From Eledone cirrhosa (taxonomy: Eukaryota), in assembly GCA_964016885.1 (NCBI GenBank), contig OZ024758.1, positions 37,324,001-37,388,000 of the forward strand: a DNA stretch of 64,000 nucleotides, given 5' to 3'. The notes under the pieces were generated by a model. That model worked only from the letters and a program-made list of their open reading frames with translations. It did not search any database and was not told where the DNA came from. A program made the position numbers and the translations under genes. This document shows, in pieces, positions 1 through 64,000 of the stretch (position 1 is the stretch's first letter; each line of letters begins with the position of its first letter).

Positions 1-3000
1 AGTAACTCCAATGTTGGTGAGAATTCATTTAAGTTCATGGTATTAGCTGTCAGAAGTAACTCCACTGTTGGTGAGAATTCATTTAAGTTCATGGTATTAG
101 CTGTCAGAAGTAACTCCACTGTTGGTGAGAATTCATTTAAGCCATGGTATTAGCTGTCAGAAGTAACTCCAATGTTGGTGAGAATTTATTTAAGTTCATG
201 GTATTAGCTGTCAGAAGTCACTCCACTGTTGGTGAGAATTCATTTAAGTTCATGGTACTAGCTGTCAGAAGTAACCCCAATGTTGGTGAGAATTCATTTA
301 AGTTCATGGTATTAGCTGTCAGAAGTCACTCCAATGTTGGTGAGAATTCATTTAAGTTCATGGTATTAGCTGTCAGAAGTAACTCCATTGTTGGTGAGAA
401 TTCATTTAAGTCATGGTACTAGCTGTCAGAAGTAACTCCAATGTTTGTGAGAATTCATTTAAGTCATGGTACTAGCTGTCAGAAGTAACTCCAATGTTGG
501 TGAGAATTCATTTAAGTTCATGGTATTAGCTGTCAGAAGGAACTCCACTGTTGGTGAGAATTCATTTAAGTTCATGGTATTAGCTGTCAGAAGTAACTCC
601 ACTGTTGGTGAGAATTCATTTAAGTTCATGGTATTAGCTGTCAGAAGTAACTCCACTGTTGGTGAGAATTCATTTAAGTTCATGGTACTAGCTGTCAGAA
701 GTAACTCCAATGTTGGTGAGAATTCATTTAAGTTCATGGTATTAGCTGTCAGAAGTAACTCCACTGTTGGTGAGAATTCATTTAAGTCATGGTATTTATT
801 AGCTGTCAGAAGTAACACCAATGTTGGTGAGAATTCATTTAAGTTCATGGTATTAGCTGTCAGAAGTAACTCCACTGTTGGTGAGAATTCATTTAAGTTC
901 ATGGTATTAGCTGTCAGAAGTAACTCCACTGTTGGTGAGAATTCATTTAAGTTCATGGTACTAGCTGTCAGAAGTAACTCCACTGTTGTTGAGAATTCAT
1001 TTAAGTTCATGGTATTAGTTTGTCAGAAGTAACTCCACTGTTGGTGAGAATTCATTTAAGTCATGGTATTAGTTGTCAGAAGTAACTCCAATGTTGGTGA
1101 GAATTCATTTAAGTTCATGGTACTAGCTGTCAGAAGTAACTCCACTGTTGGTGAGAATTCATTTAAGTCATGGTAGTAGCTGTCAGAAGTAACTCCAATG
1201 TTGGTGAGAATTCATTTAAGTTCATGGTATTAGCTGTCAGAAGTCACTCCACTGTTGGTGAGAATTCATTTAAGTTCATGGTACTAGCTGTCAGAAGTAA
1301 CCCAATGTTGGTGAGAATTCATTTAAGTTCATGGTATTAGCTGTCAGAAGTCACTCCAATGTTGGTGAGAATTCATTTAAGTTCATGGTATTAGCTGTCA
1401 GAAGTAACTCCACTGTTGGTGAGAATTCATTTAAGTTCATGGTATTAGCTGTCAGAAGTAACTCCACTGTTGGTGAGAATTCATTTAAGTTCATGGTATT
1501 AGCTGTCAGAAGTAACTCCACTGTTGGTGAGAATTCATTTAAGTTCATGGTATTAGCTGTCAGAAGGAACTCCAATGTTGGTGAGAATTCATTTAAGTCA
1601 TGGTATTAGCTGACAGAAGGAACGCCACTGTTGGTGAGAATTCATTTAAGTTCATGGTATTAGCTGTCAGAAGTAACTCCACTGTTGGTGAGAATTCATT
1701 TAAGTTCATGGTACTAGCTGTCAGAAGTAACTCCAATGTTGGTGAGAATTCATTTAAGTTCATGGTATTAGCTGTCAGAAGGAACTCCACTGTTGCTGAG
1801 AATGCATTTAAGTTCATGGTATTAGCTGTCAGAAGTAACTCCACTGTTGGTGAGAATTCATTTTAGTTCATGGTACTAGCTGTCAGAAGTAACTCCACTG
1901 TTGGTGAGAATTCATTTAAGTTCATGGTATTAGCTGTCAGAAGTCACTCCAATGTTGGTGAGAATTCATTTAAGTTCATGGTATTAGCTGTCAGAAGTCA
2001 CTCCACTGTTGGTGAGAATTCATTTAAGTTCATGGTACTAGCTGTCAGAAGTAACCCCAATGTTGGTGAGAATTCATTTAAGTTCATGGTATTAGCTGTC
2101 AGAAGTCACTCCAATGTTGGTGAGAATTCATTTAAGTTCATGGTATTAGCTGTCAGAAGTAACTCCACTGTTGGTGAGAATTCATTTAAGTTCATGGTAT
2201 TAGCTGTCAGAAGTAACTCCACTGTTGGTGAGAATTCATTTAAGTTCATGGTATTAGCTGTCAGAAGGAACTCCACTGTTGGTGAGAATTCATTTAAGTT
2301 CATGGTACTAGCTGTCAGAAGTAACTCCACTGTTGGTGAGAATTCATTTAAGTTCATGGTATTAGTTTGTCAGAAGTAACTCCACTGTTGGTGAGAATTC
2401 ATTTAAGTCATGGTACTAGCTGTCAGAAGTAACTCCACTGTTGGTGAGAATTCATTTAAGTTCATGGTATTAGCTGTCAGAAGTAACTCCACTGTTGGTG
2501 AGAATTCATTTAAGTTCATGGTATTAGCTGTCAGAAGTAACTCCACTGTTGGTGAGAATTCATTTAAGTTCATGGTATTAGCTGTTAGATGGAACTCCAA
2601 TGTTGGTGAGAATTCATTTAAGTCATGGTACTAGCTGTCAGAAGTAACTCCACTGTTGGTGAGAATTCATTTAAGTTCATGGTATTAGCTGTCAGAAGGA
2701 ACGCCACTGTTGGTGAGAATTCATTTAAGTTAATGGTATTAGCTGTCAGAAGTAACTCCACTGTTGGTGAGAATTCATTTAAGTTCATGGTACTAGGTGT
2801 CAGAAGTAACTCCAATGTTGGTGAGAATTCATTTAAGTTCATGGTATTAGCTGTCAGAAGGAACTCCACTGTTGCTGAGAATTCATTTAAGTTCATGGTA
2901 TTAGCTGTCAGAAGTAACTCCAATGTTGGTGAGAATTCATTTAAGTTCATGGTATTAGCTGTCAGAAGTAACTCCACTGTTGGTGAGAATTCATTTAAGT

Positions 3001-6000
3001 TCATGGTATTAGCTGTCAGAAGTAACTCCACTGTTGGTGAGAATTCATTTAAGTCATGGTATTAGCTGTCAGAAGTAACTCCAATGTTGGTGAGAATTCA
3101 TTTAAGTTCATGGTACTAGCTGTCAGAAGTAACTCCACTGTTGGTGAGAATTCATTTAAGTCATGGTATTAGCTGTCAGAAGTAACTCCAATGTTGGTGA
3201 GAATTCATTTAAGTTCATGGTATTAGCTGTCAGAAGTCACTCCACTGTTGGTGAGAATTCATTTAAGTTCATGGTACTAGCTGTCAGAAGTAACCCAATG
3301 TTGGTGAGAATTCATTTAAGTTCATGGTATTAGCTGTCAGAAGTCACTCCAATGTTGGTGAGAATTCATTTAAGTTCATGGTATTAGCTGTCAGAAGTAA
3401 CTCCACTGTTGGTGAGAATTCATTTAAGTTCATGGTATTAGCTGTCAGAAGTAACTCCACTGTTGGTGAGAATTCATTTAAGTTCATGGTATTAGCTGTC
3501 AGAAGTAACTCCACTGTTGGTGAGAATTCATTTAAGTTCATGGTATTAGCTGTCAGAAGGAACTCCAATGTTGGTGAGAATTCATTTAAGTCATGGTATT
3601 AGCTGACAGAAGGAACGCCACTGTTGGTGAGAATTCATTTAAGTTCATGGTATTAGCTGTCAGAAGTAACTCCACTGTTGGTGAGAATTCATTTAAGTTC
3701 ATGGTACTAGCTGTCAGAAGTAACTCCAATGTTGGTGAGAATTCATTTAAGTTCATGGTATTAGCTGTCAGAAGGAACTCCACTGTTGCTGAGAATGCAT
3801 TTAAGTTCATGGTATTAGCTGTCAGAAGTAACTCCACTGTTGGTGAGAATTCATTTAAGTTCATGGTACTAGCTGTCAGAAGTAACTCCACTGTTGGTGA
3901 GAATTCATTTAAGTTCATGGTATTAGCTGTCAGAAGTCACTCCAATGTTGGTGAGAATTCATTTAAGTTCATGGTATTAGCTGTCAGAAGTCACTCCACT
4001 GTTGGTGAGAATTCATTTAAGTTCATGGTACTAGCTGTCAGAAGTAACCCCAATGTTGGTGAGAATTCATTTAAGTTCATGGTATTAGCTGTCAGAAGTC
4101 ACTCCAATGTTGGTGAGAATTCATTTAAGTTCATGGTATTAGCTGTCAGAAGTAACTCCACTGTTGGTGAGAATTCATTTAAGTTCATGGTATTAGCTGT
4201 CAGAAGTAACTCCACTGTTGGTGAGAATTCATTTAAGTTCATGGTATTAGCTGTCAGAAGGAACTCCACTGTTGGTGAGAATTCATTTAAGTTCATGGTA
4301 CTAGCTGTCAGAAGTAACTCCACTGTTGGTGAGAATTCATTTAAGTTCATGGTATTAGTTTGTCAGAAGTAACTCCACTGTTGGTGAGAATTCATTTAAG
4401 TCATGTTACTAGCTGTCAGAAGTAACTCCACTGTTGGTGAGAATTCATTTAAGTTCATGGTATTAGCTGTCAGAAGTAACTCCACTGTTGGTGAGAATTC
4501 ATTTAAGTTCATGGTATTAGCTGTCAGAAGTAACTCCACTGTTGGTGAGAATTCATTTAAGTTCATGGTATTAGCTGTTAGATGGAACTCCAATGTTGGT
4601 GAGAATTCATTTAAGTCATGGTACTAGCTGTCAGAAGTAACTCCACTGTTGGTGAGAATTCATTTAAGTTCATGGTATTAGCTGTCAGAAGGAACGCCAC
4701 TGTTGATGAGAATTCATTTAAGTTAATGGTATTAGCTGTCAGAAGTAACTCCACTGTTGGTGAGAATTCATTTAAGTTCATGGTACTAGGTGTCAGAAGT
4801 AACTCCAATGTTGGTGAGAATTCATTTAAGTTCATGGTATTAGCTGTCAGAAGTAACTCCAATGTTGGTGAGAATTCATTTAAGTTCATGGTATTAGCTG
4901 TCAGAAGTAACTCCACTGTTGGTGAGAATTCATTTAAGTTCATGGTATTAGCTGTCAGAAGTAACTCCACTGTTGGTGAGAATTCATTTAAGCCATGGTA
5001 TTAGCTGTCAGAAGTAACTCCAATGTTGGTGAGAATTTATTTAAGTTCATGGTATTAGCTGTCAGAAGTCACTCCACTGTTGGTGAGAATTCATTTAAGT
5101 TCATGGTACTAGCTGTCAGAAGTAACCCCAATGTTGGTGAGAATTCATTTAAGTTCATGGTATTAGCTGTCAGAAGTCACTCCAATGTTGGTGAGAATTC
5201 ATTTAAGTTCATGGTATTAGCTGTCAGAAGTAACTCCATTGTTGGTGAGAATTCATTTAAGTCATGGTACTAGCTGTCAGAAGTAACTCCAATGTTTGTG
5301 AGAATTCATTTAAGTCATGGTACTAGCTGTCAGAAGTAACTCCAATGTTGGTGAGAATTCATTTAAGTTCATGGTATTAGCTGTCAGAAGGAACTCCACT
5401 GTTGGTGAGAATTCATTTAAGTTCATGGTATTAGCTGTCAGAAGTAACTCCACTGTTGGTGAGAATTCATTTAAGTTCATGGTATTAGCTGTCAGAAGTA
5501 ACTCCACTGTTGGTGAGAATTCATTTAAGTTCATGGTACTAGCTGTCAGAAGTAACTCCAATGTTGGTGAGAATTCATTTAAGTTCATGGTATTAGCTGT
5601 CAGAAGTAACTCCACTGTTGGTGAGAATTCATTTAAGTCATGGTATTTATTAGCTGTCAGAAGTAACACCAATGTTGGTGAGAATTCATTTAAGTTCATG
5701 GTATTAGCTGTCAGAAGTAACTCCACTGTTGGTGAGAATTCATTTAAGTTCATGGTATTAGCTGTCAGAAGTAACTCCACTGTTGGTGAGAATTCATTTA
5801 AGTTCATGGTACTAGCTGTCAGAAGTAACTCCACTGTTGTTGAGAATTCATTTAAGTTCATGGTATTAGTTTGTCAGAAGTAACTCCACTGTTGGTGAGA
5901 ATTCATTTAAGTCATGGTATTAGTTGTCAGAAGTAACTCCAATGTTGGTGAGAATTCATTTAAGTTCATGGTACTAGCTGTCAGAAGTAACTCCACTGTT

Positions 6001-7940
6001 GGTGAGAATTCATTTAAGTCATGGTATTAGCTGTCAGAAGTAACTCCAATGTTGGTGAGAATTCATTTAAGTTCATGGTATTAGCTGTCAGAAGTCACTC
6101 CACTGTTGGTGAGAATTCATTTAAGTTCATGGTACTAGCTGTCAGAAGTAACCCAATGTTGGTGAGAATTCATTTAAGTTCATGGTATTAGCTGTCAGAA
6201 GTCACTCCAATGTTGGTGAGAATTCATTTAAGTTCATGGTATTAGCTGTCAGAAGTAACTCCACTGTTGGTGAGAATTCATTTAAGTTCATGGTATTAGC
6301 TGTCAGAAGTAACTCCACTGTTGGTGAGAATTCATTTAAGTTCATGGTATTAGCTGTCAGAAGTAACTCCACTGTTGGTGAGAATTCATTTAAGTTCATG
6401 GTATTAGCTGTCAGAAGGAACTCCAATGTTGGTGAGAATTCATTTAAGTCATGGTATTAGCTGACAGAAGGAACGCCACTGTTGGTGAGAATTCATTTAA
6501 GTTCATGGTATTAGCTGTCAGAAGTAACTCCACTGTTGGTGAGAATTCATTTAAGTTCATGGTACTAGCTGTCAGAAGTAACTCCAATGTTGGTGAGAAT
6601 TCATTTAAGTTCATGGTATTAGCTGTCAGAAGGAACTCCACTGTTGCTGAGAATGCATTTAAGTTCATGGTATTAGCTGTCAGAAGTAACTCCACTGTTG
6701 GTGAGAATTCATTTTAGTTCATGGTACTAGCTGTCAGAAGTAACTCCACTGTTGGTGAGAATTCATTTAAGTTCATGGTATTAGCTGTCAGAAGTCACTC
6801 CAATGTTGGTGAGAATTCATTTAAGTTCATGGTATTAGCTGTCAGAAGTCACTCCACTGTTGGTGAGAATTCATTTAAGTTCATGGTACTAGCTGTCAGA
6901 AGTAACCCCAATGTTGGTGAGAATTCATTTAAGTTCATGGTATTAGCTGTCAGAAGTCACTCCAATGTTGGTGAGAATTCATTTAAGTTCATGGTATTAG
7001 CTGTCAGAAGTAACTCCACTGTTGGTGAGAATTCATTTAAGTTCATGGTATTAGCTGTCAGAAGTAACTCCACTGTTGGTGAGAATTCATTTAAGTTCAT
7101 GGTATTAGCTGTCAGAAGGAACTCCACTGTTGGTGAGAATTCATTTAAGTTCATGGTACTAGCTGTCAGAAGTAACTCCACTGTTGGTGAGAATTCATTT
7201 AAGTTCATGGTATTAGTTTGTCAGAAGTAACTCCACTGTTGGTGAGAATTCATTTAAGTCATGGTACTAGCTGTCAGAAGTAACTCCACTGTTGGTGAGA
7301 ATTCATTTAAGTTCATGGTATTAGCTGTCAGAAGTAACTCCACTGTTGGTGAGAATTCATTTAAGTTCATGGTATTAGCTGTCAGAAGTAACTCCACTGT
7401 TGGTGAGAATTCATTTAAGTTCATGGTATTAGCTGTTAGATGGAACTCCAATGTTGGTGAGAATTCATTTAAGTCATGGTACTAGCTGTCAGAAGTAACT
7501 CCACTGTTGGTGAGAATTCATTTAAGTTCATGGTATTAGCTGTCAGAAGGAACGCCACTGTTGGTGAGAATTCATTTAAGTTAATGGTATTAGCTGTCAG
7601 AAGTAACTCCACTGTTGGTGAGAATTCATTTAAGTTCATGGTACTAGGTGTCAGAAGTAACTCCAATGTTGGTGAGAATTCATTTAAGTTCATGGTATTA
7701 GCTGTCAGAAGGAACTCCACTGTTGCTGAGAATTCATTTAAGTTCATGGTATTAGCTGTCAGAAGTAACTCCAATGTTGGTGAGAATTCATTTAAGTTCA
7801 TGGTATTAGCTGTCAGAAGTAACTCCACTGTTGGTGAGAATTCATTTAAGTTCATGGTATTAGCTGTCAGAAGTAACTCCACTGTTGGTGAGAATTCATT
7901 TAAGTCATGGTATTAGCTGTCAGAAGTAACTCCAATGTTG
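1..7940. repeat. Higher-order duplication, period 4851 bp (~90 monomers): about 1-3090 is repeated at about 4852-7940, with a nested 1993-bp period
   Basis: Rare variants recur at +4851: GCCATGG 141/4992 and TTTTAGTTC 1861/6712. ORF boundaries do too: 144/4995, 466/5317, 1870/6721, 2625/7476. Nested +1993: 1331/3324, 1600/3593, 2410/4403. Ends are approximate. Confidence 0.9.
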
Positions 7941-10900
7941 GTGAGAATTTATTTAAGTTCATGGTATTAGCTGTCAGAAGTCACTCCACTGTTGGTGAGA
8001 ATTCATTTAAGTTCATGGTACTAGCTGTCAGAAGTAACCCCAATGTTGGTGAGAATTCATTTAAGTTCATGGTATTAGCTGTCAGAAGTCACTCCAATGT
8101 TGGTGAGAATTCATTTAAGTTCATGGTATTAGCTGTCAGAAGTAACTCCACTGTTGGTGAGAATTCATTTAAGTTCATGGTATTAGCTGTCAGAAGTAAC
8201 TCCACTGTTGGTGAGAATTCATTTAAGTTCATGGTATTAGCTGTCAGAAGTAACTCCACTGTTGGTGAGAATTCATTTAAGTTCATGGTACTAGCTGTCA
8301 GAAGTAACTCCACTGTTGGTGAGAATTCATTTAAGTTCATGGTATTAGCTGTCAGAAGTAACTCCACTGTTGGTGAGAATTCATTTAAGTTCATGGTACT
8401 AGCTGTCAGAAGTAACTCCACTGTTGGTGAGAATTCATTTAAGTTCATGGTATTAGCTGTCAGAAGTCACTCCAATGTTGGTGAGAATTCATTTAAGTTC
8501 ATGGTATTAGCTGTCAGAAGTCACTCCACTGTTGGTGAGAATTCATTTAAGTTCATGGTACTAGCTGTCAGAAGTAACCCCAATGTTGGTGAGAATTCAT
8601 TTAAGTTCATGGTATTAGCTGTCAGAAGTCACTCCAATGTTGGTGAGAATTCATTTAAGTTCATGGTATTAGCTGTCAGAAGTAACTCCACTGTTGGTGA
8701 GAATTCATTTAAGTTCATGGTATTAGCTGTCAGAAGTAACTCCACTGTTGGTGAGAATTCATTTAAGTTCATGGTATTAGCTGTCAGAAGGAACTCCACT
8801 GTTGGTGAGAATTCATTTAAGTTCATGGTACTAGCTGTCAGAAGTAACTCCACTGTTGGTGAGAATTCATTTAAGTTCATGGTATTAGTTTGTCAGAAGT
8901 AACTCCACTGTTGGTGAGAATTCATTTAAGTCATGGTACTAGCTGTCAGAAGTAACTCCACTGTTGGTGAGAATTCATTTAAGTTCATGGTATTAGCTGT
9001 CAGAAGTAACTCCACTGTTGGTGAGAATTCATTTAAGTTCATGGTATTAGCTGTCAGAAGTAACTCCACTGTTGGTGAGAATTCATTTAAGTTCATGGTA
9101 TTAGCTGTCAGAAGTAACTCCACTGTTGGTGAGAATTCATTTAAGTTCATGGTATTAGCTGTTAGATGGAACTCCAATGTTGGTGAGAATTCATTTAAGT
9201 CATGGTACTAGCTGTCAGAAGTAACTCCACTGTTGGTGAGAATTCATTTAAGTTCATGGTATTAGCTGTCAGAAGGAACGCCACTGTTGGTGAGAATTCA
9301 TTTAAGTTAATGGTATTAGCTGTCAGAAGTAACTCCACTGTTGGTGAGAATTCATTTAAGTTCATGGTACTAGGTGTCAGAAGTAACTCCAATGTTGGTG
9401 AGAATTCATTTAAGTTCATGGTATTAGCTGTCAGAAGTAACTCCAATGTTGGTGAGAATTCATTTAAGTTCATGGTATTAGCTGTCAGAAGTAACTCCAC
9501 TGTTGGTGAGAATTCATTTAAGTTCATGGTATTAGCTGTCAGAAGTAACTCCACTGTTGGTGAGAATTCATTTAAGTCATGGTATTAGCTGTCAGAAGTA
9601 ACTCCAATGTTGGTGAGAATTTATTTAAGTTCATGGTATTAGCTGTCAGAAGTCACTCCACTGTTGGTGAGAATTCATTTAAGTTCATGGTACTAGCTGT
9701 CAGAAGTAACCCCAATGTTGGTGAGAATTCATTTAAGTTCATGGTATTAGCTGTCAGAAGTCACTCCAATGTTGGTGAGAATTCATTTAAGTTCATGGTA
9801 TTAGCTGTCAGAAGTAACTCCATTGTTGGTGAGAATTCATTTAAGTCATGGTACTAGCTGTCAGAAGTAACTCCAATGTTTGTGAGAATTCATTTAAGTC
9901 ATGGTACTAGCTGTCAGAAGTAACTCCAATGTTGGTGAGAATTCATTTAAGTTCATGGTATTAGCTGTCAGAAGGAACTCCACTGTTGGTGAGAATTCAT
10001 TTAAGTTCATGGTATTAGCTGTCAGAAGTAACTCCACTGTTGGTGAGAATTCATTTAAGTCATGGTATTTATTAGCTGTCAGAAGTAACACCAATGTTGG
10101 TGAGAATTCATTTAAGTTCATGGTATTAGCTGTCAGAAGTAACTCCACTGTTGGTGAGAATTCATTTAAGTTCATGGTATTAGCTGTCAGAAGTAACTCC
10201 ACTGTTGGTGAGAATTCATTTAAGCTCATGGTACTAGCTGTCAGAAGTAACTCCACTGTTGTTGAGAATTCATTTAAGTTCATGGTATTAGTTTGTCAGA
10301 AGTAACTCCACTGTTGGTGAGAATTCATTTAAGTCATGGTATTAGTTGTCAGAAGTAACTCCAATGTTGGTGAGAATTCATTTAAGTTCATGGTACTAGC
10401 TGTCAGAAGTAACTCCACTGTTGGTGAGAATTCATTTAAGTCATGGTATTAGCTGTCAGAAGTAACTCCAATGTTGGTGAGAATTCATTTAAGTTCATGG
10501 TATTAGCTGTCAGAAGTCACTCCACTGTTGGTGAGAATTCATTTAAGTTCATAGTACTAGCTGTCAGAAGTAACCCAATGTTGGTGAGAATTCATTTAAG
10601 TTCATGGTATTAGCTGTCAGAAGTCACTCCAATGTTGGTGAGAATTCATTTAAGTTCATGGTATTAGCTGTCAGAAGTAACTCCACTGTTGGTGAGAATT
10701 CATTTAAGTTCATGGTATTAGCTGTCAGAAGTAACTCCACTGTTGGTGAGAATTCATTTAAGTTCATGGTATTAGCTGTCAGAAGTAACTCCACTGTTGG
10801 TGAGAATTCATTTAAGTTCATGGTATTAGCTGTCAGAAGGAACTCCAATGTTGGTGAGAATTCATTTAAGTCATGGTATTAGCTGACAGAAGGAACGCCA

Positions 10901-13900
10901 CTGTTGGTGAGAATTCATTTAAGTTCATGGTATTAGCTGTCAGAAGTAACTCCACTGTTGGTGAGAATTCATTTAAGTTCATGGTACTAGCTGTCAGAAG
11001 TAACTCCAATGTTGGTGAGAATTCATTTAAGTTCATGGTATTAGCTGTCAGAAGGAACTCCACTGTTGCTGAGAATGCATTTAAGTTCATGGTATTAGCT
11101 GTCAGAAGTAACTCCACTGTTGGTGAGAATTCATTTAAGTTCATGGTACTAGCTGTCAGAAGTAACTCCACTGTTGGTGAGAATTCATTTAAGTTCATGG
11201 TATTAGCTGTCAGAAGTCACTCCAATGTTGGTGAGAATTCATTTAAGTTCATGGTATTAGCTGTCAGAAGTCACTCCACTGTTGGTGAGAATTCATTTAA
11301 GTTCATGGTACTAGCTGTCAGAAGTAACCCCAATGTTGGTGAGAATTCATTTAAGTTCATGGTATTAGCTGTCAGAAGTCACTCCAATGTTGGTGAGAAT
11401 TCATTTAAGTTCATGGTATTAGCTGTCAGAAGTAACTCCACTGTTGGTGAGAATTCATTTAAGTTCATGGTATTAGCTGTCAGAAGTAACTCCACTGTTG
11501 GTGAGAATTCATTTAAGTTCATGGTATTAGCTGTCAGAAGGAACTCCACTGTTGGTGAGAATTCATTTAAGTTCATGGTACTAGCTGTCAGAAGTAACTC
11601 CACTGTTGGTGAGAATTCATTTAAGTTCATGGTATTAGTTTGTCAGAAGTAACTCCACTGTTGGTGAGAATTCATTTAAGTCATGGTACTAGCTGTCAGA
11701 AGTAACTCCACTGTTGGTGAGAATTCATTTAAGTTCATGGTATTAGCTGTCAGAAGTAACTCCACTGTTGGTGAGAATTCATTTAAGTTCATGGTATTAG
11801 CTGTCAGAAGTAACTCCACTGTTGGTGAGAATTCATTTAAGTTCATGGTATTAGCTGTTAGATGGAACTCCAATGTTGGTGAGAATTCATTTAAGTCATG
11901 GTACTAGCTGTCAGAAGTAACTCCACTGTTGGTGAGAATTCATTTAAGTTCATGGTATTAGCTGTCAGAAGGAACGCCACTGTTGGTGAGAATTCATTTA
12001 AGTTAATGGTATTAGCTGTCAGAAGTAACTCCACTGTTGGTGAGAATTCATTTAAGTTCATGGTACTAGGTGTCAGAAGTAACTCCAATGTTGGTGAGAA
12101 TTCATTTAAGTTCATGGTATTAGCTGTCAGAAGGAACTCCACTGTTGCTGAGAATTCATTTAAGTTCATGGTATTAGCTGTCAGAAGTAACTCCAATGTT
12201 GGTGAGAATTCATTTAAGTTCATGGTATTAGCTGTCAGAAGTAACTCCACTGTTGGTGAGAATTCATTTAAGTTCATGGTATTAGCTGTCAGAAGTAACT
12301 CCACTGTTGGTGAGAATTCATTTAAGTCATGGTATTAGCTGTCAGAAGTAACTCCAATGTTGGTGAGAATTTATTTAAGTTCATGGTATTAGCTGTCAGA
12401 AGTCACTCCACTGTTGGTGAGAATTCATTTAAGTTCATGGTACTAGCTGTCAGAAGTAACCCCAATGTTGGTGAGAATTCATTTAAGTTCATGATATTAG
12501 CTGTCAGAAGTCACTCCAATGTTGGTGAGAATTCATTTAAGTTCATGGTATTAGCTGTCAGAAGTAACTCCACTGTTGGTGAGAATTCATTTAAGTTCAT
12601 GGTATTAGCTGTCAGAAGTAACTCCACTGTTGGTGAGAATTCATTTAAGTTCATGGTATTAGCTGTCAGAAGTAACTCCACTGTTGGTGAGAATTCATTT
12701 AAGTTCATGGTACTAGCTGTCAGAAGTAACTCCAATGTTGGTGAGAATTCATTTAAGTTCATGGTATTAGCTGTCAGAAGTAACTCCACTGTTGGTGAGA
12801 ATTCATTTAAGTCATGGTATTTATTAGCTGTCAGAAGTAACACCAATGTTGGTGAGAATTCATTTAAGTTCATGGTATTAGCTGTCAGAAGTAACTCCAC
12901 TGTTGGTGAGAATTCATTTAAGTTCATGGTATTAGCTGTCAGAAGTAACTCCACTGTTGGTGAGAATTCATTTAAGTTCATGGTACTAGCTGTCAGAAGT
13001 AACTCCACTGTTGTTGAGAATTCATTTAAGTTCATGGTATTAGTTTGTCAGAAGTAACTCCACTGTTGGTGAGAATTCATTTAAGTCATGGTATTAGTTG
13101 TCAGAAGTAACTCCAATGTTGGTGAGAATTCATTTAAGTTCATGGTATTAGCTGTCAGAAGTAACTCCACTGTTGGTGAGAATTCATTTAAGTTCATGGT
13201 ATTAGCTGTCAGAAGTAACTCCACTGTTGGTGAGAATTCATTTAAGTTCATGGTATTAGCTGACAGAAGGAACGCCACTGTTGGTGAGAATTCATTTAAG
13301 TTCATGGTATTAGCTGTCAGAAGTAACTCCACTGTTGGTGAGAATTCATTTAAGTTCATGGTACTAGCTGTCAGAAGGAACTCCACTGTTGCTGAGAATT
13401 CATTTAAGTTCATGGTATTAGCTGTCAGAAGTAACTCCACTGTTGGTGAGAATTCATTTAAGTTCATGGTACTAGCTGTCAGAAGTAACTCCACTGTTGG
13501 TGAGAATTCATTTAAGTTCATGGTATTAGCTGTCAGAAGTCACTCCAATGTTGGTGAGAATTCATTTAAGTTCATGGTATTAGCTGTCAGAAGTCACTCC
13601 ACTGTTGGTGAGAATTCATTTAAGTTCATGGTACTAGCTGTCAGAAGTAACCCCAATGTTGGTGAGAATTCATTTAAGTTCATGGTATTAGCTGTCAGAA
13701 GTAACTCCACTGTTGGTGAGAATTCATTTAAGTTCATGGTACTAGCTGTCAGAAGTAACTCCAATGTTGGTGAGAATTCATTTAAGTTCATGGTATTAGC
13801 TGTCAGAAGGAACTCCACTGTTGCTGAGAATGCATTTAAGTTCATGGTATTAGCTGTCAGAAGTAACTCCACTGTTGGTGAGAATTCATTTAAGTTCATG

Positions 13901-16900
13901 GTACTAGCTGTCAGAAGTAACTCCACTGTTGGTGAGAATTCATTTAAGTTCATGGTATTAGCTGTCAGAAGTCACTCCAATGTTGGTGAGAATTCATTTA
14001 AGTTCATGGTATTAGCTGTCAGAAGTAACTCCACTGTTGGTGAGAATTCATTTAAGTTCATGGTATTAGCTGTCAGAAGTAACTCCACTGTTGGTGAGAA
14101 TTCATTTAAGTTCATGGTATTAGCTGTCAGAAGTAACTCCACTGTTGGTGAGAATTCATTTAAGTTCATGGTATTAGCTGTCAGAAGGAACTCCAATGTT
14201 GGTGAGAATTCATTTAAGTCATGGTATTAGCTGACAGAAGGAACGCCACTGTTGGTGAGAATTCATTTAAGTTCATGGTATTAGCTGTCAGAAGTAACTC
14301 CACTGTTGGTGAGAATTCATTTAAGTTCATGGTACTAGCTGTCAGAAGTAACTCCAATGTTGGTGAGAATTCATTTAAGTTCATGGTATTAGCTGTCAGA
14401 AGGAACTCCACTGTTGCTGAGAATGCATTTAAGTTCATGGTATTAGCTGTCAGAAGTAACTCCACTGTTGGTGAGAATTCATTTAAGTTCATGGTACTAG
14501 CTGTCAGAAGTAACTCCACTGTTGGTGAGAATTCATTTAAGTTCATGGTATTAGCTGTCAGAAGTCACTCCAATGTTGGTGAGAATTCATTTAAGTTCAT
14601 GGTATTAGCTGTCAGAAGTCACTCCACTGTTGGTGAGAATTCATTTAAGTTCATGGTACTAGCTGTCAGAAGTAACCCCAATGTTGGTGAGAATTCATTT
14701 AAGTTCATGGTATTAGCTGTCAGAAGTCACTCCAATGTTGGTGAGAATTCATTTAAGTTCATGGTATTAGCTGTCAGAAGTAACTCCACTGTTGGTGAGA
14801 ATTCATTTAAGTTCATGGTATTAGCTGTCAGAAGTAACTCCACTGTTGGTGAGAATTCATTTAAGTTCATGGTATTAGCTGTCAGAAGGAACTCCACTGT
14901 TGGTGAGAATTCATTTAAGTTCATGGTACTAGCTGTCAGAAGTAACTCCACTGTTGGTGAGAATTCATTTAAGTTCATGGTATTAGTTTGTCAGAAGTAA
15001 CTCCACTGTTGGTGAGAATTCATTTAAGTCATGGTACTAGCTGTCAGAAGTAACTCCACTGTTGGTGAGAATTCATTTAAGTTCATGGTATTAGCTGTCA
15101 GAAGTAACTCCACTGTTGGTGAGAATTCATTTAAGTTCATGGTATTAGCTGTCAGAAGTAACTCCACTGTTGGTGAGAATTCATTTAAGTTCATGGTATT
15201 AGCTGTTAGATGGAACTCCAATGTTGGTGAGAATTCATTTAAGTCATGGTACTAGCTGTCAGAAGTAACTCCACTGTTGGTGAGAATTCATTTAAGTCAT
15301 GGTATTTATTAGCTGTCAGAAGTAACACCAATGTTGGTGAGAATTCATTTAAGTTCATGGTATTAGCTGTCAGAAGTAACTCCACTGTTGGTGAGAATTC
15401 ATTTAAGTTCATGGTATTAGCTGTCAGAAGTAACTCCACTGTTGGTGAGAATTCATTTAAGTTCATGGTACTAGCTGTCAGAAGTAACTCCACTGTTGTT
15501 GAGAATTCATTTAAGTTCATGGTATTAGTTTGTCAGAAGTAACTCCACTGTTGGTGAGAATTCATTTAAGTCATGGTATTAGTTGTCAGAAGTAACTCCA
15601 ATGTTGGTGAGAATTCATTTAAGTTCATGGTACTAGCTGTCAGAAGTAACTCCACTGTTGGTGAGAATTCATTTAAGTCATGGTATTAGCTGTCAGAAGT
15701 AACTCCAATGTTGGTGAGAATTTATTTAAGTTCATGGTATTAGCTGTCAGAAGTCACTCCACTGTTGGTGAGAATTCATTTAAGTTCATGGTACTAGCTG
15801 TCAGAAGTAACCCAATGTTGGTGAGAATTCATTTAAGTTCATGGTATTAGCTGTCAGAAGTCACTCCAATGTTGGTGAGAATTCATTTAAGTTCATGGTA
15901 TTAGCTGTCAGAAGTAATTCCACTGTTGGTGAGAATTCATTTAAGTTCATGGTATTAGCTGTCAGAAGTAACTCCACTGTTGGTGAGAATTCATTTAAGT
16001 TCATGGTATTAGCTGTCAGAAGTAACTCCACTGTTGGTGAGAATTCATTTAAGTTCATGGTATTAGCTGTCAGAAGGAACTCCAATGTTGGTGAGAATTC
16101 ATTTAAGTCATGGTACTAGCTGTCAGAAGTAACTCCACTGTTGGTGAGAATTCATTTAAGTTCATGGTATTAGCTGACAGAAGGAACGCCACTGTTGGTG
16201 AGAATTCATTTAAGTTCATGGTATTAGCTGTCAGAAGTAACTCCACTGTTGGTGAGAATTCATTTAAGTTCATGGTACTAGCTGTCAGAAGTAACTCCAA
16301 TGTTGGTGAGAATTCATTTAAGTTCATGGTATTAGCTGTCAGAAGGAACTCCACTGTTGCTGAGAATTCATTTAAGTTCATGGTATTAGCTGTCAGAAGT
16401 AACTCCACTGTTGGTGAGAATTCATTTAAGTTCATGGTACTAGCTGTCAGAAGTAACTCCACTGTTGGTGAGAATTCATTTAAGTTCATGGTATTAGCTG
16501 TCAGAAGTCACTCCAATGTTGGTGAGAATTCATTTAAGTTCATGGTATTAGCTGTCAGAAGTCACTCCACTGTTGGTGAGAATTCATTTAAGTTCATGGT
16601 ACTAGCTGTCAGAAGTAACCCCAATGTTGGTGAGAATTCATTTAAGTTCATGGTATTAGCTGTCAGAAGTAACTCCACTGTTGGTGAGAATTCATTTAAG
16701 TTCATGGTACTAGCTGTCAGAAGTAACTCCAATGTTGGTGAGAATTCATTTAAGTTCATGGTATTAGCTGTCAGAAGGAACTCCACTGTTGCTGAGAATG
16801 CATTTAAGTTCATGGTATTAGCTGTCAGAAGTAACTCCACTGTTGGTGAGAATTCATTTAAGTTCATGGTACTAGCTGTCAGAAGTAACTCCACTGTTGG

Positions 16901-19900
16901 TGAGAATTCATTTAAGTTCATGGTATTAGCTGTCAGAAGTCACTCCAATGTTGGTGAGAATTCATTTAAGTTCATGGTATTAGCTGTCAGAAGTCACTCC
17001 ACTGTTGGTGAGAATTCATTTAAGTTCATGGTACTAGCTGTCAGAAGTAACCCCAATGTTGGTGAGAATTCATTTAAGTTCATGGTACTAGCTGTCAGAA
17101 GTCACTCCAATGTTGGTGAGAATTCATTTAAGTTCATGGTATTAGCTGTCAGAAGTAACTCCACTGTTGGTGAGAATTCATTTAAGTTCATGGTATTAGC
17201 TGTCAGAAGTAACTCCACTGTTGGTGAGAATTCATTTAAGTTCATGGTATTAGCTGTTAGATGGAACTCCAATGTTGGTGAGAATTCATTTAAGTCATGG
17301 TACTAGCTGTCAGAAGTAACTCCACTGTTGGTGAGAATTCATTTAAGTTCATGGTATTAGCTGTCAGAAGGAACGCCACTGTTGGTGAGAATTCATTTAA
17401 GTTAATGGTATTAGCTGTCAGAAGTAACTCCACTGTTGGTGAGAATTCGTTTAAGTTCATGGTACTAGGTGTCAGAAGTAACTCCAATGTTGGTGAGAAT
17501 TCATTTAAGTTCATGGCATTAGCTGTCAGAAGGAACTCCACTGTTGCTGAGAATTCATTTAAGTTCATGGTATTAGCTGTCAGAAGTAACTCCAATGTTG
17601 GTGAGAATTCATTTAAGTTCATGGTATTAGCTGTCAGAAGTAACTCCACTGTTGGTGAGAATTCATTTAAGTTCATGGTATTAGCTGTCAGAAGTAACTC
17701 CACTGTTGGTGAGAATTCATTTAAGTCATGGTATTAGCTGTCAGAAGTAACTCCAATGTTGGTGAGAATTTATTTAAGTTCATGGTATTAGCTGTCAGAA
17801 GTCACTCCACTGTTGGTGAGAATTCATTTAAGTTCATGGTACTAGCTGTCAGAAGTAACCCCAATGTTGGTGAGAATTCATTTAAGTTCATGGTATTAGC
17901 TGTCAGAAGTCACTCCAATGTTGGTGAGAATTCATTTAAGTTCATGGTATTAGCTGTCAGAAGTAACTCCACTGTTGGTGAGAATTCATTTAAGTTCATG
18001 GTATTAGCTGTCAGAAGTAACTCCACTGTTGGTGAGAATTCATTTAAGTTCATGGTATTAGCTGTCAGAAGTAACTCCACTGTTGGTGAGAATTCATTTA
18101 AGTTCATGGTACTAGCTGTCAGAAGTAACTCCAATGTTGGTGAGAATTCATTTAAGTTCATGGTATTAGCTGTCAGAAGTAACTCCACTGTTGGTGAGAA
18201 TTCATTTAAGTCATGGTATTTATTAGCTGTCAGAAGTAACACCAATGTTGGTGAGAATTCATTTAAGTTCATGGTATTAGCTGTCAGAAGTAACTCCACT
18301 GTTGGTGAGAATTCATTTAAGTTCATGGTATTAGCTGTCAGAAGTAACTCCACTGTTGGTGAGAATTCATTTAAGTTCATGGTACTAGCTGTCAGAAGTA
18401 ACTCCACTGTTGTTGAGAATTCATTTAAGTTCATGGTATTAGTTTGTCAGAAGTAACTCCACTGTTGGTGAGAATTCATTTAAGTCATGGTATTAGTTGT
18501 CAGAAGTAACTCCAATGTTGGTGAGAATTCATTTAAGTTCATGGTACTAGCTGTCAGAAGTAACTCCACTGTTGGTGAGAATTCATTTAAGTCATGGTAT
18601 TAGCTGTCAGAAGTAACTCCAATGTTGGTGAGAATTCATTTAAGTTCATGGTATTAGCTGTCAGAAGTCACTCCACTGTTGGTGAGAATTCATTTAAGTT
18701 CATGGTACTAGCTGTCAGAAGTAACCCAATGTTGGTGAGAATTCATTTAAGTTCATGGTATTAGCTGTCAGAAGTCACTCCAATGTTGGTGAGAATTCAT
18801 TTAAGTTCATGGTATTAGCTGTCAGAAGTAATTCCACTGTTGGTGAGAATTCATTTAAGTTCATGGTATTAGCTGTCAGAAGTAACTCCACTGTTGGTGA
18901 GAATTCATTTAAGTTCATGGTATTAGCTGTCAGAAGTAACTCCACTGTTGGTGAGAATTCATTTAAGTTCATGTTATTAGCTGTCAGAAGGAACTCCAAT
19001 GTTGGTGAGAATTCATTTAAGTCATGGTACTAGCTGTCAGAAGTAACTCCACTGTTGGTGAGAATTCATTTAAGTTCATGGTATTAGCTGACAGAAGGAA
19101 CGCCACTGTTGGTGAGAATTCATTTAAGTTCATGGTATTAGCTGTCAGAAGTAACTCCACTGTTGGTGAGAATTCATTTAAGTTCATGGTACTAGCTGTC
19201 AGAAGTAACTCCAATGTTGGTGAGAATTCATTTAAGTTCATGGTATTAGATGTCAGAAGGAACTCCACTGTTGCTGAGAATTCATTTAAGTTCATGGTAT
19301 TAGCTGTCAGAAGTAACTCCACTGTTGGTGAGAATTCATTTAAGTTCATGGTACTAGCTGTCAGAAGTAACTCCACTGTTGGTGAGAATTCATTTAAGTT
19401 CATGGTATTAGCTGTCAGAAGTCACTCCAATGTTGGTGAGAATTCATTTAAGTTCATGGTATTAGCTGTCAGAAGTCACTCCACTGTTGGTGAGAATTCA
19501 TTTAAGTTCATGGTACTAGCTGTCAGAAGTAACCCCAATGTTGGTGAGAATTCATTTAAGTTCATGGTATTAGCTGTCAGAAGTCACTCCAATGTTGGTG
19601 AGAATTCATTTAAGTTCATGGTATTAGCTGTCAGAAGTAACTCCACTGTTGGTGAGAATTCATTTAAGTTCATGGTATTAGCTGTCAGAAGTAACTCCAC
19701 TGTTGGTGAGAATTCATTTAAGTTCATGGTATTAGCTGTCAGAAGGAATTCCACTGTTGGTGAGAATTCATTTAAGTTCATGGTACTAGCTGTCAGAAGT
19801 AACTCCACTGTTGGTGAGAATTCATTTAAGTTCATGGTATTAGTTTGTCAGAAGTAACTCCACTGTTGGTGAGAATTCATTTAAGTCATGGTACTAGCTG

Positions 19901-20329
19901 TCAGAAGTAACTCCACTGTTGGTGAGAATTCATTTAAGTTCATGGTATTAGCTGTCAGAAGTAACTCCACTGTTGGTGAGAATTCATTTAAGTTCATGGT
20001 ATTAGCTGTCAGAAGTAACTCCACTGTTGGTGAGAATTCATTTAAGTTCATGGTATTAGCTGTTAGATGGAACTCCAATGTTGGTGAGAATTCATTTAAG
20101 TCATGGTACTAGCTGTCAGAAGTAACTCCACTGTTGGTGAGAATTCATTTAAGTTCATGGTATTAGCTGTCAGAAGGAACGCCACTGTTGGTGAGAATTC
20201 ATTTAAGTTAATGGTATTAGCTGTCAGAAGTAACTCCACTGTTGGTGAGAATTCATTTAAGTTCATGGTACTAGGTGTCAGAAGTAACTCCAATGTTGGT
20301 GAGAATTCATTTAAGTTCATGGTATTAGC

Positions 20330-23300
20330 TGTCAGAAGGAACACCACTGTTGCTGAGAATTCATTTAAGTTCATGGTATTAGCTGTCAGAAGTAACTCCA
20401 CTGTTGGTGAGAATTCATTTAAGTTCATGGTATTAGCTGTCAGAAGTAACTCCACTGTTGGTGAGAATTCATTTAAGTCATGGTATTAGCTGTCAGAAGT
20501 AACTCCAATGTTGGTGAGAATTCATTTAAGTTCATGGTATTAGCTGTCAGAAGTAACTCCAATGTTGGTGAGAATTCATTTAAGTTCATGGTATTAGCTG
20601 TCAGAAGGAACTCCACTGTTGGTGAGAATTCATTTAAGTTCATGGTATTAGCTGTCAGAAGTAACTCCACTGTTGGTGAGAATTCATTTAAGTTCATGGT
20701 ATTAGCTGTCAGAAATAACTCCACTGTTGGTGAGAATTCATTTAAGTTCATGGTACTAGCTGTCAGAAGTAACTCCAATGTTGGTGAGAATTCATTTAAT
20801 TTCATGGTATTAGCTGTCAGAAGTAACTCCACTGTTGGTGAGAATTCATTTAAGTCATGGTATTTATTAGCTGTCAGAAGTAACACCAATGTTGGTGAGA
20901 ATTCATTTAAGTTCATGGTATTAGCTGTCAGAAGTAACTCCACTGTTGGTGAGAATTCATTTAAGTTCATGGTATTAGCTGTCAGAAGTAACTCCACTGT
21001 TGGTGAGAATTCATTTAAGTTCATGGTACTAGCTCTCAGAAGTAACTCCACTGTTGTTGAGAATTCATTTAAGTTCATGGTATTAGTTTGTCAGAAGTAA
21101 CTCCACTGTTGGTGAGAATTCATTTAAGTCATGGTATTAGTTGTCAGAAGTAACTCCAATGTTGGTGAGAATTCATTTAAGTTCATGGTACTAGCTGTCA
21201 GAAGTAACTCCACTGTTGGTGAGAATTCATTTAAGTCATGGTATTAGCTGTCGGAAGTAACTCCAATGTTGGTGAGAATTCATTTAAGTTCATGGTATTA
21301 GCTGTCAGAAGTCACTCCACTGTTGGTGAGAATTCATTTAAGTTCATGGTACTAGCTGTCAGAAGGAACCCAATGTTGGTGAGAATTCATTTAAGTTCAT
21401 GGTATTAGCTGTCAGAAGTCACTCCAATGTTGGTGAGAATTCATTTAAGTTCATGGTATTAGCTGTCAGAAGTAACTCCACTGTTGGTGAGAATTCATTT
21501 AAGTTCATGGTATTAGCTGTCAGAAGTAACTCCACTGTTGGTGAGAATTCATTTAAGTTCATGGTATTAGCTGTCAGAAGTAACTCCACTGTTGGTGAGA
21601 ATTCATTTAAGTTCATGGTATTAGCTGTCAGAAGGAACTCCAATGTTGGTGAGAATTCATTTAAGTCATGGTACTAGCTGTCAGAAGTAACTCCACTGTT
21701 GGTGAGAATTCATTTAAGTTCATGGTATTAGCTGACAGAAGGAACGCCACTGTTGGTGAGAATTCATTTAAGTTCATGGTATTAGCTGTCAGAAGTAACT
21801 CCACTGTTGGTGAGAATTCATTTAAGTTCATGGTACTAGCTGTCAGAAGTAACTCCAATGTTGGTGAGAATTCATTTAAGTTCATGGTATTAGCTGTCAG
21901 AAGGAACTCCACTGTTGCTGAGAATGCATTTAAGTTCATGGTATTAGCTGTCAGAAGTAACTCCACTGTTGGTGAGAATTCATTTAAGTTCATGGTACTA
22001 GCTGTCAGAAGTAACTCCACTGTTGGTGAGAATTCATTTAAGTTCATGGTATTAGCTGTCAGAAGTCACTCCAATGTTGGTGAGAATTCATTTAAGTTCA
22101 TGGTATTAGCTGTCAGAAGTCACTCCACTGTTGGTGAGAATTCATTTAAGTTCATGGTACTAGCTGTCAGAAGTAACCCCAATGTTGGTGAGAATTCATT
22201 TAAGTTCATGGTATTAGCTGTCAGAAGTCACTCCAATGTTGGTGAGAATTCATTTAAGTTCATGGTATTAGCTGTCAGAAGTAACTCCACTGTTGGTGAG
22301 AATTCATTTAAGTTCATGGTATTAGCTGTCAGAAGTAACTCCACTGTTGGTGAGAATTCATTTAAGTTCATGGTATTAGCTGTCAGAAGGAACTCCACTG
22401 TTGGTGAGAATTCATTTAAGTTCATGGTACTAGCTGTCAGAAGTAACTCCACTGTTGGTGAGAATTCATTTAAGTTCATGGTATTAGTTTGTCAGAAGTA
22501 ACTCCACTGTTGGTGAGAATTCATTTAAGTCATGGTACTAGCTGTCAGAAGTAACTCCACTGTTGGTGAGAATTCATTTAAGTTCATGGTATTAGCTGTC
22601 AGAAGTAACTCCACTGTTGGTGAGAATTCATTTAAGTTCATGGTATTAGCTGTCAGAAGTAACTCCAATGTTGGTGAGAATTCATTTAAGTTCATGGTAT
22701 TAGCTGTCAGAAGTAACTCCACTGTTGGTGAGAATTCATTTAAGTTCATGGTATTAGCTGTCAGAAGTAACTCCACTGTTGGTGAGAATTCATTTAAGTC
22801 ATCGTATTAGCTGTCAGAAGTAACTCCAATGTTGGTGAGAATTCATTTAAGTTCATGGTATTAGCTGTCAGAAGTAACTCCAATGTTGGTGAGAATTCAT
22901 TTAAGTTCATGGTATTAGCTGTCAGAAGGAACTCCACTGTTGGTGAGAATTCATTTAAGTTCATGGTATTAGCTGTCAGAAGTAACTCCACTGTTGGTGA
23001 GAATTCATTTAAGTTCATGGTATTAGCTGTCAGAAGTAACTCCACTGTTGGTGAGAATTCATTTAAGTTCATGGTACTAGCTGTCAGAAGTAACTCCAAT
23101 GTTGGTGAGAATTCATTTAAGTTCATGGTATTAGCTGTCAGAAGTAACTCCACTGTTGGTGAGAATTCATTTAAGTCATGGTATTTATTAGCTGTCAGAA
23201 GTAACACCAATGTTGGTGAGAATTCATTTAAGTTCATGGTATTAGCTGTCAGAAGTAACTCCACTGTTGGTGAGAATTCATTTAAGTTCATGGTATTAGC

Positions 23301-26300
23301 TGTCAGAAGTAACTCCACTGTTGGTGAGAATTCATTTAAGTTCATGGTACTAGCTGTCAGAAGTAACTCCACTGTTGTTGAGAATTCATTTAAGTTCATG
23401 GTATTAGTTTGTCAGAAGTAACTCCACTGTTGGTGAGAATTCATTTAAGTCATGGTATTAGTTGTCAGAAGTAACTCCAATGTTGGTGAGAATTCATTTA
23501 AGTTCATGGTACTAGCTGTCAGAAGTAACTCCACTGTTGGTGAGAATTCATTTAAGTCATGGTATTAGCTGTCAGAAGTAACTCCAATGTTGGTGAGAAT
23601 TCATTTAAATTCATGGTATTAGCTGTCAGAAGTCACTCCACTGTTGGTGAGAATTCATTTAAGTTCATGGTACTAGCTGTCAGAAGTAACCCAATGTTGG
23701 TGAGAATTCATTTAAGTTCATGGTATTAGCTGTCAGAAGTCACTCCAATGTTGGTGAGAATTCATTTAAGTTCATGGTATTAGCTGTCAGAAGTAACTCC
23801 ACTGTTGGTGAGAATTCATTTAAGTTCATGGTATTAGCTGTCAGAAGTAACTCCACTGTTGGTGAGAATTCATTTAAGTTCATGGTATTAGCTGTCAGAA
23901 GTAACTCCACTGTTGGTGAGAATTCATTTAAGTTCATGGTATTAGCTGTTAGATGGAACTCCAATGTTGGTGAGAATTCATTTAAGTCATGGTACTAGCT
24001 GTCAGAAGGAACACCACTGTTGCTGAGAATTCATTTAAGTTCATGGTATTAGCTGTCAGAAGTAACTCCACTGTTGGTGAGAATTCATTTAAGTTCATGG
24101 TATTAGCTGTCAGAAGTAACTCCACTGTTGGTGAGAATTCATTTAAGTCATGGTATTAGCTGTCAGAAGTAACTCCAATGTTGGTGAGAATTCATTTAAG
24201 TTCATGGTATTAGCTGTCAGAAGTAACTCCAATGTTGGTGAGAATTCATTTAAGTTCATGGTATTAGCTGTCAGAAGGAACTCCACTGTTGGTGAGAATT
24301 CATTTAAGTTCATGGTATTAGCTGTCAGAAGTAACTCCACTGTTGGTGAGAATTCATTTAAGTTCATGGTATTAGCTGTCAGAAATAACTCCACTGTTGG
24401 TGAGAATTCATTTAAGTTCATGGTACTAGCTGTCAGAAGTAACTCCAATGTTGGTGAGAATTCATTTAATTTCATGGTATTAGCTGTCAGAAGTAACTCC
24501 ACTGTTGGTGAGAATTCATTTAAGTCATGGTATTTATTAGCTGTCAGAAGTAACACCAATGTTGGTGAGAATTCATTTAAGTTCATGGTATTAGCTGTCA
24601 GAAGTAACTCCACTGTTGGTGAGAATTCATTTAAGTTCATGGTATTAGCTGTCAGAAGTAACTCCACTGTTGGTGAGAATTCATTTAAGTTCATGGTACT
24701 AGCTGTCAGAAGTAACTCCACTGTTGTTGAGAATTCATTTAAGTTCATGGTATTAGTTTGTCAGAAGTAACTCCACTGTTGGTGAGAATTCATTTAAGTC
24801 ATGGTATTAGTTGTCAGAAGTAACTCCAATGTTGGTGAGAATTCATTTAAGTTCATGGTACTAGCTGTCAGAAGTAACTCCACTGTTGGTGAGAATTCAT
24901 TTAAGTCATGGTATTAGCTGTCGGAAGTAACTCCAATGTTGGTGAGAATTCATTTAAGTTCATGGTATTAGCTGTCAGAAGTCACTCCACTGTTGGTGAG
25001 AATTCATTTAAGTTCATGGTACTAGCTGTCAGAAGGAACCCAATGTTGGTGAGAATTCATTTAAGTTCATGGTATTAGCTGTCAGAAGTCACTCCAATGT
25101 TGGTGAGAATTCATTTAAGTTCATGGTATTAGCTGTCAGAAGTAACTCCACTGTTGGTGAGAATTCATTTAAGTTCATGGTATTAGCTGTCAGAAGTAAC
25201 TCCACTGTTGGTGAGAATTCATTTAAGTTCATGGTATTAGCTGTCAGAAGGAACTCCAATGTTGGTGAGAATTCATTTAAGTCATGGTACTAGCTGTCAG
25301 AAGTAACTCCACTGTTGGTGAGAATTCATTTAAGTTCATGGTATTAGCTGACAGAAGGAACGCCACTGTTGGTGAGAATTCATTTAAGTTCATGGTATTA
25401 GCTGTCAGAAGTAACTCCACTGTTGGTGAGAATTCATTTAAGTTCATGGTACTAGCTGTCAGAAGTAACTCCAATGTTGGTGAGAATTCATTTAAGTTCA
25501 TGGTATTAGCTGTCAGAAGGAACTCCACTGTTGCTGAGAATGCATTTAAGTTCATGGTATTAGCTGTCAGAAGTAACTCCACTGTTGGTGAGAATTCATT
25601 TAAGTTCATGGTACTAGCTGTCAGAAGTAACTCCACTGTTGGTGAGAATTCATTTAAGTTCATGGTATTAGCTGTCAGAAGTCACTCCAATGTTGGTGAG
25701 AATTCATTTAAGTTCATGGTATTAGCTGTCAGAAGTCACTCCACTGTTGGTGAGAATTCATTTAAGTTCATGGTACTAGCTGTCAGAAGTAACCCCAATG
25801 TTGGTGAGAATTCATTTAAGTTCATGGTATTAGCTGTCAGAAGTCACTCCAATGTTGGTGAGAATTCATTTAAGTTCATGGTATTAGCTGTCAGAAGTAA
25901 CTCCACTGTTGGTGAGAATTCATTTAAGTTCATGGTATTAGCTGTCAGAAGTAACTCCACTGTTGGTGAGAATTCATTTAAGTTCATGGTATTAGCTGTC
26001 AGAAGGAACTCCACTGTTGGTGAGAATTCATTTAAGTTCATGGTACTAGCTGTCAGAAGTAACTCCACTGTTGGTGAGAATTCATTTAAGTTCATGGTAT
26101 TAGTTTGTCAGAAGTAACTCCACTGTTGGTGAGAATTCATTTAAGTCATGGTACTAGCTGTCAGAAGTAACTCCACTGTTGGTGAGAATTCATTTAAGTT
26201 CATGGTATTAGCTGTCAGAAGTAACTCCACTGTTGGTGAGAATTCATTTAAGTTCATGGTATTAGCTGTCAGAAGTAACTCCAATGTTGGTGAGAATTCA

Positions 26301-27500
26301 TTTAAGTTCATGGTATTAGCTGTCAGAAGTAACTCCACTGTTGGTGAGAATTCATTTAAGTTCATGGTATTAGCTGTCAGAAGTAACTCCACTGTTGGTG
26401 AGAATTCATTTAAGTCATCGTATTAGCTGTCAGAAGTAACTCCAATGTTGGTGAGAATTCATTTAAGTTCATGGTATTAGCTGTCAGAAGTAACTCCAAT
26501 GTTGGTGAGAATTCATTTAAGTTCATGGTATTAGCTGTCAGAAGGAACTCCACTGTTGGTGAGAATTCATTTAAGTTCATGGTATTAGCTGTCAGAAGTA
26601 ACTCCACTGTTGGTGAGAATTCATTTAAGTTCATGGTATTAGCTGTCAGAAGTAACTCCACTGTTGGTGAGAATTCATTTAAGTTCATGGTACTAGCTGT
26701 CAGAAGTAACTCCAATGTTGGTGAGAATTCATTTAAGTTCATGGTATTAGCTGTCAGAAGTAACTCCACTGTTGGTGAGAATTCATTTAAGTCATGGTAT
26801 TTATTAGCTGTCAGAAGTAACACCAATGTTGGTGAGAATTCATTTAAGTTCATGGTATTAGCTGTCAGAAGTAACTCCACTGTTGGTGAGAATTCATTTA
26901 AGTTCATGGTATTAGCTGTCAGAAGTAACTCCACTGTTGGTGAGAATTCATTTAAGTTCATGGTACTAGCTGTCAGAAGTAACTCCACTGTTGTTGAGAA
27001 TTCATTTAAGTTCATGGTATTAGTTTGTCAGAAGTAACTCCACTGTTGGTGAGAATTCATTTAAGTCATGGTATTAGTTGTCAGAAGTAACTCCAATGTT
27101 GGTGAGAATTCATTTAAGTTCATGGTACTAGCTGTCAGAAGTAACTCCACTGTTGGTGAGAATTCATTTAAGTCATGGTATTAGCTGTCAGAAGTAACTC
27201 CAATGTTGGTGAGAATTCATTTAAATTCATGGTATTAGCTGTCAGAAGTCACTCCACTGTTGGTGAGAATTCATTTAAGTTCATGGTACTAGCTGTCAGA
27301 AGTAACCCAATGTTGGTGAGAATTCATTTAAGTTCATGGTATTAGCTGTCAGAAGTCACTCCAATGTTGGTGAGAATTCATTTAAGTTCATGGTATTAGC
27401 TGTCAGAAGTAACTCCACTGTTGGTGAGAATTCATTTAAGTTCATGGTATTAGCTGTCAGAAGTAACTCCACTGTTGGTGAGAATTCATTTAAGTTCATG
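20330..27500. repeat. Higher-order tandem duplication, period 3670 then 3616 bp (68/67 monomers)
   Basis: Rare variants AGAAATAAC 20711/24381 and TCGGAAG 21251/24921 recur at +3670. ATCGTA 22801/26417 recurs at +3616, after a one-monomer loss near 25.2 kb. Confidence 0.9.
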
Positions 27501-28174
27501 GTATTAGCTGTCAGAAGGAACTCCAATGTTGGTGAGAATTCATTTAAGTCATGGTACTAGCTGTCAGAAGTAACTCCACTGTTGGTGAGAATTCATTTAA
27601 GTTCATGGTATTAGCTGACAGAAGGAACGCCACTGTTGGTGAGAATTCATTTAAGTTCATGGTATTAGCTGTCAGAAGTAACTCCACTGTTGGTGAGAAT
27701 TCATTTAAGTTCATGGTACTAGCTGTCAGAAGTAACTCCAATGTTGGTGAGAATTCATTTAAGTTCATGGTATTAGCTGTCAGAAGGAACTCCACTGTTG
27801 CTGAGAATGCATTTAAGTTCATGGTATTAGCTGTCAGAAGTAACTCCACTGTTGGTGAGAATTCATTTAAGTTCATGGTACTAGCTGTCAGAAGTAACTC
27901 CACTGTTGGTGAGAATTCATTTAAGTTCATGGTATTAGCTGTCAGAAGTCACTCCAATGTTGGTGAGAATTCATTTAAGTTCATGGTATTAGCTGTCAGA
28001 AGTCACTCCACTGTTGGTGAGAATTCATTTAAGTTCATGGTACTAGCTGTCAGAAGTAACCCCAATGTTGGTGAGAATTCATTTAAGTTCATGGTATTAG
28101 CTGTCAGAAGTCACTCCAATGTTGGTGAGAATTCATTTAAGTTCATGGTATTAGCTGTCAGAAGTAACTCCACT

Positions 28175-31100
28175 GTTGGTGAGAATTCATTTAAGTTCAT
28201 GGTATTAGCTGTCAGAAGTAACTCCACTGTTGGTGAGAATTCATTTAAGTTCATGGTATTAGCTGTCAGAAGGAACTCCACTGTTGGTGAGAATTCATTT
28301 AAGTTCATGGTACTAGCTGTCAGAAGTAACTCCACTGTTGGTGAGAATTCATTTAAGTTCATGGTATTAGTTTGTCAGAAGTAACTCCACTGTTGGTGAG
28401 AATTCATTTAAGTCATGGTACTAGCTGTCAGAAGTAACTCCACTGTTGGTGAGAATTCATTTAAGTTCATGGTATTAGCTGTCAGAAGTAACTCCACTGT
28501 TGGTGAGAATTCATTTAAGTTCATGGTATTAGCTGTCAGAAGTAACTCCACTGTTGGTGAGAATTCATTTAAGTTCATGGTATTAGCTGTTAGATGGAAC
28601 TCCAATGTTGGTGAGAATTCATTTAAGTCATGGTACTAGCTGTCAGAAGTAACTCCACTGTTGGTGAGAATTCATTTAAGTTCATGGTATTAGCTGTCAG
28701 AAGGAACGCCACTGTTGGTGAGAATTCATTTAAGTTAATGGTATTAGCTGTCAGAAGTAACTCCACTGTTGGTGAGAATTCATTTAAGTTCATGGTACTA
28801 GGTGTCAGAAGTAACTCCAATGTTGGTGAGAATTCATTTAAGTTCATGGTATTAGCTGTCAGAAGGAACTCCACTGTTGCTGAGAATTCATTTAAGTTCA
28901 TGGTATTAGCTGTCAGAAGGAACTCCAATGTTGGTGAGAATTCATTTAAGTTCATGGTATTAGCTGTCAGACGTAACTCCACTGTTGGTGAGAATTCATT
29001 TAAGTTCATGGTATTAGCTGTCAGAAGTAACTCCACTGTTGGTGAGAATTCATTTAAGTCATGGTATTAGCTGTCAGAAGTAACTCCAATGTTGGTGAGA
29101 ATTCATTTAAGTTCATGGTATTAGCTGTCAGAAGTCACTCCAATGTTGGTGAGAATTCATTTAAGTTCATGGTATTAGCTGTCAGAAGTAACTCCACTGT
29201 TGGTGAGAATTCATTTAAGTTCATGGTATTAGCTGTCAGAAGTAACTCCACTGTTGGTGAGAATTCATTTAAGTTCATGGTATTAGCTGTCAGAAGTAAC
29301 TCCACTGTTGGTGAGAATTCATTTAAGTTCATGGTACTAGCTGTCAGAAGTAACTCCAATGTTGGTGAGAATTCATTTAAGTTCATGGTATTAGCTGTCA
29401 GAAGTAACTCCACTGTTGGTGAGAATTCATTTAAGTCATGGTATTTATTAGCTGTCAGAAGTAACACCAATGTTGGTGAGAATTCATTTAAGTTCATGGT
29501 ATTAGCTGTCAGAAGTAACTCCACTGTTGGTGAGAATTCATTTAAGTTCATGGTATTAGCTGTCAGAAGTAACTTCACTGTTGGTGAGAATTCATTTAAG
29601 TTCATGGTACTAGCTGTCAGAAGTAACTCCACTGTTGTTGAGAATTCATTTAAGTTCATGGTATTAGTTTGTCAGAAGTAACTCCACTGTTGGTGAGAAT
29701 TCATTTAAGTCATGGTATTAGTTGTCAGAAGTAACTCCAATGTTGGTGAGAATTCATTTAAGTTCATGGTACTAGCTGTCAGAAGTAACTCCACTGTTGG
29801 TGAGAATTCATTTAAGTCATGGTATTAGCTGTCAGAAGTAACTCCAATGTTGGTGAGAATTCATTTAAGTTCATGGTATTAGCTGTCAGAAGTCACTCCA
29901 CTGTTGGTGAGAATTCATTTAAGTTCATGGTACTAGCTGTCAGAAGTAACCCAATGTTGGTGAGAATTCATTTAAGTTCATGGTATTAGCTGTCAGAAGT
30001 CACTCCAATGTTGGTGAGAATTCATTTAAGTTCATGGTATTAGCTGTCAGAAGTAACTCCACTGTTGGTGAGAATTCATTTAAGTTCATGGTATTAGCTG
30101 TCAGAAGTAACTCCACTGTTGGTGAGAATTCATTTAAGTTCATGGTATTAGCTGTCAGAAGTAACTCCACTGTTGGTGAGAATTCATTTAAGTTCATGGT
30201 ATTAGCTGTCAGAAGGAACTCCAATGTTGGTGAGAATTCATTTAAGTCATGGTACTAGCTGTCAGAAGTAACTCCACTGTTGGTGAGAATTCATTTAAGT
30301 TCATGGTATTAGCTGACAGAAGGAACGCCACTGTTGGTGAGAATTCATTTAAGTTCATGGTATTAGCTGTCAGAAGTAACTCCACTGTTGGTGAGAATTC
30401 ATTTAAGTTCATGGTACTAGCTGTCAGAAGTAACTCCAATGTTGGTGAGAATTCATTTAAGTTCATGGTATTAGCTGTCAGAAGGAACTCCACTGTTGCT
30501 GAGAATTCATTTAAGTTCATGGTATTAGCTGTCAGAAGTAACTCCACTGTTGGTGAGAATTCATTTAAGTTCATGGTACTAGCTGTCAGAAGTAACTCCA
30601 CTGTTGGTGAGAATTCATTTAAGTTCATGGTATTAGCTGTCAGAAGTCACTCCAATGTTGGTGAGAATTCATTTAAGTTCATGGTATTAGCTGTCAGAAG
30701 TCACTCCACTGTTGGTGAGAATTCATTTAAGTTCATGGTACTAGCTGTCAGAAGTAACCCCAATGTTGGTGAGAATTCATTTAAGTTCATGGTATTAGCT
30801 GTCAGAAGTCACTCCAATGTTGGCGAGAATTCATTTAAGTTCATGGTATTAGCTGTCAGAAGTAACTCCACTGTTGGTGAGAATTCATTTAAGTTCATGG
30901 TATTAGCTGTCAGAAGTAACTCCACTGTTGGTGAGAATTCATTTAAGTTCATGGTATTAGCTGTCAGAAGGAACTCCACTGTTGGTGAGAATTCATTTAA
31001 GTTCATGGTACTAGCTGTCAGAAGTAACTCCACTGTTGGTGAGAATTCATTTAAGTTCATGGTATTAGTTTGTCAGAAGTAACTCCACTGTTGGTGAGAA

Positions 31101-34100
31101 TTCATTTAAGTCATGGTACTAGCTGTCAGAAGTAACTCCACTGTTGGTGAGAATTCATTTAAGTTCATGGTATTAGCTGTCAGAAGTAACTCCACTGTTG
31201 GTGAGAATTCATTTAAGTTCATGGTATTAGCTGTCAGAAGTAACTCCACTGTTGGTGAGAATTCATTTAAGTTCATGGTATTAGCTGTTAGATGGAACTC
31301 CAATGTTGGTGAGAATTCATTTAAGTCATGGTACTAGCTGTCAGAAGTAACTCCACTGTTGGTGAGAATTCATTTAAGTTCATGGTATTAGCTGTCAGAA
31401 GGAACGCCACTGTTGGTGAGAATTCATTTAAGTTAATGGTATTAGCTGTCAGAAGTAACTCCACTGTTGGTGAGAATTCATTTAAGTTCATGGTACTAGG
31501 TGTCAGAAGTAACTCCAATGTTGGTGAGAATTCATTTAAGTTCATGGTATTAGCTGTCAGAAGGAACTCCACTGTTGCTGAGAATTCATTTAAGTTCATG
31601 GTATTAGCTGTCAGAAGTAACTCCAATGTTGGTGAGAATTCATTTAAGTTCATGGTATTAGCTGTCAGAAGTAACTCCACTGTTGGTGAGAATTCATTTA
31701 AGTTCATGGTATTAGCTGTCAGAAGTAACTCCACTGTTGGTGAGAATTCATTTAAGTCATGGTATTAGCTGTCAGAAGTAACTCCAATGTTGGTGAGAAT
31801 TTATTTAAGTTCATGGTATTAGCTGTCAGAAGTCACTCCACTGTTGGTGAGAATTCATTTAAGTTCATGGTACTAGCTGTCAGAAGTAACCCCAATGTTG
31901 GTGAGAATTCATTTAAGTTCATGTTATTAGCTGTCAGAAGTCACTCCAATGTTGGTGAGAATTCATTTAAGTTCATGGTATTAGCTGTCAGAAGTAACTC
32001 CACTGTTGGTGAGAATTCATTTAAGTTCATGGTATTAGCTGTCAGAAGTAACTCCACTGTTGGTGAGAATTCATTTAAGTTCATGGTATTAGCTGTCAGA
32101 AGTAACTCCACTGTTGGTGAGAATTCATTTAAGTTCATGGTATTAGCTGTCAGAAGGAACTCCACTGTTGGTGAGAATTCATTTAAGTTCATGGTACTAG
32201 CTGTCAGAAGTAACTCCACTGTTGGTGAGAATTCATTTAAGTTCATGGTATTAGTTTGTCAGAAGTAACTCCACTGTTGGTGAGAATTCATTTAAGTCAT
32301 GGTACTAGCTGTCAGAAGTAACTCCACTGTTGGTGAGAATTCATTTAAGTTCATGGTATTAGCTGTCAGAAGTAACTCCAGTGTTGGTGAGAATTCATTT
32401 AAGTTCATGGTATTAGCTGTCAGAAGTAACTCCACTGTTGGTGAGAATTCATTTAAGTTCATGGTATTAGCTGTTAGATGGAACTCCAATGTTGGTGAGA
32501 ATTCATTTAAGTCATGGTACTAGCTGTCAGAAGTAACTCCACTGTTGGTGAGAATTCATTTAAGTTCATGGTATTAGCTGTCAGAAGGAACGCCACTGTT
32601 GGTGAGAATTCATTTAAGTTAATGGTATTAGCTGTCAGAAGTAACTCCACTGTTGGTGAGAATTCATTTAAGTTCATGGTACTAGGTGTCAGAAGTAACT
32701 CCAATGTTGGTGAGAATTCATTTAAGTTCATGGTATTAGCTGTCAGAAGGAACTCCACTGTTGCTGAGAATTCATTTAAGTTCATGGTATTAGCTGTCAG
32801 AAGTAACTCCAATGTTGGTGAGAATTCATTTAAGTTCATGGTATTAGCTGTCAGAAGTAACTCCACTGTTGGTGAGAATTCATTTAAGTTCATGGTATTA
32901 GCTGTCAGAAGTAACTCCACTGTTGGTGAGAATTCATTTAAGTCATGGTATTAGCTGTCAGAAGTAACTCCAATGTTGGTGAGAATTCATTTAAGTTCAT
33001 GGTATTAGCTGTCAGAAGTAACTCCACTGTTGGTGAGAATTCATTTAAGTTCATGGTATTAGCTGTCAGAAGGAACTCCACTGTTGGTGAGAATTCATTT
33101 AAGTTCATGGTACTAGCTGTCAGAAGTAACTCCACTGTTGGTGAGAATTCATTTAAGTTCATGGTATTAGTTTGTCAGAAGTAACTCCACTGTTGGTGAG
33201 AATTCATTTAAGTCATGGTACTAGCTGTCAGAAGTAACTCCACTGTTGGTGAGAATTCATTTAAGTTCATGGTATTAGCTGTCAGAAGTAACTCCACTGT
33301 TGGTGAGAATTCATTTAAGTTCATGGTATTAGCTGTCAGAAGTAACTCCACTGTTGGTGAGAATTCATTTAAGTTCATGGTATTAGCTGTTAGATGGAAC
33401 TCCAATGTTGGTGAGAATTCATTTAAGTCATGGTACTAGCTGTCAGAAGTAACTCCACTGTTGGTGAGAATTCATTTAAGTTCATGGTATTAGCTGTCAG
33501 AAGGAACGCCACTGTTGGTGAGAATTCATTTAAGTTAATGGTATTAGCTGTCAGAAGTAACTCCACTGTTGGTGAGAATTCATTTAAGTTCATGGTACTA
33601 GGTGTCAGAAGTAACTCCAATGTTGGTGAGAATTCATTTAAGTTCATGGTATTAGCTGTCAGAAGGAACTCCACTGTTGCTGAGAATTCATTTAAGTTCA
33701 TGGTATTAGCTGTCAGAAGGAACTCCAATGTTGGTGAGAATTCATTTAAGTTCATGGTATTAGCTGTCAGACGTAACTCCACTGTTGGTGAGAATTCATT
33801 TAAGTTCATGGTATTAGCTGTCAGAAGTAACTCCACTGTTGGTGAGAATTCATTTAAGTCATGGTATTAGCTGTCAGAAGTAACTCCAATGTTGGTGAGA
33901 ATTCATTTAAGTTCATGGTATTAGCTGTCAGAAGTCACTCCAATGTTGGTGAGAATTCATTTAAGTTCATGGTATTAGCTGTCAGAAGTAACTCCACTGT
34001 TGGTGAGAATTCATTTAAGTTCATGGTATTAGCTGTCAGAAGTAACTCCACTGTTGGTGAGAATTCATTTAAGTTCATGGTATTAGCTGTCAGAAGTAAC

Positions 34101-37100
34101 TCCACTGTTGGTGAGAATTCATTTAAGTTCATGGTACTAGCTGTCAGAAGTAACTCCAATGTTGGTGAGAATTCATTTAAGTTCAAGGTATTAGCTGTCA
34201 GAAGTAACTCCACTGTTGGTGAGAATTCATTTAAGTCATGGTATTTATTAGCTGTCAGAAGTAACACCAATGTTGGTGAGAATTCATTTAAGTTCATGGT
34301 ATTAGCTGTCAGAAGTAACTCCACTGTTGGTGAGAATTCATTTAAGTTCATGGTATTAGCTGTCAGAAGTAACTTCACTGTTGGTGAGAATTCATTTAAG
34401 TTCATGGTACTAGCTGTCAGAAGTAACTCCACTGTTGTTGAGAATTCATTTAAGTTCATGGTATTAGTTTGTCAGAAGTAACTCCACTGTTGGTGAGAAT
34501 TCATTTAAGTCATGGTATTAGTTGTCAGAAGTAACTCCAATGTTGGTGAGAATTCATTTAAGTTCATGGTACTAGCTGTCAGAAGTAACTCCACTGTTGG
34601 TGAGAATTCATTTAAGTCATGGTATTAGCTGTCAGAAGTAACTCCAATGTTGGTGAGAATTCATTTAAGTTCATGGTATTAGCTGTCAGAAGTCACTCCA
34701 CTGTTGGTGAGAATTCATTTAAGTTCATGGTACTAGCTGTCAGAAGTAACCCAATGTTGGTGAGAATTCATTTAAGTTCATGGTATTAGCTGTCAGAAGT
34801 CACTCCAATGTTGGTGAGAATTCATTTAAGTTCATGGTATTAGCTGTCAGAAGTAACTCCACTGTTGGTGAGAATTCATTTAAGTTCATGGTATTAGCTG
34901 TCAGAAGTAACTCCACTGTTGGTGAGAATTCATTTAAGTTCATGGTATTAGCTGTCAGAAGTAACTCCACTGTTGGTGAGAATTCATTTAAGTTCATGGT
35001 ATTAGCTGTCAGAAGGAACTCCAATGTTGGTGAGAATTCATTTAAGTCATGGTACTAGCTGTCAGAAGTAACTCCACTGTTGGTGAGAATTCATTTAAGT
35101 TCATGGTATTAGCTGACAGAAGTAACGCCACTGTTGGTGAGAATTCATTTAAGTTCATGGTATTAGCTGTCAGAAGTAACTCCACTGTTGGTGAGAATTC
35201 ATTTAAGTTCATGGTACTAGCTGTCAGAAGTAACTCCAATGTTGGTGAGAATTCATTTAAGTTCATGGTATTAGCTGTCAGAAGGAACTCCACTGTTGCT
35301 GAGAATTCATTTAAGTTCATGGTATTAGCTGTCAGAAGTAACTCCACTGTTGGTGAGAATTCATTTAAGTTCATGGTACTAGCTGTCAGAAGTAACTCCA
35401 CTGTTGGTGAGAATTCATTTAAGTTCATGGTATTAGCTGTCAGAAGTCACTCCAATGTTGGTGAGAATTCATTTAAGTTCATGGTATTAGCTGTCAGAAG
35501 TCACTCCACTGTTGGTGAGAATTCATTTAAGTTCATGGTACTAGCTGTCAGAAGTAACCCCAATGTTGGTGAGAATTCATTTAAGTTCATGGTATTAGCT
35601 GTCAGAAGTCACTCCAATGTTGGTGAGAATTCATTTAAGTTCATGGTATTAGCTGTCAGAAGTAACTCCACTGTTGGTGAGAATTCATTTAAGTTCATGG
35701 TATTAGCTGTCAGAAGTAACTCCACTGTTGGTGAGAATTCATTTAAGTTCATGGTATTAGCTGTCAGAAGGAACTCCACTGTTGGTGAGAATTCATTTAA
35801 GTTCATGGTACTAGCTGTCAGAAGTAACTCCACTGTTGGTGAGAATTCATTTAAGTTCATGGTATTAGTTTGTCAGAAGTAACTCCACTGTTGGTGAGAA
35901 TTCATTTAAGTCATGGTACTAGCTGTCAGAAGTAACTCCACTGTTGGTGAGAATTCATTTAAGTTCATGGTATTAGCTGTCAGAAGTAACTCCACTGTTG
36001 GTGAGAATTCATTTAAGTTCATGGTATTAGCTGTCAGAAGTAACTCCACTGTTGGTGAGAATTCATTTAAGTTCATGGTATTAGCTGTTAGATGGAACTC
36101 CAATGTTGGTGAGAATTCATTTAAGTCATGGTACTAGCTGTCAGAAGTAACTCCACTGTTGGTGAGAATTCATTTAAGTTCATGGTATTAGCTGTCAGAA
36201 GGAACGCCACTGTTGGTGAGAATTCATTTAAGTTAATGGTATTAGCTGTCAGAAGTAACTCCACTGTTGGTGAGAATTCATTTAAGTTCATGGTACTAGG
36301 TGTCAGAAGTAACTCCAATGTTGGTGAGAATTCATTTAAGTTCATGGTATTAGCTGTCAGAAGGAACTCCACTGTTGCTGAGAATTCATTTAAGTCCATG
36401 GTATTAGCTGTCAGAAGTAACTCCAATGTTGGTGAGAATTCATTTAAGTTCATGGTATTAGCTGTCAGAAGTAACTCCACTGTTGGTGAGAATTCATTTA
36501 AGTTCATGGTATTAGCTGTCAGAAGTAACTCCACTGTTGGTGAGAATTCATTTAAGTCATGGTATTAGCTGTCAGAAGTAACTCCAATGTTGGTGAGAAT
36601 TTATTTAAGTTCATGGTATTAGCTGTCAGAAGTCACTCCACTGTTGGTGAGAATTCATTTAAGTTCATGGTACTAGCTGTCAGAAGTAACCCCAATGTTG
36701 GTGAGAATTCATTTAAGTTCATGTTATTAGCTGTCAGAAGTCACTCCAATGTTGGTGAGAATTCATTTAAGTTCATGGTATTAGCTGTCAGAAGTAACTC
36801 CACTGTTGGTGAGAATTCATTTAAGTTCATGGTATTAGCTGTCAGAAGTAACTCCACTGTTGGTGAGAATTCATTTAAGTTCATGGTATTAGCTGTCAGA
36901 AGTAACTCCACTGTTGGTGAGAATTCATTTAAGTTCATGGTATTAGCTGTCAGAAGGAACTCCAGTGTTGGTGAGAATTCATTTAAGTTCATGGTATTAG
37001 CTGTCAGAAGTAACTCCACTGTTGGTGAGAATTCATTTAAGTTCATGGTATTAGCTGTTAGATGGAACTCCAATGTTGGTGAGAATTCATTTAAGTCATG

Positions 37101-37570
37101 GTACTAGCTGTCAGAAGTAACTCCACTGTTGGTGAGAATTCATTTAAGTTCATGGTATTAGCTGTCAGAAGGAACGCCACTGTTGGTGAGAATTCATTTA
37201 AGTTAATGGTATTAGCTGTCAGAAGTAACTCCACTGTTGGTGAGAATTCATTTAAGTTCATGGTACTAGGTGTCAGAAGTAACTCCAATGTTGGTGAGAA
37301 TTCATTTAAGTTCATGGTATTAGCTGTCAGAAGGAACTCCACTGTTGCTGAGAATTCATTTAAGTTCATGGTATTAGCTGTCAGAAGTAACTCCAATGTT
37401 GGTGAGAATTCATTTAAGTTCATGGTATTAGCTGTCAGAAGTAACTCCACTGTTGGTGAGAATTCATTTAAGTTCATGGTATTAGCTGTCAGAAGTAACT
37501 CCACTGTTGGTGAGAATTCATTTAAGTCATGGTATTAGCTGTCAGAAGTAACTCCAATGTTGGTGAGAAT
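28175..37570. repeat. Higher-order tandem duplication, period 4800 bp (~89 monomers); the second copy has a 216-bp (4-monomer) deletion
   Basis: Private variants ACGTAAC 28971/33771 and AACTTCACT 29571/34371. ORF starts 28415/33215, 29061/33861 and 31759/36559 are +4800, then 32514/37098 is +4584. Confidence 0.9.
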
Positions 37571-37744
37571 TTATTTAAGTTCATGGTATTAGCTGTCAGA
37601 AGGAACGCCACTGTTGGTGAGAATTCATTTAAGTTCATGGTATTAGCTGTCAGAAGTAACTCCACTGTTGGTGAGAATTCATTTAAGTTCATGGTACTAG
37701 CTGTCAGAAGTAACTCCAATGTTGGTGAGAATTCATTTAAGTTC

Positions 37745-40700
37745 ATGGTATTAGCTGTCAGAAGGAACTCCACTGTTGCTGAGAATTCATTTAAGTTCAT
37801 GGTATTAGCTGTCAGAAGTAACTCCACTGTTGGTGAGAATTCATTTAAGTTCATGGTATTAGCTGTCAGAAGTAACTCCACTGTTGGTGAGAATTCATTT
37901 AAGTCATGGTATTAGCTGTCAGAAGTAACTCCATTGTTGGTGAGAATTCATTTAAGTCATGGTACTAGCTGTCAGAAGTAACTCCACTGTTGGTGAGAAT
38001 TCATTTAAGTCATGGTATTTATTAGCTGTCAGAAGTAACACCAATGTTGGTGAGAATTCATTTAAGTTCATGGTATTAGCTGTCAAAAGGAACGCCACTG
38101 TTGGTGAGAATTCATTTAAGTTCATGGTATTAGCTGTCAGAAGTCACTCCACTGTTGGTGAGAATTCATTTAAGTTCATGGTACTAGCTGTCAGAAGTAA
38201 CCCCAATGTTGGTGAGAATTCATTTAAGTTCATGGTATTAGCTGTCAGAAGTCACTCCAATGTTGGTGAGAATTCATTTAAGTTCATGGTATTAGCTGTC
38301 AGAAGTAACTCCAATGTTGGTGAGAATTTATTTAAGTTCATGGTATTAGCTGTCAGAAGTCACTCCACTGTTGGTGAGAATTCATTTAAGTTCATGGTAC
38401 TAGCTGTCAGAAGTAACCCCAATGTTGGTGAGAATTCATTTAAGTTCATGGTATTAGCTGTCAGAAGTCACTCCAATGTTGGTGAGAATTCATTTAAGTT
38501 CATGGTATTAGCTGTCAGAAGTAACTCCACTGTTGGTGAGAATTCATTTAAGTTCATGGTATTAGCTGTCAGAAGTAACTCCACTGTTGGTGAGAATTCA
38601 TTTAAGTTCATGGTACTAGCTGTCAGAAGTAACTCCACTGTTGGTGAGAATTCATTTAAGTTCATGGTATTAGCTGTCAGAAGTCACTCCAATGTTGGTG
38701 AGAATTCATTTAAGTTCATGGTATTAGCTGTCAGAAGTCACTCCACTGTTGGTGAGAATTCATTTAAGTTCATGGTACTAGCTGTCAGAAGTAACCCCAA
38801 TGTTGGTGAGAATTCATTTAAGTTCATGGTATTAGCTGTCAGAAGTCACTCCAATGTTGGTGAGAATTCATTTAAGTTCATGGTATTAGCTGTCAGAAGT
38901 AACTCCACTGTTGGTGAGAATTCATTTAAGTTCATGGTATTAGCTGTCAGAAGGAACTCCACTGTTGGTGAGAATTCATTTAAGTTCATGGTACTAGCTG
39001 TCAGAAGTAACTCCACTGTTGGTGAGAATTCATTTAAGTTCATGGTATTAGTTTGTCAGAAGTAACTCCACTGTTGGTGAGAATGCATTTAAGTCATGGT
39101 ATTAGTTGTCAGAAGTAACTCCAATGTTAGTGAGAATTCATTTAAGCCATGGTACTAGCTGTCAGAAGTAACTCCAATGTTGGTGAGAATTCATTTAAGT
39201 TCATGGTATTAGCTGTCAGAACGAACTCCACTGTTGGTGAGAATTCATTTAAGTTCATGGTATTAGCTGTCAGAAGTAACTCCACTGTTGGTGAGAATTC
39301 ATTTAAGTTCATGGTACTAGCTGTCAGAAGTAACTCCAATGTTGGTGAGAATTCATTTAAGTTCATGGTATTAGCTGTCAGAAGTAACTCCACTGTTGGT
39401 GAGAGTTCATTTAAGTCATGGTATTAGCTGTCAGAAGTAACTCCAATGTTGGTGAGAATTCATTTATGTTCATGGTATTAGCTGTCAGAAGTAACTCCAC
39501 TGTTGGTGAGAATTCATTTAAGTTCATGGTATTAGCTGTCAGAAGTAACTCCACTGTTGGTGAGAATTCATTTAAGTTCATGGTACTAGCTGTCAGAAGT
39601 AACTCCACTGTTGGTGAGAATTCATTTAAGTTCATGGTATTAGTTTGTCAGAAGTAACTCCACTGTTGGTGAGAATTCATTTAAGTCATGGTATTAGTTG
39701 TCAGAAGTAACTCCAATGTTGGTGAGAATTCATTTAAGTTCATGGTATTAGCTGTCAGAAGGAACTCCACTGTTGGTGAGAATTCATTTAAGTTCATGGT
39801 ATTAGCTGTCAGAAGGAACTCCAATGTTGGTGAGAATTCATTTAAGTCATGGTACTAGCTGTCAGAAGTAACTCCACTGTTGGTGAGAATTCATTTAAGT
39901 CATGGTATTAGCTGTCAGAAGTAACTCCACTGTTGGTGAGAATTCATTTAAGTTCATGGTACTAGCTGTCAGAAGTAACTCCAATGTTGGTGAGAATTCA
40001 TTTAAGTTCATGGTATTAGCTGTCAGAAGGAACTCCACTGTTGGTGAGAATTAATTTAAGTTCATGGTATTAGCTGTCAGAAGTAACTCCACTGTTGGTG
40101 AGAATTCATTTAAGTCATGGTATTAGCTGTCAGAAGTAACTCCATTGTTGGTGAGAATTCATTTAAGTCATGGTACTAGCTGTCAGAAGTAACTCCAATG
40201 TTGGTGAGAATTCATTTAAGTCATGGTACTAGCTGTCAGAAGTAACTCCAATGTTGGTGAGAATTCATTTAAGTTCATGGTATTAGCTGTCAGAAGGAAC
40301 TCCACTGTTGGTGAGAATTCATTTAAGTTCATGGTATTAGCTGTCAGAAGTAACTCCACTGTTGGTGAGAATTCATTTAAGTTCATGGTACTAGCTGTCA
40401 GAAGTAACTCCAATGTTGGTGAGAATTCATTTAAGTTCATGGTATTAGCTGTCAGAAGTAACTCCACTGTTGGTGAGAATTCATTTAAGTCATGGTATTA
40501 GCTGTCAGAAGTAACTCCAATGTTGGTGAGAATTCATTTAAGTTCATGGTATTAGCTGTCAGAAGTAACTCCAATGTTGGTGAGAATTCATTTAAGTTCA
40601 TGGTATTAGCTGTCAGAAGGAACTCCACTGTTGCTGAGAATTCATTTAAGTTCATGGTATTAGCTGTCAGAAGTAACTCCACTGTTGGTGAGAATTCATT

Positions 40701-43020
40701 TAAGTTCATGGTATTAGCTGTCAGAAGTAACTCCACTGTTGGTGAGAATTCATTTAAGTCATGGTATTAGCTGTCAGAAGTAACTCCATTGTTGGTGAGA
40801 ATTCATTTAAGTCATGGTACTAGCTGTCAGAAGTAACTCCACTGTTGGTGAGAATTCATTTAAGTCATGGTATTTATTAGCTGTCAGAAGTAACACCAAT
40901 GTTGGTGAGAATTCATTTAAGTTCATGGTATTAGCTGTCAGAAGTCACTCCACTGTTGGTGAGAATTCATTTAAGTTCATGGTACTAGCTGTCAGAAGTA
41001 ACCCCAATGTTGGTGAGAATTCATTTAAGTTCATGGTATTAGCTGTCAGAAGTCACTCCAATGTTGGTGAGAATTCATTTAAGTTCATGGTATTAGCTGT
41101 CAGAAGTAACTCCACTGTTGGTGAGAATTCATTTAAGTTCATGGTATTAGCTGTCAGAAGTCACTCCACTGTTGGTGAGAATTCATTTAAGTTCATGGTA
41201 CTAGCTGTCAGAAGTAACCCCAATGTTGGTGAGAATTCATTTAAGTTCATGGTATTAGCTGTCAGAAGTCACTCCAATGTTGGTGAGAATTCATTTAAGT
41301 TCATGGTATTAGCTGTCAGAAGTAACTCCACTGTTGGTGAGAATTCATTTAAGTTCATGGTATTAGCTGTCAGAAGTAACTCCACTGTTGGTAAGAATTC
41401 ATTTAAGTTCATGGTACTAGCTGTCAGAAGTAACTCCACTGTTGGTGAGAATTCATTTAAGTTCATGGTATTAGCTGTCAGAAGTCACTCCAATGTTGGT
41501 GAGAATTCATTTAAGTTCATGGTATTAGCTGTCAGAAGTCACTCCACTGTTGGTGAGAATTCATTTAAGTTCATGGTACTAGCTGTCAGAAGTAACCCCA
41601 ATGTTGGTGAGAATTCATTTAAGTTCATGGTATTAGCTGTCAGAAGTCACTCCAATGTTGGTGAGAATTCATTTAAGTTCATGGTATTAGCTGTCAGAAG
41701 TAACTCCACTGTTGGTGAGAATTCATTTAAGTTCATGGTATTAGCTGTCAGAAGGAACTCCACTGTTGGTGAGAATTCATTTAAGTTCATGGTACTAGCT
41801 GTCAGAAGTAACTCCACTGTTGGTGAGAATTCATTTAAGTTCATGGTATTAGTTTGTCAGAAGTAACTCCACTGTTGGTGAGAATGCATTTAAGTCATGG
41901 TATTAGTTGTCAGAAGTAACTCCAATGTTAGTGAGAATTCATTTAAGCCATGGTACTAGCTGTCAGAAGTAACTCCAATGTTGGTGAGAATTCATTTAAG
42001 TTCATGGTATTAGCTGTCAGAACGAACTCCACTGTTGGTGAGAATTCATTTAAGTTCATGGTATTAGCTGTCAGAAGTAACTCCACTGTTGGTGAGAATT
42101 CATTTAAGTTCATGGTACTAGCTGTCAGAAGTAACTCCAATGTTGGTGAGAATTCATTTAAGTTCATGGTATTAGCTGTCAGAAGTAACTCCACTGTTGG
42201 TGAGAGTTCATTTAAGTCATGGTATTAGCTGTCAGAAGTAACTCCAATGTTGGTGAGAATTCATTTATGTTCATGGTATTAGCTGTCAGAAGTAACTCCA
42301 CTGTTGGTGAGAATTCATTTAAGTTCATGGTATTAGCTGTCAGAAGTAACTCCACTGTTGGTGAGAATTCATTTAAGTTCATGGTACTAGCTGTCAGAAG
42401 TAACTCCACTGTTGGTGAGAATTCATTTAAGTTCATGGTATTAGTTTGTCAGAAGTAACTCCACTGTTGGTGAGAATTCATTTAAGTCATGGTATTAGTT
42501 GTCAGAAGTAACTCCAATGTTGGTGAGAATTCATTTAAGTTCATGGTATTAGCTGTCAGAAGGAACTCCACTGTTGGTGAGAATTCATTTAAGTTCATGG
42601 TATTAGCTGTCAGAAGGAACTCCAATGTTGGTGAGAATTCATTTAAGTCATGGTACTAGCTGTCAGAAGTAACTCCACTGTTGGTGAGAATTCATTTAAG
42701 TCATGGTATTAGCTGTCAGAAGTAACTCCACTGTTGGTGAGAATTCATTTAAGTTCATGGTACTAGCTGTCAGAAGTAACTCCAATGTTGGTGAGAATTC
42801 ATTTAAGTTCATGGTATTAGCTGTCAGAAGGAACTCCACTGTTGGTGAGAATTAATTTAAGTTCATGGTATTAGCTGTCAGAAGTAACTCCACTGTTGGT
42901 GAGAATTCATTTAAGTCATGGTATTAGCTGTCAGAAGTAACTCCATTGTTGGTGAGAATTCATTTAAGTCATGGTACTAGCTGTCAGAAGTAACTCCAAT
43001 GTTGGTGAGAATTCATTTAA
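37745..43020. repeat. Higher-order tandem duplication, period 2855 then 2801 bp (53/52 monomers)
   Basis: Private variants CCAATGTTAG 39121/41922 and CATTTATG 39461/42262 are +2801. ORF starts 37959/40814 are +2855 and 39149/41950 are +2801. Confidence 0.87.
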
Positions 43021-43089
43021 GTTCATGGTATTAGCTGTCAGAAGGAACTCCACTGTTGGTGAGAATTCATTTAAGTCATGGTATTAGCT

Positions 43090-46000
43090 GTCAGAAGTAA
43101 CTCCAATGTTGGTGAGAATTCATTTAAGTCATGGTACTAGCTGTCAGAAGTAACTCCAATGTTGGTGAGAATTCATTTAAGTTCATGGTATTAGCTGTCA
43201 GAAGGAACTCCACTGTTGGTGAGAATTCATTTAAGTTCATGGTATTAGCTGTCAGAAGTAACTCCACTGTTGGTGAGAATTCATTTAAGTTCATGGTACT
43301 AGCTGTCATAAGTAACTCCAATGTTGGTGAGAATTCATTTAAGTTCATGGTATTAGCTGTCAGAAGTAACTCCACTGTTGGTGAGAATTCATTTAAGTCA
43401 TGGTATTAGCTGTCAGAAGTAACTCCAATGTTGGTGAGAATTCATTTAAGTTCATGGTATTAGCTGTCAGAAGTAACTCCAATGTTGGTGAGAATTCATT
43501 TAAGTTCATGGTATTAGCTGTCAGAAGGAACTCCACTGTTGCTGAGAATTCATTTAAGTTCATGGTATTAGCTGTCAGAAGTAACTCCACTGTTGGTGAG
43601 AATTCATTTAAGTTCATGGTACTAGCTGTCAGAAGTAACTCCACTGTTGGTGAGAATTCATTTAAGTTCATGGTACTAGCTGTCAGAAGTAACTCCAATG
43701 TTGGTGAGAATTCATTTAAGTTCATGGTATTAGCTGTCAGAAGTAACTCCAATGTTGGTGAGAATTCATTTAAGTTCATGGTATTAGCTGTCAGAAGTAA
43801 CTCCACTGTTGGTGAGAATTCATTTAAGTTCATGGTATTAGCTGACAGAAGGAACGCCACTGTTGGTGAGAATTCATTTAAGTTCATGGTATTAGCTGTC
43901 AGAAGTAACTCCACTGTTGGTGAGAATTCATTTAAGTTCATGGTACTAGCTGTCAGAAGTAACTCCAATGTTGGTGAGAATTCATTTAAGTTCATGGTAT
44001 TAGCTGTCAGAAGTAACTCCACTGTTGGTGAGAATTCATTTAAGTTCATGGTACTAGCTGTCAGAAGTAACTCCACTGTTGGTGAGAATTCATTTAAGTT
44101 CATGGTATTAGCTGTCAGAAGTCACTCCAATGTTGGTGAGAATTCATTTAAGTTCATGGTATTAGCTGTCAGAAGTCACTCCACTGTTGGTGAGAATTCA
44201 TTTAAGTTCATGGTACTAGCTGTCAGAAGTAACCCCAATGTTGGTGAGAATTCATTTAAGTTCATGGTATTAGCTGTCAGAAGTCACTCCAATGTTGGTG
44301 AGAATTCATTTAAGTTCATGGTATTAGCTGTCAGAAGTAACTCCACTGTTGGTGAGAATTCATTTAAGTTCATGGTATTAGCTGTTAGAAGTAACTCCAC
44401 TGTTGGTGAGAATTCATTTAAGTTCATGGTATTAGCTGTCAGAAGGAACTCCACTGTTGGTGAGAATTCATTTAAGTTCATGGTACTAGCTGTCAGAAGT
44501 AACTCCACTGTTGGTGAGAATTCATTTAAGTTCATGGTATTAGTTTGTCAGAAGTAACTCCACTGTTGGTGAGAATTCATTTAAGTCATGGTACTAGCTG
44601 TCAGAAGTAACTCCACTGTTGGTGAGAATTCATTTAAGTTCATGGTATTAGCTGTCAGAAGTAACTCCACTGTTGGTGAGAATTCATTTAAGTTCATGGT
44701 ACTAGGTGTCAGAAGTAACTCCAATGTTGGTGAGAATTCTTTTAAGTTCATGGTATTAGCTGTCAGAAGGAACTCCACTGTTGCTGAGAATTCATTTAAG
44801 TTCATGGTATTAGCTGTCAGAAGTAACTCCAATGTTGGTGAGAATTCATTTAAGTTCATGGTATTAGCTGTCAGAAGGAACTCCACTGTTGGTGAGAATT
44901 AATTTAAGTTCATGGTATTAGCTGTCAGAAGTAACTCCACTGTTGGTGAGAATTCATTTAAGTCATGGTATTAGCTGTCAGAAGTAACTCCATTGTTGGT
45001 GAGAATTCATTTAAGTCATGGTACTAGCTGTCAGAAGTAACTCCAATGTTGGTGAGAATTCATTTAAGTCATGGTACTAGCTGTCAGAAGTAACTCCAAT
45101 GTTGGTGAGAATTCATTTAAGTTCATGGTATTAGCTGTCAGAAGGAACTCCACTGTTGGTGAGAATTCATTTAAGTTCATGGTATTAGCTGTCAGAAGTA
45201 ACTCCACTGTTGGTGAGAATTCATTTAAGTTCATGGTACTAGCTGTCATAAGTAACTCCAATGTTGGTGAGAATTCATTTAAGTTCATGGTATTAGCTGT
45301 CAGAAGTAACTCCACTGTTGGTGAGAATTCATTTAAGTCATGGTATTAGCTGTCAGAAGTAACTCCAATGTTGGTGAGAATTCATTTAAGTTCATGGTAT
45401 TAGCTGTCAGAAGTAACTCCAATGTTGGTGAGAATTCATTTAAGTTCATGGTATTAGCTGTCAGAAGGAACTCCACTGTTGCTGAGAATTCATTTAAGTT
45501 CATGGTATTAGCTGTCAGAAGTAACTCCACTGTTGGTGAGAATTCATTTAAGTTCATGGTACTAGCTGTCAGAAGTCACTCCACTGTTGGTGAGAATTCA
45601 TTTAAGTTCATGGTACTAGCTGTCAGAAGTAACTCCAATGTTGGTGAGAATTCATTTAAGTTCATGGTATTAGCTGTCAGAAGTAACTCCAATGTTGGTG
45701 AGAATTCATTTAAGTTCATGGTATTAGCTGTCAGAAGTAACTCCACTGTTGGTGAGAATTCATTTAAGTTCATGGTATTAGCTGACAGAAGGAACGCCAC
45801 TGTTGGTGAGAATTCATTTAAGTTCATGGTATTAGCTGTCAGAAGTAACTCCACTGTTGGTGAGAATTCATTTAAGTTCATGGTACTAGCTGTCAGAAGT
45901 AACTCCAATGTTGGTGAGAATTCATTTAAGTTCATGGTATTAGCTGTCAGAAGTAACTCCACTGTTGGTGAGAATTCATTTAAGTTCATGGTACTAGCTG

Positions 46001-46770
46001 TCAGAAGTAACTCCACTGTTGGTGAGAATTCATTTAAGTTCATGGTATTAGCTGTCAGAAGTCACTCCAATGTTGGTGAGAATTCATTTAAGTTCATGGT
46101 ATTAGCTGTCAGAAGTCACTCCACTGTTGGTGAGAATTCATTTAAGTTCATGGTACTAGCTGTCAGAAGTAACCCCAATGTTGGTGAGAATTCATTTAAG
46201 TTCATGGTATTAGCTGTCAGAAGTCACTCCAATGTTGGTGAGAATTCATTTAAGTTCATGGTATTAGCTGTCAGAAGTAACTCCACTGTTGGTGAGAATT
46301 CATTTAAGTTCATGGTATTAGCTGTTAGAAGTAACTCCACTGTTGGTGAGAATTCATTTAAGTTCATGGTATTAGCTGTCAGAAGGAACTCCACTGTTGG
46401 TGAGAATTCATTTAAGTTCATGGTACTAGCTGTCAGAAGTAACTCCACTGTTGGTGAGAATTCATTTAAGTTCATGGTATTAGTTTGTCAGAAGTAACTC
46501 CACTGTTGGTGAGAATTCATTTAAGTCATGGTACTAGCTGTCAGAAGTAACTCCACTGTTGGTGAGAATTCATTTAAGTTCATGGTATTAGCTGTCAGAA
46601 GTAACTCCACTGTTGGTGAGAATTCATTTAAGTTCATGGTACTAGGTGTCAGAAGTAACTCCAATGTTGGTGAGAATTCATTTAAGTTCATGGTATTAGC
46701 TGTCAGAAGGAACTCCACTGTTGCTGAGAATTCATTTAAGTTCATGGTATTAGCTGTCAGAAGTAACTCC
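43090..46770. repeat. Higher-order tandem duplication, period 1940 bp (36 monomers)
   Basis: Private variants AGCTGTCATA 43301/45241 and GCTGTTAGAA 44381/46321. ORF starts 43131/45071, 43400/45340 and 44588/46528. Confidence 0.9.
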
Positions 46771-49232
46771 ACTGTTGGTGAGAATTCATTTAAGTTCATG
46801 GTATTAGCTGTCAGAAGTAACTCCACTGTTGGTGAGAATTCATTTAAGTCATGGTATTAGCTGTCAGAAGTAACTCCATTGTTGGTGAGAATTCATTTAA
46901 GTCATGGTACTAGCTGTTAAAAGTAACTCCAATGTTGGTGAGAATTCATTTAAGTCATGGTACTAGCTGTCAGAAGTAACTCCAATGTTGGTGAGAATTC
47001 ATTTAAGTTCATGGTATTAGCTGTCAGAAGGAACTCCACTGTTGGTGAGAATTCATTTAAGTTCATGGTATTAGCTGTCAGAAGTAACTCCACTGTTGGT
47101 GAGAATTCATTTAAGTTCATGGTATTAGCTGTCAGAAGTAACTCCACTGTTGGTGAGAATTCATTTAAGTTCATGGTACTAGCTGTCAGAAGTAACTCCA
47201 ATGTTGGTGAGAATTCATTTAAGTTCATGGTATTAGCTGTCAGAAGTAACTCCACTGTTGGTGAGAATTCATTTAAGTCATGGTATTAGCTGTCAGAAGT
47301 AACTCCAATGTTGGTGAGAATTCATTTAAGTTCATGGTATTAGCTGTCAGAAGTAACTCCAATGTTGGTGAGAATTCATTTAAGTTCATGGTATTAGCTG
47401 TCAGAAGGAACTCCACTGTTGCTGAGAATTCATTTAAGTTCATGGTATTAGCTGTCAGAAGTAACTCCACTGTTGGTGAGAATTCATTTAAGTTCATGGT
47501 ACTAGCTGTCAGAAGTAACTCCACTGTTGGTGAGAATTCATTTAAGTTCATGGTATTAGCTGTCAGAAGTCACTCCAATGTTGGTGAGAATTCATTTAAG
47601 TTCATGGTATTAGCTGTCAGAAGTCACTCCACTGTTGGTGAGAATTCATTTAAGTTCATGGTACTAGCTGTCAGAAGTAACCCCAATGTTGGTGAGAATT
47701 CATTTAAGTTCATGGTATTAGCTGTCAGAAGTCACTCCAATGTTGGTGAGAATTCATTTAAGTTCATGGTATTAGCTGTCAGAAGTAACTCCACTGTTGG
47801 TGAGAATTCATTTAAGTTCATGGTATTAGCTGTCAGAAGGAACTCCACTGTTGGTGAGAATTCATTTAAGTTCATGGTACTAGCTGTCAGAAGTAACTCC
47901 ACCGTTGGTGAGAATTCATTTAAGTTCATGGTATTAGTTTGTCAGAAGTAACTCCACTGTTGGTGAGAATGCATTTAAGTCATGGTATTAGTTGTCAGAA
48001 GTAACTCCAATGTTGGTGAGAATTCATTTAAGCCATGGTACTAGCTGTCAGAAGTAACTCCAATGTTGGTGAGAATTCATTTAAGTTCATGGTATTAGCT
48101 GTCAGAACGAACTCCACTGTTGGTGAGAATTCATTTAAGTTCATGGTATTAGCTGTCAGAAGTAACTCCACTGTTGGTGAGAATTCATTTAAGTTCATGG
48201 TACTAGCTGTCAGAAGTAACTCCAATGTTGGTGAGAAATCATTTAAGTTCATGGTATTAGCTGTCAGAAGTAACTCCACTGTTGGTGAGAGTTCATTTAA
48301 GTCATGGTATTAGCTGTCAGAAGTAACTCCAATGTTGGTGAGAATTCATTTAAGTTCATGGTATTAGCTGTCAGAAGTAACTCCACTGTTGGTGAGAATT
48401 CATTTAAGTTCATGGTATTAGCTGTCAGAAGTAACTCCACTGTTGGTGAGAATTCATTTAAGTTCATGGTACTAGCTGTCAGAAGTAACTCCACTGTTGG
48501 TGAGAATTCATTTAAGTTCATGGTATTAGTTTGTCAGAAGTAACTCCACTGTTGGTGAGAATTCATTTAAGTCATGGTATTAGTTGTCAGAAGTAACTCC
48601 AATGTTGGTGAGAATTCATTTAAGTTCATGGTATTAGCTGTCAGAAGGAACTCCACTGTTGGTGAGAATTCATTTAAGTTCATGGTATTAGCTGTCAGAA
48701 GGAACTCCAATGTTGGTGAGAATTCATTTAAGTCATGGTACTAGCTGTCAGAAGTAACTCCACTGTTGGTGAGAATTCATTTAAGTTCATTGTATTAGCT
48801 GTCAGAAGGAACTCCACTGTTGGTGAGAATTCATTTAAGTTCATGGTATTAGCTGTCAGAAGGAACGCCACTGTTGGTGAGAATTCATTTAAGTTCATGG
48901 TATTAGCTGTCAGAAGTAACTCCACTGTTGGTGAGAATTCATTTAAGTTCATGGTACTAGCTGTCAGAAGTAACTCCAATGTTGGTGAGAATTCATTTAA
49001 GTTCATGTTATTAGCTGTCAGAAGGAACTCCACTGTTGGTGAGAATTCATTTAAGTTCATGGTATTAGCTGTCAGAAGTAACTCCACTGTTGGTGAGAAT
49101 TCATTTAAGTCATGGTATTAGCTGTCAGAAGTAACTCCATTGTTGGTGAGAATTCATTTAAGTCATGGTACTAGCTGTCAGAAGTAACTCCAATGTTGGT
49201 GAGAATTCATTTAAGTCATGGTACTAGCTGTC

Positions 49233-49318
49233 AAATGAATTCTCACCAACATTGGAGTTACTTCTGACAGCTAGTACCATGACTTAAATGAATTCTCACC
49301 AACAATGGAGTTACTTCT
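49233..49318 (-). repeat. 86-bp inverted satellite segment (~1.6 monomers), the only reverse-orientation sequence in the array
   Basis: AAATGAATTCTCACCAACATTGGAG...AACAATGGAGTTACTTCT is the exact reverse complement of 49127-49212. Forward orientation resumes at AAGTTCATGG (49319). Confidence 0.97.
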
Positions 49319-49494
49319 AAGTTCATGGTATTAGCTGTCAGAAGGAACTCCACTGTTGGTGAGAATTCATTTAAGTTCATGGTATTAGCTGTCAGAAGTA
49401 ACTCCACTGTTGGTGAGAATTCATTTAAGTTCATGGTATTAGCTGTCAGAAGTAACTCCACTGTTGGTGAGAATTCATTTAAGTTCATGGTACT

Positions 49495-52400
49495 AGCTGT
49501 CAGAAGTAACTCCAATGTTGGTGAGAATTCATTTAAGTTCATGGTATTAGCTGTCAGAAGGAACTCCACTGTTGCTGAGAATTCATTTAAGTTCATGGTA
49601 TTAGCTGTCAGAAGTAACTCCACTGTTGGTGAGAATTCATTTAAGTTCATGGTACTAGCTGTCAGAAGTAACTCCACTGTTGGTGAGAATTCATTTAAGT
49701 TCTTGGTATTAGCTGTCAGAAGTCACTCCAATGTTGGTGAGAATTCATTTAAGTTCATGGTATTAGCTGTCAGAAGTCACTCCACTGTTGGTGAGAATTC
49801 ATTTAAGTTCATGGTACTAGCTGTCAGAAGTAACCCCAATGTTGGTGAGAATTCATTTAAGTTCATGGTATTAGCTGTCAGAAGTCACTCCAATGTTGGT
49901 GAGAATTCATTTAAGTTCATGGTATTAGCTGTCAGAAGTAACTCCACTGTTGGTGAGAATTCATTTAAGTTCATGGTATTAGCTGTCAGAAGTAACTCCA
50001 CTGTTGGTGAGAATTCATTTAAGTTCATGGTATTAGCTGTCAGAAGGAACTCCACTGTTGGTGAGAATTCATTTAAGTTCATGGTACTAGCTGTCAGAAG
50101 TAACTCCACTGTTGGTGAGAATTCATTTAAGTTCATGGTATTAGTTTGTCAGAAGTAACTCCACTGTTGGTGAGAATTCATTTAAGTCATGGTATTAGTT
50201 GTCAGAAGTAACTCCAATGTTGATGAGAATTCATTTAAGTTCATGGTATTAGCTGTCAGAACGAACTCCACTGTTGGTGAAAATTCATTTAAGTTCATGG
50301 TATTAGCTGTCAGAAGTAACTCCACTGTTGGTGAGAATTCATTTAAGTTCATGGTACTAGCTGTCAGAAGTAACTCCAATGTTGGTGAGAATTCATTTAA
50401 GTTCATGGTATTAGCTGTCAGAAGTAACTCCACTGTTGGTGAGAGTTCATTTAAGTCATGGTATTAGCTGTCAGAAGTAACTCCAATGTTGGTGAGAATT
50501 CATTTAAGTTCATGGTATTAGCTGTCAGAAGTAACTCCACTGTTGGTGAGAATTCATTTAAGTTCATGGTATTAGCTGTCAGAAGTAACTCCACTGTTGG
50601 TGAGAATTCATTTAAGTTCATGGTACTAGCTGTCAGAAGTAACTCCACTGTTGGTGAGAATTCATTTAAGTTCATGGTATTAGTTTGTCAGAAGTAACTC
50701 CACTGTTGGTGAGAATTCATTTAAGTCATGGTATTAGTTGTCAGAAGTAACACCAATGTTGGTGAGAATTCATTTAAGTTCATGGTATTAGCTGTCAGAA
50801 GGAACTCCACTGTTGGTGAGAATTCATTTAAGTTCATGGTATTAGCTGTCAGAAGGAACTCCAATGTTGGTGAGAATTCATTTAAGTCATGGTACTAGCT
50901 GTCAGAAGTAACTCCACAGTTGGTGAGAATTCATTTAAGTTCATGGTATTAGCTGTCAGAAGGAACTCCACTGTTGGTGAGAATTCATTTAAGTTCATGG
51001 TACTAGCTGTCAGAAGGAACTCCACTGTTGGTGAGAATTCATTTAAGTTCATGGTATTAGTTTGTCAGAAGTAACTCCACTGTTGGTGAGAATTCATTTA
51101 AGTCATGGTATTAGTTGTCAGAAGTAACTCCAATGTTGGTGATAATTCATTTAAGCCATGGTACTAGCTGTCAGAAGTAACTCCAATGTTGGTGAGAATT
51201 CATTTAATTTCATGGTATTAGCTGTCAGAACGAACTCCACTGTTGGTGAGAATTCATTTAAGTTCATGGTATTAGCTGTCAGAAGGAACTCCACTGTTGG
51301 TGAGAATTCATTTAAGTTCATGGTATTAGCTGTCAGAAGGAACGCCACTGTTGGTGAGAATTCATTTAAGTTCATGGTATTAGCTGTCAGAAGTAACTCC
51401 ACTGTTGGTGAGAATTCATTTAAGTTCATGGTACTAGCTGTCAGAAGTAACTCCAATGTTGGTGAGAATTCATTTAAGTTCATGGTATTAGCTGTCAGAA
51501 GGAACTCCACTGTTGGTGAGAATTCATTTAAGTTCATGGTATTAGCTGTCAGAAGTAACTCCACTGTTGGTGAGAATTCATTTAAGTTCATGGTATTAGC
51601 TGTCAGAAGTAACTCCACTGTTGGTGAGAATTCATTTAAGTTCATGGTACTAGCTGTCAGAAGTAACTCCAATGTTGGTGAGAATTCATTTAAGTTCATG
51701 GTATTAGCTGTCAGAAGTAACTCCACTGTTGGTGAGAATTCATTTAAGTCATGGTATTAGCTGTCAGAAGTAACTCCAATGTTGGTGAGAATTCATTTAA
51801 GTTCATGGTATTAGCTGTCAGAAGTAACTCCAATGTTGGTGAGAATTCATTTAAGTTCATGGTATTAGCTGTCAGAAGGAACTCCACTGTTGCTGAGAAT
51901 TCATTTAAGTTCATGGTATTAGCTGTCAGAAGTAACTCCACTGTTGGTGAGAATTCATTTAAGTTCATGGTAATAGCTGTCAGAAGTACCCCAATGTTGG
52001 TGAGAATTCATTTAAGTTCATGGTATTAGCTGTCAGAAGTCACTCCAATGTTGGTGAGAATTCATTTAAGTTCATGGTATTAGCTGTCAGAAGTAACTCC
52101 ACTGTTGGTGAGAATTCATTTAAGTTCATGGTATTAGCTGTCAGAAGTAACTCCACTGTTGGTGAGAATTCATTTAAGTTCATGGTATTAGCTGTCAGAA
52201 GGAACTCCACTGTTGGTGAGAATTCATTTAAATTCATGGTACTAGCTGTCAGAAGTAACTCCACTGTTGGTGAGAATTCATTTAAGTTCATGGTATTAGT
52301 TTGTCAGAAGTAACTCCACTGTTGGTGAGAATTCATTTACGTCATGGTATTAGTTGTCAGAAGTAACTCCAATGTTGGTGAGAATTCATTTAAGCCATGG

Positions 52401-55400
52401 TACTAGCTGTCAGAAGTAACTCCAATGTTGGTGAGAATTCATTTAAGTTCATGGTATTAGCTGTCAGAACGAACTCCACTGTTGGTGAAAATTCATTTAA
52501 GTTCATGGTATTAGCTGTCAGAAGTAACTCCACTGTTGGTGAGAATTCATTTAAGTTCATGGTACTAGCTGTCAGAAGTAACTCCAATGTTGGTGAGAAT
52601 TCATTTAAGTTCATGGTATTAGCTGTCAGAAGTAACTCCACTGTTGGTGAGAGTTCATTTAAGTCATGGTATTAGCTGTCAGAAGTAACTCCAATGTTGG
52701 TGAGAATTCATTTAAGTTCATGGTATTAGCTGTCAGAAGTAACTCCACTGTTGGTGAGAATTCATTTAAGTTCATGGTATTAGCTGTCAGAAGTAACTCC
52801 ACTGTTGGTGAGAATTCATTTAAGTTCATGGTACTAGCTGTCAGAAGTAACTCGACTGTTGGTGAGAATTCATTTAAGTTCATGGTATTAGTTTGTCAGA
52901 AGTAACTCCACTGTTGGTGAGAATTCATTTAAGTCATGGTATTAGTTGTCAGAAGTAACTCCAATGTTGGTGAGAATTCATTTAAGTTCATGGTATTAGC
53001 TGTCAGAAGGAACTCCACTGTTGGTGAGAATTCATTTAAGTTCATGGTATTAGCTGTCAGAAGGAACTCCAATGTTGGTGAGAATTCATTTAAGTCATGG
53101 TACTAGCTGTCAGAAGTAACTCCAATGTTGGTGAGAATTCATTTAAGTCATGGTACTAGCTGTCAGAAGTAACTCCAATGTTGGTGAGAATTCATTGAAG
53201 TTCATGGTATTAGCTGTCAGAAGGAACTCCACTGTTGGTGAGAATTCATTTAAGTTCATGGTATTAGCTGTCAGAAGTAACTCCACTGTTGGTGAGAATT
53301 CATTTAAGTTCATGGTATTAGCTGACAGAAGTAACTCCACTGTTGGTGAGAATTCATTTAAGTTCATGGTACTAGCTGTCAGAAGTAACTCCAATGTTGG
53401 TGAGAATTCATTTAAGTTCATGGTATTAGCTGTCAGAAGTAACTCCACTGTTGGTGAGAATTCATTTAAGTCATGGTATTAGATGTCAGAAGTAACTCCA
53501 ATGTTGGTGAGAATTCATTTAAGTTCATGGTATTAGCTGTCAGAAGTAACTCCAATGTTGGTGAGAATTCATTTAAGTTCATGGTATTAGCTGTCAGAAG
53601 GAACTCCACTGTTGCTGAGAATTCATTTAAGTTCATGGTATTAGCTGTCAGAAGTAACTCCACTGTTGGTGAGAATTCATTTAAGTTCATGGTACTAGCT
53701 GTCAGAAGTAACTCCACTGTTGGTGAGAATTCATTTAAGTTCTTGGTATTAGCTGTCAGAAGTCACTCCAATGTTGGTGAGAATTCATTTAAGTTCATGG
53801 TATTAGCTGTCAGAAGTCACTCCACTGTTGGTGAGAATTCATTTAAGTTCATGGTACTAGCTGTCAGAAGTAACCCCAATGTTGGTGAGAATTCATTTAA
53901 GTTCATGGTATTAGCTGTCAGAAGTCACTCCAATGTTGGTGAGAATTCATTTAAGTTCATGGTATTAGCTGTCAGAAGTAACTCCACTGTTGGTGAGAAT
54001 TCATTTAAGTTCATGGTATTAGCTGTCAGAAGTAACTCCACTGTTGGTGAGAATTCATTTAAGTTCATGGTATTAGCTGTCAGAAGGAACTCCACTGTTG
54101 GTGAGAATTCATTTAAGTTCATGGTACTAGCTGTCAGAAGTAACTCCACTGTTGGTGAGAATTCATTTAAGTTCATGGTATTAGTTTGTCAGAAGTAACT
54201 CCACTGTTGGTGAGAATTCATTTAAGTCATGGTATTAGTTGTCAGAAGTAACTCCAATGTTGATGAGAATTCATTTAAGTTCATGGTATTAGCTGTCAGA
54301 ACGAACTCCACTGTTGGTGAAAATTCATTTAAGTTCATGGTATTAGCTGTCAGAAGTAACTCCACTGTTGGTGAGAATTCATTTAAGTTCATGGTACTAG
54401 CTGTCAGAAGTAACTCCAATGTTGGTGAGAATTCATTTAAGTTCATGGTATTAGCTGTCAGAAGTAACTCCACTGTTGGTGAGAGTTCATTTAAGTCATG
54501 GTATTAGCTGTCAGAAGTAACTCCAATGTTGGTGAGAATTCATTTAAGTTCATGGTATTAGCTGTCAGAAGTAACTCCACTGTTGGTGAGAATTCATTTA
54601 AGTTCATGGTATTAGCTGTCAGAAGTAACTCCACTGTTGGTGAGAATTCATTTAAGTTCATGGTACTAGCTGTCAGAAGTAACTCCACTGTTGGTGAGAA
54701 TTCATTTAAGTTCATGGTATTAGTTTGTCAGAAGTAACTCCACTGTTGGTGAGAATTCATTTAAGTCATGGTATTAGTTGTCAGAAGTAACTCCAATGTT
54801 GGTGAGAATTCATTTAAGTTCATGGTATTAGCTGTCAGAAGGAACTCCACTGTTGGTGAGAATTCATTTAAGTTCATGGTATTAGCTGTCAGAAGGAACT
54901 CCAATGTTGGTGAGAATTCATTTAAGTCATGGTACTAGCTGTCAGAAGTAACTCCACAGTTGGTGAGAATTCATTTAAGTTCATGGTATTAGCTGTCAGA
55001 AGGAACTCCACTGTTGGTGAGAATTCATTTAAGTTCATGGTACTAGCTGTCAGAAGGAACTCCACTGTTGGTGAGAATTCATTTAAGTTCATGGTATTAG
55101 TTTGTCAGAAGTAACTCCACTGTTGGTGAGAATTCATTTAAGTCATGGTATTAGTTGTCAGAAGTAACTCCAATGTTGGTGATAATTCATTTAAGCCATG
55201 GTACTAGCTGTCAGAAGTAACTCCAATGTTGGTGAGAATTCATTTAATTTCATGGTATTAGCTGTCAGAACGAACTCCACTGTTGGTGAGAATTCATTTA
55301 AGTTCATGGTATTAGCTGTCAGAAGGAACTCCACTGTTGGTGAGAATTCATTTAAGTTCATGGTATTAGCTGTCAGAAGGAACGCCACTGTTGGTGAGAA

Positions 55401-58400
55401 TTCATTTAAGTTCATGGTATTAGCTGTCAGAAGTAACTCCACTGTTGGTGAGAATTCATTTAAGTTCATGGTACTAGCTGTCAGAAGTAACTCCAATGTT
55501 GGTGAGAATTCATTTAAGTTCATGGTATTAGCTGTCAGAAGGAACTCCACTGTTGGTGAGAATTCATTTAAGTTCATGGTATTAGCTGTCAGAAGTAACT
55601 CCACTGTTGGTGAGAATTCATTTAAGTTCATGGTATTAGCTGTCAGAAGTAACTCCACTGTTGGTGAGAATTCATTTAAGTTCATGGTACTAGCTGTCAG
55701 AAGTAACTCCAATGTTGGTGAGAATTCATTTAAGTTCATGGTATTAGCTGTCAGAAGTAACTCCACTGTTGGTGAGAATTCATTTAAGTCATGGTATTAG
55801 CTGTCAGAAGTAACTCCAATGTTGGTGAGAATTCATTTAAGTTCATGGTATTAGCTGTCAGAAGTAACTCCAATGTTGGTGAGAATTCATTTAAGTTCAT
55901 GGTATTAGCTGTCAGAAGGAACTCCACTGTTGCTGAGAATTCATTTAAGTTCATGGTATTAGCTGTCAGAAGTAACTCCACTGTTGGTGAGAATTCATTT
56001 AAGTTCATGGTAATAGCTGTCAGAAGTACCCCAATGTTGGTGAGAATTCATTTAAGTTCATGGTATTAGCTGTCAGAAGTCACTCCAATGTTGGTGAGAA
56101 TTCATTTAAGTTCATGGTATTAGCTGTCAGAAGTAACTCCACTGTTGGTGAGAATTCATTTAAGTTCATGGTATTAGCTGTCAGAAGTAACTCCACTGTT
56201 GGTGAGAATTCATTTAAGTTCATGGTATTAGCTGTCAGAAGGAACTCCACTGTTGGTGAGAATTCATTTAAATTCATGGTACTAGCTGTCAGAAGTAACT
56301 CCACTGTTGGTGAGAATTCATTTAAGTTCATGGTATTAGTTTGTCAGAAGTAACTCCACTGTTGGTGAGAATTCATTTACGTCATGGTATTAGTTGTCAG
56401 AAGTAACTCCAATGTTGGTGAGAATTCATTTAAGCCATGGTACTAGCTGTCAGAAGTAACTCCAATGTTGGTGAGAATTCATTTAAGTTCATGGTATTAG
56501 CTGTCAGAACGAACTCCACTGTTGGTGAAAATTCATTTAAGTTCATGGTATTAGCTGTCAGAAGTAACTCCACTGTTGGTGAGAATTCATTTAAGTTCAT
56601 GGTACTAGCTGTCAGAAGTAACTCCAATGTTGGTGAGAATTCATTTAAGTTCATGGTATTAGCTGTCAGAAGTAACTCCACTGTTGGTGAGAGTTCATTT
56701 AAGTCATGGTATTAGCTGTCAGAAGTAACTCCAATGTTGGTGAGAATTCATTTAAGTTCATGGTATTAGCTGTCAGAAGTAACTCCACTGTTGGTGAGAA
56801 TTCATTTAAGTTCATGGTATTAGCTGTCAGAAGTAACTCCACTGTTGGTGAGAATTCATTTAAGTTCATGGTACTAGCTGTCAGAAGTAACTCGACTGTT
56901 GGTGAGAATTCATTTAAGTTCATGGTATTAGTTTGTCAGAAGTAACTCCACTGTTGGTGAGAATTCATTTAAGTCATGGTATTAGTTGTCAGAAGTAACT
57001 CCAATGTTGGTGAGAATTCATTTAAGTTCATGGTATTAGCTGTCAGAAGGAACTCCACTGTTGGTGAGAATTCATTTAAGTTCATGGTATTAGCTGTCAG
57101 AAGGAACTCCAATGTTGGTGAGAATTCATTTAAGTCATGGTACTAGCTGTCAGAAGTAACTCCAATGTTGGTGAGAATTCATTTAAGTCATGGTACTAGC
57201 TGTCAGAAGTAACTCCAATGTTGGTGAGAATTCATTGAAGTTCATGGTATTAGCTGTCAGAAGGAACTCCACTGTTGGTGAGAATTCATTTAAGTTCATG
57301 GTATTAGCTGTCAGAAGTAACTCCACTGTTGGTGAGAATTCATTTAAGTTCATGGTATTAGCTGACAGAAGTAACTCCACTGTTGGTGAGAATTCATTTA
57401 AGTTCATGGTACTAGCTGTCAGAAGTAACTCCAATGTTGGTGAGAATTCATTTAAGTTCATGGTATTAGCTGTCAGAAGTAACTCCACTGTTGGTGAGAA
57501 TTCATTTAAGTCATGGTATTAGATGTCAGAAGTAACTCCAATGTTGGTGAGAATTCATTTAAGTTCATGGTATTAGCTGTCAGAAGTAACTCCAATGTTG
57601 GTGAGAATTCATTTAAGTTCATGGTATTAGCTGTCAGAAGGAACTCCACTGTTGCTGAGAATTCATTTAAGTTCATGGTATTAGCTGTCAGAAGTAACTC
57701 CACTGTTGGTGAGAATTCATTTAAGTTCATGGTACTAGCTGTCAGAAGTAACTCCACTGTTGGTGAGAATTCATTTAAGTTCTTGGTATTAGCTGTCAGA
57801 AGTCACTCCAATGTTGGTGAGAATTCATTTAAGTTCATGGTATTAGCTGTCAGAAGTCACTCCACTGTTGGTGAGAATTCATTTAAGTTCATGGTACTAG
57901 CTGTCAGAAGTAACCCCAATGTTGGTGAGAATTCATTTAAGTTCATGGTATTAGCTGTCAGAAGTCACTCCAATGTTGGTGAGAATTCATTTAAGTTCAT
58001 GGTATTAGCTGTCAGAAGTAACTCCACTGTTGGTGAGAATTCATTTAAGTTCATGGTATTAGCTGTCAGAAGTAACTCCACTGTTGGTGAGAATTCATTT
58101 AAGTTCATGGTATTAGCTGTCAGAAGGAACTCCACTGTTGGTGAGAATTCATTTAAGTTCATGGTACTAGCTGTCAGAAGTAACTCCACTGTTGGTGAGA
58201 ATTCATTTAAGTTCATGGTATTAGTTTGTCAGAAGTAACTCCACTGTTGGTGAGAATTCATTTAAGTCATGGTATTAGTTGTCAGAAGTAACTCCAATGT
58301 TGATGAGAATTCATTTAAGTTCATGGTATTAGCTGTCAGAACGAACTCCACTGTTGGTGAAAATTCATTTAAGTTCATGGTATTAGCTGTCAGAAGTAAC

Positions 58401-61400
58401 TCCACTGTTGGTGAGAATTCATTTAAGTTCATGGTACTAGCTGTCAGAAGTAACTCCAATGTTGGTGAGAATTCATTTAAGTTCATGGTATTAGCTGTCA
58501 GAAGTAACTCCACTGTTGGTGAGAGTTCATTTAAGTCATGGTATTAGCTGTCAGAAGTAACTCCAATGTTGGTGAGAATTCATTTAAGTTCATGGTATTA
58601 GCTGTCAGAAGTAACTCCACTGTTGGTGAGAATTCATTTAAGTTCATGGTATTAGCTGTCAGAAGTAACTCCACTGTTGGTGAGAATTCATTTAAGTTCA
58701 TGGTACTAGCTGTCAGAAGTAACTCCACTGTTGGTGAGAATTCATTTAAGTTCATGGTATTAGTTTGTCAGAAGTAACTCCACTGTTGGTGAGAATTCAT
58801 TTAAGTCATGGTATTAGTTGTCAGAAGTAACTCCAATGTTGGTGAGAATTCATTTAAGTTCATGGTATTAGCTGTCAGAAGGAACTCCACTGTTGGTGAG
58901 AATTCATTTAAGTTCATGGTATTAGCTGTCAGAAGGAACTCCAATGTTGGTGAGAATTCATTTAAGTCATGGTACTAGCTGTCAGAAGTAACTCCACAGT
59001 TGGTGAGAATTCATTTAAGTTCATGGTATTAGCTGTCAGAAGGAACTCCACTGTTGGTGAGAATTCATTTAAGTTCATGGTACTAGCTGTCAGAAGGAAC
59101 TCCACTGTTGGTGAGAATTCATTTAAGTTCATGGTATTAGTTTGTCAGAAGTAACTCCACTGTTGGTGAGAATTCATTTAAGTCATGGTATTAGTTGTCA
59201 GAAGTAACTCCAATGTTGGTGATAATTCATTTAAGCCATGGTACTAGCTGTCAGAAGTAACTCCAATGTTGGTGAGAATTCATTTAATTTCATGGTATTA
59301 GCTGTCAGAACGAACTCCACTGTTGGTGAGAATTCATTTAAGTTCATGGTATTAGCTGTCAGAAGGAACTCCACTGTTGGTGAGAATTCATTTAAGTTCA
59401 TGGTATTAGCTGTCAGAAGGAACGCCACTGTTGGTGAGAATTCATTTAAGTTCATGGTATTAGCTGTCAGAAGTAACTCCACTGTTGGTGAGAATTCATT
59501 TAAGTTCATGGTACTAGCTGTCAGAAGTAACTCCAATGTTGGTGAGAATTCATTTAAGTTCATGGTATTAGCTGTCAGAAGGAACTCCACTGTTGGTGAG
59601 AATTCATTTAAGTTCATGGTATTAGCTGTCAGAAGTAACTCCACTGTTGGTGAGAATTCATTTAAGTTCATGGTATTAGCTGTCAGAAGTAACTCCACTG
59701 TTGGTGAGAATTCATTTAAGTTCATGGTACTAGCTGTCAGAAGTAACTCCAATGTTGGTGAGAATTCATTTAAGTTCATGGTATTAGCTGTCAGAAGTAA
59801 CTCCACTGTTGGTGAGAATTCATTTAAGTCATGGTATTAGCTGTCAGAAGTAACTCCAATGTTGGTGAGAATTCATTTAAGTTCATGGTATTAGCTGTCA
59901 GAAGTAACTCCAATGTTGGTGAGAATTCATTTAAGTTCATGGTATTAGCTGTCAGAAGGAACTCCACTGTTGCTGAGAATTCATTTAAGTTCATGGTATT
60001 AGCTGTCAGAAGTAACTCCACTGTTGGTGAGAATTCATTTAAGTTCATGGTAATAGCTGTCAGAAGTACCCCAATGTTGGTGAGAATTCATTTAAGTTCA
60101 TGGTATTAGCTGTCAGAAGTCACTCCAATGTTGGTGAGAATTCATTTAAGTTCATGGTATTAGCTGTCAGAAGTAACTCCACTGTTGGTGAGAATTCATT
60201 TAAGTTCATGGTATTAGCTGTCAGAAGTAACTCCACTGTTGGTGAGAATTCATTTAAGTTCATGGTATTAGCTGTCAGAAGGAACTCCACTGTTGGTGAG
60301 AATTCATTTAAATTCATGGTACTAGCTGTCAGAAGTAACTCCACTGTTGGTGAGAATTCATTTAAGTTCATGGTATTAGTTTGTCAGAAGTAACTCCACT
60401 GTTGGTGAGAATTCATTTACGTCATGGTATTAGTTGTCAGAAGTAACTCCAATGTTGGTGAGAATTCATTTAAGCCATGGTACTAGCTGTCAGAAGTAAC
60501 TCCAATGTTGGTGAGAATTCATTTAAGTTCATGGTATTAGCTGTCAGAACGAACTCCACTGTTGGTGAAAATTCATTTAAGTTCATGGTATTAGCTGTCA
60601 GAAGTAACTCCACTGTTGGTGAGAATTCATTTAAGTTCATGGTACTAGCTGTCAGAAGTAACTCCAATGTTGGTGAGAATTCATTTAAGTTCATGGTATT
60701 AGCTGTCAGAAGTAACTCCACTGTTGGTGAGAGTTCATTTAAGTCATGGTATTAGCTGTCAGAAGTAACTCCAATGTTGGTGAGAATTCATTTAAGTTCA
60801 TGGTATTAGCTGTCAGAAGTAACTCCACTGTTGGTGAGAATTCATTTAAGTTCATGGTATTAGCTGTCAGAAGTAACTCCACTGTTGGTGAGAATTCATT
60901 TAAGTTCATGGTACTAGCTGTCAGAAGTAACTCGACTGTTGGTGAGAATTCATTTAAGTTCATGGTATTAGTTTGTCAGAAGTAACTCCACTGTTGGTGA
61001 GAATTCATTTAAGTCATGGTATTAGTTGTCAGAAGTAACTCCAATGTTGGTGAGAATTCATTTAAGTTCATGGTATTAGCTGTCAGAAGGAACTCCACTG
61101 TTGGTGAGAATTCATTTAAGTTCATGGTATTAGCTGTCAGAAGGAACTCCAATGTTGGTGAGAATTCATTTAAGTCATGGTACTAGCTGTCAGAAGTAAC
61201 TCCAATGTTGGTGAGAATTCATTTAAGTCATGGTACTAGCTGTCAGAAGTAACTCCAATGTTGGTGAGAATTCATTGAAGTTCATGGTATTAGCTGTCAG
61301 AAGGAACTCCACTGTTGGTGAGAATTCATTTAAGTTCATGGTATTAGCTGTCAGAAGTAACTCCACTGTTGGTGAGAATTCATTTAAGTTCATGGTATTA

Positions 61401-61787
61401 GCTGACAGAAGTAACTCCACTGTTGGTGAGAATTCATTTAAGTTCATGGTACTAGCTGTCAGAAGTAACTCCAATGTTGGTGAGAATTCATTTAAGTTCA
61501 TGGTATTAGCTGTCAGAAGTAACTCCACTGTTGGTGAGAATTCATTTAAGTCATGGTATTAGATGTCAGAAGTAACTCCAATGTTGGTGAGAATTCATTT
61601 AAGTTCATGGTATTAGCTGTCAGAAGTAACTCCAATGTTGGTGAGAATTCATTTAAGTTCATGGTATTAGCTGTCAGAAGGAACTCCACTGTTGCTGAGA
61701 ATTCATTTAAGTTCATGGTATTAGCTGTCAGAAGTAACTCCACTGTTGGTGAGAATTCATTTAAGTTCATGGTACTAGCTGTCAGAA
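49495..61787. repeat. Three near-identical higher-order repeat copies, period 4040 bp (75 monomers)
   Basis: Private variants appear in triplicate: TCTTGG 49701/53741/57781, GATAATTC 51141/55181/59221, ATTCATTTAC 52331/56371/60411, CTCGACT 52851/56891/60931, TTCATTGAAG 53191/57231/61271. All ORF coordinates repeat at +4040. Confidence 0.95.
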
Positions 61788-64000
61788 ATAACTCCACTGT
61801 TGGTGAGAATTCATTTAAGTTCATGGTATTAGCTGTCAGAAGTCACTCCAATGTTGGTGAGAATTCATTTAAGTTCATGGTATTAGCTGTCAGAAGTAAC
61901 TCCACTGTTGGTGAGAATTCATTTAAGTTCATGGTATTAGCTGTCAGAAGTAACTCCACTGTTGGTGAGAATTCATTTAAGTTCATGGTATTAGCTGTCA
62001 GAAGGAACCCCACTGTTGGTGAGAATTCATTTAAGTTCATGGTACTAGCTGTCAGAAGTAACTCCACTGTTGGTGAGAATTCATTTAAGTTCATGGTATT
62101 AGTTTGTCAGAAGTAACTCCACTGTTGGTGAGAATTCATTTAAGTCATGGTATTAGTTGTCAGAAGTAACTCCAATGTTGGTGAGAATTCATTTAAGCCA
62201 TGGTACTAGCTGTCAGAAATAACTCCAATGTTGGTGAGAATTCATTTAAGTTCATGGTATTAGCTGTCAGAACGAACTCCACTGTTGGTGAGAATTCATT
62301 TAAGTTCATGGTATTAGCTGTCAGAAGTAACTCCACTGTTGGTGAGAATTCATTTAAGTTCATGGTATTAGCTGTCAGAAGTAACTCCACTGTTGGTGAG
62401 AATTCATTTAAGTTCATGGTACTAGCTGTCAGAAGTAACTCCACTGTTGGTGAGAATTCATTTAAGTTCATGGTATTAGTTTGTCAGAAGTAACTCCACT
62501 GTTGGTGAGAATTCATTTAAGTCATGGTATTAGTTGTCAGAAGTAACTCCAATGTTGGTGAGAATTCATTTAAGTTCATGGTATTAGCTGTCAGAAGGAA
62601 CTCCACTGTTGGTGAGAATTCATTTAAGTTCATGGTATTAGCTGTCAGAAGGAACTCCAATGTTGGTGAGAATTCATTTAAGTTCATGGTATTAGCTGTC
62701 AGAAGGAACTCCACTGTTGGTGAGAATTCATTTAAGTTCATGGTATTAGCTGTCAGAAGGAACTCCAATGTTGGTGAGAATTCATTTAAGTCATGGTACT
62801 AGCTGTCAGAAGTAACTCCAATGTTGGTGAGAATTCATTTAAGTCATGGTACTAGCTGTCAGAAGTAACTCCAATGTTGGTGAGAATTCATTTAAGTTCA
62901 TGGTATTAGCTGTCAGAAGGAACTCCACTGTTGGTGAGAATTCATTTAAGTTCATGGTATTAGCTGTCAGAAGTAACTCCACTGTTGGTGAGAATTCATT
63001 TAAGTTCATGGTATTAGCTGTCAGAAGTAACTCCACTGTTGGTGAGAATTCATTTAAGTTCATGGTACTAGCTGTCAGAAGTAACTCCAATGTTGGTGAG
63101 AATTCATTTAAGTTCATGGTATTAGCTGTCAGAAGTAACTCCACTGTTGGTGAGAATTCATTTAAGTCATGGTATTAGCTGTCAGAAGTAACTCCAATGT
63201 TGGTGAGAATTCATTTAAGTTCATGGTATTAGCTGTCAGAAGTAACTCCAATGTTGGTGAGAATTCATTTAAGTTCATGGTATTAGCTGTCAGAAGGAAC
63301 TCCACTGTTGCTGAGAATTCATTTAAGTTCATGGTATTAGCTGTCAGAAGTAACTCCACTGTTGGTGAGAATTCATTTAAGTTCATGGTACTAGCTGTCA
63401 GAAGTAACTCCACTGTTGGTGAGAATTCATTTAAGTTCATGGTATTAGCTGTCAGAAGTCACTCCAATGTTGGTGAGAATTCATTTAAGTTCATGGTATT
63501 AGCTGTCAGAAGTCACTCCACTGTTGGTGAGAATTCATTTAAGTTCATGGTACTAGCTGTCAGAAGTAACCCCAATGTTGGTGAGAATTCATTTAAGTTC
63601 ATGGTATTAGCTGTCAGAAGTCACTCCAATGTTGGTGAGAATTCATTTAAGTTCATGGTATTAGCTGTCAGAAGTAACTCCACTGTTGGTGAGAATTCAT
63701 TTAAGTTCATGGTATTAGCTGTCAGAAGTAACTCCACTGTTGGTGAGAATTCATTTAAGTTCATGGTATTAGCTGTCAGAAGGAACTCCACTGTTGGTGA
63801 GAATTCATTTAAGTTCATGGTACTAGCTGTCAGAAGTAACTCCACTGTTGGTGAGAATTCATTTAAGTTCATGGTATTAGTTTGTCAGAAGTAACTCCAC
63901 TGTTGGTGAGAATTCATTTAAGTCATGGTATTAGTTGTCAGAAGTAACTCCAATGTTGATGAGAATTCATTTAAGTTCATGGTATTAGCTGTCAGAACGA

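What the first reader, a model, noticed from the sequence alone, without database searches (positions are those of the whole stretch)
49127..49318. Single fold-back inverted duplication giving a perfect 86-bp stem with a 20-nt loop
Seen: 49233-49318 is the exact reverse complement of 49127-49212, separated by AAGTCATGGTACTAGCTGTC (49213-49232). The inverted arm carries the local diagnostic variants (rare CCATTG, the -1 AAGTCAT form, GTACTA), which points to the adjacent upstream DNA as the template. Compared with homologous contexts (about 44985-45150 and 46870-47040), it replaces a 33-nt stretch AGAAG...CATTT. Each junction has only about 1 nt of possible microhomology. Inference: a short-range replication template switch or templated-insertion end-joining event, captured in an otherwise unidirectional array.
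Basis: partly seen in the sequence, partly recalled or inferred. Interest (0 to 1): 0.75.

Follow-up and report, generated by a model that had tools for sequence, protein, structure and literature searches.

The report
In-register flipped patch in satellite DNA
In a multi-megabase array of a 54-letter repeat, an 86-letter back-to-front copy of the neighbouring DNA sits in place of 33 letters, likely from a copying slip onto the opposite strand; it recurs in a copied block, and a second, separate patch also keeps the repeat's register, but raw reads have not confirmed either patch and neither shows a sign of function.

Summary
The 86-bp stem with a 20-nt loop is exact. It is the only inverted stretch in a window of pure 54-bp satellite, and it replaces 33 nt present in 25 of 25 homologous contexts.

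It is not single in the genome. A second copy lies 365 kb away, in a 24-kb block copy that differs by one substitution and two whole-monomer indels. A separate 182-bp inverted island lies 1.1 Mb away. In both events the joints are reciprocal in monomer phase: a clean flip plus a whole-monomer gain. The chance is 6e-4 per event, or 0.03 given whole-monomer length. Both use the same TT|AA bond.

Best reading: a short-range template switch (known four-point class) with repeat slippage, then passive copying. The one junction that could be tested was absent from contigs of four public runs; this is inconclusive, so artefact stays at about 14%.

The scan noted amplified inverted islands earlier in other satellites of this genome. 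This is a new member of a known kind.

The parts
1..64000 (+). 54-bp tandem satellite, one orientation; part of an array on contig C19 that starts at 33.516 Mb and was still seen at 39.77 Mb (segment A = monomer positions 1-33, segment B = 34-54)
30380..54440 (+). About 24-kb block (edges approximate, inside monomer homology) that carries the event and has a copy 365 kb downstream; the window copy is the likely donor
   Evidence: 114 of 323 six-monomer words shared with the window's flanks, 2 of 323 with the other copy's flanks
49127..49212 (+). Forward arm, the inferred template: A1 (14T variant), B1 (one-base deletion, 46C), A2 (14A variant)
49213..49232 (+). 20-nt loop = B2, an ordinary segment B identical to B1
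49232..49233 (.). Joint 1: leaves after monomer position 54, enters the reverse strand at position 33; 1 nt microhomology
49233..49318 (-). Inverted arm, reverse complement of A1-B1-A2, in place of the 33-nt A3; net gain 53 nt = one monomer
49318..49319 (.). Joint 2: leaves the reverse strand at position 1, resumes forward at position 34 (centre of TTAA); 1 nt microhomology
49319..49339 (+). B3, resumption of the ancestral monomer order
44980..45139 (+). Un-rearranged homologous context (ancestral state); a second exact one starts at 40132

Best explanation
The 86-bp stem is likely a real scar of one DNA-copying slip, in which a growing strand likely left the array at a monomer boundary, copied the neighbouring upstream repeats from the opposite strand and returned to the forward strand, and the scar was later likely carried along passively when a 24-kb block was copied 365 kb away. 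Shown: the tract, the piece it replaces, the second copy, and an independent 182-bp island built the same way. Also shown: in both events the leaving points share one monomer phase and the entry and return points share another. Each event therefore equals a clean flip of a short piece (33 and 22 nt) plus a gain of whole monomers (1 and 3). Inferred: the primary act is a micro-inversion-type switch onto the intact opposite strand or sister chromatid. While reversed, the strand re-aligns on neighbouring repeats, which adds whole monomers and keeps the register. For the second island a weak quasi-palindrome in the monomer likely set the switch points; for the finding itself no such guide is seen. 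No function is indicated.
For: Exact reverse-complement tract. Ancestral state in 25 of 25 contexts, 22 exact and 3 with one extra substitution. Second copy is identical over 3023 of 3023 nt, inside a block that differs by one substitution and two whole-monomer indels, so two non-identical templates carry both joints. The event is one of 9 private monomer types shared by the two block copies, against 1 private to one copy, so it predates the block copy. Independent island at C19:38501514: 159 of 160 nt match the DNA just left of its first joint, and 181 of 182 match an intact paralog 3.5 kb upstream. The one mismatch is the variant carried by the replaced piece, as expected if the strand slipped back to that piece. 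Reciprocal phases: P = 6.2e-4 for four free points, 0.034 given whole-monomer net length; I noted this on the first event before finding the second. The second island's breakpoint pair scores 8 of 10 pairs, reached by 3 of 2916 position pairs in a 14A monomer. One double substitution elsewhere perfects the same quasi-palindrome. Orders 3-2-1-4 and 3-1-2-4 are observed classes, and pre-existing homology is not required (PMC5453318). Tracts up to 318 bp are reported (bioRxiv 2021.11.26.470150).
Against: Joint 1 has zero depth in Logan contigs of three runs of one sample and of one run of another organism. A rough calibration gave 16-28-fold depth per assembly copy in that sample. That sample may be another individual, and contigs drop rare paths, but there is no read support. 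The finding's own breakpoints have no quasi-palindrome (4 of 10 pairs, top 28%), and to keep register it needs two slips or a coincidence. No bare 22- or 33-nt flipped seed was found genome-wide or in 1.13 Mb. Reciprocity rests on two events. The shared TT|AA bond alone is weak (my estimate 0.07-0.15). The double substitution is 1 of 27 kinds, p about 0.03-0.15. The 10-pair score was chosen after seeing the data. The quasi-palindrome folds at only -1.7 kcal/mol.
Confidence: 0.6

Rival explanations
1. Assembly or library artefact: a chimeric or fold-back molecule entered the consensus, and a mis-traversed repeat graph duplicated it.
For: No independent read support for joint 1. The best holders' word share (0.72-0.80 of 40) fits a sample that lacks the 17% junction words. 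The copied block is about one long read in length and is flanked by an identical 14-kb duplication. The same scaffold has an orientation switch at a 200-N gap.
Against: The two copies differ by a substitution and two whole-monomer indels, so they need two templates (paralogs, or two haplotypes placed in tandem); either way both carry the joints. The window copy has no private single-copy variant in 443 monomers, so base error looks low. An out-and-back island with reciprocal joints is not the usual single-switch chimera (recalled, not from a call).
Confidence: 0.14
2. Two steps: a 33-nt in-place micro-inversion came first and formed a 33-bp hairpin with the upstream A2 (20-nt loop). A later intra-strand fold-back extended the stem by one monomer and re-annealed on the flipped piece.
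For: Gives the finding's sequence exactly, explains the reciprocal phases with only two new joints, and hides the later switches in homology.
Against: No unextended seed was found. It cannot give the second island, whose first reversed B is the loop's own type and so needs the intact piece as template.
Confidence: 0.1
3. Double-strand break with 33 nt lost: the left end folds back on itself, is extended by 86 nt, and is captured by end joining.
For: Loop of 20 nt and 1-nt microhomology at capture; fold-back insertions of 2 to about 150 bp captured by NHEJ are documented in yeast (PMC11724301, passages).
Against: There is no inverted microhomology to prime the fold-back (0 nt behind the joint, 1 nt at it), whereas the yeast events use a 10-bp imperfect one. 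The reciprocal phases would be coincidence. It cannot give the second island, which contains the replaced piece.
Confidence: 0.1
4. Duplicate, then cut, flip and re-ligate: a local tandem duplication came first, and the 86 or 182 nt were then inverted in place by two breaks.
For: Explains reciprocal joints with no loss or gain. The second island equals a perfect in-place flip inside a trimer duplication, including its one mismatch. Adjacent exact trimer duplications exist (7 in 8654 monomers).
Against: Neither required precursor was seen in 8654 monomers (0 and 0). The finding's precursor is not a simple tandem duplication and needs three steps. Two breaks so close together are argued to be unlikely (PMC8755829, section 7).
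Confidence: 0.06

Closest known systems
Short-range template-switch mutations, four-point model (Loytynoja and Goldman 2017, PMC5453318; passages and Discussion read; bioRxiv 10.1101/2021.11.26.470150, passages)
   Same: Exact reverse-complement tract from nearby DNA, little or no homology at the joints, orders 3-2-1-4 (finding) and 3-1-2-4 (second island), one-step creation of a perfect hairpin, length within the reported range.
   Different: Here the substrate is a tandem array, the joints are reciprocal in monomer phase, and the net gain is whole monomers. The passages I read do not discuss satellites (0 hits for 'satellite').
Human-chimpanzee micro-inversions of 17-33 nt and their microhomology-mediated BIR model (PMC8755829; passages and part 2 of section 7)
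   Same: The flipped-in-place core is 33 and 22 nt; the second island sits in short imperfect inverted repeats; copying from a sister template fits.
   Different: [quoted passage not shown] The finding has no such repeats, and both islands gained whole monomers.
Local fold-back templated insertions at double-strand breaks (PMC11724301, passages; MMBIR-type insertions PMC8421209, three passages)
   Same: Inverted local copy, a loop of tens of nt, 0-5 nt microhomology at the capture joint.
   Different: They are primed at an inverted microhomology, which is lacking here, and they give no reason for reciprocal phases.
Periodicity-preserving indels in Arabidopsis CEN178 arrays (bioRxiv 10.1101/2025.06.02.657473, passages)
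   Same: Whole-monomer gains, mosaic copies of neighbours and in-register block copies, like the 24-kb block here.
   Different: No inversions are mentioned in its main text (0 hits for 'inversion' or 'inverted').
Tribolium macro-dyad satellite arrays with conserved inversion sites (PMC13081366, passages)
   Same: Strand switches inside a satellite that could form hairpins.
   Different: Those sites occur in thousands of conserved copies and bound kilobase sub-arrays. Here there are three islands from two events in about 125,000 motif hits.

Membership tests
Short-range template-switch mutation (four-point model) | Inserted tract is an exact reverse complement of nearby sequence | tested here: met
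   86 of 86; second island 159 of 160 locally and 181 of 182 against a paralog
Short-range template-switch mutation (four-point model) | Ancestral allele known and explained by one switch-and-return | tested here: met
   25 of 25 homologous contexts; flanks identical to the context at 44980
Short-range template-switch mutation (four-point model) | Order of switch points among the observed classes (point 4 never before point 1) | tested here: met
   3-2-1-4 and 3-1-2-4; classes from PMC5453318
Short-range template-switch mutation (four-point model) | Confirmed in raw reads as a real allele | tested here: inconclusive
   Joint 1 absent from contigs of 4 of 4 runs laid; joint 2 masked by ordinary satellite contigs
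Short-range template-switch mutation (four-point model) | Arises during replication by a polymerase switch | not testable with these tools
   Needs genetics or mutation-accumulation lines
Definite micro-inversion (PMC8755829) | Pure in-place inversion without gain | tested here: not met
   Net gain 53 and 160 nt
Definite micro-inversion (PMC8755829) | Flanking inverted repeats of 3 nt or more at the edges | tested here: not met
   Finding: 1 nt, 4 of 10 pairs. Met only for the second island: two 4-bp repeats one base from each joint, 8 of 10 pairs
Fold-back insertion at a double-strand break | Priming at an inverted microhomology next to the break | tested here: not met
   0 nt behind joint 1, 1 nt at it
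Macro-dyad satellite architecture (Tribolium) | Conserved inversion sites amplified to thousands, with long opposed sub-arrays | tested here: not met
   Three islands genome-wide; the one large switch examined lies at a scaffold gap

The most novel reading that the evidence does not exclude
Satellite arrays have their own inversion route, a register-preserving flip. A short piece is inverted with exactly reciprocal joints while whole monomers are added from the intact opposite strand, and in this family it starts or ends at one preferred bond (the centre of TTAA, where a weak quasi-palindrome or a nick site lies). Tandem arrays would then turn ordinary micro-inversions into long perfect hairpins in one step, and these rare islands would be the founding state of the amplified inverted cassettes seen in other satellites.
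Probability: 0.18. Interest if true: 0.6.

Novelty: new member of a known kind. Interest (0 to 1): 0.3.

Why it matters
Satellite mutation spectra measured so far stress whole-monomer indels and gene conversion, and how a one-way array first acquires a strand switch is rarely seen at base resolution. Here the monomer variants give the ancestral allele, the template, the joints and one later copying step for a young event, with a second event as replicate. If reciprocal, in-register joints hold up in more cases, they constrain the mechanism (intact opposite strand plus repeat slippage), and they explain why such islands can ride along in array duplications without breaking periodicity. On two events without read support it is a well-resolved example of a known mutation class, with no sign of function.

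Tried and rejected
Read support: the first laying (30-nt flanks) was swamped by ordinary satellite contigs and showed no piece across a joint. The RAD run X21 was uninformative (by my arithmetic about 0.3 reads expected for two copies). The second laying showed zero depth left of joint 1 in 4 of 4 runs. The depth right of joint 2 most likely comes from ordinary contigs running over the end of the stretch and says nothing on the joint.

The idea of a 365-kb tandem duplication was rejected: homology is limited to about 24 kb. The large forward/reverse switch at C19:39.15 Mb is at a 200-N gap, so it is no usable junction. Collapse of a former long inversion was rejected because the flanks continue the local monomer order and the tract ends do not match the downstream DNA. 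A native hairpin at the finding's breakpoints was rejected (segment A folds at -1.2 to -1.9 kcal/mol; 4 of 10 pairs).

The table of clustered substitutions was corrupted by a too-loose anchor and was dropped; one search repeats it cleanly. Only the enumeration of 486 possible doubles is used. The ungapped comparison of the two flanking duplicates started out of register and was replaced. The mirror-image double substitution was not among the 27 kinds in 1.13 Mb and was not searched genome-wide.

A paper search with four satellite motifs found 0 papers, so the family is not named. PMC7954356 gave nothing for my terms. The sequence look-up in earlier findings gave two unrelated bacterial windows. 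Resemblance of the TTT|AA bond to a LINE endonuclease site is recalled, untested, and has no poly(A) or target duplication to back it.

Full report
Observation. Positions 49233-49318 are the exact reverse complement of 49127-49212 around a 20-nt loop, and the stem extends at neither end. The window is a single 54-bp tandem array of 1187 copies with 101 monomer types, and this is the only inverted stretch. I call monomer positions 1-33 segment A and 34-54 segment B. The locus reads A1 B1 A2 B2 rc(A1 B1 A2) B3. The predicted fold of the stem is -101 kcal/mol, against -13 for a 180-nt native stretch.

Ancestral state and template. In 464 kb examined, the three monomers that lead up to the event are followed in 25 of 25 other places by a 14A-type monomer and a 6G-type monomer; 22 are exact and 3 have one further substitution. 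The 106 nt left of joint 1 and the 42 nt right of joint 2 equal the context at 44980. The tract therefore replaced the 33-nt A3, a net gain of 53 nt, which is one monomer. The exact 86-mer also occurs forward at 40132, 42933 and 44980 and 20 times in 164 kb. The adjacent DNA is thus the simplest template, not the only possible one. Each joint has 1 nt of microhomology.

Setting. The window lies at G000:C19:37324001-37388000. A 22-nt monomer motif has 111,811 forward and 13,071 reverse hits in the 3.0-Gb assembly. The C19 array starts at 33.516 Mb, and the family also lies on C23. The one large forward/reverse switch that I examined falls at a 200-N scaffold gap at 39.15 Mb, so it is no evidence of a real inversion. 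An earlier AI note calls this genome a likely octopus; I did not test that. Four satellite motifs found 0 papers.

Second copy. Both junction words occur twice. The second copy, 364,793 bp downstream, is identical over 3023 of 3023 nt. It lies in a block of about 24 kb (443 against 447 monomers) whose copies differ by one missing monomer, a 1-against-5 monomer replacement and one substitution. The block's six-monomer words are shared with the window's flanks (114 of 323) and hardly with the other copy's flanks (2 of 323), so the window is the likely donor. The other copy is flanked by an identical 259-monomer (14-kb) duplication, which fits an out-and-back long-range copy. Nine private monomer types, the event among them, are shared by both copies, and one is private to one copy. 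The event is therefore older than the block copy. If the second copy is instead the other haplotype placed in tandem, two templates still carry the joints.

Census of strand switches. Six gap patterns over the whole assembly found only these two copies and one more island, at C19:38501514-38501695. These patterns need exact motifs and miss islands without them. A motif-free scan of 1,130,100 fetched bases (20,883 monomers, roughly a sixth of the family) found the same three islands and one 9-nt trace.

Second event. It leaves the forward strand after position 11, enters the reverse strand at 33, runs 182 nt, leaves at 12 and resumes at 34. An intact paralog 3.5 kb upstream gives the ancestral state: 22 nt were replaced and 160 nt (three monomers) were gained. 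The tract matches the 160 nt left of its first joint at 159 and the paralog at 181 of 182. The one mismatch is the 14A variant of the replaced piece, and the tract's last 22 nt equal that piece reversed. Microhomology is 0 at both joints. Because the tract contains the replaced piece, its template must have been an intact opposite strand, sister or paralog.

Shared geometry. In both events the two leaving points share one monomer phase, and the entry and return points share another. Each event equals a clean flip of a short piece plus whole monomers. For four free points the chance is 6.2e-4, and 0.034 if the net length is already a whole number of monomers. I noted this on the first event before finding the second. 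Both events use the bond between positions 33 and 34, the centre of TTAA; alone this is weak (my estimate 0.07-0.15). The second event's breakpoints sit in a two-base bubble between two 4-bp inverted repeats of the 14A monomer: 8 of 10 pairs, reached by 3 of 2916 position pairs (score chosen after the fact; fold only -1.7 kcal/mol). One double substitution, found once in the assembly, closes that same bubble. It is the only one of 27 kinds of adjacent doubles with a reverse template of 9 nt, p about 0.03-0.15, so it is suggestive only. The finding's own breakpoints score 4 of 10 (top 28%), so no quasi-palindrome explains them.

Read support. The best holders of the stretch are three runs of one sample, with 0.72-0.80 of 40 words. 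Junction words are 58 of 342 distinct words, so 6.8 of 40 would be missing in a sample without the joints; 8, 9 and 11 are missing. Laid at 100% likeness, their contigs and those of run X1 give zero depth over 49211-49230, so joint 1 is not there. Joint 2 could not be read. Two variants suggest 16-28-fold depth per assembly copy in that sample, if its array resembles the assembly's. The sample may be another individual, and contigs drop rare paths. This result counts against the reading without refuting it.

Mechanism. Best (0.6): one copying episode with a switch to the intact opposite strand, re-alignment on neighbouring repeats while reversed, and return next to the entry point; later passive copying. 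The rivals are artefact (0.14), a seed flip followed by hairpin extension (0.10; fits the finding, not the second island, and no seed was found), break with fold-back and end joining (0.10), and duplication followed by an in-place flip (0.06; precursors 0 and 0 in 8654 monomers).

Comparison. The four-point model lists 3-2-1-4 (31% with its mirror), 3-1-2-4 (23%) and pure inversion (45%), and needs no prior repeats (PMC5453318; passages, and Discussion). Tracts up to 318 bp are reported in humans (bioRxiv 2021.11.26.470150; passages). Micro-inversions of 17-33 nt flanked by short inverted repeats, with a sister-templated model, are in PMC8755829 (passages; part 2 of section 7). Yeast fold-back insertions are in PMC11724301 (passages) and MMBIR-type insertions in PMC8421209 (three passages). 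Arabidopsis centromere indels preserve periodicity (bioRxiv 2025.06.02.657473; passages). Strand switches in satellites are known from Tribolium (PMC13081366; passages), Hieracium (PMC11566620; passages) and human pericentromeres (PMC13684623; passages). My searches (listings, plus the passages named) showed no description of reciprocal, in-register islands with a whole-monomer gain. I read no supplements; those of PMC5453318 on switch-point spacing may bear on this. Earlier notes of this scan report inverted islands amplified to hundreds of copies in other satellites of this genome (unchecked). This finding would be the young, barely copied state of the same thing.

Verdict. The feature is real in the assembly, probably real in the animal, and a known kind of mutation in a satellite setting. 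One detail is worth a follow-up: reciprocal joints in two of two events. Interest 0.3.

Noticed in passing
G000:C19:38501514-38501695 (L049): Independent 182-bp inverted island, single copy, reciprocal joints at monomer positions 11|12 and 33|34, net gain of three monomers.
   Followed up: yes
G000:C19:37095186-37095204 (L123): Single monomer with a two-base change at positions 33-34 that perfects the quasi-palindrome used by the second island.
   Followed up: partly
G000:C19:37705062-37758300 (L036-L042): The 24-kb block copied from the window sits between two identical 14-kb stretches: a duplication-insertion-duplication in register with the monomer.
   Followed up: partly
G000:C19:39149785-39149984 (L104): The array changes orientation across a 200-N scaffold gap; the reversed part may only be mis-oriented.
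   Followed up: partly
G000:C19 from about 37096924 to beyond 37130000 (L110-L113, L011): The array is interrupted by more than 33 kb of non-satellite DNA rich in microsatellites.
   Followed up: no
G000:C19:39900001 and 40000001 (L121, L024): A different 5-bp-unit satellite (TTAGC/ATAGC/TTAGG mix) near the end of the contig, with non-satellite probes between it and the 54-bp array.
   Followed up: no
G000:C23:30037211-30810000 (L179-L183): The same 54-bp family forms an array near the end of a second contig and shares a rare variant with parts of the C19 array.
   Followed up: partly
G000:C19:38590633 (L101): A double substitution at monomer positions 24-25 (3 copies in the fetched set) turns an imperfect 10-nt palindrome around the EcoRI site into a perfect one.
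   Followed up: no
window 375, 5226, 9810: A higher-order pattern with a period of about 4.6-4.9 kb at the window's left end, different from the about 1.9-kb pattern near 43500-47500.
   Followed up: no
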